A DNA stretch of 31,339 bases from IMG/VR virus record IMGVR_UViG_3300033182_000245, positions 1-31,339 of that record. The stretch is one strand, 5' to 3'. The position numbers were made by a program, and so were the translations under genes. Positions 1 through 31,339 of this stretch are shown one piece after another. The stretch is from a virus. The number at the start of each line of letters is the position of its first letter. Position 1 is the stretch's first letter. Below the pieces are notes generated by a model. The model was not told the origin of the DNA and did no database searches. It saw nothing but the letters and a program-made list of their open reading frames with translations.

Positions 1-141
1 AGCGAAACGCTTCACGTCTTTGAATGATCCACGTCCAGCGTGCCAGATAGGCCATGCGCTGTGAACGTACACAGTTCCATCACGATCGAGAGTGAAGTTC
101 GCTGCAGGCACTTTGTAATGCGAATGCACGAAACGAATCAC
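1..141. repeat. Terminal direct repeat, copy 1 (identical to 31199..31339); circular-assembly overlap
   Basis: Compared base by base: agcgaaacgcttcacgtctttgaatgatcc...cgaatgcacgaaacgaatcac occurs at both window ends. The repeat lies inside one continuous reading frame. Confidence 0.95.
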
Positions 142-351
142 GCCAGCGTTCGCGCCTTTCTGATTGCCAGCGTTCTTCGGATTCGTTGATTCAGTAGCAG
201 CACCAGCAGTGTGGTGAACCATCAAAGCGACAGGCTTCCCTTTGCGTCGCCATGAGATGCCACGACGCTTGTCATCCCAGTGAGCGAAGAACTCAATCTT
301 CTCACCAAGATGTTCATCAAGCGCACCTTCAAGACGATCATCGAAACTCAT
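1..351 (-). CDS. Endolysin, N-acetylmuramoyl-L-alanine amidase (amidase_2/PGRP type), N-terminal part; continues across the circular junction into 30944..31198
   Basis: Absent from the ORF track because it runs off the window start. Minus-strand ATG at 351..349 forms an ATGA overlap with the holin stop at 350..348. It reads MSFDDRLEGALDEHLGEKIEFFAHWDDKRRGISWRRKGKPVALMVHHTAGAATES... The frame is continuous through the 141-bp repeat. HHTAG is the typical zinc-ligand motif. Confidence 0.85.
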   Translation of the reverse strand, partial: MSFDDRLEGALDEHLGEKIEFFAHWDDKRRGISWRRKGKPVALMVHHTAGAATESTNPKNAGNQKGANAGVIRFVHSHYKVPAANFTLDRDGTVYVHSAWPIWHAGRGSFKDVKRFA

Positions 352-572
352 GACTGATTCAGAAACGAGGGCGACTCATGATCACCGACACCTGTTGCGA
401 CGATGCTCATCAGCACACTCGATAACGCAGCAAGAGCAGCGACGCTTGCTGCTTGCAGCCAGTCAACGTCGAGCACGCCAGACACTTGCGTTCCCCAGAG
501 AGCGAGCAACGCCTGAGCCGCTGTGCGAATCGCCCTCTCAATCGTCTGCTTCCAGAACTTCAACTCCCACAT
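348..572 (-). CDS. Holin (phage r1t-holin-like)
   Basis: 74 aa. WKQTIERAIRTAAQALLAL is followed by a second hydrophobic segment AASVAALAALSSVLMSIVA. AGGAG lies 6 nt upstream of the ATG. Sits immediately 5' of the endolysin with an ATGA overlap. Confidence 0.7.
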   Translation of the reverse strand: MWELKFWKQTIERAIRTAAQALLALWGTQVSGVLDVDWLQAASVAALAALSSVLMSIVATGVGDHESPSFLNQS

Positions 573-581
573 GTTGCTCTC

Positions 582-806
582 CTAATCGTTGAGATGCCAT
601 TCAATGTGATCATCGATCTTGCCACGAATGTCACGCAGATCATTCTCGATGCGATTCAAACTGTCTCGCGTGCTCGTCCCGCCGTTCGGTCTGAACTCGC
701 GGCTCATGCTGATCTGCGCCTTGATGACCCACAGGAGTCCGGCGGCTATCGCGCTGAGTATGGCGAACAGGCCGACCGAGATGCCGATCACCTCGGCTGC
801 GCTCAT
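582..806 (-). CDS. Small membrane protein of the lysis cassette (DUF2746-like)
   Basis: 74 aa. N-terminal TM segment VIGISVGLFAILSAIAAGLLWVI, then RPNGGTSTRDSLNRIENDL, as seen in actinophage lysis-region membrane proteins. Overlaps the upstream gene. Confidence 0.6.
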   Translation of the reverse strand: MSAAEVIGISVGLFAILSAIAAGLLWVIKAQISMSREFRPNGGTSTRDSLNRIENDLRDIRGKIDDHIEWHLND

Positions 807-1054
807 GACGCCTCGTCCTCCGCTGGTGCTTCCGGCGCGACGAACTCGTCAAGTTCAGCGTCATAACGGAACCCGATACCGGCGTACCGGCCGCGAATGT
901 TGTTGTTGTATGAGGTGCGGATCCACGTGCCGGTCAAGCCGATGCCGTGAATGTACGCCTCGATCGCCGCGTCGCTCTCTGTCTCATCGAGGTCGTTTGG
1001 TACGACGATGACTTCACGGACGATGCCGTCTTCTATGCGTGCTGCATGTGCCAT
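803..1054 (-). CDS. Hypothetical protein downstream of the tail fibre
   Basis: 83 aa. Strong GGAGGAAAG SD before the ATG at 1054. The RIEDGIVREVIVV N-terminus is common in small phage proteins. Acidic C-terminus. Confidence 0.6.
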   Translation of the reverse strand: MAHAARIEDGIVREVIVVPNDLDETESDAAIEAYIHGIGLTGTWIRTSYNNNIRGRYAGIGFRYDAELDEFVAPEAPAEDEAS

Positions 1055-1083
1055 TACTTTCCTCCGCTATGTTGCTTACCCAT

Positions 1084-2937
1084 TTACGCTGTCCTCACTC
1101 GCACGATCACGACACCGCTGCCGCCGTCGCCGCCAGCACCTGCGCCGCCGCCGCTTGCTCCACGACCGCCGCCGCCGCCGCCTGTGTTGACGGTTGCCGC
1201 CGTTGGAACTGCTGACGAATTAGTGCCATTTGCTCCACCACCTGCGCCGCCAGCGCCAGCAGTCCCACCCACGGAACCACCACCGCCGCCGCCTGCGCGA
1301 GTAACGCTAGATCCGGTGATTGAGGATGCCGTACCAGCGCCGCCTGCGCCGCCACCCGAACCGGAACCACCGCCGCCCGTTGCGGAAGCACCACCACCAC
1401 CGCCGCCGCCATAACTTGATGCGGCAGCAGAGCCAGCGGCCCCGTCGTTTCCAAGGGTGCTGAATCCAGACCCAAAGCCCTGCGTGGTGACACCGCCACC
1501 ACCAGAACCACCATTGTCGCCAGCGGCTCCGGCGTTATCCTCACCACCAGCGCCACCGCCGGGAGCCACTAAGAAACCCAATCGACTAGAAGTCCCGGTC
1601 GTGCTGTTGCTGCTGCTAGACGTTCCACCCCCGCCTACAACGCAGGTCAATGATCCAGCAGGAAGATACACTTGTGATGTTTCTAGGTAACCGCCAGCGC
1701 CACCACCGCCACCACCATTACCACTAGACCGAGCGTTACCACCCGCACCCCCACCGCCCACGATGAGGCAGTCCACGTAACCGGCCACATTCACCGTCAG
1801 CGTGCCACTCGCCGTGAACTCGTAGTACGAGTACGTCGCTCCACCAGAAGAGTACGAGCCAGTCGCCGTGTTACCGATAGAAGCGAAACCAGCGACAGGG
1901 GTGTAGGGCCGCGCTACACGGACAACAACCTTGCCGGAGCCGCCGTTACCGCCAGTATCAACACCACCAGAATAACCAGCGCCGCCGCCACCACCACCCG
2001 TGTTGGTTGTGCCTGCCGAACCCACACCGCCATTAGAACCGTTACCACCACCACCGGAACCGCCTGTTCCGGCTGTGCCAGTAAAGATGCCACCACCACC
2101 GCCACCAGCACGGGTAACGGACGATCCGGTAAACGAGTTGGCTAATCCATCGCCGCCGTTGCCAGCCGTTGTAGAAGCACCATTCCCACCTACGGCACTC
2201 GCACCACCGCCACCGCCAGCGCCATAGTTGGCGGTGCCAAATCCTGTTCCACCATCAAATCCTTGACCGGATACGCCTGTGCCTGTCGTTGCGCCGCCTG
2301 CGCCCCCGCCGCCACCACCACCGGAGCCACCGTTTTCGCCGCGTAGATTGAAACCACCACCGCCACCGCCAGCAACAGCGTAATACGATCCACAACGCGA
2401 ACTTGTTCCTGCGTATCCGTTGCTCTCAGACGCGCTATCGGGAGCGCCAGAACCGCCTGCGCCGACTGTGATGGTGTGCGTACCTGCACTCAGATACGCG
2501 CTAGTGGCCTCCAAGTGACCACCAGCGCCGCCGCCGCCACCGCCAGCACCAGCGGTAACAGGCGATCCGCCGCCAGCGCCACCACCAACGACCAGCACAT
2601 CAGCCAGACCGGCCTGCGTCACATTCAGCGACGAAGACGCATCAAACTCCCAAAAATCGTAGGTCACACCACCGCTGGTGTAGTTACCGGTCGGGGTGTC
2701 CGAGATAGCCGCGCCAGCAAGAGCACCAGACACCGCCGTCCAGGCGCTGCCGTCGTAGTATTCAAGCGCGTCATCGTCGGTGCGGAACGTCACCTGACCC
2801 TCAACAGGCGAAGGGATCGCAGACGCACGCGCAGCAGTCCCACCAAACACCAAAACACCCTGCATCAAGTAATCATTCGTATCAGCAGCGGTGAGAACAT
2901 CGCCAGCCGTGAACGTCTTGAAACCACCAGCAGCCAT
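1084..2937 (-). CDS. Glycine-rich minor tail/tail-fibre protein with two tandem Gly-rich modules
   Basis: I place the start at ATG 2937 (TAATG overlap with the preceding stop) rather than the track's TTG at 2952. The N-terminus MAAGGFKTFTAGDVLTAADTNDYLMQG then aligns from residue 1 with its 70-aa paralog. Two modules are each framed by T.TG.Y.SGG.TY..(W/Y)EF.AS..L.V..AG..D.L(V/I)VGGG(G)AGG ... GG(H/Y)LE ... GSG.V(V/I)VRV. Confidence 0.8.
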   Translation of the reverse strand: MAAGGFKTFTAGDVLTAADTNDYLMQGVLVFGGTAARASAIPSPVEGQVTFRTDDDALEYYDGSAWTAVSGALAGAAISDTPTGNYTSGGVTYDFWEFDASSSLNVTQAGLADVLVVGGGAGGGSPVTAGAGGGGGGAGGHLEATSAYLSAGTHTITVGAGGSGAPDSASESNGYAGTSSRCGSYYAVAGGGGGGFNLRGENGGSGGGGGGGAGGATTGTGVSGQGFDGGTGFGTANYGAGGGGGASAVGGNGASTTAGNGGDGLANSFTGSSVTRAGGGGGGIFTGTAGTGGSGGGGNGSNGGVGSAGTTNTGGGGGGAGYSGGVDTGGNGGSGKVVVRVARPYTPVAGFASIGNTATGSYSSGGATYSYYEFTASGTLTVNVAGYVDCLIVGGGGAGGNARSSGNGGGGGGAGGYLETSQVYLPAGSLTCVVGGGGTSSSSNSTTGTSSRLGFLVAPGGGAGGEDNAGAAGDNGGSGGGGVTTQGFGSGFSTLGNDGAAGSAAASSYGGGGGGGASATGGGGSGSGGGAGGAGTASSITGSSVTRAGGGGGGSVGGTAGAGGAGGGANGTNSSAVPTAATVNTGGGGGGRGASGGGAGAGGDGGSGVVIVRVRTA

Positions 2938-3149
2938 TAGAGCGCCGTCCAATCTGATCCGTCGAAATACTGAATGCTGTCCGTGTCAGACAGATAAGTG
3001 AACATCCCCTCCGAAGGGGAAGCGATAGCCGAAGCACGCGCCGCCGTACCCGCGAACACCATGAACGCCTGATCCATGATGTATGTCTGTACGTCAGAGG
3101 CCGTGAGTACGTCGCCTGCTGTGAAAGTCTTGAATCCTGCTCCTGCCAT
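2937..3149 (-). CDS. Small minor-tail protein; stand-alone paralog of the fibre N-terminal domain
   Basis: 70 aa: MAGAGFKTFTAGDVLTASDVQTYIMDQAFMVFAGTAARASAIASPSEGMFTYLSDTDSIQYFDGSDWTAL. About 60% identical to residues 1-70 of the next gene, but diverged at synonymous sites. Confidence 0.7.
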   Translation of the reverse strand: MAGAGFKTFTAGDVLTASDVQTYIMDQAFMVFAGTAARASAIASPSEGMFTYLSDTDSIQYFDGSDWTAL

Positions 3150-3157
3150 TGTGTCTC

Positions 3158-4375
3158 CTAGAATCCAAGTTTGTCATCGTCGAGAACGCCGAAGATTGCT
3201 GAGTCAAGTATGAATGATGCTTGCGCTCTCGACATCGACAATCTGACTCGATGATTCGCTGGCGTGATCGTGTGTTCGATTCTGTCGAGTGAAGCGTATT
3301 GTGTGATCGCTGAACCAACTGTTGGCTGAAACGTCACTTCTAATGGCGCAGCGATGTCGATCGCGGCGATGGATTTCTGTTGCGCTGTTGTGAGTGCGTT
3401 CATGTTCACATCGACGCTCTGAATGCGTAACAGCGGATCTTTGTAGCGACTGAGCAGATACGACGCGAGATCGCTCATCTCTGTGTCATCGTCGAATAGC
3501 AGATTCGACTTCGATAGATCACTCACGCCATATGTCGTCTGTGATGTTGCGTCAGTCGCGACAGCAGTTCCGCCGTTGACGCGTGACAGAGTGATGCTGT
3601 TGTAGAGAGTCTCTGTGCCGTAGTCGACTGTGACTGTTTCGAATGGAATACCTGTGCCGCCAATGAGTGTTGATGCGCCGAAGTCTTGAACTGTCGCGCG
3701 ATCATGAAACGTTGCGTTGCCTTCGCGTGACATGAAGAACGCGCCGAACTCTGTGTCGTTGACTCGCTGCAGGTAGTCGAGAACGTTCGTGTCTTCTTCT
3801 GGCGTGTCTGCTTGCAGCGTGACTTCGCCTGTGTCGATGCTGCGTTTGCTCGTTGGCCATGCTGCTTCTGTCAGAACAGCACCGACGCGAGCACCTGACG
3901 TTTGTGCGCTGCGCGTTGCTGTGCTCATCGTTACTTGACCAAGTGTGATGAATCCATCGAGACATGCTGCTGTCGTCGTTGAGTCTTCGCGTTGAAAGTC
4001 AAGATTCCAGTCATCGACAAGACCAGTGAAGATCGGCTCATTGTTGATGACGATCTGCACATTCTTACGAGGCACGATGCTGTTGGCATATGGGCTGATT
4101 GCTGTGCCTGCTGTCGGATCGAATAAGCGATCACGATTGTCGAGAACGATGTTCGCTGTCGCTGCTTGTGTGCGATCGAGCAGACGCGAACTACCTCGAG
4201 AGATTGAGACGCTGCGAACGTACTGAGTGACATCGACTAGCGAATAGGCTCCGCCGAGGGTGTAGATGCTGTTATCGAGTACGCCCTTCACGCTGTCATC
4301 GAGTGTGAAGAAGTTCGTCGCTCCGCCTGCGCCTTCGTCGAACGCGAAGACAACTTGCACATCAGGGATCGCCAT
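3158..4375 (-). CDS. Minor tail protein (distal-tail-protein-like)
   Basis: 405 aa, directly after the tape measure with a 1-nt overlap. The N-terminus MAIPDVQVVFAFDEG...FFTLDDS resembles siphophage tail proteins found in this position. Confidence 0.65.
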   Translation of the reverse strand: MAIPDVQVVFAFDEGAGGATNFFTLDDSVKGVLDNSIYTLGGAYSLVDVTQYVRSVSISRGSSRLLDRTQAATANIVLDNRDRLFDPTAGTAISPYANSIVPRKNVQIVINNEPIFTGLVDDWNLDFQREDSTTTAACLDGFITLGQVTMSTATRSAQTSGARVGAVLTEAAWPTSKRSIDTGEVTLQADTPEEDTNVLDYLQRVNDTEFGAFFMSREGNATFHDRATVQDFGASTLIGGTGIPFETVTVDYGTETLYNSITLSRVNGGTAVATDATSQTTYGVSDLSKSNLLFDDDTEMSDLASYLLSRYKDPLLRIQSVDVNMNALTTAQQKSIAAIDIAAPLEVTFQPTVGSAITQYASLDRIEHTITPANHRVRLSMSRAQASFILDSAIFGVLDDDKLGF

Positions 4376-7287
4376 TACGCCACCTGAATGGGAACGGGTC
4401 CGTTGCTGCGTTGATAACGCTTCAACGCTTCAACAATCTGACGGCCTACTTCTGTGCCGTCTGTTCCCATGCCAGCGTTGACAGTCAAGTTGATCGTCGA
4501 GCCCACGCCTGCGCGAGTGTTTGTCGTCAATGCAGAGTTCGGCACGACGTAACCTGAAACGTCAGGCACGAACAGTTCGGGTCCCTTCTCACCGATGAGA
4601 TAAGGGCTGCCTCCGGTGACGGGTCCACCCATCGCTCGCGGTGGTGCTGTGATCGTGCTGACCATGCGCGTGACTTCTTCGTTGATGCGTCGAGTGACGT
4701 TGACATCGATGCGTACTTGACGATCTGCTTTCTTCGCGAGATCGTCCATGATGCGCATGAGTTCTTTGCGACCCTTGCCGCCTTTGCCCATGTATTTGTC
4801 GAAGCCTTTGACTGTGTTCCATGCGCTGTCAACGCCTGCGTCTTTGAACTGTTGCGCAGCGAGCAAGCCAACTTCGTCTGCTGCATCTTGTGATGACTTC
4901 ACAAGTTTGTTCGTTTCATCGATCGCAGTCGAGCCGCCGGCGATAAGTTCATCAGCGATGCGCGTTCCAGCGTTGACACCAGCAGCGAGAACTTGCTGCA
5001 ATGCTTCTTCTGACAAGTCCATCGCGATCAACTGCTTGATCTTCGTCGAGAACTCTTTGACTTTCTCTGCTTGCGCTTTCAATCCTTCAAGGAAAGTCAT
5101 GCCGACGCGTTCGCCGTCTTCGTTGAACTCGGGTGCAATCTCAGAGAAGTTGATGTTGCCAATGATCGACGATGCAACATCTCGCGCATAGTCTTTGAAT
5201 ATCTGACGCTGCGCTTCAAGTTCTTGCTTCAAGCCTGCGCGAACGCTCTTCACCTTATCGATGAACGCTGTCTGCATCGCGGCGCGAACGTTGTCGCCGC
5301 CTGCTTCAAGAGCATCTGTCAGGCCGTTGATGATGTCAGCACCGAAGCCCGCAAACACCTTCGATGGTGAGGCGATGCCGAGTGCTTTCTTGAACGGACC
5401 AACAATCCATGAAGGGAGTTGATCGAGAAAGAAGCGACCCATGTTCGGTAGCAGTTGTGATGCTCCATCCATCAGGCCTTGAATCATGTCTTTGCCTGTC
5501 TGGAACAACCAGTCTTTCGCGTTGCCTAATGCTTCACGCACAGTCTCAGGAAGTTCACGCACAGTATCGATTGCGTCGCTGATCGCATCGATGACTGTCT
5601 TTCCGAAGTTGAATATCTTCTTGCCAACTTTGAATGCTTCAACACCGACATCGAAGAAGTATGCAGCCGTGTCGATCAACCCACTGATGAGAAGTCCAAG
5701 GCCTTCAATCAACTTCGACAGATAGAACTCATAGAACTTCGCGATCGCAGGGATGACGTACTTGTTCAAGAACTCCCAGACAGTCGAGAATGCTTGCTTG
5801 ACTGCATCGATCTTGTCTGCGTTCTCGTCGAGTTTCTTCTTCAACTGATCGACTGCTTGCGCGACAGCAGCACGCACAGCATTCCAGATCGCGATGACAC
5901 CGTTACGGAATGCTTCGCTCTTCGTCCACAGCAGCACGACGACAGCGACGAACGCTGCGACTGCTGCGATGACAGCGAGCACAGGCAGACTGATCGCGCC
6001 CATCACACCTACGAGAGCGCCGAGTGCGCTGACGACAGCACCAAGCACGATCAGCAAAGGTCCGACTACTGCTGCGATCGCAGCGAACAGCATCGCCATC
6101 TTCTTCTGTTCAGGTGATAACGCTTTGAATGCTGCGACAAGTTGCTGCAACTTCTCTGCCGCCATCTCAACGAACGGCGCGATTGCGTCGCCTATCTCGA
6201 TGAGACTGTTCTTGACGCTCGACAAAGCCTGCTGCAACTGAAAGCCAGAAGTGCTCGCTGTCGCTTCGAACGCTGAATCGAGAATGCCTGTCGTGTCAGA
6301 CATGCGTCCGAAGATGTCTTCGGTTGTTTCAGCACCAGCACCGAGCATGTCCATGACACCAGTGAGCGCACGCACGTTGCCGAAGAACTTCGCAGTCGCG
6401 ATTGTGTTACCACCGAAGCGATCTTTCAATAGTTGCAGCGTCGCAAGCAATCCATCTTCGCGCAGAGACTTGCGCAATTGCTTGTATGACAGATCAACAC
6501 TCTTCAAGGCCTTTCGACCCTTCGGTGTTTCTTTCGCAATCGAAGCCAAGATGCCGCGCACTTGTGTTGCTGCTTCGCTCGCGTTTGTTCCAGTTCGAGA
6601 CATGGATGCGAAAGCAGCACCAACTTCGTCAAACTGGACACCCATCGCAGATGCGATCGGGAGAACTGCGCCCATCGCGCCAGCAAGTTCAGCAGGTTCA
6701 AGTTTGCCTTCTCGAACTGCTGCGGTGAGAACGTCTGTTGCTGCTGACGCTTTCAACGTATCGCTTCCGTATGCGTTCATCGCTGATGTTGCGAGATCAG
6801 CGATTGTTTGCACTTCACCAAGACCTGATGCTGACGCTTTCAGAGAAGCCTCGAGAACGTCCATTGCATCTGAACCGCGCAACCCAGCAGAGGTGATGAA
6901 GAACAAAGCGTCTGCTGCTTCTGCACCTGTCTTGCCGAACTCGCTTGCAAGATCGATGACAGGCTGACGCATCGCATCGACTTCTTCTTGCGCGATACCA
7001 ACAAGTCCGACGATCTTCGACATCGATGTGTCAAAGTCCATCGCCATCTTTGACGCTGCAACACCAACGCCGACGATCGGTAGCGTAACTCCAAGTGTCA
7101 TCTTCTTACCGACAGATGACATCTTCTTTCCGAAGTCCTGCATCTTCGAACCGAAGGCAGCGAACTTGTCACTCGATGTCTTGACCTGCTTGCGCAGTTT
7201 GTCGAGATCCTTGTAGGCACGCTCAAGGTCTTTGCCGTCATACTTACCTGCGACAAGAACATTGACTGCTGGTGTTCTAGGCATCAC
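4375..7287 (-). CDS. Tail tape measure protein
   Basis: 970 aa. TP901-type core (MSKIVGLVGIAQEEVDAMRQ...ADALFFITSAGLRGSDAMDVLEASLKASASG), a central hydrophobic stretch, and C-terminal GGPVTGGSPYLIGEKGPELFVP. Confidence 0.92.
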   Translation of the reverse strand: MMPRTPAVNVLVAGKYDGKDLERAYKDLDKLRKQVKTSSDKFAAFGSKMQDFGKKMSSVGKKMTLGVTLPIVGVGVAASKMAMDFDTSMSKIVGLVGIAQEEVDAMRQPVIDLASEFGKTGAEAADALFFITSAGLRGSDAMDVLEASLKASASGLGEVQTIADLATSAMNAYGSDTLKASAATDVLTAAVREGKLEPAELAGAMGAVLPIASAMGVQFDEVGAAFASMSRTGTNASEAATQVRGILASIAKETPKGRKALKSVDLSYKQLRKSLREDGLLATLQLLKDRFGGNTIATAKFFGNVRALTGVMDMLGAGAETTEDIFGRMSDTTGILDSAFEATASTSGFQLQQALSSVKNSLIEIGDAIAPFVEMAAEKLQQLVAAFKALSPEQKKMAMLFAAIAAVVGPLLIVLGAVVSALGALVGVMGAISLPVLAVIAAVAAFVAVVVLLWTKSEAFRNGVIAIWNAVRAAVAQAVDQLKKKLDENADKIDAVKQAFSTVWEFLNKYVIPAIAKFYEFYLSKLIEGLGLLISGLIDTAAYFFDVGVEAFKVGKKIFNFGKTVIDAISDAIDTVRELPETVREALGNAKDWLFQTGKDMIQGLMDGASQLLPNMGRFFLDQLPSWIVGPFKKALGIASPSKVFAGFGADIINGLTDALEAGGDNVRAAMQTAFIDKVKSVRAGLKQELEAQRQIFKDYARDVASSIIGNINFSEIAPEFNEDGERVGMTFLEGLKAQAEKVKEFSTKIKQLIAMDLSEEALQQVLAAGVNAGTRIADELIAGGSTAIDETNKLVKSSQDAADEVGLLAAQQFKDAGVDSAWNTVKGFDKYMGKGGKGRKELMRIMDDLAKKADRQVRIDVNVTRRINEEVTRMVSTITAPPRAMGGPVTGGSPYLIGEKGPELFVPDVSGYVVPNSALTTNTRAGVGSTINLTVNAGMGTDGTEVGRQIVEALKRYQRSNGPVPIQVA

Positions 7288-7808
7288 GCAGCCCTATCTA
7301 GTAGCGACTGCACTTCGCGAGCAGCCTTGTCCATCAAAGCATTGATCTTCTCTCGAGGCCCATCGCCAGCGTCTTCGATCGCCCCCCAGAGATAACGCTT
7401 CGAAGTATCGCCCCAGTTCTTTGTCAGAGATCGCGCAAACGGATCTCCGCTCTTGTCTCCACGTCCTGCAGTCTGAAAGATCACAGCAACAGGATCGTTC
7501 GAATATCCGACGACACGAATGCTCGCTTTGCGCACAACACCACGACGAACGCTCTCATTGCGACGACGCACGCTTGTCTTCAACGTGTTCTTCAAACGCA
7601 TAGGCGTGTAAGAGAAGTCACGTCCATCGCGTGCTAGACGCCACACTCCCCAGTTCGTGAGAGCGATAGGTGGTGTCAGTTTGCGTGCTTCATCGAGCAC
7701 ACTTGACGCTTCACCTTTGATCTCTTTCGCGATCGCACCGTAGGCTTTCTTATCGAGCGCGGCAAGAGCATTGATGCTGTTCTCGATTCCTTCTGTTCGA
7801 ATGATCAC
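7284..7808 (-). CDS. Hypothetical structural protein (N-terminus weakly HK97-gp10-like)
   Basis: 174 aa with a GTG start at 7808. The frame is closed upstream by TGA at 7829..7827, so this is a separate gene. EGIENSINALAALDKKAYGAIAKEIKGEASSVLDEARKLTP resembles the gp10-family N-terminus. The function call is weak. Confidence 0.55.
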   Translation of the reverse strand: MIIRTEGIENSINALAALDKKAYGAIAKEIKGEASSVLDEARKLTPPIALTNWGVWRLARDGRDFSYTPMRLKNTLKTSVRRRNESVRRGVVRKASIRVVGYSNDPVAVIFQTAGRGDKSGDPFARSLTKNWGDTSKRYLWGAIEDAGDGPREKINALMDKAAREVQSLLDRAA

Positions 7809-7939
7809 TTGCCCATTGCCTTTCGTTCATTGCTCGCTCGCCAGCGCAAGTACCTGAGCATGGTAATCAACATGCGATCGCTCTCAGCCAGCAACACACT
7901 TGGCGCAATATGAAACTCATACGCCAGATGCGCGATCAT
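7805..7939 (-). CDS. Tail assembly chaperone extension (T-like segment), made either by -1 frameshift or as a coupled 44-aa ORF
   Basis: The -1 frame relative to 7936..8220 is open from 7972 to a TGA at 7807..7805. It reads ...GEHSQHFMIAHLAYEFHIAPSVLLAESDRMLITMLRYLRWRASNERKAMGK. An internal ATG at 7939 forms an ATGA overlap with the chaperone stop. Its own stop overlaps the GTG start of the next gene (GTGA). Confidence 0.55.
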   Translation of the reverse strand: MIAHLAYEFHIAPSVLLAESDRMLITMLRYLRWRASNERKAMGK

Positions 7940-8220
7940 GAAGTGCTGGCTGTGTTCTCCAAAGGGGCGATCTCAGCATCATCACCTGAGAAGGTTACTT
8001 CGTCGATCGTATCGAGCCAGGCGTCGAAGTCGAGATCAGTCTTCTTGCGACGATTCAACGAATGCCAGGCGAGCCAGCATAGATCGGTGAAGCGCATCTC
8101 TTTCTCGAACTTGGCGACGCTGCGTTCGAACTTCTCTTCGAAGCGAACGAAGTCAACTGCCGACACGACAGCATCGGCAGTTGACTCGTCCGTGTAGGTC
8201 ACCGTCAGGATCAATCGCAT
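7936..8220 (-). CDS. Tail assembly chaperone (G-like)
   Basis: 94 aa, acidic, directly downstream of the major tail protein. GAAGGAG SD. The pattern FVRFEEKFERS...LAWHSLNRRKKTDLDFDAWLDTIDEV is typical of this family. Confidence 0.7.
   Translation of the reverse strand: MRLILTVTYTDESTADAVVSAVDFVRFEEKFERSVAKFEKEMRFTDLCWLAWHSLNRRKKTDLDFDAWLDTIDEVTFSGDDAEIAPLENTASTS
7960..7966 (-). promoter_or_regulatory. Candidate -1 programmed frameshift heptamer C CCT TTG
   Basis: The zero-frame codons are GCC CCT TTG, which gives X XXY YYZ geometry 9 codons before the chaperone stop. The -1 frame stays open downstream. UUG is not an optimal A-site slip codon. Confidence 0.4.
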
Positions 8221-8260
8221 TGCAGGACTCCTTCTCTCAGGGGGCTAGTTATGTGATGTG

Positions 8261-8668
8261 TTATGCGGTTGCGCGAGTGACGGTGCCAGAGACAGGCCAG
8301 GTCACCGAGAGTGTCGCGAGGTCGCCGACGCTTGATGCGAATGGCTGATACTGATTGACGAGACAGTTCGCCGTGTAGGACGGATTCGTCGATGCAACGC
8401 TGTCACTGGTCGGCAGAATGACGACAGTTGCGATCGTGTTCAACAGCGGGAACAGAGTTGCGTCGACGCTTGATGCGCCGAAGTCTTGATGGAACTCTAG
8501 GGTGAGTGATGCTTGCTTCAAGCCGCCGACGCGAGTACGCCATTCGCCACCGAATGCGGTCGTCTCAACGTCGTCGCTTTCAACGGTCAACTCGACGCTC
8601 GCGAGAGAAGTCGAGAAGTCGGTGCCGTTGATCGACACCGAGTAGTCCGTGGCTACGAACTTTGCCAT
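8261..8668 (-). CDS. Major tail (tube) protein
   Basis: 135 aa with a strong AAGGAG SD. Lies between the head-tail genes and the chaperone. Composition looks beta-rich (VSINGTDFSTSLASVELTVESDDVETTAFGG). Confidence 0.65.
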   Translation of the reverse strand: MAKFVATDYSVSINGTDFSTSLASVELTVESDDVETTAFGGEWRTRVGGLKQASLTLEFHQDFGASSVDATLFPLLNTIATVVILPTSDSVASTNPSYTANCLVNQYQPFASSVGDLATLSVTWPVSGTVTRATA

Positions 8669-8683
8669 GAGTGTTGCTCCTTC

Positions 8684-9091
8684 TTATTGTGCGATGACCT
8701 GAACGACGAACTCCGCCGCCAGATAGGTTACTTCTCCAACTACAAGTGATTGATAGTTTCTCATCTCTTGCACACGCAGGTCGCTTGCTGCACCGCCAAG
8801 CGTCCGGTCGGACTCAATGGCAGTCTTGATACTCGATGCGCCTGTTGGATTGCAGTACGCGTCGAGAGTCGTCTGTGCTGTTCGTTCGCTCACTCGTCCA
8901 ACGATCACGATGATCACGAACTCGTATGTATCGAGTCCGCGTGCGTAGGCTGTGTCGTATGTGATCGTGCGAGGAATGACGACAGCGATTGGTGGATTCG
9001 GTTGATCGGGAACTGTTGATGCTGTGCGCAGTCCTGAGATCGTCGCGAGATTCGTTGCGATACCTGAGCGAAGTGTTGTGAGCGTTGTCAC
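8684..9091 (-). CDS. Head-tail joining / tail-terminator-like protein
   Basis: 135 aa, GTGA overlap with the upstream gene. Called on position and size. The YEFVIIVIVGRVSERTAQTTLD segment resembles DUF3168-type neck proteins. Confidence 0.55.
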   Translation of the reverse strand: MTTLTTLRSGIATNLATISGLRTASTVPDQPNPPIAVVIPRTITYDTAYARGLDTYEFVIIVIVGRVSERTAQTTLDAYCNPTGASSIKTAIESDRTLGGAASDLRVQEMRNYQSLVVGEVTYLAAEFVVQVIAQ

Positions 9092-9681
9092 GCGACGCCT
9101 CGATTGCGAATGTATGGCGTGACAAGTTGTGCAACGTCAGGGTCTAGGCCTTTGCTGACTCTCATTGCGCCCATCTCTCCGAAGCCTGCGATGCCGAGTG
9201 GTGAGTCAAGTCGCTTGAAGATTCTGCTCGCTTGAATGACTGCTGCTTGTGTGATGCTCGCTGGCACGGCAGGGAAGCCGAACGTGCCTGTGATCTTGAC
9301 TGTCTTCTCTCCGTATGCGGTTGGGAAGATGTAGTCGTCAACTGCACGGATGCGAGTGTAAGGCCATGACAGTCCATCTGCGACTGCATTCAAAGGTTCG
9401 AGTTGATAGTCCTTCGCAGCCCAGGTTACGTCATAGACTTGATCTGACAGCGTGCTTGTTTGCAGCGTGATCGCTGTGCCTGCGAGATCGTCGATGTTGA
9501 TGACGTAGGAATCATGCGGCGCGAAGTAGCGAGTCGCTGAGACTGTGCCGAATGTGCGTTGACAGTAACCATCGATCAGTTCGCTTGCTGCGCTTCCAGC
9601 CATCTTGATCAGAGAGTTATCAACATCATCCGTGATGCGCAATGCGGTTTTGATCTGATCGGTGCTTGCGTACAGAGTCAT
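9088..9681 (-). CDS. Head-tail connector protein (gp6-like N-terminal domain)
   Basis: 197 aa. TDQIKTALRITDDVDNSLIKMAGSAASELIDGYCQRTFG matches the Phage_connect_1 pattern. Confidence 0.7.
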   Translation of the reverse strand: MTLYASTDQIKTALRITDDVDNSLIKMAGSAASELIDGYCQRTFGTVSATRYFAPHDSYVINIDDLAGTAITLQTSTLSDQVYDVTWAAKDYQLEPLNAVADGLSWPYTRIRAVDDYIFPTAYGEKTVKITGTFGFPAVPASITQAAVIQASRIFKRLDSPLGIAGFGEMGAMRVSKGLDPDVAQLVTPYIRNRGVA

Positions 9682-10217
9682 CTGTTCTCCTTGACGATGC
9701 CTACGAAGTAGAGATCATGTGATTGATTGTTGATCTCGAACTCGTATGCATCGAACAGTTCATCGAGATCGAATGCTTGTGTGAAGTCATCAACTGTCAG
9801 GTTCTTGTAGTAATCCCAGCCAACAGTATGTGGTGATGCGCCTGGTGTTGATCGTGACGTTCCGTGTTCTGCTCTGCCTGTTGTCGCGCATGTCATGATC
9901 ACGACTGCGTTGCTCATGCGAATCATGTTCGCGAATGTTTCACGCCAGAACGGATTATGTTCGAAGCATTCTGCGCTCAGTACGACATCGAAACTGTTGT
10001 CATCGAGATCCAGTTCTTGCGCTGCACAGACAAGATCAACGCCAGGTCCTTCTCCGACATCGACGCCGACATATTCGCAATCAACGAAGAAATCACGCGC
10101 TGACCCGTTGATATTGAGCGAGCCGATGTCGAGCACACGCTTCGCGTTGAACATGTCAGGCATTCTGTCGCGTACTTGTTCGAAGAACACGCGCTGCTCA
10201 ACGTGCGCCATGATCAT
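9678..10217 (-). CDS. Class I SAM-dependent methyltransferase (glycosylation cassette)
   Basis: Motif I is KRVLDIGSLNINGS, with a later VLSAECFEH. The start is uncertain (ATG at 10217 or 10211; the track start at 10256 is less likely). Overlaps the GT2 stop. Confidence 0.75.
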   Translation of the reverse strand: MIMAHVEQRVFFEQVRDRMPDMFNAKRVLDIGSLNINGSARDFFVDCEYVGVDVGEGPGVDLVCAAQELDLDDNSFDVVLSAECFEHNPFWRETFANMIRMSNAVVIMTCATTGRAEHGTSRSTPGASPHTVGWDYYKNLTVDDFTQAFDLDELFDAYEFEINNQSHDLYFVGIVKENR

Positions 10218-10863
10218 CCCATGACAGATCGCGACGACGACGCAGCATGAACTCACCTGCAGTCAGATCGTTACGAAACACTTTGCGTTCGTAGTAGTCA
10301 CGATTTGCTGAGAACGTGACTTCATTGATCGATCGATAGCCAGCGTCGAGTGTGCTGCTGTTGTCATGATGAACAGCGATGTTACTGTGCAATGTTGTGA
10401 ACTGCATCGCTCGCGTGCGCCGCTCGTAATCGTTGTCCTCAAAGTACGCCGGATGCAATGCTTCATCGAACAGGCCTACTGTTGACACGACTTCATCGCC
10501 GAGCATGAAAGCACACCATGGAGGCGAGCCGCCTGACAGAAGAAGCATGTCGCGTTCTTGCAGACCATCGAACAGCGACAATGACCCTGCTGGCCATGTG
10601 ATGTCGAAGTTGCAGATCAGCCATGATCGAGCGAACGGCGTTACTTTGATGCCAAGATTCCATGAACCTGCGACACCTAGATTCGCTGGCATGGGTAGCA
10701 GCGAGAAACGTTTGATGTGTTTCTTCCAGCGCACTTGCTTCGGATCAACGCATCGTCCGTTGTCGATGACGACAAAGTGTTCGATGTCATGATCGATGCT
10801 GTCGATCATGCGATACAGCAGATCGTCACGCGTCAAGATCGGAACGATCATCGCGTCAATCAT
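10198..10863 (-). CDS. Family 2 (GT-A) glycosyltransferase
   Basis: 221 aa. IVPILTRDDLLYRMIDSI, NLGVAGSWNLGIK and the acidic FEDNDYERR motif. Confidence 0.8.
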   Translation of the reverse strand: MIDAMIVPILTRDDLLYRMIDSIDHDIEHFVVIDNGRCVDPKQVRWKKHIKRFSLLPMPANLGVAGSWNLGIKVTPFARSWLICNFDITWPAGSLSLFDGLQERDMLLLSGGSPPWCAFMLGDEVVSTVGLFDEALHPAYFEDNDYERRTRAMQFTTLHSNIAVHHDNSSTLDAGYRSINEVTFSANRDYYERKVFRNDLTAGEFMLRRRRDLSWDDHGAR

Positions 10864-12101
10864 GACAGCGCCTTGATTGATGGTCGCCAGAAGTGATCGA
10901 AGATGAAGTCTGCGTCGTACTGCGAAGCAAACTCAATCGCTTTGTCGCTGCGTACTCGACCACGCTCATACGCTTGCTGCAATGCGTCAACGATGCTCGC
11001 TACTCGAGGCGTGACAAGCCATGACTTCTGCATCGCATCCCACCATGGCTGTCCATCAACTAGCCAGCCGTCGCCGCACAGTTCTGTTTGCGCTGTCGCA
11101 TCAGTCATGATCACAGGCGTTCCACATGCCTGCGCTTCGATCGCGGGAATGCCGAAGCCTTCTCCCATCGACGGTTGCAAGAACACATCCATCGCTGTGT
11201 AGATCGATGCGAGAACTTCTTGTGTCATGCCTGAGCGATACGCGTACTGATCGACGAATACGATCTGCTCATCTTTGATGCCGCACGCTTGCGCGAGTTC
11301 ACGCAGATTGATTCCACCCATCGCGCCGCGATCTTCTGTGTGCAGATACAGCACAGCGTCATCGTGTTTCTGCGCGAACATCGCGAACGCGAGAAACGCT
11401 TCAGGGAACGCTTTGCGATTAGGCACGACGCCTTTGTTCGCTGAGTTCATTCCGACAACGAACTTGTCATCAGCGATCTCGATGATGTCGCGCCCAGTCA
11501 TCGAGCCGTTCGATGTCTTGATGTTCTCTGTCGGCTTGAAGACTTGCTCGATCGCGTGAGGAATGTAGAAGCATTTGATGTCAGCGTTGTGCAGCATTGA
11601 TTCGCCGAAGCGACTCATCGCGATTGGTGTCACGTTGTCGCGCTTGCACCATGCGAGAACGTCAGGCGGCGCGGGCATGTGATCGATTGGTACCCATGAT
11701 GCGATCTGATCGATCAAGTCCCATTGCTTGCCTTTGTAGACCCATACGTCATAGAGCGTGATTAGCAACGGGTTCTCGCTGTTGTTCTCATGCGCCCATG
11801 CGTACAAGTGCGCAGGAATGACATCGTTGCTGTGAAGATCGTAGCCGCGTGGAAAGACTTTGATGCCTTCCCAGATTGTTGCTGCGCCTTCTAGTCCGTA
11901 GTTCGACGCGATCGCGATCGCGTGCTTGTCTTCTTTGAGGCGTTGCGTGACTTGCGCTGTTTGTTGCCCGTAGCCTGTCGTGGCGTGTGGGGAGTTGCTT
12001 GCCCAGAGTATGGTGCGGCGAAGTTCGCTCGAATCAACAGTTGCCCTATGTGCGGCGGCACGCTTAGCAGGGTTCCCAGAACGTTGATCTGCATTGGACA
12101 T
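10860..12101 (-). CDS. GT-B fold glycosyltransferase (GT4/GT1-like)
   Basis: 413 aa. PSMGEGFGIPAIEAQACGTPVIMTD is the canonical E-x7-E/GT4 C-terminal signature. Confidence 0.8.
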   Translation of the reverse strand: MSNADQRSGNPAKRAAAHRATVDSSELRRTILWASNSPHATTGYGQQTAQVTQRLKEDKHAIAIASNYGLEGAATIWEGIKVFPRGYDLHSNDVIPAHLYAWAHENNSENPLLITLYDVWVYKGKQWDLIDQIASWVPIDHMPAPPDVLAWCKRDNVTPIAMSRFGESMLHNADIKCFYIPHAIEQVFKPTENIKTSNGSMTGRDIIEIADDKFVVGMNSANKGVVPNRKAFPEAFLAFAMFAQKHDDAVLYLHTEDRGAMGGINLRELAQACGIKDEQIVFVDQYAYRSGMTQEVLASIYTAMDVFLQPSMGEGFGIPAIEAQACGTPVIMTDATAQTELCGDGWLVDGQPWWDAMQKSWLVTPRVASIVDALQQAYERGRVRSDKAIEFASQYDADFIFDHFWRPSIKALS

Positions 12102-12129
12102 CGATCTCTCTTTCTGTGCGCAGGTGAGT

Positions 12130-12175
12130 GTCTGTCAGGGAGCCGAGTCCTGCGCGCCCCGACTCCCTGACAGAC
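12130..12175 (-). terminator. Stem-loop immediately 3' of the major capsid gene (13-bp perfect stem), no U-tract
   Basis: gtctgtcagggag (12130..12142) pairs with ctccctgacagac (12163..12175). It lies 19 nt after the capsid stop. Confidence 0.45.
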
Positions 12176-12193
12176 GTTGTGTTTCGTTGACGA

Positions 12194-13393
12194 CTAAGAA
12201 GCGCCGCCAGCGAAATACTTGATGTGCGAGGTCTGCGGCAAGTTGCCGTCCACGCGGAACGTGGCACGGAACGTCACCAGACCATCGGCGAACGCGTAGT
12301 CGTCCGAACGATCGAGACGAATGCCGCCGACCTGGCGAACGATGTACGACGGCATGTGACCTGCGATGACAGACTTCGCAGAAGTCGCAACGCTAGCCAT
12401 CGCCGGGTTCTCGATCAGCGGGAAGCCGAGCACGCGATCCGGGGTGCCGTCTGCGAGCGAGGGCTGGAAGACGTACTGACCGGCGCCGTCTTGCAACTTG
12501 CGCATCTCAGCGATCGCATCGCCGGAAGCCATGACTGCGAAGCCAGGCAACTGACGAGCAGCCGCGTCGGTCGAGTAGATCAGATCCACGAGGTTGTCGT
12601 AAGTGAAGACGCCAGACACACCGGTTCCACCAGTGACGCCAGAGCCTGCAGCAGCGACAACGCCCTTCGGCTGAACAGTTCCCGTACCAGTCGTTAGTGC
12701 GCTGTTCACGGCGTAGCCCAGAGCGTTACCAACGTTGGTGCTGATCAGCGACAGGATGTCAACGCCGCTGTCCTCAATGAGTTCCGTCGAGACCTGAGTC
12801 AGGAAGGAATACTTGAACGCGCCGAGAGTGATGAACGCGTTCATCGTCGGATCAGACTCGCCGATCGTCGAAGCCTCGGACGTAACAGTTCCAGTGCTGT
12901 ATGCGGACAGCGAAGGAATCTGCAGGTTCTCGCCACCAGCGGTGTTGAGAACAGTCGAAACCTCGAGCATCGGTCCTACCGCGCGAGCGAGGTAGAGGAC
13001 CTGATCGTAGAAGGACGTAGGCACAGGTGCGCCAGTGGAACTCTTGGTAACGTCACGCTGCTCGAACGTAGCGGAGCGCATCTCGCCACGAGCGAGAGAG
13101 CGAATGATGTCAACATCGCTGACAGCAGCCTTCTCGTCTTCGTCGTCAGACGGACGAGCGATGTTCTCGAAACCGCGAACTGCTTCGGCGATCTCGGCGT
13201 CACGACGCTCTTGCTCCATCATCTCCTTGATGATGTTTCCGCGTCGATCCATGTCAGCGAATGCAGCCTGTACGGACTGCTCTTCCTCAGCAGAAAGTTC
13301 GCGAGCCTCGCTTGCGGCGCGATCCATGATCTCCTTGGCCGCTTCGTAAGCGCGAGCACGCTCTTCGTTCTGCCGCTTGATGTAATCCGACAT
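12194..13393 (-). CDS. Major capsid protein, HK97 fold, with N-terminal coiled-coil delta-like domain
   Basis: I place the start at ATG 13393 (MSDYIKRQNEE), which is preceded by AAAGGAG. The track start at 13462 has no SD. Called on position after the protease, size (399 aa) and a charged helical N-terminus of about 100 aa. Confidence 0.85.
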   Translation of the reverse strand: MSDYIKRQNEERARAYEAAKEIMDRAASEARELSAEEEQSVQAAFADMDRRGNIIKEMMEQERRDAEIAEAVRGFENIARPSDDEDEKAAVSDVDIIRSLARGEMRSATFEQRDVTKSSTGAPVPTSFYDQVLYLARAVGPMLEVSTVLNTAGGENLQIPSLSAYSTGTVTSEASTIGESDPTMNAFITLGAFKYSFLTQVSTELIEDSGVDILSLISTNVGNALGYAVNSALTTGTGTVQPKGVVAAAGSGVTGGTGVSGVFTYDNLVDLIYSTDAAARQLPGFAVMASGDAIAEMRKLQDGAGQYVFQPSLADGTPDRVLGFPLIENPAMASVATSAKSVIAGHMPSYIVRQVGGIRLDRSDDYAFADGLVTFRATFRVDGNLPQTSHIKYFAGGAS

Positions 13394-13505
13394 TCGGACT
13401 ACTCCTTTCGGCTTGTTGTGTGTGTGTTTGTCGCGCAGGTGCTTCCCGATGCGGCTCCGCAATCGAGATCGACGCGCGGCTCCGCAGCGTCGAAGTTTGT
13501 GTGTG

Positions 13506-14897
13506 TCAGATCGTCTTGTAGATCAGATCGAGTTGCTGGCGTAGAACTGACAGCGGGACTGTCGGTTCTTTCTCAACTTGTTCAGGCTCTGGAGCGAGCG
13601 TATCGACGACGTTTCGCAGAAGTGACGCTTGACTATCGTCGAGCGTTTCTCCCGCTTCTAACGCGATCAGAGCGTCTGCAAGAGCGTCTGCGTCTTGCTG
13701 CGTGCGCTGCGCGAGCGCATCGAGTTTGCGAATCGTCGCTGTCGTCGCAGGATACGCTGGCCAGCCAGTCACCACAGACACCTCATGAAGACGGACTTCG
13801 TTGAGTGTGCGAGTCGCGCCGTCGTCTGACCATTCGTCGCCGCCGTTGGGAACTGAGAAGCCGAAGGACATTGAATCGACTACGCGTGTGCGCAGCAGTT
13901 CAGCGAGATCGTTCCCGTAGGTAGTGTTGGGTAGGTCTGCTTCTGCGAACAAGCCTCGAGAGTCTTCACTCAAACGCAGCGTGCCTGATCGTGTCGTGGC
14001 GAGCACTTGATCATCGTTGTGATTGACGAACATCTTGATGTTGTTACGCGATGACAGCGTGCGCTTGAATGCGCCTGGGTTGATGCGCTCCGTGAACGGT
14101 AGGGGTTCGCTGTCGCTGTTGAAGACTGCTGCGTATCCCATGAATGTGCGGCCTTCGCTGCTTTCGCGCAGTTCGAGATCGTCAACGTGAATCTCACGCG
14201 TTTCGATGTTGCTCATCTGATTCCTATCTGCCTTGATGCGATCCGCTTGACGTTCGAGCCAACGGCGCGCAGGTCCTGGATTCAATGGATTGATTCCCCA
14301 GAGGTAGTGAGCGACTGCTCCAGGACCTGGCCATTCAGGATCGTCGCTGTTGCTGTTCTTTGCTGCTTGTAGATCAACTTGATGACGCGCAGCCCACGCG
14401 TTCGCTCGAATCACTTTGTCATCACTCATGCGACCTGCTGCCATCTCGCGTGCTTCGCGAATCGTGCCTTGAGTTAGACCGTCGCCTCCGTAACCTTCGC
14501 GACGTAGTTCTAGACCTCGACGCGCTGCGCTGCGCACATAGGCTGGAACTTCAACAGCACGATTCTCGTTTGCTTGCCAAGCGTTGCAGTAGTAGTCACC
14601 GCGAACATAATCATTCCATCGAGTGCAGAACGCCATGTCATCTTGCGTGTTGCTTTCGTCGTAGAAGAAACAGTTTCCACACGCTCGACCTGCTGGAACG
14701 TTATCTTCCAACGCTGGCCGATAGTTCGCTGGCAATGCTCGCTCTCCGCCTGGCTCCATGTCTTCTGCGATCGACACAGCAACCATCTGATCGATTGCTG
14801 CTTGCTTCGTCGAGTGACAGCCAATGACTTCGCCGTCTTCTTTCTCAACAGCCCAACCTGAACAGTCAGGATTGCTGTCGCTGATGAAGTAAGGCAT
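13506..14897 (-). CDS. Prohead protease (HK97/S78 family) fused to an N-terminal region of about 250 aa
   Basis: Start ATG 14897 (MPYFISD), 1 nt after the portal TGA. The C-terminal half (FMGYAAVFNSDSEPL...INPGAFKRTL...VNHNDDQVLATT...DSMSFGF) matches the S78 protease. The N-terminal half contains a Cys-rich segment (CGNCFFYDES...FCTRWNDYVRGDYYCNAW) and an ARRGLELRREGYGG module. Confidence 0.85.
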   Translation of the reverse strand: MPYFISDSNPDCSGWAVEKEDGEVIGCHSTKQAAIDQMVAVSIAEDMEPGGERALPANYRPALEDNVPAGRACGNCFFYDESNTQDDMAFCTRWNDYVRGDYYCNAWQANENRAVEVPAYVRSAARRGLELRREGYGGDGLTQGTIREAREMAAGRMSDDKVIRANAWAARHQVDLQAAKNSNSDDPEWPGPGAVAHYLWGINPLNPGPARRWLERQADRIKADRNQMSNIETREIHVDDLELRESSEGRTFMGYAAVFNSDSEPLPFTERINPGAFKRTLSSRNNIKMFVNHNDDQVLATTRSGTLRLSEDSRGLFAEADLPNTTYGNDLAELLRTRVVDSMSFGFSVPNGGDEWSDDGATRTLNEVRLHEVSVVTGWPAYPATTATIRKLDALAQRTQQDADALADALIALEAGETLDDSQASLLRNVVDTLAPEPEQVEKEPTVPLSVLRQQLDLIYKTI

Positions 14898-14898
14898 G

Positions 14899-16251
14899 TC
14901 ATACCTCGTATGCAGACTGCGGATCTTCAGGATCGATCTGTGCGATATTCTGCAACTGCACAGAAGGCAAGCCAGTGTGATCCATGTTCGGTAGATCAAC
15001 TGCTTGCAGAACCTCAGATGGGTCGAAGCCAGCGAGAATCAAACGCTGCGCCATGAGCACGCGCTTCTCAGTTTCGATGATGTTCGCTGCACCAAGATTC
15101 ACATTCGCGAGTGGCACGCGATACTCGTCACCACCATCGACTGGTCGCATGTCTTCGAGTCGATGAATGTCATTGATCGACAAGAAGCCTGATTGCATTC
15201 CTGTTGAGTATGCGCTGAATCGTGTCTGTAAGTCGCCGCGCAAGATCGCGTCGAGATTGAAACGCAAGAATCCTTCGTTCGAGATGAGCGTCGAGTACGC
15301 TGTTTCGAGTTTCGAGACGTAAGGCCTGAGGGTGTATTGGGCGAACTGGATCGCGTTCTGTTCCACACTCGCATACGACATCGCGCCTGGAGTTGCGACT
15401 TGTAGCAGATGCAAAGGCACACGAAAGATGCGAGCGATCTCTTCGACTGCGAACTGTCGTGATTCGAGCATCTGTGCTTGCTCAGGATCGACAGTTGTCT
15501 TGACGTACTTCGCACCACCGCCGAGCACACCGACGCGATGTGAACGCTGCAGGCCCTTGTGTGTCGCTTCGAATGCTGTCTTCAACTCCAACGCTTGTTC
15601 GCTGTTCATCATCGCTGGTGTCTCGATGATGCCGCTTGTTGTCGAGCCTTGACCGAAGAAGCGTGCGCTGAACTCTTCAAGTGCTGACGCAAGGCCTAGA
15701 GTTTGTTTGACTTCTTCGATTCGTGACACGCCACGCATCGAGCCTGGGCGTCGAAGTTCTGTGATGTGCAGCATGTCGCGTCGAGAGATGATCGTCTTGT
15801 CCTCGTACAGGAACTCGATCTCGTTCGATGTGCGATTGCGTTGCACTTTGACTTTGTGAGGGTCGAGCACAACGAGAGCGACAACTTCACCGCGCGGGTT
15901 ACGAAACACGCGAATGAATGCGTTGCCGTCGAGCAGCAGAGACACCATGACTTGCTGCAGGTGATCTTCACGCGTCACGCCAGCGTCAGGCGTCAGTACC
16001 CATTCAGGTCGAGGCCTGTACGGTACGCGATCGCCGTCGCGGCGGATGAACGTGTCAGCAGGAAGAGTCGAGATCGTGTCTGATAGCAGACGAACGCACG
16101 CATAGACAGCGCCGAGTTTCAGCGAAGTGTCTTGCGTGATGACTGTGCCTGCGTATGTGCGAGGAGCGATGTCAGCACCAGAAGCGAACAGCGATTGAAA
16201 CGAGATCGCACGCTGTTCATCGTCGCCTCGAGAGAACAAGTTGCGCAGCAT
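14899..16251 (-). CDS. Portal protein (HK97 family)
   Basis: 450 aa. LKLGAVYACVRLLSDTISTLP and overall similarity to the HK97-type portal pattern. Position is between TerL and the protease. Confidence 0.88.
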   Translation of the reverse strand: MLRNLFSRGDDEQRAISFQSLFASGADIAPRTYAGTVITQDTSLKLGAVYACVRLLSDTISTLPADTFIRRDGDRVPYRPRPEWVLTPDAGVTREDHLQQVMVSLLLDGNAFIRVFRNPRGEVVALVVLDPHKVKVQRNRTSNEIEFLYEDKTIISRRDMLHITELRRPGSMRGVSRIEEVKQTLGLASALEEFSARFFGQGSTTSGIIETPAMMNSEQALELKTAFEATHKGLQRSHRVGVLGGGAKYVKTTVDPEQAQMLESRQFAVEEIARIFRVPLHLLQVATPGAMSYASVEQNAIQFAQYTLRPYVSKLETAYSTLISNEGFLRFNLDAILRGDLQTRFSAYSTGMQSGFLSINDIHRLEDMRPVDGGDEYRVPLANVNLGAANIIETEKRVLMAQRLILAGFDPSEVLQAVDLPNMDHTGLPSVQLQNIAQIDPEDPQSAYEV

Positions 16252-16397
16252 TACTTACCACCGCGTTTCAACGGCTCCATCGATATGCCGACGACAGTCA
16301 CTAGCACTCCTCCGACGATCAAACCTACTGCTGGCGAGATCAAAGCAGCACCAGCGATGATGGCCGCTACGCCTAGCAGTTGAATCAAGGCAGCCAT
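16251..16397 (-). CDS. 48-aa hydrophobic protein between TerL and portal (not in the ORF track)
   Basis: MAALIQLLGVAAIIAGAALISPAVGLIVGGVLVTVVGISMEPLKRGGK. AGGAG lies 5 nt upstream of the ATG at 16397. The stop overlaps the portal ATG (TAATG). Confidence 0.6.
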   Translation of the reverse strand: MAALIQLLGVAAIIAGAALISPAVGLIVGGVLVTVVGISMEPLKRGGK

Positions 16398-16404
16398 GTG
16401 ACTC

Positions 16405-17913
16405 CTAAGTTATGAAGAAAGGTTCAACAGTTTCAGGTTCGTTCTCGCGCACTTGCGTCGCTCGATCGAAAGCCATTACAGCAGCAACAGCCGTGTCGAT
16501 CTTGCGCGGCGATCCTCGATGCTCTTTCACGATGCGAGGTCCGAGGCGATCGTACTTGATCACACAGTTGTCGATGTGTCGTGCGAGCGTCGGATTGTGA
16601 TCGTGCGCAAGTTCACGCGAACCGACAGCATCGTAGAACTTCGCAGTCGCAGGCACCATACGCGCTGGACTGCTCGATGAATACTCGACAACAGGCAAGC
16701 CGGCGGCTGACCAGTTCTCCATCTCGCGCTGATAGCGATACGGATCGCACACAACCTCGACAACATTCAACTCAGCGCAAGTGCGCATCATAACAGCATC
16801 AACTTCTGTCATTGGCACGCGCCAGTCGTCTGTGTCTGTCTGCTTCTTCTCCCACACATCGACGACATAGATGCGAGGCTTGTCTTCGACAGTCACAGCG
16901 ACGATCGCTGTCGCGTCATTGCTGAACGAACCGTCAAAGCCGATGACGACTTCTGTCTGATCGTCGAGCGCGTCAGCAGTATCGAGATCATCCCACGCGC
17001 CAGCAGGCATCCATGCTTCTTGCGCGTTCACCCATAAGTTCATGCGCTTCGTTCTGAACTCAGCCTCAGGTGTGCGCTTGACTGCTGAATGAAAGTCCTC
17101 AGGATCGTTGATGTCATCGAATCCAGGATTCGCAGCGATCCAGTTCTTAGGGTCGCGATGATCAACTTCGTCTTGCGACTTCCACCATGACATGAAGAAC
17201 GAGTCGTCTTTGATCTCACCCTTCGCGATCTGCTCACCGTACTGAAACAAGCGATAGCAAGTGCTGTCACGCCCTGTCGAGTCGTACTTCACTCCAGCAG
17301 TTGTCATCGCAAGCATCATGCTGTCTTTGCGCGCCGCTTGACCAAGTTGCATGACGTTGAACAGTTCATCATTCGGCGCAGCATGAAGTTCGTCGTACAA
17401 CACCAGCGAAGGACTGAGGCCTTCTTTCGTGAACGCTTCACTCGACAGCACGCGATACACGCTGCCCGTGTCAGGCACTTCGATCGCGTCGCGATACACC
17501 TTCGTGACAGCAGACAACTCAGGTGACTGCTCAACCATCGTGCGCGCCGCACCGAACACGATGCGAGCCTGATCACGATCAGCAGCACACGAATACACCT
17601 CGCCGCCGCGCGGACCCATCAGCAAGCCATACAACGCGACGCCAGAACCTAACGCCGACTTGCCATTCTTTCTCGCCATACCGACAAGAGCAAGCCGATG
17701 ACGAAACCTACCGTCACTACGACGAGCAAACACATGATCGAGCAACGATCGCTGCCAGTCTCGTAATCGAATCGACTCACCAGCATGACCACCAATCGAA
17801 TCCTTCACCTGAACACACAAAGTCTCGATGAACTCACCCACAAGAGCACCATCACCGCGCTTACGATCAGCAGCAGCAACACGCGTGAGCAGCGCAGGCG
17901 GCCACGCTTTCAC
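16405..17913 (-). CDS. Terminase large subunit
   Basis: 502 aa. Walker A-like VGMARKNGKSALGS, Walker B-like LVLYDELHA, and a C-terminal nuclease region (VIGFDGSFSNDATAIV). Confidence 0.92.
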   Translation of the reverse strand: MKAWPPALLTRVAAADRKRGDGALVGEFIETLCVQVKDSIGGHAGESIRLRDWQRSLLDHVFARRSDGRFRHRLALVGMARKNGKSALGSGVALYGLLMGPRGGEVYSCAADRDQARIVFGAARTMVEQSPELSAVTKVYRDAIEVPDTGSVYRVLSSEAFTKEGLSPSLVLYDELHAAPNDELFNVMQLGQAARKDSMMLAMTTAGVKYDSTGRDSTCYRLFQYGEQIAKGEIKDDSFFMSWWKSQDEVDHRDPKNWIAANPGFDDINDPEDFHSAVKRTPEAEFRTKRMNLWVNAQEAWMPAGAWDDLDTADALDDQTEVVIGFDGSFSNDATAIVAVTVEDKPRIYVVDVWEKKQTDTDDWRVPMTEVDAVMMRTCAELNVVEVVCDPYRYQREMENWSAAGLPVVEYSSSSPARMVPATAKFYDAVGSRELAHDHNPTLARHIDNCVIKYDRLGPRIVKEHRGSPRKIDTAVAAVMAFDRATQVRENEPETVEPFFIT

Positions 17914-17915
17914 GA

Positions 17916-18359
17916 TTACCTCGAAGCAGCCTTCGCTTGCAAACGTTCAAGCGCAGACATCGCACGAACCTCAGCGACACCTAACTTGCCACGCTCAGAA
18001 GGATTCCATCCAAGCACACTCAGCCAGCGATGAATCTGATCCTCGATGTTGCGCAACGCGACACGATCACGCCATTCGCCCTCACCAGACAAGACAAGTT
18101 GACGCAAGAACATGCGCTCATCCATCGACTCGCAAAGCATCTGCACAAGTTCAATGTCAGTCGTAACAGACAGCCATGACGCGCCAGACGACCAGACGCG
18201 ATGCCACATCTTCGAACCTTCTGCACCTAACTCACGCAAAGGATCAGGCGTGCTCTCAGCAGCAGGCAACGCAGTCACGCTCGACAACTTCGGCAAAGGC
18301 CTCTTGCCGGGATTGCCAGCGCGACGCTTCTTCTCAACAGGCTTCGCTGGATTCGGCAT
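17916..18359 (-). CDS. Terminase small subunit (P27 family-like)
   Basis: 147 aa. Basic N-terminus PNPAKPVEKKRRAGNPGKRPLP, then GSKMWHRVW...DIELVQMLCESMDERMFL, typical of P27-type TerS. Confidence 0.75.
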   Translation of the reverse strand: MPNPAKPVEKKRRAGNPGKRPLPKLSSVTALPAAESTPDPLRELGAEGSKMWHRVWSSGASWLSVTTDIELVQMLCESMDERMFLRQLVLSGEGEWRDRVALRNIEDQIHRWLSVLGWNPSERGKLGVAEVRAMSALERLQAKAASR

Positions 18360-18514
18360 CGTGTCTCATCTCGCAGGGGTTGAAACGGTTTGGGGGAAAG
18401 GTTTGAACTGCGTCTTCTTGCCCCCGCAGGGACGCAGGGTTCTCGTCGCCGTTATCTGCAACGGTTTGACCCCACTCTCAGGTGATCGCCACCGTCGGTG
18501 TGTGTGTGTCAGTT
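18360..18514. other. Candidate cos/packaging-recognition region
   Basis: A 155-bp gap between the HNH and TerS genes. It holds CGCAGGG x3 (18372, 18425, 18433), AACGGTTTG x2 (18384, 18460) plus AAGGTTTG (18399), and a (GT)6 tract at 18498..18509. Confidence 0.4.
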
Positions 18515-18829
18515 TCAGTTCGTCTTGTTCTTGCTTCGTCGAATGTTGCAAGATCGGTGAGCAGCAGCGAGTGGGCTACTGGGGTCGGCTGGCAGTAGGT
18601 GATCTGCTTGAAAGGGATCGCTGTCGCGTGCGCCTTCGCCGCATAGCCAGCAGGTTGTTGCGTTGTCGCGTATGAGTTTCGCTCGACGTTTGTAGTCGCC
18701 TGCGTAGTGTGGTCTGGGTTTGCGTGTCTTGCTGCGTTCGCGTGATCGTGCTTTTCGGCAGTCGTCGCAGCGTGTCTTGTTGCTAGTGAGTGTGGCGCAG
18801 TCGAGGCATGGTCGTTTGACGTTGCTCAC
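18515..18829 (-). CDS. HNH endonuclease
   Basis: 104 aa. CLDC...CDDC zinc-finger pair, then CWLCGEG...ADHLLP...AAHRSCNIRR. Lies upstream of TerS, as in HNH-dependent cos phages. Confidence 0.82.
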   Translation of the reverse strand: MSNVKRPCLDCATLTSNKTRCDDCRKARSRERSKTRKPRPHYAGDYKRRAKLIRDNATTCWLCGEGARDSDPFQADHLLPADPSSPLAAAHRSCNIRRSKNKTN

Positions 18830-19038
18830 TTGTCTTCGACGTTGCGTGTTTCTTCTGCCTTGTTGATCTTTGCTTGTTCTTGCTTGTTGTCTTGCTTCTT
18901 GGCTGTCGCGCTGGTGGGGTTGGCTACGGCGTCGATGGCGTCGATGATTGCTGGTGTGATGACTGCGATGGGGCCTACGGTGGGATCGCCTGTGGCTTTC
19001 TTGATTGCGTTTGTGATCTGTTCGCGTGTGAGGCTCAT
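18826..19038 (-). CDS. Hypothetical protein (70 aa)
   Basis: MSLTREQITNAIKKATGDPTVGPIAVITPAIIDAIDAV... ATGA overlap with the upstream 73-aa gene and GTGA overlap with the HNH start. It is the only protein-like part of the 272-codon track ORF. Confidence 0.65.
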   Translation of the reverse strand: MSLTREQITNAIKKATGDPTVGPIAVITPAIIDAIDAVANPTSATAKKQDNKQEQAKINKAEETRNVEDK

Positions 19039-19256
19039 GTGTCTTCCTCGTCTTCTGTGTCGTCGTCGCTTGTGCTGACGAGTTCTAGTGCTCTCTCGAA
19101 TGGCTCGATGAGTTGTAGTGCGTGTGCGAATGATTCGAGTGTTCTGTTGCGTAGGTCGTGTACGGCGTCTGCGCTGTAACTGATTGATTCGGCGATCATG
19201 ACGATCTCGAGGTCGCCGTACACGATGCGCATGTGTACGTCTCGCGATTCGGCCAT
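19035..19256 (-). CDS. Hypothetical protein (73 aa), first gene of the late operon
   Basis: MAESRDVHMRIVYGDLEIVMIAESISYSADAVHDL... with an acidic tail DDDTEDEEDT. GAAAGG lies upstream of the ATG. Confidence 0.65.
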   Translation of the reverse strand: MAESRDVHMRIVYGDLEIVMIAESISYSADAVHDLRNRTLESFAHALQLIEPFERALELVSTSDDDTEDEEDT

Positions 19257-19604
19257 GCGACTGCCTTTCTTGTTGTTGGTGATGCCGCAGGCGCTCGATC
19301 ATAGTGAAGCATACGGACATGGCTTTGTCGCGTGTGCTTGTTTCGTGTCGGATTGTGTGCGCAGTTTCGTGCAGTGTGTTGACAGGTTCGTTGCATGTTT
19401 GTGTCGAGTTTGATGCTTGTTGCTTGCTTTGTTCGTATGCGTGCGCGTCTAGTGAGTGAGCAAAGAAGTATCTAGTGAGTGTATGCGTTAGTTCGTTCGT
19501 TCGTATCGTGGATTGCGTTCTGCTATGCGTTTCGCATTGCGTCGAGCATTGTTGAGTGTTGGCTGCTGTATGATCTCGATTGCATGTGACTGGACATCCA
19601 TTGC

Positions 19605-19644
19605 ATGAAGAAGGCGCAGACGTATGAGCCTGCGCCTTCTTCAT
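19605..19644 (-). terminator. Strong stem-loop ending the early operon (15-bp stem)
   Basis: 19605..19619 (atgaagaaggcgcag) pairs with 19630..19644 (ctgcgccttcttcat), with a 10-nt loop. It begins 13 nt after the stop at 19657. There is no U-tract on the minus strand; a T-rich run follows on the plus strand. Confidence 0.6.
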
Positions 19645-19656
19645 TGTTTGTGTGTG

Positions 19657-19869
19657 TCAGTCGTCGTCGATGCCCCAATCGACTGCTTGCTGCCAGCGGT
19701 CGCCTAAGCGTTCGAAGATGTCCACGTTCTCAGGCTTTCTCGACGCTCTAGCGGCTCTAACGAGCGCGACGCGTATGTTGTGTGCTTCTTCGCGAGTTAT
19801 CTCGACTGTGATCGTCTCAGACATCTTCTCGACCCATCTGCGCAGTTCGTCGCTGATCATGTCGCTCAC
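19657..19869 (-). CDS. Hypothetical protein (70 aa)
   Basis: ATGA overlap with the upstream gene. Charged, helical-looking composition. Confidence 0.65.
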   Translation of the reverse strand: MSDMISDELRRWVEKMSETITVEITREEAHNIRVALVRAARASRKPENVDIFERLGDRWQQAVDWGIDDD

Positions 19870-20204
19870 GCTCCCTCTGTGACGACGCGCATCAGTTCAT
19901 CGATGATGAACTCTTCTTGTGGGTTGCGAGCGTTCGTGAACAGTTCATCGAGCATCTGCGTCGCTCGCGTCTTCACGCTCTCGTCATAGCCGTCGAACAG
20001 GCCTTGCGTCTCGCCGTCGTCTGTCCAGTCAACATCGATCGCGTCTTGAACGTCGCTGCTGACATCGCGCACCTCGTATGGCATCTGGCGAATGTAGTCG
20101 AGCGCCATCTGCGCGTTCGGGAAGTCGATGTGCTTGTGCATGTCGCCTTGAAGGCTTGTGCCGGTGCTGACGACGATCCATGTCGTCTCTTTCATCTTGC
20201 TCAT
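19866..20204 (-). CDS. Highly acidic hypothetical protein (112 aa)
   Basis: I place the start at ATG 20204 (MSKMKETTWIVV), 2 nt after an AGCGAGAGAG motif. The upstream part of the track ORF is R/S-rich and looks non-coding. Confidence 0.65.
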   Translation of the reverse strand: MSKMKETTWIVVSTGTSLQGDMHKHIDFPNAQMALDYIRQMPYEVRDVSSDVQDAIDVDWTDDGETQGLFDGYDESVKTRATQMLDELFTNARNPQEEFIIDELMRVVTEGA

Positions 20205-20287
20205 GTCTCTCTCGCTCTCTGTGTCGCCTGTCTCATCAGGTGCAGTTGGCGAACTCTGCACGACGCTGCTTGCGCAGCGTTTCGACT

Positions 20288-20884
20288 CTAGTCGAGATCG
20301 TGAACGTATGTCTCGCGATCGCACAGCGGGCAGAACGGAACTCCGGCCTCGATGTGCTTCATGTTCATGCGGCAGTACCAGCCGCACATTGAGCAAGCGA
20401 CTTTGTACCAGTTCTTCTTGCTGCGTCCCGCCTTCGCGGCCATCTTCTTGTGCGGGTACGCGCCGACGCGCTTCTCGATCTTCTCGTTCAACGCTTCGAG
20501 CGTGAACTGCAAGTGCTCACCTGGTGTCGATGTCGTCATCTTGCCGACAAAGCCGAGAGCCTTCGCGATGCGAGCGAAGTTGCCCTTGTGGCCATTCTTG
20601 CAGTCGTCAGCAGCGTGCACCATCTCATGAAGCAGCGTGTCGAGAACTTCTGTCGGGCTGTCTGCGCCGAGCACAGGGCTGATGAAGATCTGATTGATCT
20701 TGTCTGGGTGTGCGCTGCGCGCCCAGCATTCGCCGATGCGCTTCTTCGCGCTGCCGCCGCCTGGCCATGAGCAAGTAACGTCGATGCGCTCAGGAAGTTC
20801 GCAGTCGGGGATGTTCTTGAACAGCACGCGCATCTCTTTCAGCGCGATGTTCAGCCATTCTTCGCGTGTGATCTGCTTCTTCAT
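20288..20884 (-). CDS. SprT-like zinc metalloprotease domain protein with C-terminal zinc ribbon
   Basis: HEMVH zinc-binding motif in the context EVLDTLLHEMVHAADD. C-terminal CSMCGWYC...FCPLC. Start chosen at ATG 20884, 3 nt after AGCGAGAGAG. Starts at 20926 or 20983 are possible. Confidence 0.7.
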   Translation of the reverse strand: MKKQITREEWLNIALKEMRVLFKNIPDCELPERIDVTCSWPGGGSAKKRIGECWARSAHPDKINQIFISPVLGADSPTEVLDTLLHEMVHAADDCKNGHKGNFARIAKALGFVGKMTTSTPGEHLQFTLEALNEKIEKRVGAYPHKKMAAKAGRSKKNWYKVACSMCGWYCRMNMKHIEAGVPFCPLCDRETYVHDLD

Positions 20885-21047
20885 TGTCTCTCTCGCTTTC
20901 TCTCTGTGACTCGCTGTTCGAGTCATGAAGAGATCGTCCCAGGATTCAGGCCTGCAAGCAAGTTGATTCAGGCAGTTTCTCAAAGAATCTTTCGCCTAAA
21001 TCGCCCCTTCTGAGAGCAAATCGCCCCATATTCGAACGCTTGTTCGA

Positions 21048-21827
21048 TCAGAGACGATCGAGCGCGATCTGACGACGCATCGAGCGATCAGAGAACAAAC
21101 GACCTCGACGCTCGATCAAACCCTGCTTCGCCCATCTGCGCAGCGTGCGCTTCGTCACTCCGTACCAGTCAGCGAGCGTGTCAGCAGGAACCCACACATC
21201 GACATCTTGCGCAGCAGCAGACACGACAACGAGACGACGCGCAGTCCACACGCGCTTACACGATCGACACATGATCTCAGCATCGTTGTCGAGATCGTCA
21301 CGCGTCACACGCAATCGACGACGACACATCTCGTCTTCGACATCTGTCGGACACTCAACACGCCAACCTTCGTGATCATCGACGCACGCGATACGAGCAA
21401 GACGCGCAGCCTCACGCGACAGTTCTTGCTGCATGTCAGCGAGCAATGGCCAGCGTGCTTCGATCAATCGATCACGCCACGCTTGAATGAACTCGACTCG
21501 TTCACGCAGCATCGCTGTTCGCTTCTGCTGTTCAGTCACGACTCCGTATGGCGTCAACTCGAAGTCATGCCTTATCGCGATCTCCCACGACTCCAACAAA
21601 GGCAGAGTGTCATTGCCTGCGATGACATCGAGCGCGTCAACGTTCACGCCAAGCGATCGTTCACTTGACTTGCTCATCGACACACCAGAAGCGTGAGGCA
21701 CCGCAGTATCGATCATCGATGTGAACTGTCTGATCTCGTTGAGCGCAGATGACAAACGTCGAGCACACGCGTCACACAAGATCATGCTGCTCGCTCGATT
21801 GCATCGTTCACAGCGTTCATCACTCAT
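21048..21827 (-). CDS. DNA-binding protein with N-terminal CxxC zinc ribbon and C-terminal MerR/excisionase-type HTH
   Basis: 259 aa. CERCNR...CDAC at the N-terminus, CRSC later, and WVPADTLADWYGVTKRTLRRWAKQGLI at the C-terminus. Confidence 0.65.
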   Translation of the reverse strand: MSDERCERCNRASSMILCDACARRLSSALNEIRQFTSMIDTAVPHASGVSMSKSSERSLGVNVDALDVIAGNDTLPLLESWEIAIRHDFELTPYGVVTEQQKRTAMLRERVEFIQAWRDRLIEARWPLLADMQQELSREAARLARIACVDDHEGWRVECPTDVEDEMCRRRLRVTRDDLDNDAEIMCRSCKRVWTARRLVVVSAAAQDVDVWVPADTLADWYGVTKRTLRRWAKQGLIERRGRLFSDRSMRRQIALDRL

Positions 21828-22183
21828 GTGTGCTGCCTTTCGTGATGATGACGACGGATCTTATGAATCACTTGCTCGTACTCTTCGCGATTGAATCTGC
21901 GGCCGTCAGAAACATGCATCGCTGATGTCACTTGCTCGCGATCGTGATACACAACGAACGCAGGCACGCTCGCCATCTCTGACAAGCGACGCATAATCGA
22001 GAAGCCCTTCTGCGGATTCGTTGTCGCTTCGATCAGATACAAAGGCGTGCGACAGATGTGACAGCAGCCCATCAGATCGAGATCGATTGCGTGATACGTC
22101 GATGGGAACGCGTCTCGATGCCAGTCTTGAACTGTTCTGTCTTGATACAGATCAAGATTGCGAACTTGCGCGTGACTACTCAT
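21824..22183 (-). CDS. Hypothetical protein (about 119 aa)
   Basis: HAIDLDLMGCCHICRTPLYLIEATTN resembles a recurrent phage protein family of unknown function. The start is uncertain (ATG at 22183 or 22195; the track start at 22285 is a TTG). Confidence 0.6.
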   Translation of the reverse strand: MSSHAQVRNLDLYQDRTVQDWHRDAFPSTYHAIDLDLMGCCHICRTPLYLIEATTNPQKGFSIMRRLSEMASVPAFVVYHDREQVTSAMHVSDGRRFNREEYEQVIHKIRRHHHERQHT

Positions 22184-22313
22184 CGAAGAACTCATCGAGA
22201 TCGCTCGACAAGCAGCCGTCGCACAGAAGTTGCCAGCCTCGATACGCTCGCGCACCTTCACCGCCACAGCGATGACAGCGCACAACGATGTCGCTTCTAG
22301 AAGGGCATGTCAT
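22176..22313 (-). CDS. Possible small zinc-ribbon protein (35-45 aa)
   Basis: ...VVRCHRCGGEGARAYRGWQLLCDGCLSSDLDEFFDE carries a CxxC-x13-CxxC arrangement. It fills the gap between SSB and the next gene. No clear SD, and the start is uncertain (ATG 22313 or GTG 22283). Confidence 0.4.
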   Translation of the reverse strand: MTCPSRSDIVVRCHRCGGEGARAYRGWQLLCDGCLSSDLDEFFDE

Positions 22314-22737
22314 TAGGATCATCAGACACTCGAGGCGCAGATGTCGCCCACGGATCGTTCTCAACTTGTGCTGCTGTTTGACGCTTCACGCGAGACACCT
22401 TCGCTGTCTGACGACGATCAACGATCGCAGCGACAGTTCGAGCACGCACTTCGACGCGTGAACGCTTCTCACCATTCGGGTCTTCCCATTGACGCGCATA
22501 CGCGTCACCCATGACGATGACTTGATCACCTTTCGACAGCGACTCTGCTGCTGCTTCTGCGTCTGCTTCCCAGATCGTGCAGTCCCAGAACGTCGTGTCT
22601 TCTTCTTTCCAGCCTTCGTCTGTCTTGCGCTTGCGTGAAGTGACAACATTCAAACGCACAAGTGCTTTGCCTGATGCTGTGAACTTCAACTCTGGATCGC
22701 TCGACAAGCGACCCTTCAACGTGACTGCTGTGCTCAT
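22297..22737 (-). CDS. ssb: Single-stranded DNA-binding protein
   Basis: Start ATG 22737 (MSTAVTLKGRLSSDPELKF), preceded by AAGGAG, with an ATGA overlap onto the WhiB stop. OB-fold pattern (TFWDCTIWEADAEAAAESLSKGDQVIVMG) and an acidic tip DDPNDMPF. Confidence 0.88.
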   Translation of the reverse strand: MSTAVTLKGRLSSDPELKFTASGKALVRLNVVTSRKRKTDEGWKEEDTTFWDCTIWEADAEAAAESLSKGDQVIVMGDAYARQWEDPNGEKRSRVEVRARTVAAIVDRRQTAKVSRVKRQTAAQVENDPWATSAPRVSDDPNDMPF

Positions 22738-23234
22738 GCGATCTCCTTGAATAGATTGACAGCACCAGCGTCTAGTGCTGTGTGATAGCGATGAGCCGCA
22801 CTTGTGCCATTCATGCGCAGGTGACGGCCGATCATTGTTTGAGTCCATCCATACTGGTGAACGAGAATGCGATGCACAAGCGACTTCTCAACGTTGTTGA
22901 GTCGCTGATACAACGCAAAGCCTTCTTGATTGTCGAACAGCAACGTCTCGACTGTGCGTTCAATCTGCACGCGATCAATCGATGTGCTGTTGCTTTCTTG
23001 ACGATGCAATCGTTGGCGTTCTGTCGCTGTCATGCCTCCCCAGATGCCGAAGCGTTCTTTGTGTTGTAGCGCGTAACTCAAACACTCGACACGCACAGGA
23101 CACGACGCGCATACGCGTTTCGCTGCGAGAGCGATGGAACTTTCATCATTCGTATCGAGATAGAACATGTCGCCGATGTCATGACAGGCTGCACGCTCCA
23201 TCCATTCAGGATGATCGACTGTGAAGTGCATCAT
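22734..23234 (-). CDS. whiB: WhiB-family Fe-S transcription factor fused to a C-terminal HTH domain
   Basis: C-x24-C-x2-C-x5-C (AACHD...RVCASCPVRVEC) followed by GIWGG. The C-terminal 80 aa contain LVHRILVHQYGWTQTMIGRHLRMNGTSAAHRY, which is sigma-region-4/LuxR-like. Confidence 0.8.
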   Translation of the reverse strand: MMHFTVDHPEWMERAACHDIGDMFYLDTNDESSIALAAKRVCASCPVRVECLSYALQHKERFGIWGGMTATERQRLHRQESNSTSIDRVQIERTVETLLFDNQEGFALYQRLNNVEKSLVHRILVHQYGWTQTMIGRHLRMNGTSAAHRYHTALDAGAVNLFKEIA

Positions 23235-23536
23235 CGCATGGCCTCAACGAGATCGCGGCGACGCTTCGCTGTGATCGTTCGATCTTCGACTGGCATCTCT
23301 TCGAGCAGTTCACGCGCTTCGATCATCTCAACGCTCACATGCAGGCCTGACTTCAACGTTTCGACTTGCGCGAGTTCGCGTCGCTTCTGAATCGCAGCCT
23401 TCACAGCAATGTCGATCGCGAGACGACTCGCTCCAAGATCGACGAGCGCAGTCATCAATCGCTGCTGCAAACGCTGTCGCTGCTGCTTGCTGAGATGCTG
23501 CATCTCTTCTGTGCTAGGTACAACAAAGCGATTCAT
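23231..23536 (-). CDS. Hypothetical protein (101 aa)
   Basis: ATGA-type overlaps at both ends. Helical, charged composition. Confidence 0.6.
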   Translation of the reverse strand: MNRFVVPSTEEMQHLSKQQRQRLQQRLMTALVDLGASRLAIDIAVKAAIQKRRELAQVETLKSGLHVSVEMIEARELLEEMPVEDRTITAKRRRDLVEAMR

Positions 23537-23898
23537 TTCGCGTCTCTCTCTCGCTTCTTAGACCAACGCGCTGCTGCTGCTGATCGAGCGCGCGCTGATC
23601 GTCTCTTCATCTCTTCTGTGCTTGGCTGATACTCATCCCAATCGTTGACTCGCCAACCCCCTTCTTCTTCCCACCAGAGATTCACTTCACACAAACGATT
23701 CGCGTCTGCTTTGCGAGCGTGCAACAAGGGCAACGCCTCGCGTGGAATGAATCCGTCTGTGCCTTGCTCGCCGACGTACGCGAGTGAGCACACATACACG
23801 AACGCAGTTCGATAGCCGTCGCGTGCTGCGAGCAGCGACAGAATCTTGCTGTTGCGTGGCAGACTCGTATCGAGTCGCACCCATCTGAGTGTGCTCAT
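23533..23898 (-). CDS. Hypothetical DNA-binding-like protein (121 aa)
   Basis: WVRLDTSLPRNSKILSLL...GFIPREAL resembles the N-termini of phage replisome-organizer/winged-helix proteins. Basic tail. The function call is weak. Confidence 0.55.
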   Translation of the reverse strand: MSTLRWVRLDTSLPRNSKILSLLAARDGYRTAFVYVCSLAYVGEQGTDGFIPREALPLLHARKADANRLCEVNLWWEEEGGWRVNDWDEYQPSTEEMKRRSARARSAAAARWSKKRERDAK

Positions 23899-24551
23899 CG
23901 ATCACGCTCAATGATGTAGCCAGCGAAGTCACCGAAGCGAAAGAACTCGACACCACCGAACGCTTCGATCATGTAGTGATCGAGAGGTCTTTGCGCGCCA
24001 GCGAGTGACAGTTCTTTCTCGATGATCTCTAACGGATCAACACCTGCGTTCAGTTTCTCAGTCAACGTCAATCGAGAGTTGACGATCGACAAGTAGCCCG
24101 CCGGCGGCAAGAAGCGTTCGACGATGATCAATGCGCCGCCAGGTTTGATCGCCTGTGTCCAAACTTGAAGTGTCGGTTGAACTTTGTCCGGCGCGACAAA
24201 CATGAACACAAGAAACGCAACAGCAAGATCGAACTGTTCAGGCTCAACATCAATGATGCTGCGATTGATCATCTTGCCAGGTCCGTTGTATTGCTTGGCC
24301 ATTTCTCGACTGACTTCGATCGCTTCAAAGTGTGCATCTCGATCACGCAGCACATCAGACAATGCTCGACCAATGTTGCCCGTCGATGCGCCAAGATCAT
24401 AGACACGCGCCTTGTCGTGAATGTAATGTCGAGCGATCGTCACCACAGCACGCGTCGCCAAGTCATACCATGGCAACTGTTCACGCACATGCTCATCGAA
24501 GTGTGTTGCGATCTCGTCGCTCTTGAACGTCCAGTTCGATGGAACTTTCAC
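23895..24551 (-). CDS. CmoA-like class I SAM-dependent enzyme (carboxy-SAM synthase-like methyltransferase fold)
   Basis: 218 aa, GTG start in a GTGA overlap with the C5-MTase stop. NWTFKSDEIATHFDEHVREQLPWY...RVYDLGASTGNIG...IKPGGALIIVERF aligns by eye with E. coli CmoA ([23 protein letters not shown]...QVYDLGCSLG...LNPGGALVLSEKF). Confidence 0.6.
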   Translation of the reverse strand: MKVPSNWTFKSDEIATHFDEHVREQLPWYDLATRAVVTIARHYIHDKARVYDLGASTGNIGRALSDVLRDRDAHFEAIEVSREMAKQYNGPGKMINRSIIDVEPEQFDLAVAFLVFMFVAPDKVQPTLQVWTQAIKPGGALIIVERFLPPAGYLSIVNSRLTLTEKLNAGVDPLEIIEKELSLAGAQRPLDHYMIEAFGGVEFFRFGDFAGYIIERDR

Positions 24552-25630
24552 AATGTCCTCTCTAATAGTTGCGCCATGTGCGAGGCGTGCGCGTAATACA
24601 ACGGTGGTGGCACAGCGCGAGCGATGCGTTCATACCGCTGCGCTGGCGTGCCAGTCAGTATGAAGTCAGACGGAAAGCCAGTGATCCATTTGACTTCTGT
24701 CGCTGTGAACTTGCGTGGCTCATCAGGATGCAGCGGGTCTGCTGCTGACTTCGACCCGCCGACTGTGATCGTCGGCAATGGCTGATCGTAGTGTGCTCGC
24801 GTGATCTGAAAGATCACATCGCTGCCTTCGCCTGGGTTCAACAGTTCCCATTCGCGTAGATACGAAGGCGCGAGATTGCGTGCGTGCTTCATCTCATCGT
24901 CTGGTATCTGAACTTCGAGCGCATCGATCGCGTCGCGTAGCGTGTAACGATCTGAGACAGTCGCTGGCGGCGTAGGTTTGACGTTCTGATCTCTTCGTAT
25001 GCCCTGAAAGATCAGACGCTTACGCGCTGTCGCTGAGCCGTAGTGACTGACTTTGTAGACATCGACGTTCAGCACATAGCCAAGTTCCTGCAGCGTCGAT
25101 GTCACATGATGCAGAAAGTCGATCGCGTCTTCCTGTAACATGCCAGGCACGTTCTCAGCGAGAACAGCCCTAGGCCTGAGTCCTTCAACGAGACGCAGCC
25201 ATTCATCGAACAGATCATCAGTTGATTGCTCAACGCCGTCGCTGTATGACTTGATCTTGTTACTGCCGAAGCGTGCTTGCTTGCTGACGTTCGCGCTGCT
25301 GAAACTCGAACACGGCGGCGAGCCTTCGAGCATGTCCAGTTCGCCTTGCTTGATCTGCAAGTGATCGAGAATGTCTTGCGCATCGATCTCTCGAATGTCG
25401 CGAGCATCAACGAATGTGTCTGTGAAGTTCGCTTGATACGTCTCGCGTGCGCTGTCGATGAACTCGACTGCATACGGAACTCGCCAGCCCGCTTGCTTCA
25501 TGCCCAGCGATGAACCACCACAGCCTGAGAACGTCGAGACGACAGTCAGGCCGTTGTCTCTGCGCTGATTGCGTTCACGCATCATGTCGGAGTATGGCTT
25601 CTTCGTGATCTCGAAGAGAGTGTCCATCAC
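24548..25630 (-). CDS. DNA (cytosine-5) methyltransferase-family enzyme with an atypical cofactor pocket
   Basis: Motif I VVSTFSGCGGSSLG. Motif IV GSPPCSSFS (Cys107, followed by Ser instead of Gln). Motif VI LAENVPGM. Motif X RIARAVPPPL (Arg338 where GNAVPP normally has Asn). Confidence 0.85.
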   Translation of the reverse strand: MMDTLFEITKKPYSDMMRERNQRRDNGLTVVSTFSGCGGSSLGMKQAGWRVPYAVEFIDSARETYQANFTDTFVDARDIREIDAQDILDHLQIKQGELDMLEGSPPCSSFSSANVSKQARFGSNKIKSYSDGVEQSTDDLFDEWLRLVEGLRPRAVLAENVPGMLQEDAIDFLHHVTSTLQELGYVLNVDVYKVSHYGSATARKRLIFQGIRRDQNVKPTPPATVSDRYTLRDAIDALEVQIPDDEMKHARNLAPSYLREWELLNPGEGSDVIFQITRAHYDQPLPTITVGGSKSAADPLHPDEPRKFTATEVKWITGFPSDFILTGTPAQRYERIARAVPPPLYYAHASHMAQLLERTL

Positions 25631-26073
25631 ATGCTCTCCTCATCGATGCGATAGAACTCGACGAATACACCAGGACGTCGCGTGAACACTTCTGTGTCGT
25701 AGGTGTAGAACTTCTTCGCGTTGATCTCAACGAATCGAGCGTCATCGCTGACAGCGTTTGATTCTGTAATGCCGTCGAGGACAGCGCGAATCAACTTGTC
25801 GAGATCAGGCTTGCGCGATGGGAAGATGCGCTTCACGCTTCTAGGTCGTGGCAGATAGAACTCGAGGTCGATGCGCAGCGCGTCATCGATCTGCTCTTCG
25901 TCTTGAAAGAATGCACGCACTTGATACGCGACAAGCGTTCGCCACTCTTTGAGTTTCTTCGCGTTGCTGTGAATGACAACACCACGACCGACTGTGCGCA
26001 TCGAACCTTGTGGCACAGGTACACCGTCGATGAAGAATCGTTTGATCTGTGTGTATCGAAAGCGATTGTTCAT
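25627..26073 (-). CDS. rusA: RusA-family Holliday junction resolvase
   Basis: 148 aa. PDLDKLIRAVLDGITESNAVSDDARFVE matches the RusA catalytic DLDN...DD region. Confidence 0.8.
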   Translation of the reverse strand: MNNRFRYTQIKRFFIDGVPVPQGSMRTVGRGVVIHSNAKKLKEWRTLVAYQVRAFFQDEEQIDDALRIDLEFYLPRPRSVKRIFPSRKPDLDKLIRAVLDGITESNAVSDDARFVEINAKKFYTYDTEVFTRRPGVFVEFYRIDEESM

Positions 26074-26381
26074 GACTTACCACCTTCGATGACACGCAGG
26101 CCTAGACGATCATCGGCGACGATCTCGATGTCACCCATCGCGCTTGCTTCGTTGACGAACTCTGTCCAGAAGCACGCTGCGAGATCACGCAACGCAAGCA
26201 ACGCTTCTTCATGCGCTTCTTGCGCTTCAAGTTCATTCGCTTCTTCTTCAAGAACAGTCGCAGCCCAACCAAGAAGAGCAACGAGACGATCGCCAGTGAA
26301 CTCATCAGCGAGTATCGTCTTCAAGTGTGTCTGTCGAGTACGCAGATGCGACTCGATCATTGCTCGCAGTTCTTCTCGCAT
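26070..26381 (-). CDS. Hypothetical protein (103 aa)
   Basis: Start ATG 26381 (MREELRAMIESHL), 1 nt after the upstream TGA. The upstream part of the track ORF overlaps the preceding gene. Confidence 0.6.
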   Translation of the reverse strand: MREELRAMIESHLRTRQTHLKTILADEFTGDRLVALLGWAATVLEEEANELEAQEAHEEALLALRDLAACFWTEFVNEASAMGDIEIVADDRLGLRVIEGGKS

Positions 26382-26382
26382 G

Positions 26383-26784
26383 TCACGCCTTCTCGTAATA
26401 CTGATAAGAATGAAAGGGGCCGAGAGGCTTGATGTTATGAGCCTGCGTCCATTGCCATAATCGGTATTCGCTTGGGTAGTAGCCACGGAAGTCTTCTGGG
26501 TACTTATTCTCGCGAATCCATTGATCAATGTCATGCATCATCGCATGGCAAATGATCTGTTCACCATCTGTTCCTAATGCGTAATCAGAAAGCAGATTAC
26601 AGCCATCGCGATCAATCGCGCTGACGATTGAACAGTCTCCAGCATTTGACCAGCAGTCAACGACAAGAGCGACACATGCAGGAATGAGCGTCTTGATCGT
26701 ATCTGTCGCGATGTATTCGAACACGATCGCTGTACGAGCATCATTCGCAACTGAACCATCGCGCAGTAATCGTTTGCGTCCCAT
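26383..26784 (-). CDS. Hypothetical protein (133 aa)
   Basis: TAATG overlap with the Rad52-like gene. I recognised no motif. Confidence 0.6.
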   Translation of the reverse strand: MGRKRLLRDGSVANDARTAIVFEYIATDTIKTLIPACVALVVDCWSNAGDCSIVSAIDRDGCNLLSDYALGTDGEQIICHAMMHDIDQWIRENKYPEDFRGYYPSEYRLWQWTQAHNIKPLGPFHSYQYYEKA

Positions 26785-27419
26785 TAGATGTGCTCCGGTT
26801 CTGTCTGCTCATCGTCTTTGCTTTGAGCATTCATTCTTGCGATCTCTTCTTCGATCTCTTGCTGATCCTCAGCCTCGAGTTCTTTCTTGCGCTGCGAATA
26901 CTGCGCTCGAAGGGCGATCAACGCTTCTTGATCCAGCGTCATGTTCGTGATCGTCGCAGCGATCTTGTTCAAGCCGTTGACTGTCTTCGCTCGCTTGATC
27001 TTGTCAGCGACGATGCTGATCTCTTCTTCGCTCGCGTACTCCTTGTGCATGTGCGACAAGTCTTCTTTCGCCCACAGATCAAGCGCGACACCGAAGCGCA
27101 TCGCAGCATTGCGAATCGCATCACCGATGCATTCTTTGATCGCGTCAGGACCTTTCTTCCCATTCGCGCTGCCGTAGCCGTAGCGAGTTACGCCGCAGAC
27201 TGTCATGCGAATCCACAGACCTTGCAACGCGTCAAACGCTGGCAGCCCATTTGCATCGAACGCGACAGGCTCCCACGTCCATTCAGGATCGACACTCAAC
27301 AGTCGATCAGTTGTCGCAGCGTGACCGACATACGACAAGAAGGTATTACCGCGTGGCAGTTGTCCGATCGCTTCACGCGGGAACTCTGCACGCAACTTCT
27401 CATGCTGCTCTTTGTTCAC
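26784..27419 (-). CDS. Rad52/Sak-like single-strand annealing protein
   Basis: FPREAIGQLPRGNTFLSYVGHAATTDRL...GYGSANGKKGPDAIKECIGDAIRNAAMRFGVALDLW matches the Rad52-family phage recombinase pattern. GTG start after AGCGAGAGAG. Confidence 0.7.
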   Translation of the reverse strand: MNKEQHEKLRAEFPREAIGQLPRGNTFLSYVGHAATTDRLLSVDPEWTWEPVAFDANGLPAFDALQGLWIRMTVCGVTRYGYGSANGKKGPDAIKECIGDAIRNAAMRFGVALDLWAKEDLSHMHKEYASEEEISIVADKIKRAKTVNGLNKIAATITNMTLDQEALIALRAQYSQRKKELEAEDQQEIEEEIARMNAQSKDDEQTEPEHI

Positions 27420-27443
27420 TTGCTCTCTCGCTTTCTGCGATCT

Positions 27444-27926
27444 CTATCGATCGCCGCCGTAGTAACTCATCTGCTGTGGGCAAGCGAAACGTCCGCCAGC
27501 CCAATGTGATGCACCGTCACCGAATCGCCATGCAGTCCAGAACGCTCGATCCTGAAAATAACGATTCCACTTGTTGATTGGCTTATCGAACAGAGAACGA
27601 ATCTCTGAACGCAAACCATCGTTCGTCCTCTTGCTCTCTTTCAGCATCATGAAGACAAGTCCACGTCGCCAGTTGCGATCGTGAAACTGATACGCGCCAT
27701 GATAGTTGTCACCACCACCGCCGATGACTTTGTAGTGACCGCGTGACTCTCGCTGCACAATGCATCGTCGCGTGTGCTCGTTGCGCTTGTCGTAGAACTC
27801 GCCTCGATACAACGAAGGCTGCACGCCACGCAGGTCGCTTGCAGTCTCACTCGAAGCACGAACTTCGGCGGGCGTCTTGTCTGAGCCTTGCATCAACGCG
27901 ACAGTCAGAATCACGCTTTCAATCAT
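27444..27926 (-). CDS. Transglycosylase-like (Rpf/SLT-like) domain protein
   Basis: CIVQRESRGHYKVIGGGGDNYHGAYQFHDRNW resembles C-ES-G...Y-G-x-Q-F...W of the transglycosylase-like domain. Short hydrophobic N-terminus SVILTVALM. Confidence 0.6.
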   Translation of the reverse strand: MIESVILTVALMQGSDKTPAEVRASSETASDLRGVQPSLYRGEFYDKRNEHTRRCIVQRESRGHYKVIGGGGDNYHGAYQFHDRNWRRGLVFMMLKESKRTNDGLRSEIRSLFDKPINKWNRYFQDRAFWTAWRFGDGASHWAGGRFACPQQMSYYGGDR

Positions 27927-28189
27927 TGAGTGAACCTCCGTTGCAGTTCATTGAACGCGACAGCCTCAGCAGGCGTGAGCCTGATCTGTGCTGCTTGCTT
28001 CTCAATCTTCATCAAACGATCGTCGAGCAACAAGACTCGACGTTCTGCTTTCGTTGCTCGCTCTCGCCAGTAACTCGTCAAGCCGAAGCCTTCTCGACGA
28101 CCTCGAGTGAAGCCCTTCCAGTACGCGACGAACGCTGACATCAAACTCATCACGCCAGCGACGACGATGATCTTCTGATCAATCGACAT
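27923..28189 (-). CDS. Membrane-anchored hypothetical protein (88 aa)
   Basis: Start ATG 28189 (MSIDQKIIVVAGVMSLMSAFVAYW), preceded by GAGGAG and an AGCGAGAGAG motif. The track's upstream extension is Cys-rich and looks like intergenic sequence. Confidence 0.65.
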   Translation of the reverse strand: MSIDQKIIVVAGVMSLMSAFVAYWKGFTRGRREGFGLTSYWRERATKAERRVLLLDDRLMKIEKQAAQIRLTPAEAVAFNELQRRFTQ

Positions 28190-28252
28190 GACTTGCTCCT
28201 CTCTCTCGCTGTTTGCAACGCTGTCGAGCACGCTGCGAGGAGAACGATAAGC

Positions 28253-28271
28253 GCAATGCGTCTCGCATTGC
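28253..28271. promoter_or_regulatory. Perfect palindrome GCAATGCG-tct-CGCATTGC (candidate operator)
   Basis: 8-bp arms read directly from the sequence. Lies between a terminator-like hairpin and the first gene of the long early operon. Confidence 0.4.
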
Positions 28272-28332
28272 AAGAACTGACACGCACGACACGCGCATTC
28301 TGTGAGCCAAAGTGTGTGTGTGCAAAGAAGAA

Positions 28333-28365
28333 TCCCCCCGCATGGCTTGTAGCCACACGGGGGGA
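28333..28365 (-). terminator. Rho-independent-type terminator after the 216-aa gene
   Basis: The minus strand reads TCCCCCCGtgTGGCTacaAGCCAtgCGGGGGGA followed by TTCTTCTTTG. An 8-bp GC stem plus a 5-bp inner stem. Starts 14 nt after the stop at 28379. Confidence 0.65.
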
Positions 28366-28378
28366 AACTGAGCATCAA

Positions 28379-29029
28379 CTAGAACGGGGGATTGTTGTCG
28401 ATGCTCTCTGTCGACGTTGCGCTGTTAGTCGCCGACACGCTCTTCTTCTTGTTCTTTGCAGCAGGCTTCTTCGCTGCTGACTGGGACTCGATCTTGCTCG
28501 CAAACAAACGCCCTTCACGCTTGTCGCTGCACTCGAACAGTTCGTGCGTCACTTCATCGCGCAGCACATACGTCGTGCCGATCTGAGTGACATCGAAAGA
28601 CTCAACACTCAGCGTGTGATACAAGCCAACGAAGCCTTCTGTGTTGCGCGGATTGAAGACATCGATCAACCCCTTCGGCAGTTTGCCGTTGCTCTTCATT
28701 GCATCGAAGTTCTTCGCACGCTTCTTCAACGCAAACGCTGTCGGTTGCTCGCTGCCATGCACGCGCTTCTTCGCAGCATCAGTCGAAGTCTTCTGCGTCT
28801 TCAAGTTCTTCTTGATGTCGCGCTTGATGTTCGTCTTCTTGCTGACTTTCGTCAAGCCGTCTTTGATGTCCTGCTCGCTCGCGCCATTCTTCAACGCATC
28901 AAGCGCAGCACGCGCACGCGCCCTCGACGGAAACACAACACCACCAACGGGCTGCATCGTCGAACGATTGATGACTTCCCACGCACCTTTGTCGAGTTGC
29001 TCGACTGCGTAATGAATCTGATCGGCCAT
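28379..29029 (-). CDS. Lysine-rich hypothetical protein with an SSB-like C-terminal tip (…SIDNNPPF)
   Basis: 216 aa. The ATG at 29029 is preceded by an (AG)8 tract. Flanked on both sides by hairpin-containing intergenic regions. Confidence 0.7.
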   Translation of the reverse strand: MADQIHYAVEQLDKGAWEVINRSTMQPVGGVVFPSRARARAALDALKNGASEQDIKDGLTKVSKKTNIKRDIKKNLKTQKTSTDAAKKRVHGSEQPTAFALKKRAKNFDAMKSNGKLPKGLIDVFNPRNTEGFVGLYHTLSVESFDVTQIGTTYVLRDEVTHELFECSDKREGRLFASKIESQSAAKKPAAKNKKKSVSATNSATSTESIDNNPPF

Positions 29030-29032
29030 GGC

Positions 29033-29049
29033 CTCTCTCTCTCTCTCTC
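29033..29049. repeat. (CT)8 dinucleotide tract, i.e. (AG)8 on the coding strand, directly upstream of the ATG at 29029
   Basis: ctctctctctctctctc, read directly from the sequence. Confidence 0.9.
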
Positions 29050-29144
29050 GTCGCTCGCTTGTCGAGCGAACATGAGAAGCCTATCAGGCGACGAAACGCA
29101 AACACAAAAACGCCTAGGCCTAGACAAAGATCGTGTCAACACAG

Positions 29145-29180
29145 GCGAGCGCAGGGCGAGAGAGGGGGACCTGCGCTCGC
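29145..29180 (-). terminator. Stem-loop with an 11-bp perfect GC-rich stem after the 29207 gene
   Basis: gcgagcgcagg (29145..29155) pairs with cctgcgctcgc (29170..29180), with a 14-nt loop. No U-tract. On the minus strand a TTGACA hexamer (29139..29134) follows it. Confidence 0.45.
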
Positions 29181-29206
29181 GTGAACTCACACGATCACAT
29201 CAGACT

Positions 29207-29491
29207 CTAGCGTGCAAGTGAGTCAGCAAGACACAGATACGCGAGAGCATCAACGATGTTGTCACGCAATGGTCGATGAGTCTGACGACTGATCTTCACT
29301 AGCGCCATACAAGTAGCAACCTGCGACGCGTCAACATCGACATCGAGAACAGCAGACCACAGTCGCGCTGTGCGCGTCAGATTCTCACGCGGATCACCGT
29401 AGTCATCCATGCGATTCACTTGCAGGAACTCGAACGCTTCATCGAGCAAAGACGAATCGATCACACAGTCATCACGCGCAGATGATCCCAT
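29207..29491 (-). CDS. DUF6378-like phage protein
   Basis: DDYGDPRENLTRTARLWSAVLDVDVDASQVATCMALVKISRQTHRPLRDNIVDALAYLCL fits the conserved YG-x-P...K-x-x-R...D...Y pattern. Start is either ATG 29491 or GTG 29464 (GTGA overlap). Confidence 0.6.
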   Translation of the reverse strand: MGSSARDDCVIDSSLLDEAFEFLQVNRMDDYGDPRENLTRTARLWSAVLDVDVDASQVATCMALVKISRQTHRPLRDNIVDALAYLCLADSLAR

Positions 29492-30684
29492 GTTCCATTC
29501 CCAACTGTTAGAGTGACAAGCCCAGACGGAGACGATACACCCTGCGACTCTTTGAACCATGCGCTGCCCGCATCAAGAGCAGGAGCCTGAATGAACGTTC
29601 GTGGACCTGCAGTCATGATCTTGAAGTGATGCAGATGACCAGCGAGCAGCAACGTCGATTCGCCAGCGTTCGTCATTCCTGCTGCTTGCTTCGACCACCA
29701 ATCGATTGCGTCGCCTCGACGAAACTGATGACCATGAGCGAGCGTGACGATCGTTCCTGACACATCGAGCGTGACAGTCAACTCATCTTCACGCGGAAAC
29801 AAGAAACTGACACGGCCGTATCGTTCTTCGTTCAATGCGCACGCGTCGGCGACAGCGGACACAGCATCGATGTCGAACGAGTCATCAGCGCGAGTTGTCA
29901 CAGGACTGCGCATTGTCTCGCCATGATTACCTGGAATCGCTGTCACAAGCATCTGTTCGCAGTAAGGCAAGAACGCATCGATCGCGTGCAAGACGAGTCG
30001 CCGATACACACGCAGCATCTCAGTCAACGTCAAGTCTGTTCGCCATGCCAGACGACCGTTCTGCGAAACGAAGCCTTCGATGCAGTCGCCTAGATAAGCG
30101 AGCATTATCGACTTAGGCTTCACGTTCATCTTGCGCAGTTGCTTCAACTGCTGCACAGCAAGATCAGTCGCCGTCATGACGTTCTCAACGATGACATCAA
30201 TGCCACCGTCTTGATCTTTTTTGCCGATCTGCATGTCAGAGAACATGACAACGAACGTCACATCATCGACACACGATGCTGCTTTGACGCTCTTACGAGC
30301 ACGCACAGACGCGAACAGATCATCGATGTCTAGTTGATCGAGCGCAGCAACGTTCTGCTCCACAGCGAAGCGATAACGCCACACAGGTTGCGTGTATGCA
30401 GTACCGTCGCCGTCTTTGTCACGATGCCACGCTGCAGGATCGAAGCGCATCTCAATAAGACGAACACGCCAACCATCAGGCACCTGCACACCAAGCGACT
30501 CAACAGCGTCACGCCACGCGCTCTCATCATCGAGCAACACAGTCATCGCCGGTGTCGTCACAAGACGCGAACCGTCTTGCTCATACTTCACGCCAGGTTC
30601 GAAACCAGTCGGCGCGCCAGCGCGATCACGACGAACATCGCTCGCCTGATCACCGACGCGCTTCAACTGATCAGACAGACTCAT
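29461..30684 (-). CDS. Calcineurin-like metallophosphoesterase (Mre11/SbcD-like nuclease candidate)
   Basis: Start ATG 30684 (MSLSDQLK), in a TGATG overlap. Motifs FSDMQIG, LGDCIEG, PGNHGE, LAHGH and AGHLHH. Confidence 0.8.
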   Translation of the reverse strand: MSLSDQLKRVGDQASDVRRDRAGAPTGFEPGVKYEQDGSRLVTTPAMTVLLDDESAWRDAVESLGVQVPDGWRVRLIEMRFDPAAWHRDKDGDGTAYTQPVWRYRFAVEQNVAALDQLDIDDLFASVRARKSVKAASCVDDVTFVVMFSDMQIGKKDQDGGIDVIVENVMTATDLAVQQLKQLRKMNVKPKSIMLAYLGDCIEGFVSQNGRLAWRTDLTLTEMLRVYRRLVLHAIDAFLPYCEQMLVTAIPGNHGETMRSPVTTRADDSFDIDAVSAVADACALNEERYGRVSFLFPREDELTVTLDVSGTIVTLAHGHQFRRGDAIDWWSKQAAGMTNAGESTLLLAGHLHHFKIMTAGPRTFIQAPALDAGSAWFKESQGVSSPSGLVTLTVGNGTWDHLRVMTV

Positions 30685-30947
30685 CAGCCGCCATTCATGA
30701 AGCAGCGACAATGCTGATTGCGATGACGCTCAACGCCCTTGTAATGAATGCGAAAGCCTTCTTCGTTCAAGATGCGCGTCAACTCGATCGTGGTGATGCG
30801 AGCAGGATCATCTCGATCAATCGTCAACTGCGCCTCGAGTGACCCTCGATCGTCTTCGTTCAACTGATGCAAGATCACATCAACAGGACAAGGAAGCCCA
30901 CGTTTGTCTGTCTTTCGCGCATCTCTCAAACGCTCAGTCAGATTCAC
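30684..30947 (-). CDS. Small HTH DNA-binding protein (87 aa)
   Basis: GTG start in a GTGA overlap with the endolysin stop. ITTIELTRILNEEGFRIHYKGVERHRNQHCRC resembles actinophage HTH proteins that end in HRxxxCxC. Confidence 0.6.
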   Translation of the reverse strand: MNLTERLRDARKTDKRGLPCPVDVILHQLNEDDRGSLEAQLTIDRDDPARITTIELTRILNEEGFRIHYKGVERHRNQHCRCFMNGG

Positions 30948-31339
30948 TTGAATCGCGCCGCCCAGCGTCGCAATGCTGTCAGCGTGTAACGAGAATCAAC
31001 CTTGCGCTTCGGAGCCCAAGTCTTATGATTAGGCAAACGCATGTAGAAACCCTTCCAGCCTGCAGCATCTTTCACAGCATTCGCGAGTTTGCCAAGCGAC
31101 TCTTTCTGCGCTGCGGTGAAGTCACGCTTGCGTCCTTTGCTGACAACCTCAACGCCCATCATGTAATCGTTGCCCATGTCGTCAGGAATGTTCAATCGAG
31201 CGAAACGCTTCACGTCTTTGAATGATCCACGTCCAGCGTGCCAGATAGGCCATGCGCTGTGAACGTACACAGTTCCATCACGATCGAGAGTGAAGTTCGC
31301 TGCAGGCACTTTGTAATGCGAATGCACGAAACGAATCAC
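30944..31339 (-). CDS. Endolysin amidase, C-terminal part (same gene as 1..351; full protein about 201 aa)
   Basis: NFTLDRDGTVYVHSAWPIWHAGRG, MMGVEVVSKG, FTAAQKESLGKLANAV and NHKTWAPKRKVDS match the amidase_2 pattern. The apparent GTG start at 31339 is only the window edge. Confidence 0.85.
   Translation of the reverse strand: MIRFVHSHYKVPAANFTLDRDGTVYVHSAWPIWHAGRGSFKDVKRFARLNIPDDMGNDYMMGVEVVSKGRKRDFTAAQKESLGKLANAVKDAAGWKGFYMRLPNHKTWAPKRKVDSRYTLTALRRWAARFK
31199..31339. repeat. Terminal direct repeat, copy 2 (identical to 1..141)
   Basis: Same 141-bp string as the window start. Confidence 0.95.

What the first reader, a model, noticed from the sequence alone, without database searches (positions are those of the whole stretch)
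9678..12101. Glycosylation cassette (GT-B + GT-A glycosyltransferases + methyltransferase) inserted between the capsid and head-tail connector genes
Three overlapping genes sit inside the otherwise canonical capsid -> connector run, in the same late transcription unit. The motifs (E-x7-E GT4 signature, GT2 DxD-like FEDNDY, SAM motif I VLDIGS) are read directly from the translations. From memory, some mycobacteriophages that encode glycosyltransferases next to their structural genes glycosylate capsid and tail-tube subunits, which alters antibody recognition. The added methyltransferase suggests an O-methylated glycan. A 13-bp-stem hairpin separates the capsid gene from the cassette and could tune its expression downward.
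Basis: partly seen in the sequence, partly recalled or inferred. Interest (0 to 1): 0.62.

Follow-up and report, generated by a model that had tools for sequence, protein, structure and literature searches.

The report
Capsid-linked phage glycosylation gene island
A complete 31-kb phage of an aquatic actinobacterium has two sugar-transferase genes and a methyltransferase gene between its capsid and head-tail adaptor genes. This is one version of a variable sugar-gene island present at that spot in nearly all of its relatives, and it probably coats the virus particle with sugars, though that is unproven.

Summary
Three translationally coupled minus-strand genes lie between the HK97-type major capsid gene and the head-tail adaptor gene:
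- a retaining GT4/GT-B glycosyltransferase with an intact E-x7-E motif;
- a GT-A/GT2-like glycosyltransferase;
- a class I SAM methyltransferase.

Three details need correcting:
- FEDNDY is the conserved GT2 "ED" motif. The DxD slot reads N-F-D87.
- The methyltransferase most likely starts at 10217 or 10211, not 10256.
- The hairpin after the capsid gene also occurs in relatives that have no cassette, so it belongs to the capsid gene.

The cassette is not an odd insertion. 86 of 98 related contigs carry the GT4 gene directly after the capsid gene. Seven have an empty slot and five could not be classified. The genes after GT4 vary: GT2, GT1-like, methyltransferases, a cytidylyltransferase, a sugar epimerase/dehydratase. 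Full-length GT4 homologs were found only in phage contexts, always next to head genes.

The best reading is late virion protein glycosylation with a methylated glycan (confidence about 0.5). This is analogous, not homologous, to Corndog and Che8. No acceptor site could be shown. Host-envelope modification and DNA glycosylation are weaker rivals.

Earlier follow-up agents of this scan reported capsid-linked glycosylation islands of this kind, built from other enzyme families, in other phage genomes.

The parts
12194..13462 (-). Major capsid protein, HK97 family, with an N-terminal delta/scaffold region. The true start is probably the internal ATG at about 13393 (residue 24).
   Evidence: PF05065 4.6e-52. 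Homologous to the RcGTA capsid 6tb9. Relatives align from residue 22-24.
12130..12175 (-). Strong stem-loop after the capsid stop codon: 13-bp perfect core, about 18 bp in all, no U-tract. Likely a partial terminator or mRNA 3' stabiliser of the capsid message.
   Evidence: MFE -44.5 kcal/mol, z = -3.0. Not found by the U-tract terminator scan. A hairpin occupies the same position in relatives both with and without the cassette, with a compensatory A-U to C-G change between the window and L053.
10860..12101 (-). GT4-family (GT-B fold, retaining-type) glycosyltransferase. It is the conserved first gene, or anchor, of the island. It has a basic, disordered N-terminal tail (aa 1-29).
   Evidence: Pfam and PHROG hits. 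E314-x7-E322 and K223 are invariant. AlphaFold2 pLDDT 89.9. Foldseek matches to MshA and chlorovirus 3oy2, TM about 0.7. It follows the capsid gene in 86 of 98 related contigs.
10198..10863 (-). GT-A fold, GT2-like glycosyltransferase, probably inverting. It carries IDN, NLGVAxSWN, N-F-D87, YFEDNDY and HHDNSST motifs.
   Evidence: phrog_29879 2.1e-37. TIGR01556 rhamnosyltransferase, partial match 2.8e-7. Family alignment. AlphaFold2 and Foldseek give a GT-A fold. At least 2000 metagenomic homologs; the longest contigs among the 120 listed are about 30-33 kb.
9678..10217 (-). Class I SAM-dependent methyltransferase, about 177-179 aa (start ATG at 10217 or 10211). Inferred to be a sugar O-methyltransferase.
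   Evidence: Methyltransf_11/23/25. phrog_32762 4e-74. Start inferred from homolog alignment. Lies near GT genes in 33 of 47 viral loci.
9088..9681 (-). Head-tail adaptor (gp6-like). It forms the downstream border of the island, and its start codon overlaps the methyltransferase stop codon.
   Evidence: PF05135 and phrog_442. ATGA overlap.
8261..8668 (-). Tail tube protein, 27% Ser/Thr. A candidate acceptor alongside the capsid protein.
   Evidence: phrog_4574 3.5e-35. Composition. The C-terminal comparison was inconclusive.

Best explanation
The three genes form one variant of a GT4-anchored, modular glycan-synthesis island. It is transcribed and translated together with the late head and tail genes of a lytic, phiPsal1-like actinophage.

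Proposed mechanism, inferred and not shown:
1. During particle assembly in the cytoplasm, the soluble retaining GT4 enzyme transfers a first sugar from a host nucleotide-sugar onto Ser/Thr of a virion protein. The acceptor would be the capsid protein, possibly also the tail tube or fibre.
2. The inverting GT2-like enzyme adds a second sugar.
3. The SAM methyltransferase O-methylates the glycan, capping it.

Relatives swap the genes after GT4, so different phages would display different glycans on their particles.
For: - **Shown: enzyme identity.** The folds and catalytic motifs are intact.
- **Shown: coupling.** Start and stop codons overlap in a chain from GT4 to the tail terminator, all within the late operon.
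- **Shown: soluble proteins.** None of the three has a hydrophobic segment (maximum KD19 below 1.0 once the spurious methyltransferase N-terminus is excluded). Pfam scans of most ORFs of 100 aa or more found no integrase, flippase or polymerase, though several ORFs had no hit.
- **Shown: linkage to head genes.** GT4 directly follows the capsid gene in 86 of 98 related contigs. The GT4 family also lies next to head genes in five other types of structural module: S-CBS4-like, Mae-JY09, L166/L167, L168 and L174. The full-length homologs found in the 185,579-species genome collection, where their context could be read, lie on phage-like contigs.
- **Shown: variable content typical of surface-glycan loci.** Relatives carry a cytidylyltransferase, an NAD-epimerase/dehydratase, extra GTs and other methyltransferases. 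One swap separates the window from L053/L054, whose flanking proteins are 87-97% identical to the window's.
- **Shown: methyltransferase association.** The methyltransferase family is found with GT genes in 33 of 47 loci.
- **Precedent.** Corndog has a methyltransferase and three GTs in its head module, and these enzymes modify capsid and tail-tube proteins (PMC11600133). F1 phages Che8 and Rita have glycans on the capsid (PMC11256854). From my own knowledge, chlorovirus PBCV-1 glycosylates and methylates its capsid glycan with virus-encoded enzymes.
Against: - No virion has been examined, and phiPsal1, the only phage of this group recovered from a host culture, is lost (PMC6106888).
- There is no detectable homology to the experimentally validated Corndog or Che8 enzymes.
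- No acceptor signature was found. The capsid and tube C-termini are alike in relatives with and without the cassette. Loss of conserved Ser/Thr in cassette-less lineages is not significant (p = 0.21 and 0.82). Neither the capsid nor the tube protein has an S/T repeat tag.
- The nearest solved structures (MshA, BshA, PimB', WaaG) act on small molecules or lipids, not proteins.
- Conserved gene order alone could keep GT4 beside the capsid gene within a single lineage.
Confidence: 0.5

Rival explanations
1. The enzymes modify a host cell-envelope glycan (cell-wall polysaccharide, teichoic-acid-like polymer or glycolipid) during infection. This could block superinfection, or stop progeny from adsorbing to debris of lysed cells.
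For: - This is the usual suggestion for GT genes in freshwater actinophages (PMC10202952).
- The GT4 fold neighbours MshA, PimB' and WaaG act on small-molecule or lipid acceptors.
- Soluble GT4 and GT2 enzymes commonly act on lipid-linked intermediates at the membrane (general knowledge).
- Relatives carry nucleotide-sugar enzymes, as cell-wall glycan loci do.
Against: - The genes sit in the late head operon of an apparently lytic phage. No integrase was found, and phiPsal1 is described as lytic.
- No flippase, GtrA-like or membrane component is present.
- The family is tightly linked to head genes across unrelated structural modules.
- Full-length homologs were absent from cellular cell-wall loci among the hits examined.
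Confidence: 0.2
2. The enzymes glycosylate phage DNA (base hypermodification) before packaging, to evade restriction.
For:
- Known DNA-hypermodifying phage GTs include GT-A enzymes with DDD...EDY/F motifs and GT-B enzymes that resemble MshA and BshA (bioRxiv 10.1101/2023.12.21.572611).
- Late expression is compatible with modification before packaging.
Against: - Pfam scans found no 5hmC-producing enzyme (TET/5mYOX or ThyS-like hydroxymethylase) in the window.
- The cassette lies 12 kb from the DNA-modification genes, whereas such pathways are normally clustered.
- phiPsal1 has the full cassette, but its annotation lists only an N6 methylase and no cytosine-C5 pathway.
- The family is linked to capsid genes, not replication genes, in all lineages examined.
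Confidence: 0.07
3. The genes are an auxiliary metabolic cassette. They would make a methylated glycoside or small glycoconjugate (for example a mycothiol-like or compatible-solute-like compound) that supports infection and has no role in the virion.
For: The best structural neighbours are small-molecule GT4 enzymes: MshA, BshA, sucrose-phosphate synthase and trehalose transferase.
Against: - The matches are fold-level only, at 12-17% identity.
- NCBIfam scores are far below the family cut-offs (41 bits against 462.5 for MshA).
- The variable downstream GT content and the strict head-gene linkage are not expected for a metabolic gene.
Confidence: 0.05

Closest known systems
Mycobacteriophage virion glycosylation: Corndog (cluster O) gp35-38, and Che8 (cluster F1) gp108-110. 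Source: Freeman et al. 2023, Cell Host Microbe 31:1216. That paper is not held here and was read only through PMC11600133 and PMC11256854.
   Same: - An actinophage encodes several soluble GTs; Corndog also has a methyltransferase.
- In Corndog the genes lie inside the head-morphogenesis module, in the order portal, MT, GT, GT, GT, then the capsid gene further on.
- The proposed outcome is the same: glycans on capsid and tail-tube subunits.
   Different: - There is no detectable sequence similarity to any Corndog or Che8 enzyme.
- The anchor here is a roughly 400-aa GT4 family not found in mycobacteriophage records.
- The island lies between the capsid and adaptor genes.
- Gene content varies widely among close relatives.
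- The hosts are aquatic actinobacteria and other aquatic bacteria.
- The glycosylation is untested.
Pontimonas phage phiPsal1 (MG835450) genes 010-012
   Same: - The same three families lie between the capsid and neck genes of a 31-kb WhiB-encoding phage with the same gene order throughout.
- Protein identities to the window are 43% (GT4), 39% (GT2) and 56% (MT).
   Different: - The methyltransferase is on the opposite strand and sits between the two GT genes.
- The genes are annotated in GenBank, but the paper does not discuss them.
Synechococcus phage S-CBS4 gp014-016 and about 15 similar viral contigs; Microcystis phage Mae-JY09
   Same: - S-CBS4 itself has homologous GT4, GT2 and MT genes in the same order inside the head module.
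- Mae-JY09 has the GT4 gene shortly after its capsid gene.
   Different: - The hosts are cyanobacteria and the structural modules are unrelated.
- In S-CBS4-like contigs the cassette lies between the portal and protease genes.
- In those contigs the middle genes are Gly_transf_sug and DUF4422 proteins instead of the window-type GT2.
Chlorovirus capsid glycosylation (PBCV-1 Vp54; A064R with two GT domains and a methyltransferase domain), and the chlorovirus GT4 B736L (PDB 3oy2)
   Same: - The virus encodes its own cytoplasmic GTs plus a sugar methyltransferase for the capsid glycan (my own knowledge).
- 3oy2 is among the three best structural matches to the window GT4, with TM 0.70-0.73.
   Different: - It is a eukaryotic giant virus with N-linked atypical glycans.
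- Sequence identity is only about 16%.
- The function of B736L is itself unknown.

Membership tests
CAZy GT4 (GT-B fold, retaining glycosyltransferases) | Two-Rossmann GT-B fold | tested here: met
   AlphaFold2 pLDDT 89.9. Foldseek matches to MshA, 3oy2, BshA, PimB' and WaaG at E 1e-15 to 1e-11.
CAZy GT4 (GT-B fold, retaining glycosyltransferases) | C-terminal E-x7-E motif and a conserved basic residue that binds the nucleotide diphosphate | tested here: met
   E314-GFGIPAI-E322, K223 and R229 are invariant in 25 relatives. Pfam Glyco_trans_1_4 and Glycos_transf_1 score above their cut-offs.
GT-A fold / GT2-like glycosyltransferases | GT-A Rossmann-like fold | tested here: met
   AlphaFold2 pLDDT 83.3. 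Foldseek matches to AvpGT, GlfT2, K4CP and ppGalNAc-T at E 1e-8 to 1e-6. Some homologs hit PF00535.
GT-A fold / GT2-like glycosyltransferases | DxD metal/nucleotide-sugar motif after beta-4 | tested here: inconclusive
   The window reads N-F-D87, where relatives have SDD or NDD. Only the last Asp is invariant. A degenerate xDD occurs in some active GT2 enzymes (my own knowledge), so activity is plausible but unproven.
GT-A fold / GT2-like glycosyltransferases | Acidic "ED" catalytic-base motif | tested here: met
   In YFEDNDY, E142 and D143 are invariant.
Class I SAM-dependent methyltransferases | Motif I (hh[DE]hGxGxG-like) and the Rossmann core | tested here: met
   VLDIGS at residues 41-46 of the listed ORF. 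Methyltransf_11 scores 26.5 bits against a cut-off of 21.2. phrog_32762 4e-74.
Class I SAM-dependent methyltransferases | Substrate is a sugar hydroxyl (O-methyltransferase) | not testable with these tools
   Support is by association only: GT genes lie within about 4 kb in 33 of 47 loci. PDB sequence hits are weak and generic.
Mycobacteriophage-type virion glycosylation system (Freeman et al. 2023) | Glycans covalently attached to capsid or tail-tube subunits | not testable with these tools
   This needs virions. The searches for an acceptor signature were negative or inconclusive.
Mycobacteriophage-type virion glycosylation system (Freeman et al. 2023) | Homology to Che8 gp108-110 or Corndog gp35-38 | tested here: not met
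   BLASTP and hhalign found no significant match; the best hhalign probability was 1.6%. No mycobacteriophage appeared in the tblastn hits.
Mycobacteriophage-type virion glycosylation system (Freeman et al. 2023) | Phage-encoded GT genes (with or without a methyltransferase) placed in the structural gene block, as in Corndog | tested here: met
Serotype-converting phage glycosylation (GtrABC-type) | Temperate phage with a GtrA flippase, a GtrB bactoprenol GT and a membrane GT near attP/int | tested here: not met
   No integrase was found, the three proteins have no membrane segments, and the genes are in the late operon.
Phage DNA sugar-hypermodification pathways (5hmC glycosylation) | GT clustered with a 5hmC-producing enzyme (TET/5mYOX or a ThyS-like hydroxymethylase) | tested here: not met
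   No such gene is present in the window, and none is annotated in phiPsal1.

The most novel reading that the evidence does not exclude
The GT4-anchored island after the capsid gene is a widespread, rapidly shuffling "glycan serotype" locus of environmental siphophages that infect aquatic actinobacteria, cyanobacteria and other bacteria. Sugar-coated virions would then be common in nature, not a peculiarity of mycobacteriophages. The glycan would be under diversifying selection from an ecological pressure not yet identified, such as adsorption to non-host surfaces, decay by proteases, grazing, or host decoy or lectin traps. The conserved Thr280 loop of the capsid protein is one candidate attachment site.
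Probability: 0.3. Interest if true: 0.65.

Novelty: new variant of a known kind. Interest (0 to 1): 0.45.

Why it matters
Glycosylation of a phage particle by the phage's own enzymes has been shown only in mycobacteriophages, where it alters antibody recognition.

Suppose the GT4-led island does the same in these aquatic phages. The GT2-like protein alone has at least 2000 metagenomic homologs, and more than 560 viral contigs encode related capsid proteins. Particle glycosylation would then be a common, evolutionarily mobile trait with an ecological role that has nothing to do with mammalian immunity.

The island's modular variation also offers a natural series for linking gene content to glycan structure.

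If the target proves to be the host envelope or DNA, the strict linkage of this GT4 family to head genes would itself need explaining.

Tried and rejected
- **C-terminal acceptor tails.** From memory, this is where Che8 glycans attach. The capsid ends ...F(x)GGAS/GGTA and the tube ends ...VTRATA in relatives both with and without the cassette, so they do not discriminate.\n- **Columns that are Ser/Thr only in cassette-bearing phages.** Capsid T280 is Thr in 72 of 74 such phages, and Ala or Asp in both cassette-less lineages. S/T260, S/T360 and tube T134 also stand out. About 2.3 such columns are expected by chance and 4 were seen. For the stricter T280 pattern, about 0.44 columns are expected and 1 was seen. 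This is a lead only.\n- **Excess loss of conserved Ser/Thr after cassette loss.** Not significant: L056 shows 23% against 12% (p = 0.21), and L060 shows 31% against 34% (p = 0.82).\n- **S/T-repeat tags on virion proteins.** Earlier scan notes described such tags for other islands. None is present on the capsid or tube protein here.
Full report
**What the window is.** The window is a complete 31,339-bp viral record with direct terminal repeats. All late genes are on the minus strand, in this order:
- TerS (17916-18359);
- TerL (16405-17913);
- portal (14899-16251);
- S78 prohead protease with a long N-terminal extension (13506-14999);
- HK97-type major capsid protein (12194-13462);
- the three genes in question;
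- head-tail adaptor (9088-9681);
- tail terminator (8684-9091);
- tail tube (8261-8668);
- tape measure (4375-7287);
- a Gly-rich fibre (1084-2952).

The early region encodes WhiB, SSB, RusA, a C5-cytosine methylase-family enzyme and a further methyltransferase. Pfam scans of most ORFs of 100 aa or more found no integrase, TET/5mYOX or thymidylate-synthase-like gene, although several ORFs had no hit. WhiB points to an actinobacterial host. The gene order matches Pontimonas phage phiPsal1 (31,069 bp) from end to end, with 36-62% protein identity. That phage was described as lytic and is no longer available (PMC6106888).

- *GT4.* The 10860-12101 product hits Glyco_trans_1_4 and Glycos_transf_1 above their cut-offs, and phrog_2170. 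It has E314-x7-E322, which is invariant in 25 relatives along with K223 and R229. The AlphaFold2 model (pLDDT 89.9) is a GT-B fold. Its best matches are the retaining GT4 MshA, the chlorovirus GT4 3oy2, BshA, PimB' and WaaG.
- *GT2-like protein.* The 10198-10863 product has no Pfam hit. It matches phrog_29879 (2.1e-37) and models confidently (pLDDT 83) as a GT-A fold, with matches to AvpGT, GlfT2, chondroitin polymerase and ppGalNAc-T.
- *Methyltransferase.* The 9678-10256 product is a class I SAM methyltransferase (Methyltransf_11; phrog_32762 4e-74; motif VLDIGS).
- *Coupling.* The genes are translationally coupled: ATGA at GT4/GT2, a 14-20-nt overlap at GT2/MT, ATGA at MT/adaptor and GTGA at adaptor/terminator.
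- *Solubility.* None of the three has a membrane-like segment, apart from a spurious N-terminus in the listed methyltransferase ORF.

- FEDNDY is the invariant GT2 "YFED.DY" acidic motif (E142, D143). The DxD slot after beta-4 reads C-N-F-D87, where relatives have SDD or NDD.
- Methyltransferase homologs align from residue 14-16, so the start is probably the ATG at 10217 or 10211.
- The hairpin lies at 12130-12175. It has a 13-bp perfect core that extends to about 18 bp, and the whole fragment folds at -44.5 kcal/mol (z = -3.0). It lacks a U-tract, and the terminator scan did not call it.
- A strong hairpin occupies the same place after the capsid stop codon in almost all relatives checked. 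These include those where the adaptor gene follows the capsid gene directly (L056-58, L060/63/65). The window and L053 differ by a compensatory A-U to C-G change.
- The hairpin therefore belongs to the capsid gene. It is likely a partial terminator or 3' stabiliser that sets high capsid mRNA levels relative to everything downstream. It is not a control specific to the cassette.

**The cassette is one allele of a conserved but variable island.** Three scans of viral contigs were run, with the methyltransferase, the adaptor and a capsid alignment as queries.
- More than 560 contigs encode related capsid proteins.
- Of the 98 contigs analysed downstream of the capsid gene, 57 have a filled slot bounded by both flanks. 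Another 29 have GT4 after the capsid gene before the contig ends. Seven, from two lineages, are empty, with 92-136 bp holding only the hairpin. Five are cut or unclear.
- GT4 is always the first gene. One contig has GT4 alone (L163).
- The second gene is either the window-type GT2 or a GT1-like protein.
- The remaining genes vary: window-type methyltransferase (a minority: the window, L005, L055, L007, L008, L069, L080 and phiPsal1), other methyltransferases, a cytidylyltransferase (PF01467), an NAD-dependent sugar epimerase/dehydratase (PF01370) and several unknown families.
- L053 and L054 have flanking proteins 87-97% identical to the window's. Even so, three other genes, including the cytidylyltransferase, replace the methyltransferase there.
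- Fixed flanks, a fixed first transferase and shuffled downstream sugar genes are what surface-glycan loci look like.

**The GT4 family and the methyltransferase family in other phages.**
- The GT4 family follows head genes well outside this lineage. It lies between the portal and protease genes in Synechococcus phage S-CBS4 and about 15 similar contigs. It lies shortly after the capsid gene in Microcystis phage Mae-JY09. It lies within about 1 kb of a capsid or adaptor gene in contigs whose capsid proteins tblastn does not detect as related (L166, L167, L168, L174).
- In the scan of one genome per 185,579 prokaryotic species, every full-length homolog whose context could be read lay on a phage-like contig in a metagenome bin. 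Other cellular hits were only generic matches to the C-terminal domain.
- The GT2-like protein has at least 2000 metagenomic homologs. The longest contigs among the 120 listed are 30-33 kb, which is phage-sized.
- The methyltransferase family lies within about 4 kb of recognisable GT genes in 33 of 47 loci, across at least seven different contexts. The partners are GT4, GT2, Gly_transf_sug, DUF4422 and, in one context, a 2OG-Fe(II) oxygenase.

**What it most likely does.** The best-supported reading is late cytoplasmic glycosylation of a virion protein, with methylation of the glycan. It rests on:
- soluble enzymes co-translated with capsid and connector proteins;
- strict and repeated linkage of the anchor GT4 to head genes;
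- glycan-locus-like variability;
- no lysogeny genes and no membrane components;
- precedent.

For precedent, Corndog has a methyltransferase and three GT genes between its portal and capsid genes, and these enzymes modify capsid and tail-tube proteins (PMC11600133). Che8 and Rita carry capsid glycans (PMC11256854). From my own knowledge, chloroviruses glycosylate and methylate their capsid glycan with their own enzymes.

The order of action is an inference from gene conservation and enzyme class only: GT4 first, then GT2, then the methyl cap.

**What weakens this reading.**
- The enzymes have no detectable similarity to Corndog gp35-38 or Che8 gp108-110. The relationship is analogy, not family membership.
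- I could not identify an acceptor. The C-terminal tails do not differ between relatives with and without the cassette.
- Capsid Thr280 sits in an otherwise variable Gly/Ser/Thr loop (AAAGSGVTGGTGVSG). It is Thr in 72 of 74 GT4-linked capsids, and Ala or Asp in both cassette-less lineages. With only two loss lineages this is within chance (about 0.44 columns of that pattern expected, one seen).
- Conserved Ser/Thr are not lost preferentially after cassette loss (p = 0.21 and 0.82).
- There are no S/T-repeat tags on the capsid or tube protein. The fibre has one S/T tract.

**Rival readings.**
- *Host-envelope modification (0.2).* This is the default suggestion in the freshwater actinophage literature (PMC10202952), and it fits the lipid and small-molecule GT4 structural neighbours. 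It fits poorly with the late head-operon position in a lytic phage and with the head-gene linkage.
- *DNA glycosylation (0.07).* I took this seriously for three reasons. DNA-modifying phage GTs include GT-A enzymes with EDY/F motifs. They also include MshA-like GT-B enzymes. Against it, there is no 5hmC-producing enzyme, the cassette is 12 kb from the DNA-modification genes, and phiPsal1 has the cassette with only an N6 methylase.
- *Small-molecule metabolism (0.05).* Only fold-level matches support this.

**Novelty and score.** The genes are already annotated at this position in phiPsal1 (2018) and S-CBS4. Phage self-glycosylation is known from mycobacteriophages. Earlier follow-ups in this scan reported capsid-linked GT/MT islands built from other enzyme families (Maf-like, FlmG-like, other GT-A) in other phages. 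What is added here:
- a phage-restricted GT4 family acts as the anchor;
- the island is the majority state across dozens of aquatic phage contigs;
- its content is modular;
- the hairpin is a capsid-gene feature.

I rate it a new variant of a known kind, with interest 0.45.

Noticed in passing
window 13506-14999 (-): In the prohead protease ORF, the S78 domain covers only aa 275-426. The N-terminal part, about 240 aa, has a Cys-rich stretch and an RRGLELRR motif. It is homologous to free-standing 100-216-aa proteins that follow the methyltransferase gene in S-CBS4-like cyanophage contigs (jackhmmer 1e-26 to 1e-32). There is only a weak DUF6496 hit. The real start is probably Met35, overlapping the portal stop codon.
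   Followed up: partly
window 12014-12101 (-), GT4 residues 1-29: GT4 has a basic, disordered N-terminal tail (pLDDT below 65). In relatives the tail varies from 0 to about 45 aa and often begins N-R-A-x-R-R. It precedes the conserved ILWxSNxPxxxTGYGxQT core. Its role is unknown; it might be a targeting or docking peptide.
   Followed up: partly
window 12596-12649 (-), capsid residues 272-289: Thr280, in a variable Gly/Ser/Thr loop of the capsid protein, is conserved in 72 of 74 capsids linked to GT4. It is replaced by Ala or Asp in both lineages that lack the island. It is a candidate glycan attachment site, but the pattern is not statistically significant.
   Followed up: yes
window 12130-12175 and the equivalent position in L053, L056-58, L059, L060-65, L062, L068, L072-75, L081: A long GC-rich hairpin after the capsid stop codon is conserved in position, but not in sequence, across the phage group. 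It is present whether or not the glycosylation island is present.
   Followed up: yes
window 1084-2952 (-), fibre residues 444-458: The Gly-rich tail fibre (PF21722) carries the only dense Ser/Thr tract in the virion proteins (TSSSSNSTTGTSSRL). It could be an alternative glycan acceptor.
   Followed up: no
L041, L043-L045 (viral contigs): In another phage group the same methyltransferase family follows a run of four genes of about 250 aa. These include a 2OG-Fe(II) oxygenase and a GT2, which suggests a different sugar- or protein-modification cassette.
   Followed up: partly
window 23895-25630 (-): Pfam confirms a C5-cytosine DNA methylase-family protein (5.2e-49) next to a class I methyltransferase. 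An earlier follow-up read this pair as CmoX/CmoA. It was used here only to weigh the DNA-glycosylation rival.
   Followed up: partly

Follow-up and report, generated by a model that had tools for sequence, protein, structure and literature searches.

A CmoX-type cytosine-C5 transferase gene overlapping a CmoA-like gene in a siphovirus-like phage: a probable minimal module for DNA carboxymethylation

The closest described system is that of Synechococcus phage S-B43, in which CmoA makes carboxy-SAM and CmoX makes 5-carboxymethylcytosine (5cxmC) (Yang et al., Nat Commun 2025, PMC12783734). CmoX is defined by an SPPC motif and by Arg350, which is located at the position of Asn304 of M.HhaI, and Arg350 of the S-B43 enzyme (SpCmoX) binds the carboxylate of carboxy-SAM (PMC12783734). 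The identity of this residue in SpCmoX was fixed from the R350N primer given in the supplement of that paper. Wild-type SpCmoX uses only carboxy-SAM, and its R350N mutant is dead (PMC12783734). E. coli CmoA is sufficient as the source of carboxy-SAM for SpCmoX in vivo, and CmoY, a homologue of Asn synthetase, is a 5cxmC amide ligase (PMC12783734). The N374K mutant of M.MpeI, as recounted in PMC12783734 (Wang and Kohli 2021), uses carboxy-SAM and yields 5cxmC as a result of a basic residue in motif X. It resembles the 360-residue enzyme reported here in that a basic residue replaces the motif-X Asn, as Arg338 does in the latter. As far as that account goes, it is an engineered mutant of a CpG enzyme that relies on carboxy-SAM of the host, whereas the enzyme reported here is of a natural Arg type and has its own cofactor gene. 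Moraxella phage Mcat8, Streptomyces phage TurkishDelight and Pseudomonas phage PaBG each contain an Arg-type C5 enzyme and a CmoA-type gene, and these cassette genes are annotated merely as hypothetical proteins or methyltransferases. The Mcat8 cassette has the same two-gene order as the locus reported here and likewise lacks a ligase gene, and its CmoA-like protein belongs to the same clade (51% identity). In contrast, the TurkishDelight and PaBG cassettes contain additional ParB-like genes and an Asn-synthetase-type ligase, and their CmoA-type proteins belong to other clades.

The window analysed here is the whole stretch of 31,339 nucleotides of IMG/VR record IMGVR_UViG_3300033182_000245. 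It may represent only part of the genome. The phage is siphovirus-like, and its host is probably an actinobacterium, as judged from the presence of WhiB in the window and the names attached to its relatives, whereas the host of S-B43 is a cyanobacterium. No tRNA is found in the window. Two genes on the minus strand form the locus. The first encodes a 360-residue homologue of the CmoX-type DNA cytosine-C5 carboxymethyltransferase (24548..25630), and the second encodes a 218-residue CmoA-like protein of a divergent phage clade (23895..24551). They are genuine genes and not chance open reading frames, because the former matches PF00145 with an E value of 5e-49 and 2053 homologues of the latter are found with E values of 1e-5 or lower. 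Four bases, GTGA (24548..24551, minus strand), contain both the TGA with which the transferase gene ends and the GTG with which the CmoA-like gene begins, an overlap that had been read in the first-pass annotation and is confirmed here. A Shine-Dalgarno-like sequence, GAGAGGA, is located just 5' of this GTG start. The GTGA overlap couples the two genes translationally. The transferase start is in turn overlapped by the stop of a RusA resolvase gene (25627..26073, minus strand), which marks the early recombination/replication operon in which the pair is located. The order of the genes, transferase and then CmoA-like with a 4-base overlap, differs from the cmoA-cmoY-cmoX order of S-B43. When the locus is compared by megablast with 50,697 phage records, no near-identical phage is detected, and the locus is therefore without a close cultured relative. 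Another methyltransferase-like gene of the window (9678..10256) was considered as part of the module and rejected; it has no similarity to CmoA and is located beside two glycosyltransferase genes in the structural module.

The 360-residue protein also matches TIGR00675 of NCBIfam with 137 bits, in addition to the Pfam match given above. When it is compared with the PDB sequences, the best match is SpCmoX (PDB 8YF3) with an E value of 2.5e-51, and the second match has an E value of 5.8e-21, so that 8YF3 outscores any ordinary C5 enzyme by 30 orders of magnitude. The AF2 model of this protein (pLDDT 89.9) also gives 8YF3 as the best Foldseek match, with an E value of 1e-27 and a TM score of 0.85. 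The amino acid sequence identity between the two enzymes is roughly 35%. All motifs reported for this protein in the first-pass annotation are located where they had been placed. Motif I for cofactor binding, FSGCGG (residues 34-39, 25514..25531, minus strand), contains Phe34, which corresponds to Phe25 of SpCmoX and is conserved in all 76 of 76 neighbouring C5 enzymes. Motif IV, SPPCSSFS (residues 104-111, 25298..25321, minus strand), contains the catalytic Cys107 (25310..25312), which is followed by Ser108 instead of the usual Gln. Motif VI, ENVPGM (residues 159-164, 25139..25156, minus strand), contains Glu159, which corresponds to Glu119 of M.HhaI, and Glu159, Asn160 and Val161 are invariant in 121/121 sequences. 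Arg203 and Arg205 are likewise invariant among the relatives, and with Glu159 they provide the Glu and Arg residues expected for cytosine binding. Motif X, RIARAVPPPL (residues 335-344, 24599..24628, minus strand), contains Arg338 (24617..24619), which is aligned with Arg350 of SpCmoX and Asn304 of M.HhaI both by HMMER and by MAFFT.

Arg338 is conserved without exception, in 77/77 neighbouring enzymes, in 121/121 sequences and in the 28/28 full-length enzymes from bacterial-genome loci. The residues of SpCmoX that contact the cofactor, F25, E47, F48, D69, S95-C98 and R350, correspond to F34, E56, F57, D78, S104-C107 and R338 of the 360-residue enzyme, and thus all the published contacts are kept, including those to the adenine and ribose (F25, E47, F48 and D69). 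Ordinary 5mC enzymes of the M.HhaI or Dcm type have PCQ and Gly-Asn at the positions at which this enzyme has PCS and Ala-Arg; PCQ and GN are both present in the controls, the phage enzymes CL131 and Wphi and M.HhaI. As judged from its sequence, the 360-residue enzyme conforms to the published definition of CmoX, with SPPC and with Arg at the R350/N304 position. It shares with SpCmoX the C5 fold, the Ser after SPPC, the Arg at the N304 position, the contacts to carboxy-SAM and a CmoA-type gene nearby. In contrast, its target-recognition region (about residues 215-300) is unlike that of SpCmoX, and therefore a GC specificity like that of SpCmoX cannot be assumed for it.

The linkage of the two genes was analysed in other genomes. 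Of 80 IMG/VR loci with a gene for a relative of the 218-residue protein, 75 encode a homologous C5 enzyme directly upstream on the same strand, and the same arrangement is present in 28 of the 80 bacterial-genome loci. Every full-length C5 enzyme of these 103 linked loci has the motif-X Arg. In cultured phages, a CmoA-type neighbour accompanies all five Arg-type enzymes (5/5), in contrast to none of the four phage C5 enzymes with Asn or Met at this position (0/4). The co-occurrence of the Arg-type enzyme with a neighbouring CmoA-like gene, which had been suggested as a check on the original reading, is thereby borne out. The Ser residue, to which similar weight had been given, fares differently from the Arg residue. 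SPPC is invariant among the relatives and the residue that corresponds to Ser108 is always Ser or Ala, and never Gln, in them, whereas it is Lys in the PaBG enzyme. Among the enzymes examined, Arg is restricted to those linked to CmoA, but a Ser next to the catalytic Cys is a feature of the clade that is found also in enzymes without Arg, and hence is not diagnostic. A predicted 619-residue fusion of a CmoA-like protein and a C5 enzyme (P0171) was discarded as linkage evidence, because its junction appears to be frame-shifted.

These results bear on whether the 360-residue protein is an ordinary 5mC methyltransferase that is located beside an unrelated methyltransferase, with the Arg and Ser residues representing neutral variation. 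None of the canonical C5 motifs is missing from it, its matches to PF00145 and TIGR00675 are good, and Ser after the catalytic Cys is present also in enzymes without a CmoA neighbour, as this explanation predicts. Nevertheless, it is extremely improbable, because Arg is invariant in the relatives examined and always linked to CmoA, while a CmoA-type neighbour is lacking for the Asn and Met controls, because SpCmoX, which has the same Arg, is unable to use SAM (PMC12783734), and because the two genes are translationally coupled.

In 44 of the 80 bacterial-genome loci, a member of the CmoA clade of the window is present without an adjoining C5 enzyme and with a different partner. A ParB-fused methyltransferase-like protein of roughly 505 residues is an alternative partner of this CmoA-like clade in other genomes, and the two partners are mutually exclusive. 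The clade is represented by 546 IMG/VR contigs and forms 109 clusters at 50% identity.

The similarity of the 218-residue protein to CmoA, which had been noticed by eye, is real. Residues 6-148 match E. coli CmoA (PDB 4GEK) with an E value of 5.8e-8 when analysed by HMMER, and CmoA (TIGR00740) is the best NCBIfam match. The TIGR00740 score of 43.1 bits is below the cutoff of 193.3, so that the curated CmoA cutoff (TIGR00740 / NF011995) is not reached. However, the validated SpCmoA is also below it with 115.6 bits, which indicates that the threshold is set too high for enzymes of phages. The protein matches PHROG 4752 with an E value of 3e-46, while Pfam gives only generic methyltransferase domains. 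When the family profile of the protein is compared with the PDB sequences, the CmoA structures 4GEK, 4IWN and 1IM8 give E values of 4e-22 to 2e-19 and the next family gives 1e-11. The AF2 model (pLDDT 91.9) gives 4GEK as the best Foldseek match with a TM score of 0.83; the structure predictions called for earlier thus lead to 8YF3 for the larger protein and 4GEK for the smaller. However, the CysG/BelI O-methyltransferases are nearly level in fold with TM scores of 0.78-0.80. The fold search therefore separates CmoA from CysG/BelI poorly, and more weight is given to profile scores, active-site residues and gene context.

The SAM-binding motif VYDLGASTG (residues 50-58, 24378..24404, minus strand) contains Asp52, Gly54 and Ser56, which correspond to Asp62, Gly64 and Ser66 of E. 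coli CmoA. Y39, D62, G64, S66, F137, E164, K185 and K198 of E. coli CmoA are all kept, and the positions of the SAM contacts Y39, D62, G64, S66, D89, D117, F137 and E164 are occupied by Y29, D52, G54, S56, E79, D101, F118 and E145, respectively. Asn90 and Asn132 are not kept. The 218-residue protein is approximately 30 residues shorter than E. coli CmoA and differs from it at Arg199, which forms a salt bridge to the product carboxylate (Byrne et al. 2013). In the segment KELSLAGAQRP (residues 179-189, 23985..24017, minus strand), Lys179 corresponds to Lys198, Glu180 is located at the Arg199 position and Arg188 is located at the Leu207 position. The first-pass annotation had correctly placed a Glu at the Arg199 position, but had taken it as an argument against a canonical carboxy-SAM synthase. 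This argument does not hold, because the active CmoA of S-B43 has the same Glu. Glu at position 199 together with Lys or Arg at position 207 is found in 63/63 sequences of the validated SpCmoA clade and 62/62 sequences of the clade of the window, and is therefore a signature common to the 218-residue protein and SpCmoA. Since all 63 of 63 sequences of the SpCmoA clade, that of the active enzyme among them, have Glu at this position, Arg199 does not define CmoA activity. The alignment gives a hint that Arg188 substitutes for Arg199 as the carboxylate binder; it is regarded as a hint because Arg188 is constant in the close clades but kept in just 75 of the 110 wider representatives.

The absence of Arg199, the TIGR00740 score far below the cutoff, the generic Pfam matches and the near-equal Foldseek scores of CysG/BelI also suit an ordinary SAM-dependent methyltransferase, such as a carboxyl O-methyltransferase like CysG/BelI, or CmoM. 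Its substrate would be 5cxmC, yielding a methyl ester, a small molecule or RNA, and carboxy-SAM would be supplied by CmoA of the host, as E. coli CmoA alone could supply SpCmoX in vivo (PMC12783734). This assignment is unlikely to be right. The profile favours CmoA over CysG by 11 orders of magnitude (4e-22 versus 1e-11). The metal-binding pair His121/His122 of CysG, whose role is taken from the names of PDB mutants for CysG/BelI, is replaced by Met117/Phe118, which resembles the Gln-Phe of CmoA. The absence of Arg199 and a score below the TIGR00740 cutoff are shared by the validated SpCmoA. In addition, the relative of the 218-residue protein is the sole CmoA-type gene in 80/80 viral loci, in the place that SpCmoA occupies in S-B43. 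In 24 of these 80 loci there is also a gene for an amide ligase of the Asn-synthetase type, CmoY-like or glutamine-dependent. The substrate of a ligase of this kind is DNA with a free carboxylate, and not with an esterified one. With its CmoA fold, its SAM contacts and its place beside a CmoX-type gene, as compared with E. coli CmoA (4GEK/4IWN) and SpCmoA, the 218-residue protein is a probable carboxy-SAM synthase.

The identity of the 218-residue protein to the validated CmoAs is as low as 21-25%. This distance of the clade from both enzymes, the replacement of the carboxylate-binding Arg199 by Glu and the pairing of the clade also with a wholly different transferase-like partner would be compatible with the synthesis of another SAM derivative, or with the use of a donor other than prephenate, so that another acidic group is placed on cytosine. 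Such a product is very unlikely, because the 360-residue enzyme retains the exact pocket residues of SpCmoX, because both CmoA clades are found together with the same families of ligases, and because SpCmoA, which makes carboxy-SAM, has the same Glu199 (PMC12783734).

The structure of the two genes, their homology, the conserved residues and the linkage together make it likely that the two genes represent a minimal CmoX-CmoA module for DNA carboxymethylation in a phage. Both enzyme activities, the product and its protective role are assigned by analogy with the S-B43 work. The 218-residue protein would bind SAM and convert it to carboxy-SAM with prephenate as the carboxyl donor. The 360-residue enzyme would then flip the target cytosine out, and Cys107 would attack C6. 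The carboxymethyl group of carboxy-SAM would be transferred to the activated C5, while its carboxylate is held by Arg338, and 5-carboxymethylcytosine would be released upon beta-elimination. The 5cxmC mark may shield the phage DNA from host restriction. Neither a search of the six frames of the window by phmmer with SpCmoY and an AsnB-like ligase as queries nor a scan of 48 window proteins for Asn-synthetase-type Pfam matches detects a CmoY-type amide ligase. Plain 5cxmC is probably the final mark, because the window encodes no amide ligase, although a further modifying enzyme may lie outside the window.

The proposal of the first-pass annotation, that this phage combines carboxy-SAM with a retuned C5 enzyme, is supported at the sequence level by the S-B43 precedent, the agreement with the CmoX definition and the gene linkage. 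The novelty that it implied is not, because this system was published in December 2025 as CmoA/CmoX (PMC12783734). The pair is most likely a divergent further example of it and not a new type of system, as far as the sequences indicate. Residue-level reading of the raw sequence, in which an Arg in motif X and a CmoA-like neighbour were noticed, recovered a real DNA hypermodification pathway. The range of CmoX/CmoA is widened to a WhiB-carrying, probably actinobacterial, phage, and the locus represents the smallest form of the system, two overlapping genes without a ligase. A compact and self-sufficient pair of this kind is a possible tool to write 5cxmC in hosts without CmoA. The CmoA clade of the window could reveal how far the sequence drifts while carboxy-SAM synthesis is retained. 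If the modification indeed proceeds without a ligase, this would be the first phage whose virion DNA has plain 5cxmC as its finished mark.

The 360-aa transferase is encoded at 24548..25630 (minus strand; Pfam PF00145, E 5e-49) and the 218-aa CmoA-like protein at 23895..24551 (minus strand; top NCBIfam match CmoA TIGR00740). The transferase contains FSGCGG from residue 34, SPPCSSFS from residue 104 (Cys107 codon 25310..25312, minus strand), ENVPGM from residue 159 and RIARAVPPPL from residue 335 (Arg338 codon 24617..24619, minus strand). Translation of the ORFs places these motifs and both residues exactly where the first-pass annotation had put them, and the GTGA it had reported as common to the transferase TGA stop and the CmoA-like GTG start is present in the minus-strand sequence (...ACATTGTGAAAG...). 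A ribosome-binding-like GAGAGGA lies upstream of this GTG, and the transferase start overlaps the stop of the RusA gene.

In Synechococcus phage S-B43, CmoA converts SAM and prephenate to carboxy-SAM, CmoX, a C5-methyltransferase homologue that uses only carboxy-SAM as a cofactor, produces 5-carboxymethylcytosine (5cxmC) at GC sites, and CmoY, an Asn-synthetase-like ligase, turns 5cxmC into the glycine amide (Yang et al., Nat Commun 2025, PMC12783734). In the CmoX-carboxy-SAM crystal structure (8YF3), the carboxymethyl group is held by Arg350, which is located at the place of M.HhaI Asn304, and the R350N mutant is inactive (PMC12783734). A signature of SPPC plus Arg350 gives 5,615 candidate CmoX sequences, whose contigs also carry 4,257 CmoA genes and 2,251 ligases (PMC12783734). 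The earlier proposal that this phage makes carboxy-SAM and installs an enlarged, charged group on cytosine is a correct, independent rediscovery, because this system had already been published.

The window transferase is a CmoX, as judged from sequence and a predicted structure. Its closest solved structure in a PDB sequence search is 8YF3 (E 2.5e-51), followed by an ordinary prophage C5 enzyme (5.8e-21). A fold search with its AlphaFold2 model (pLDDT 89.9) also ranks 8YF3 first (E 1e-27, TM 0.85; next match 1e-22). Arg338, read from the sequence as replacing the motif X Asn, aligns with M.HhaI Asn304 and with SpCmoX Arg350, the identity of which is fixed by the R350N primer in the supplement of PMC12783734, and is invariant among the 120 closest database homologues. 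The published cofactor contacts are all retained (F34, E56, F57, D78, S104-C107 and R338), as are the catalytic Glu159 and Arg203/Arg205. Residue 108 is Ser in 84 of these proteins (window protein included), Ala in 37 and never Gln.

Relatives of the 218-aa protein are encoded on 546 IMG/VR contigs, from which 80 loci were fetched. A homologous C5 enzyme lies immediately upstream on the same strand in 75 of the 80, usually with an overlap of 4 to 17 bases, and all of these enzymes have the Arg; in three of the remaining five, the contig ends within the locus. Among cultured phages, a CmoA-type neighbour is found beside each Arg-type enzyme (S-B43, Mcat8, TurkishDelight and PaBG), but not beside the Asn enzymes of Aphanizomenon phage CL131 and Escherichia phage Wphi or the Met enzymes of Cellulophaga phage phi18:3 and Flavobacterium phage FpV9. 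A CmoA-like neighbour goes with the Arg in motif X; Ser after Cys is not diagnostic, because it is also present in the Met-type enzymes, while PaBG has Lys and many homologues have Ala at this position.

The phi18:3 (L087 2980-4059) and FpV9 (L089 2974-4041) enzymes combine SPPCS with Met (GMSVPP) at the Asn304 position, which is a third predicted pocket variant. Pseudomonas phage PaBG (L085 2914-6068) encodes a ParB-like protein, an Arg-type C5 enzyme with SPPCK, a CmoA-type protein that keeps Arg199 and an Asn-synthetase-type ligase; Streptomyces phage TurkishDelight (L084 1284-6312) encodes two ParB-like proteins, an Arg-type C5 enzyme, a CmoA-type protein with Ala-Arg there and a ligase. 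Both full cassettes carry generic annotation only, and both phages are ready experimental systems. One gene call (P0171, 619 aa, 44.8-kb ENA contig) joins an N-terminal CmoA-like domain to a C-terminal Arg-type C5 enzyme, but the end of its CmoA-like part looks frame-shifted, so that the join may stem from an error in sequencing or gene calling instead of a natural fusion. At L082 5411-6004, a 197-aa protein (MRVLVACEYSG...MIAHP) that precedes the CmoA-like gene resembles a miniature N-terminal half of a C5-methyltransferase; a Pfam search with it gives no match.

Pfam assigns the 218-aa protein no more than generic class-I methyltransferase domains, and its TIGR00740 score is 43 bits (cutoff 193); SpCmoA is likewise below the cutoff, at 115.6 bits. 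The CmoA likeness seen by eye is borne out by the best PDB sequence match, E. coli CmoA (4GEK), and by the profile of its compact clade (2053 homologues; 109 clusters at 50% identity, E <= 1e-30), which matches CmoA structures at E 4e-22 to 2e-19 and the next family, CysG/BelI O-methyltransferases, at 1e-11. The closest fold to its AlphaFold2 model (pLDDT 91.9) is 4GEK (TM 0.83), but fold alone does not decide between the two families, because CysG/BelI are nearly as close (TM 0.78-0.80). In the alignment, the CysG His-His metal site is absent. Of the SAM contacts given in Byrne et al. 2013, the protein retains Y39, D62, G64, S66, D89 (as Glu), D117, F137 and E164; it also retains K185 and K198, two residues that do not vary among any of the CmoA types compared. 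Arg199 of CmoA is indeed Glu180, as the first-pass annotation had cautioned; this does not argue against function, because active SpCmoA and 63/63 of its clade also have Glu. The E. coli Leu207 position is basic in both phage clades (Lys in 63/63 of the SpCmoA clade, Arg in 62/62 of the window clade), which only hints at a relocated carboxylate binder, because this Arg is kept in just 75/110 wider representatives.

At each of the 80 viral loci, the only CmoA-type gene is that of the window clade, and 24 also encode an amide ligase (11 CmoY-like; 13 glutamine-dependent Asn-synthetase-like, Pfam Asn_synthase + GATase). Because this ligase needs a free carboxylate on DNA, carboxymethyl transfer fits, and a role of the 218-aa protein as an esterifying methyltransferase is disfavoured. 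The two CmoA clades appear interchangeable, because locus L066 couples a CmoY (5e-84 to SpCmoY) with a window-clade gene.

A protein of ~505 aa is a second, mutually exclusive partner of the CmoA-like clade: across 160 loci, the CmoA-like gene is preceded by an Arg-type C5 enzyme in 103, by the ~505-aa protein in 45 and by both in none. It has a ParB N-terminal domain and a class-I methyltransferase-like domain (VVDFGAG...SSVLNSVPF), and its gene usually occurs with a separate ParB-like gene and often with one for a HAD-like protein of ~140 aa, terminase genes following closely (L164 2484-4004, Photobacterium indicum; L140; L153, Bilophila wadsworthia; L129; L103; viral L023 4011-5534). This protein is a candidate for a carboxy-SAM-dependent transferase outside the C5 family, a type for which Yang et al. 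report having found no candidates (PMC12783734).

By gene content, the window is a siphovirus-like genome segment, encoding large terminase, portal, prohead protease, capsid, tape measure protein and amidase. The early operon holding the pair encodes exonuclease, single-strand annealing protein, RusA, CmoX, the CmoA-like protein, a replication-initiator-like protein, WhiB and SSB; this gene order, with an integrase added, recurs in a relative (38-kb contig). Downstream of the pair (22734-23898, minus strand) come genes for a 121-aa protein, a 101-aa protein and WhiB, in a single translationally coupled operon with 4-base overlaps between genes. The match of the 121-aa protein to PHROG replication-initiation families covers just their N-terminal part. 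The host is probably actinobacterial, because of WhiB and because related proteins carry the names Actinomycetota and Solirubrobacterales. The genes for capsid and head-tail connector flank a three-gene cluster at 9678-12101 (minus strand), which encodes a class-I methyltransferase-like protein (9678-10256) that has no CmoA similarity, a rhamnosyltransferase-like protein (10198-10863) and a GT4 glycosyltransferase (10860-12101). The cluster may add a methylated glycan to the virion.

A search of all frames of the window finds no CmoY-like, AsnB-like or ParB-like gene. The predicted end product is plain 5cxmC, because ligase genes are absent from the window, whereas in S-B43 the glycine amide replaces all 5cxmC (PMC12783734). 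Strong homology and genomic context support the original interpretation of a carboxymethyl-writing pair, and the pair quite probably writes 5cxmC, the largest doubt being the divergent CmoA clade of the 218-aa protein. New as an instance only, the window pair is a divergent, minimal example of the published CmoA/CmoX system.
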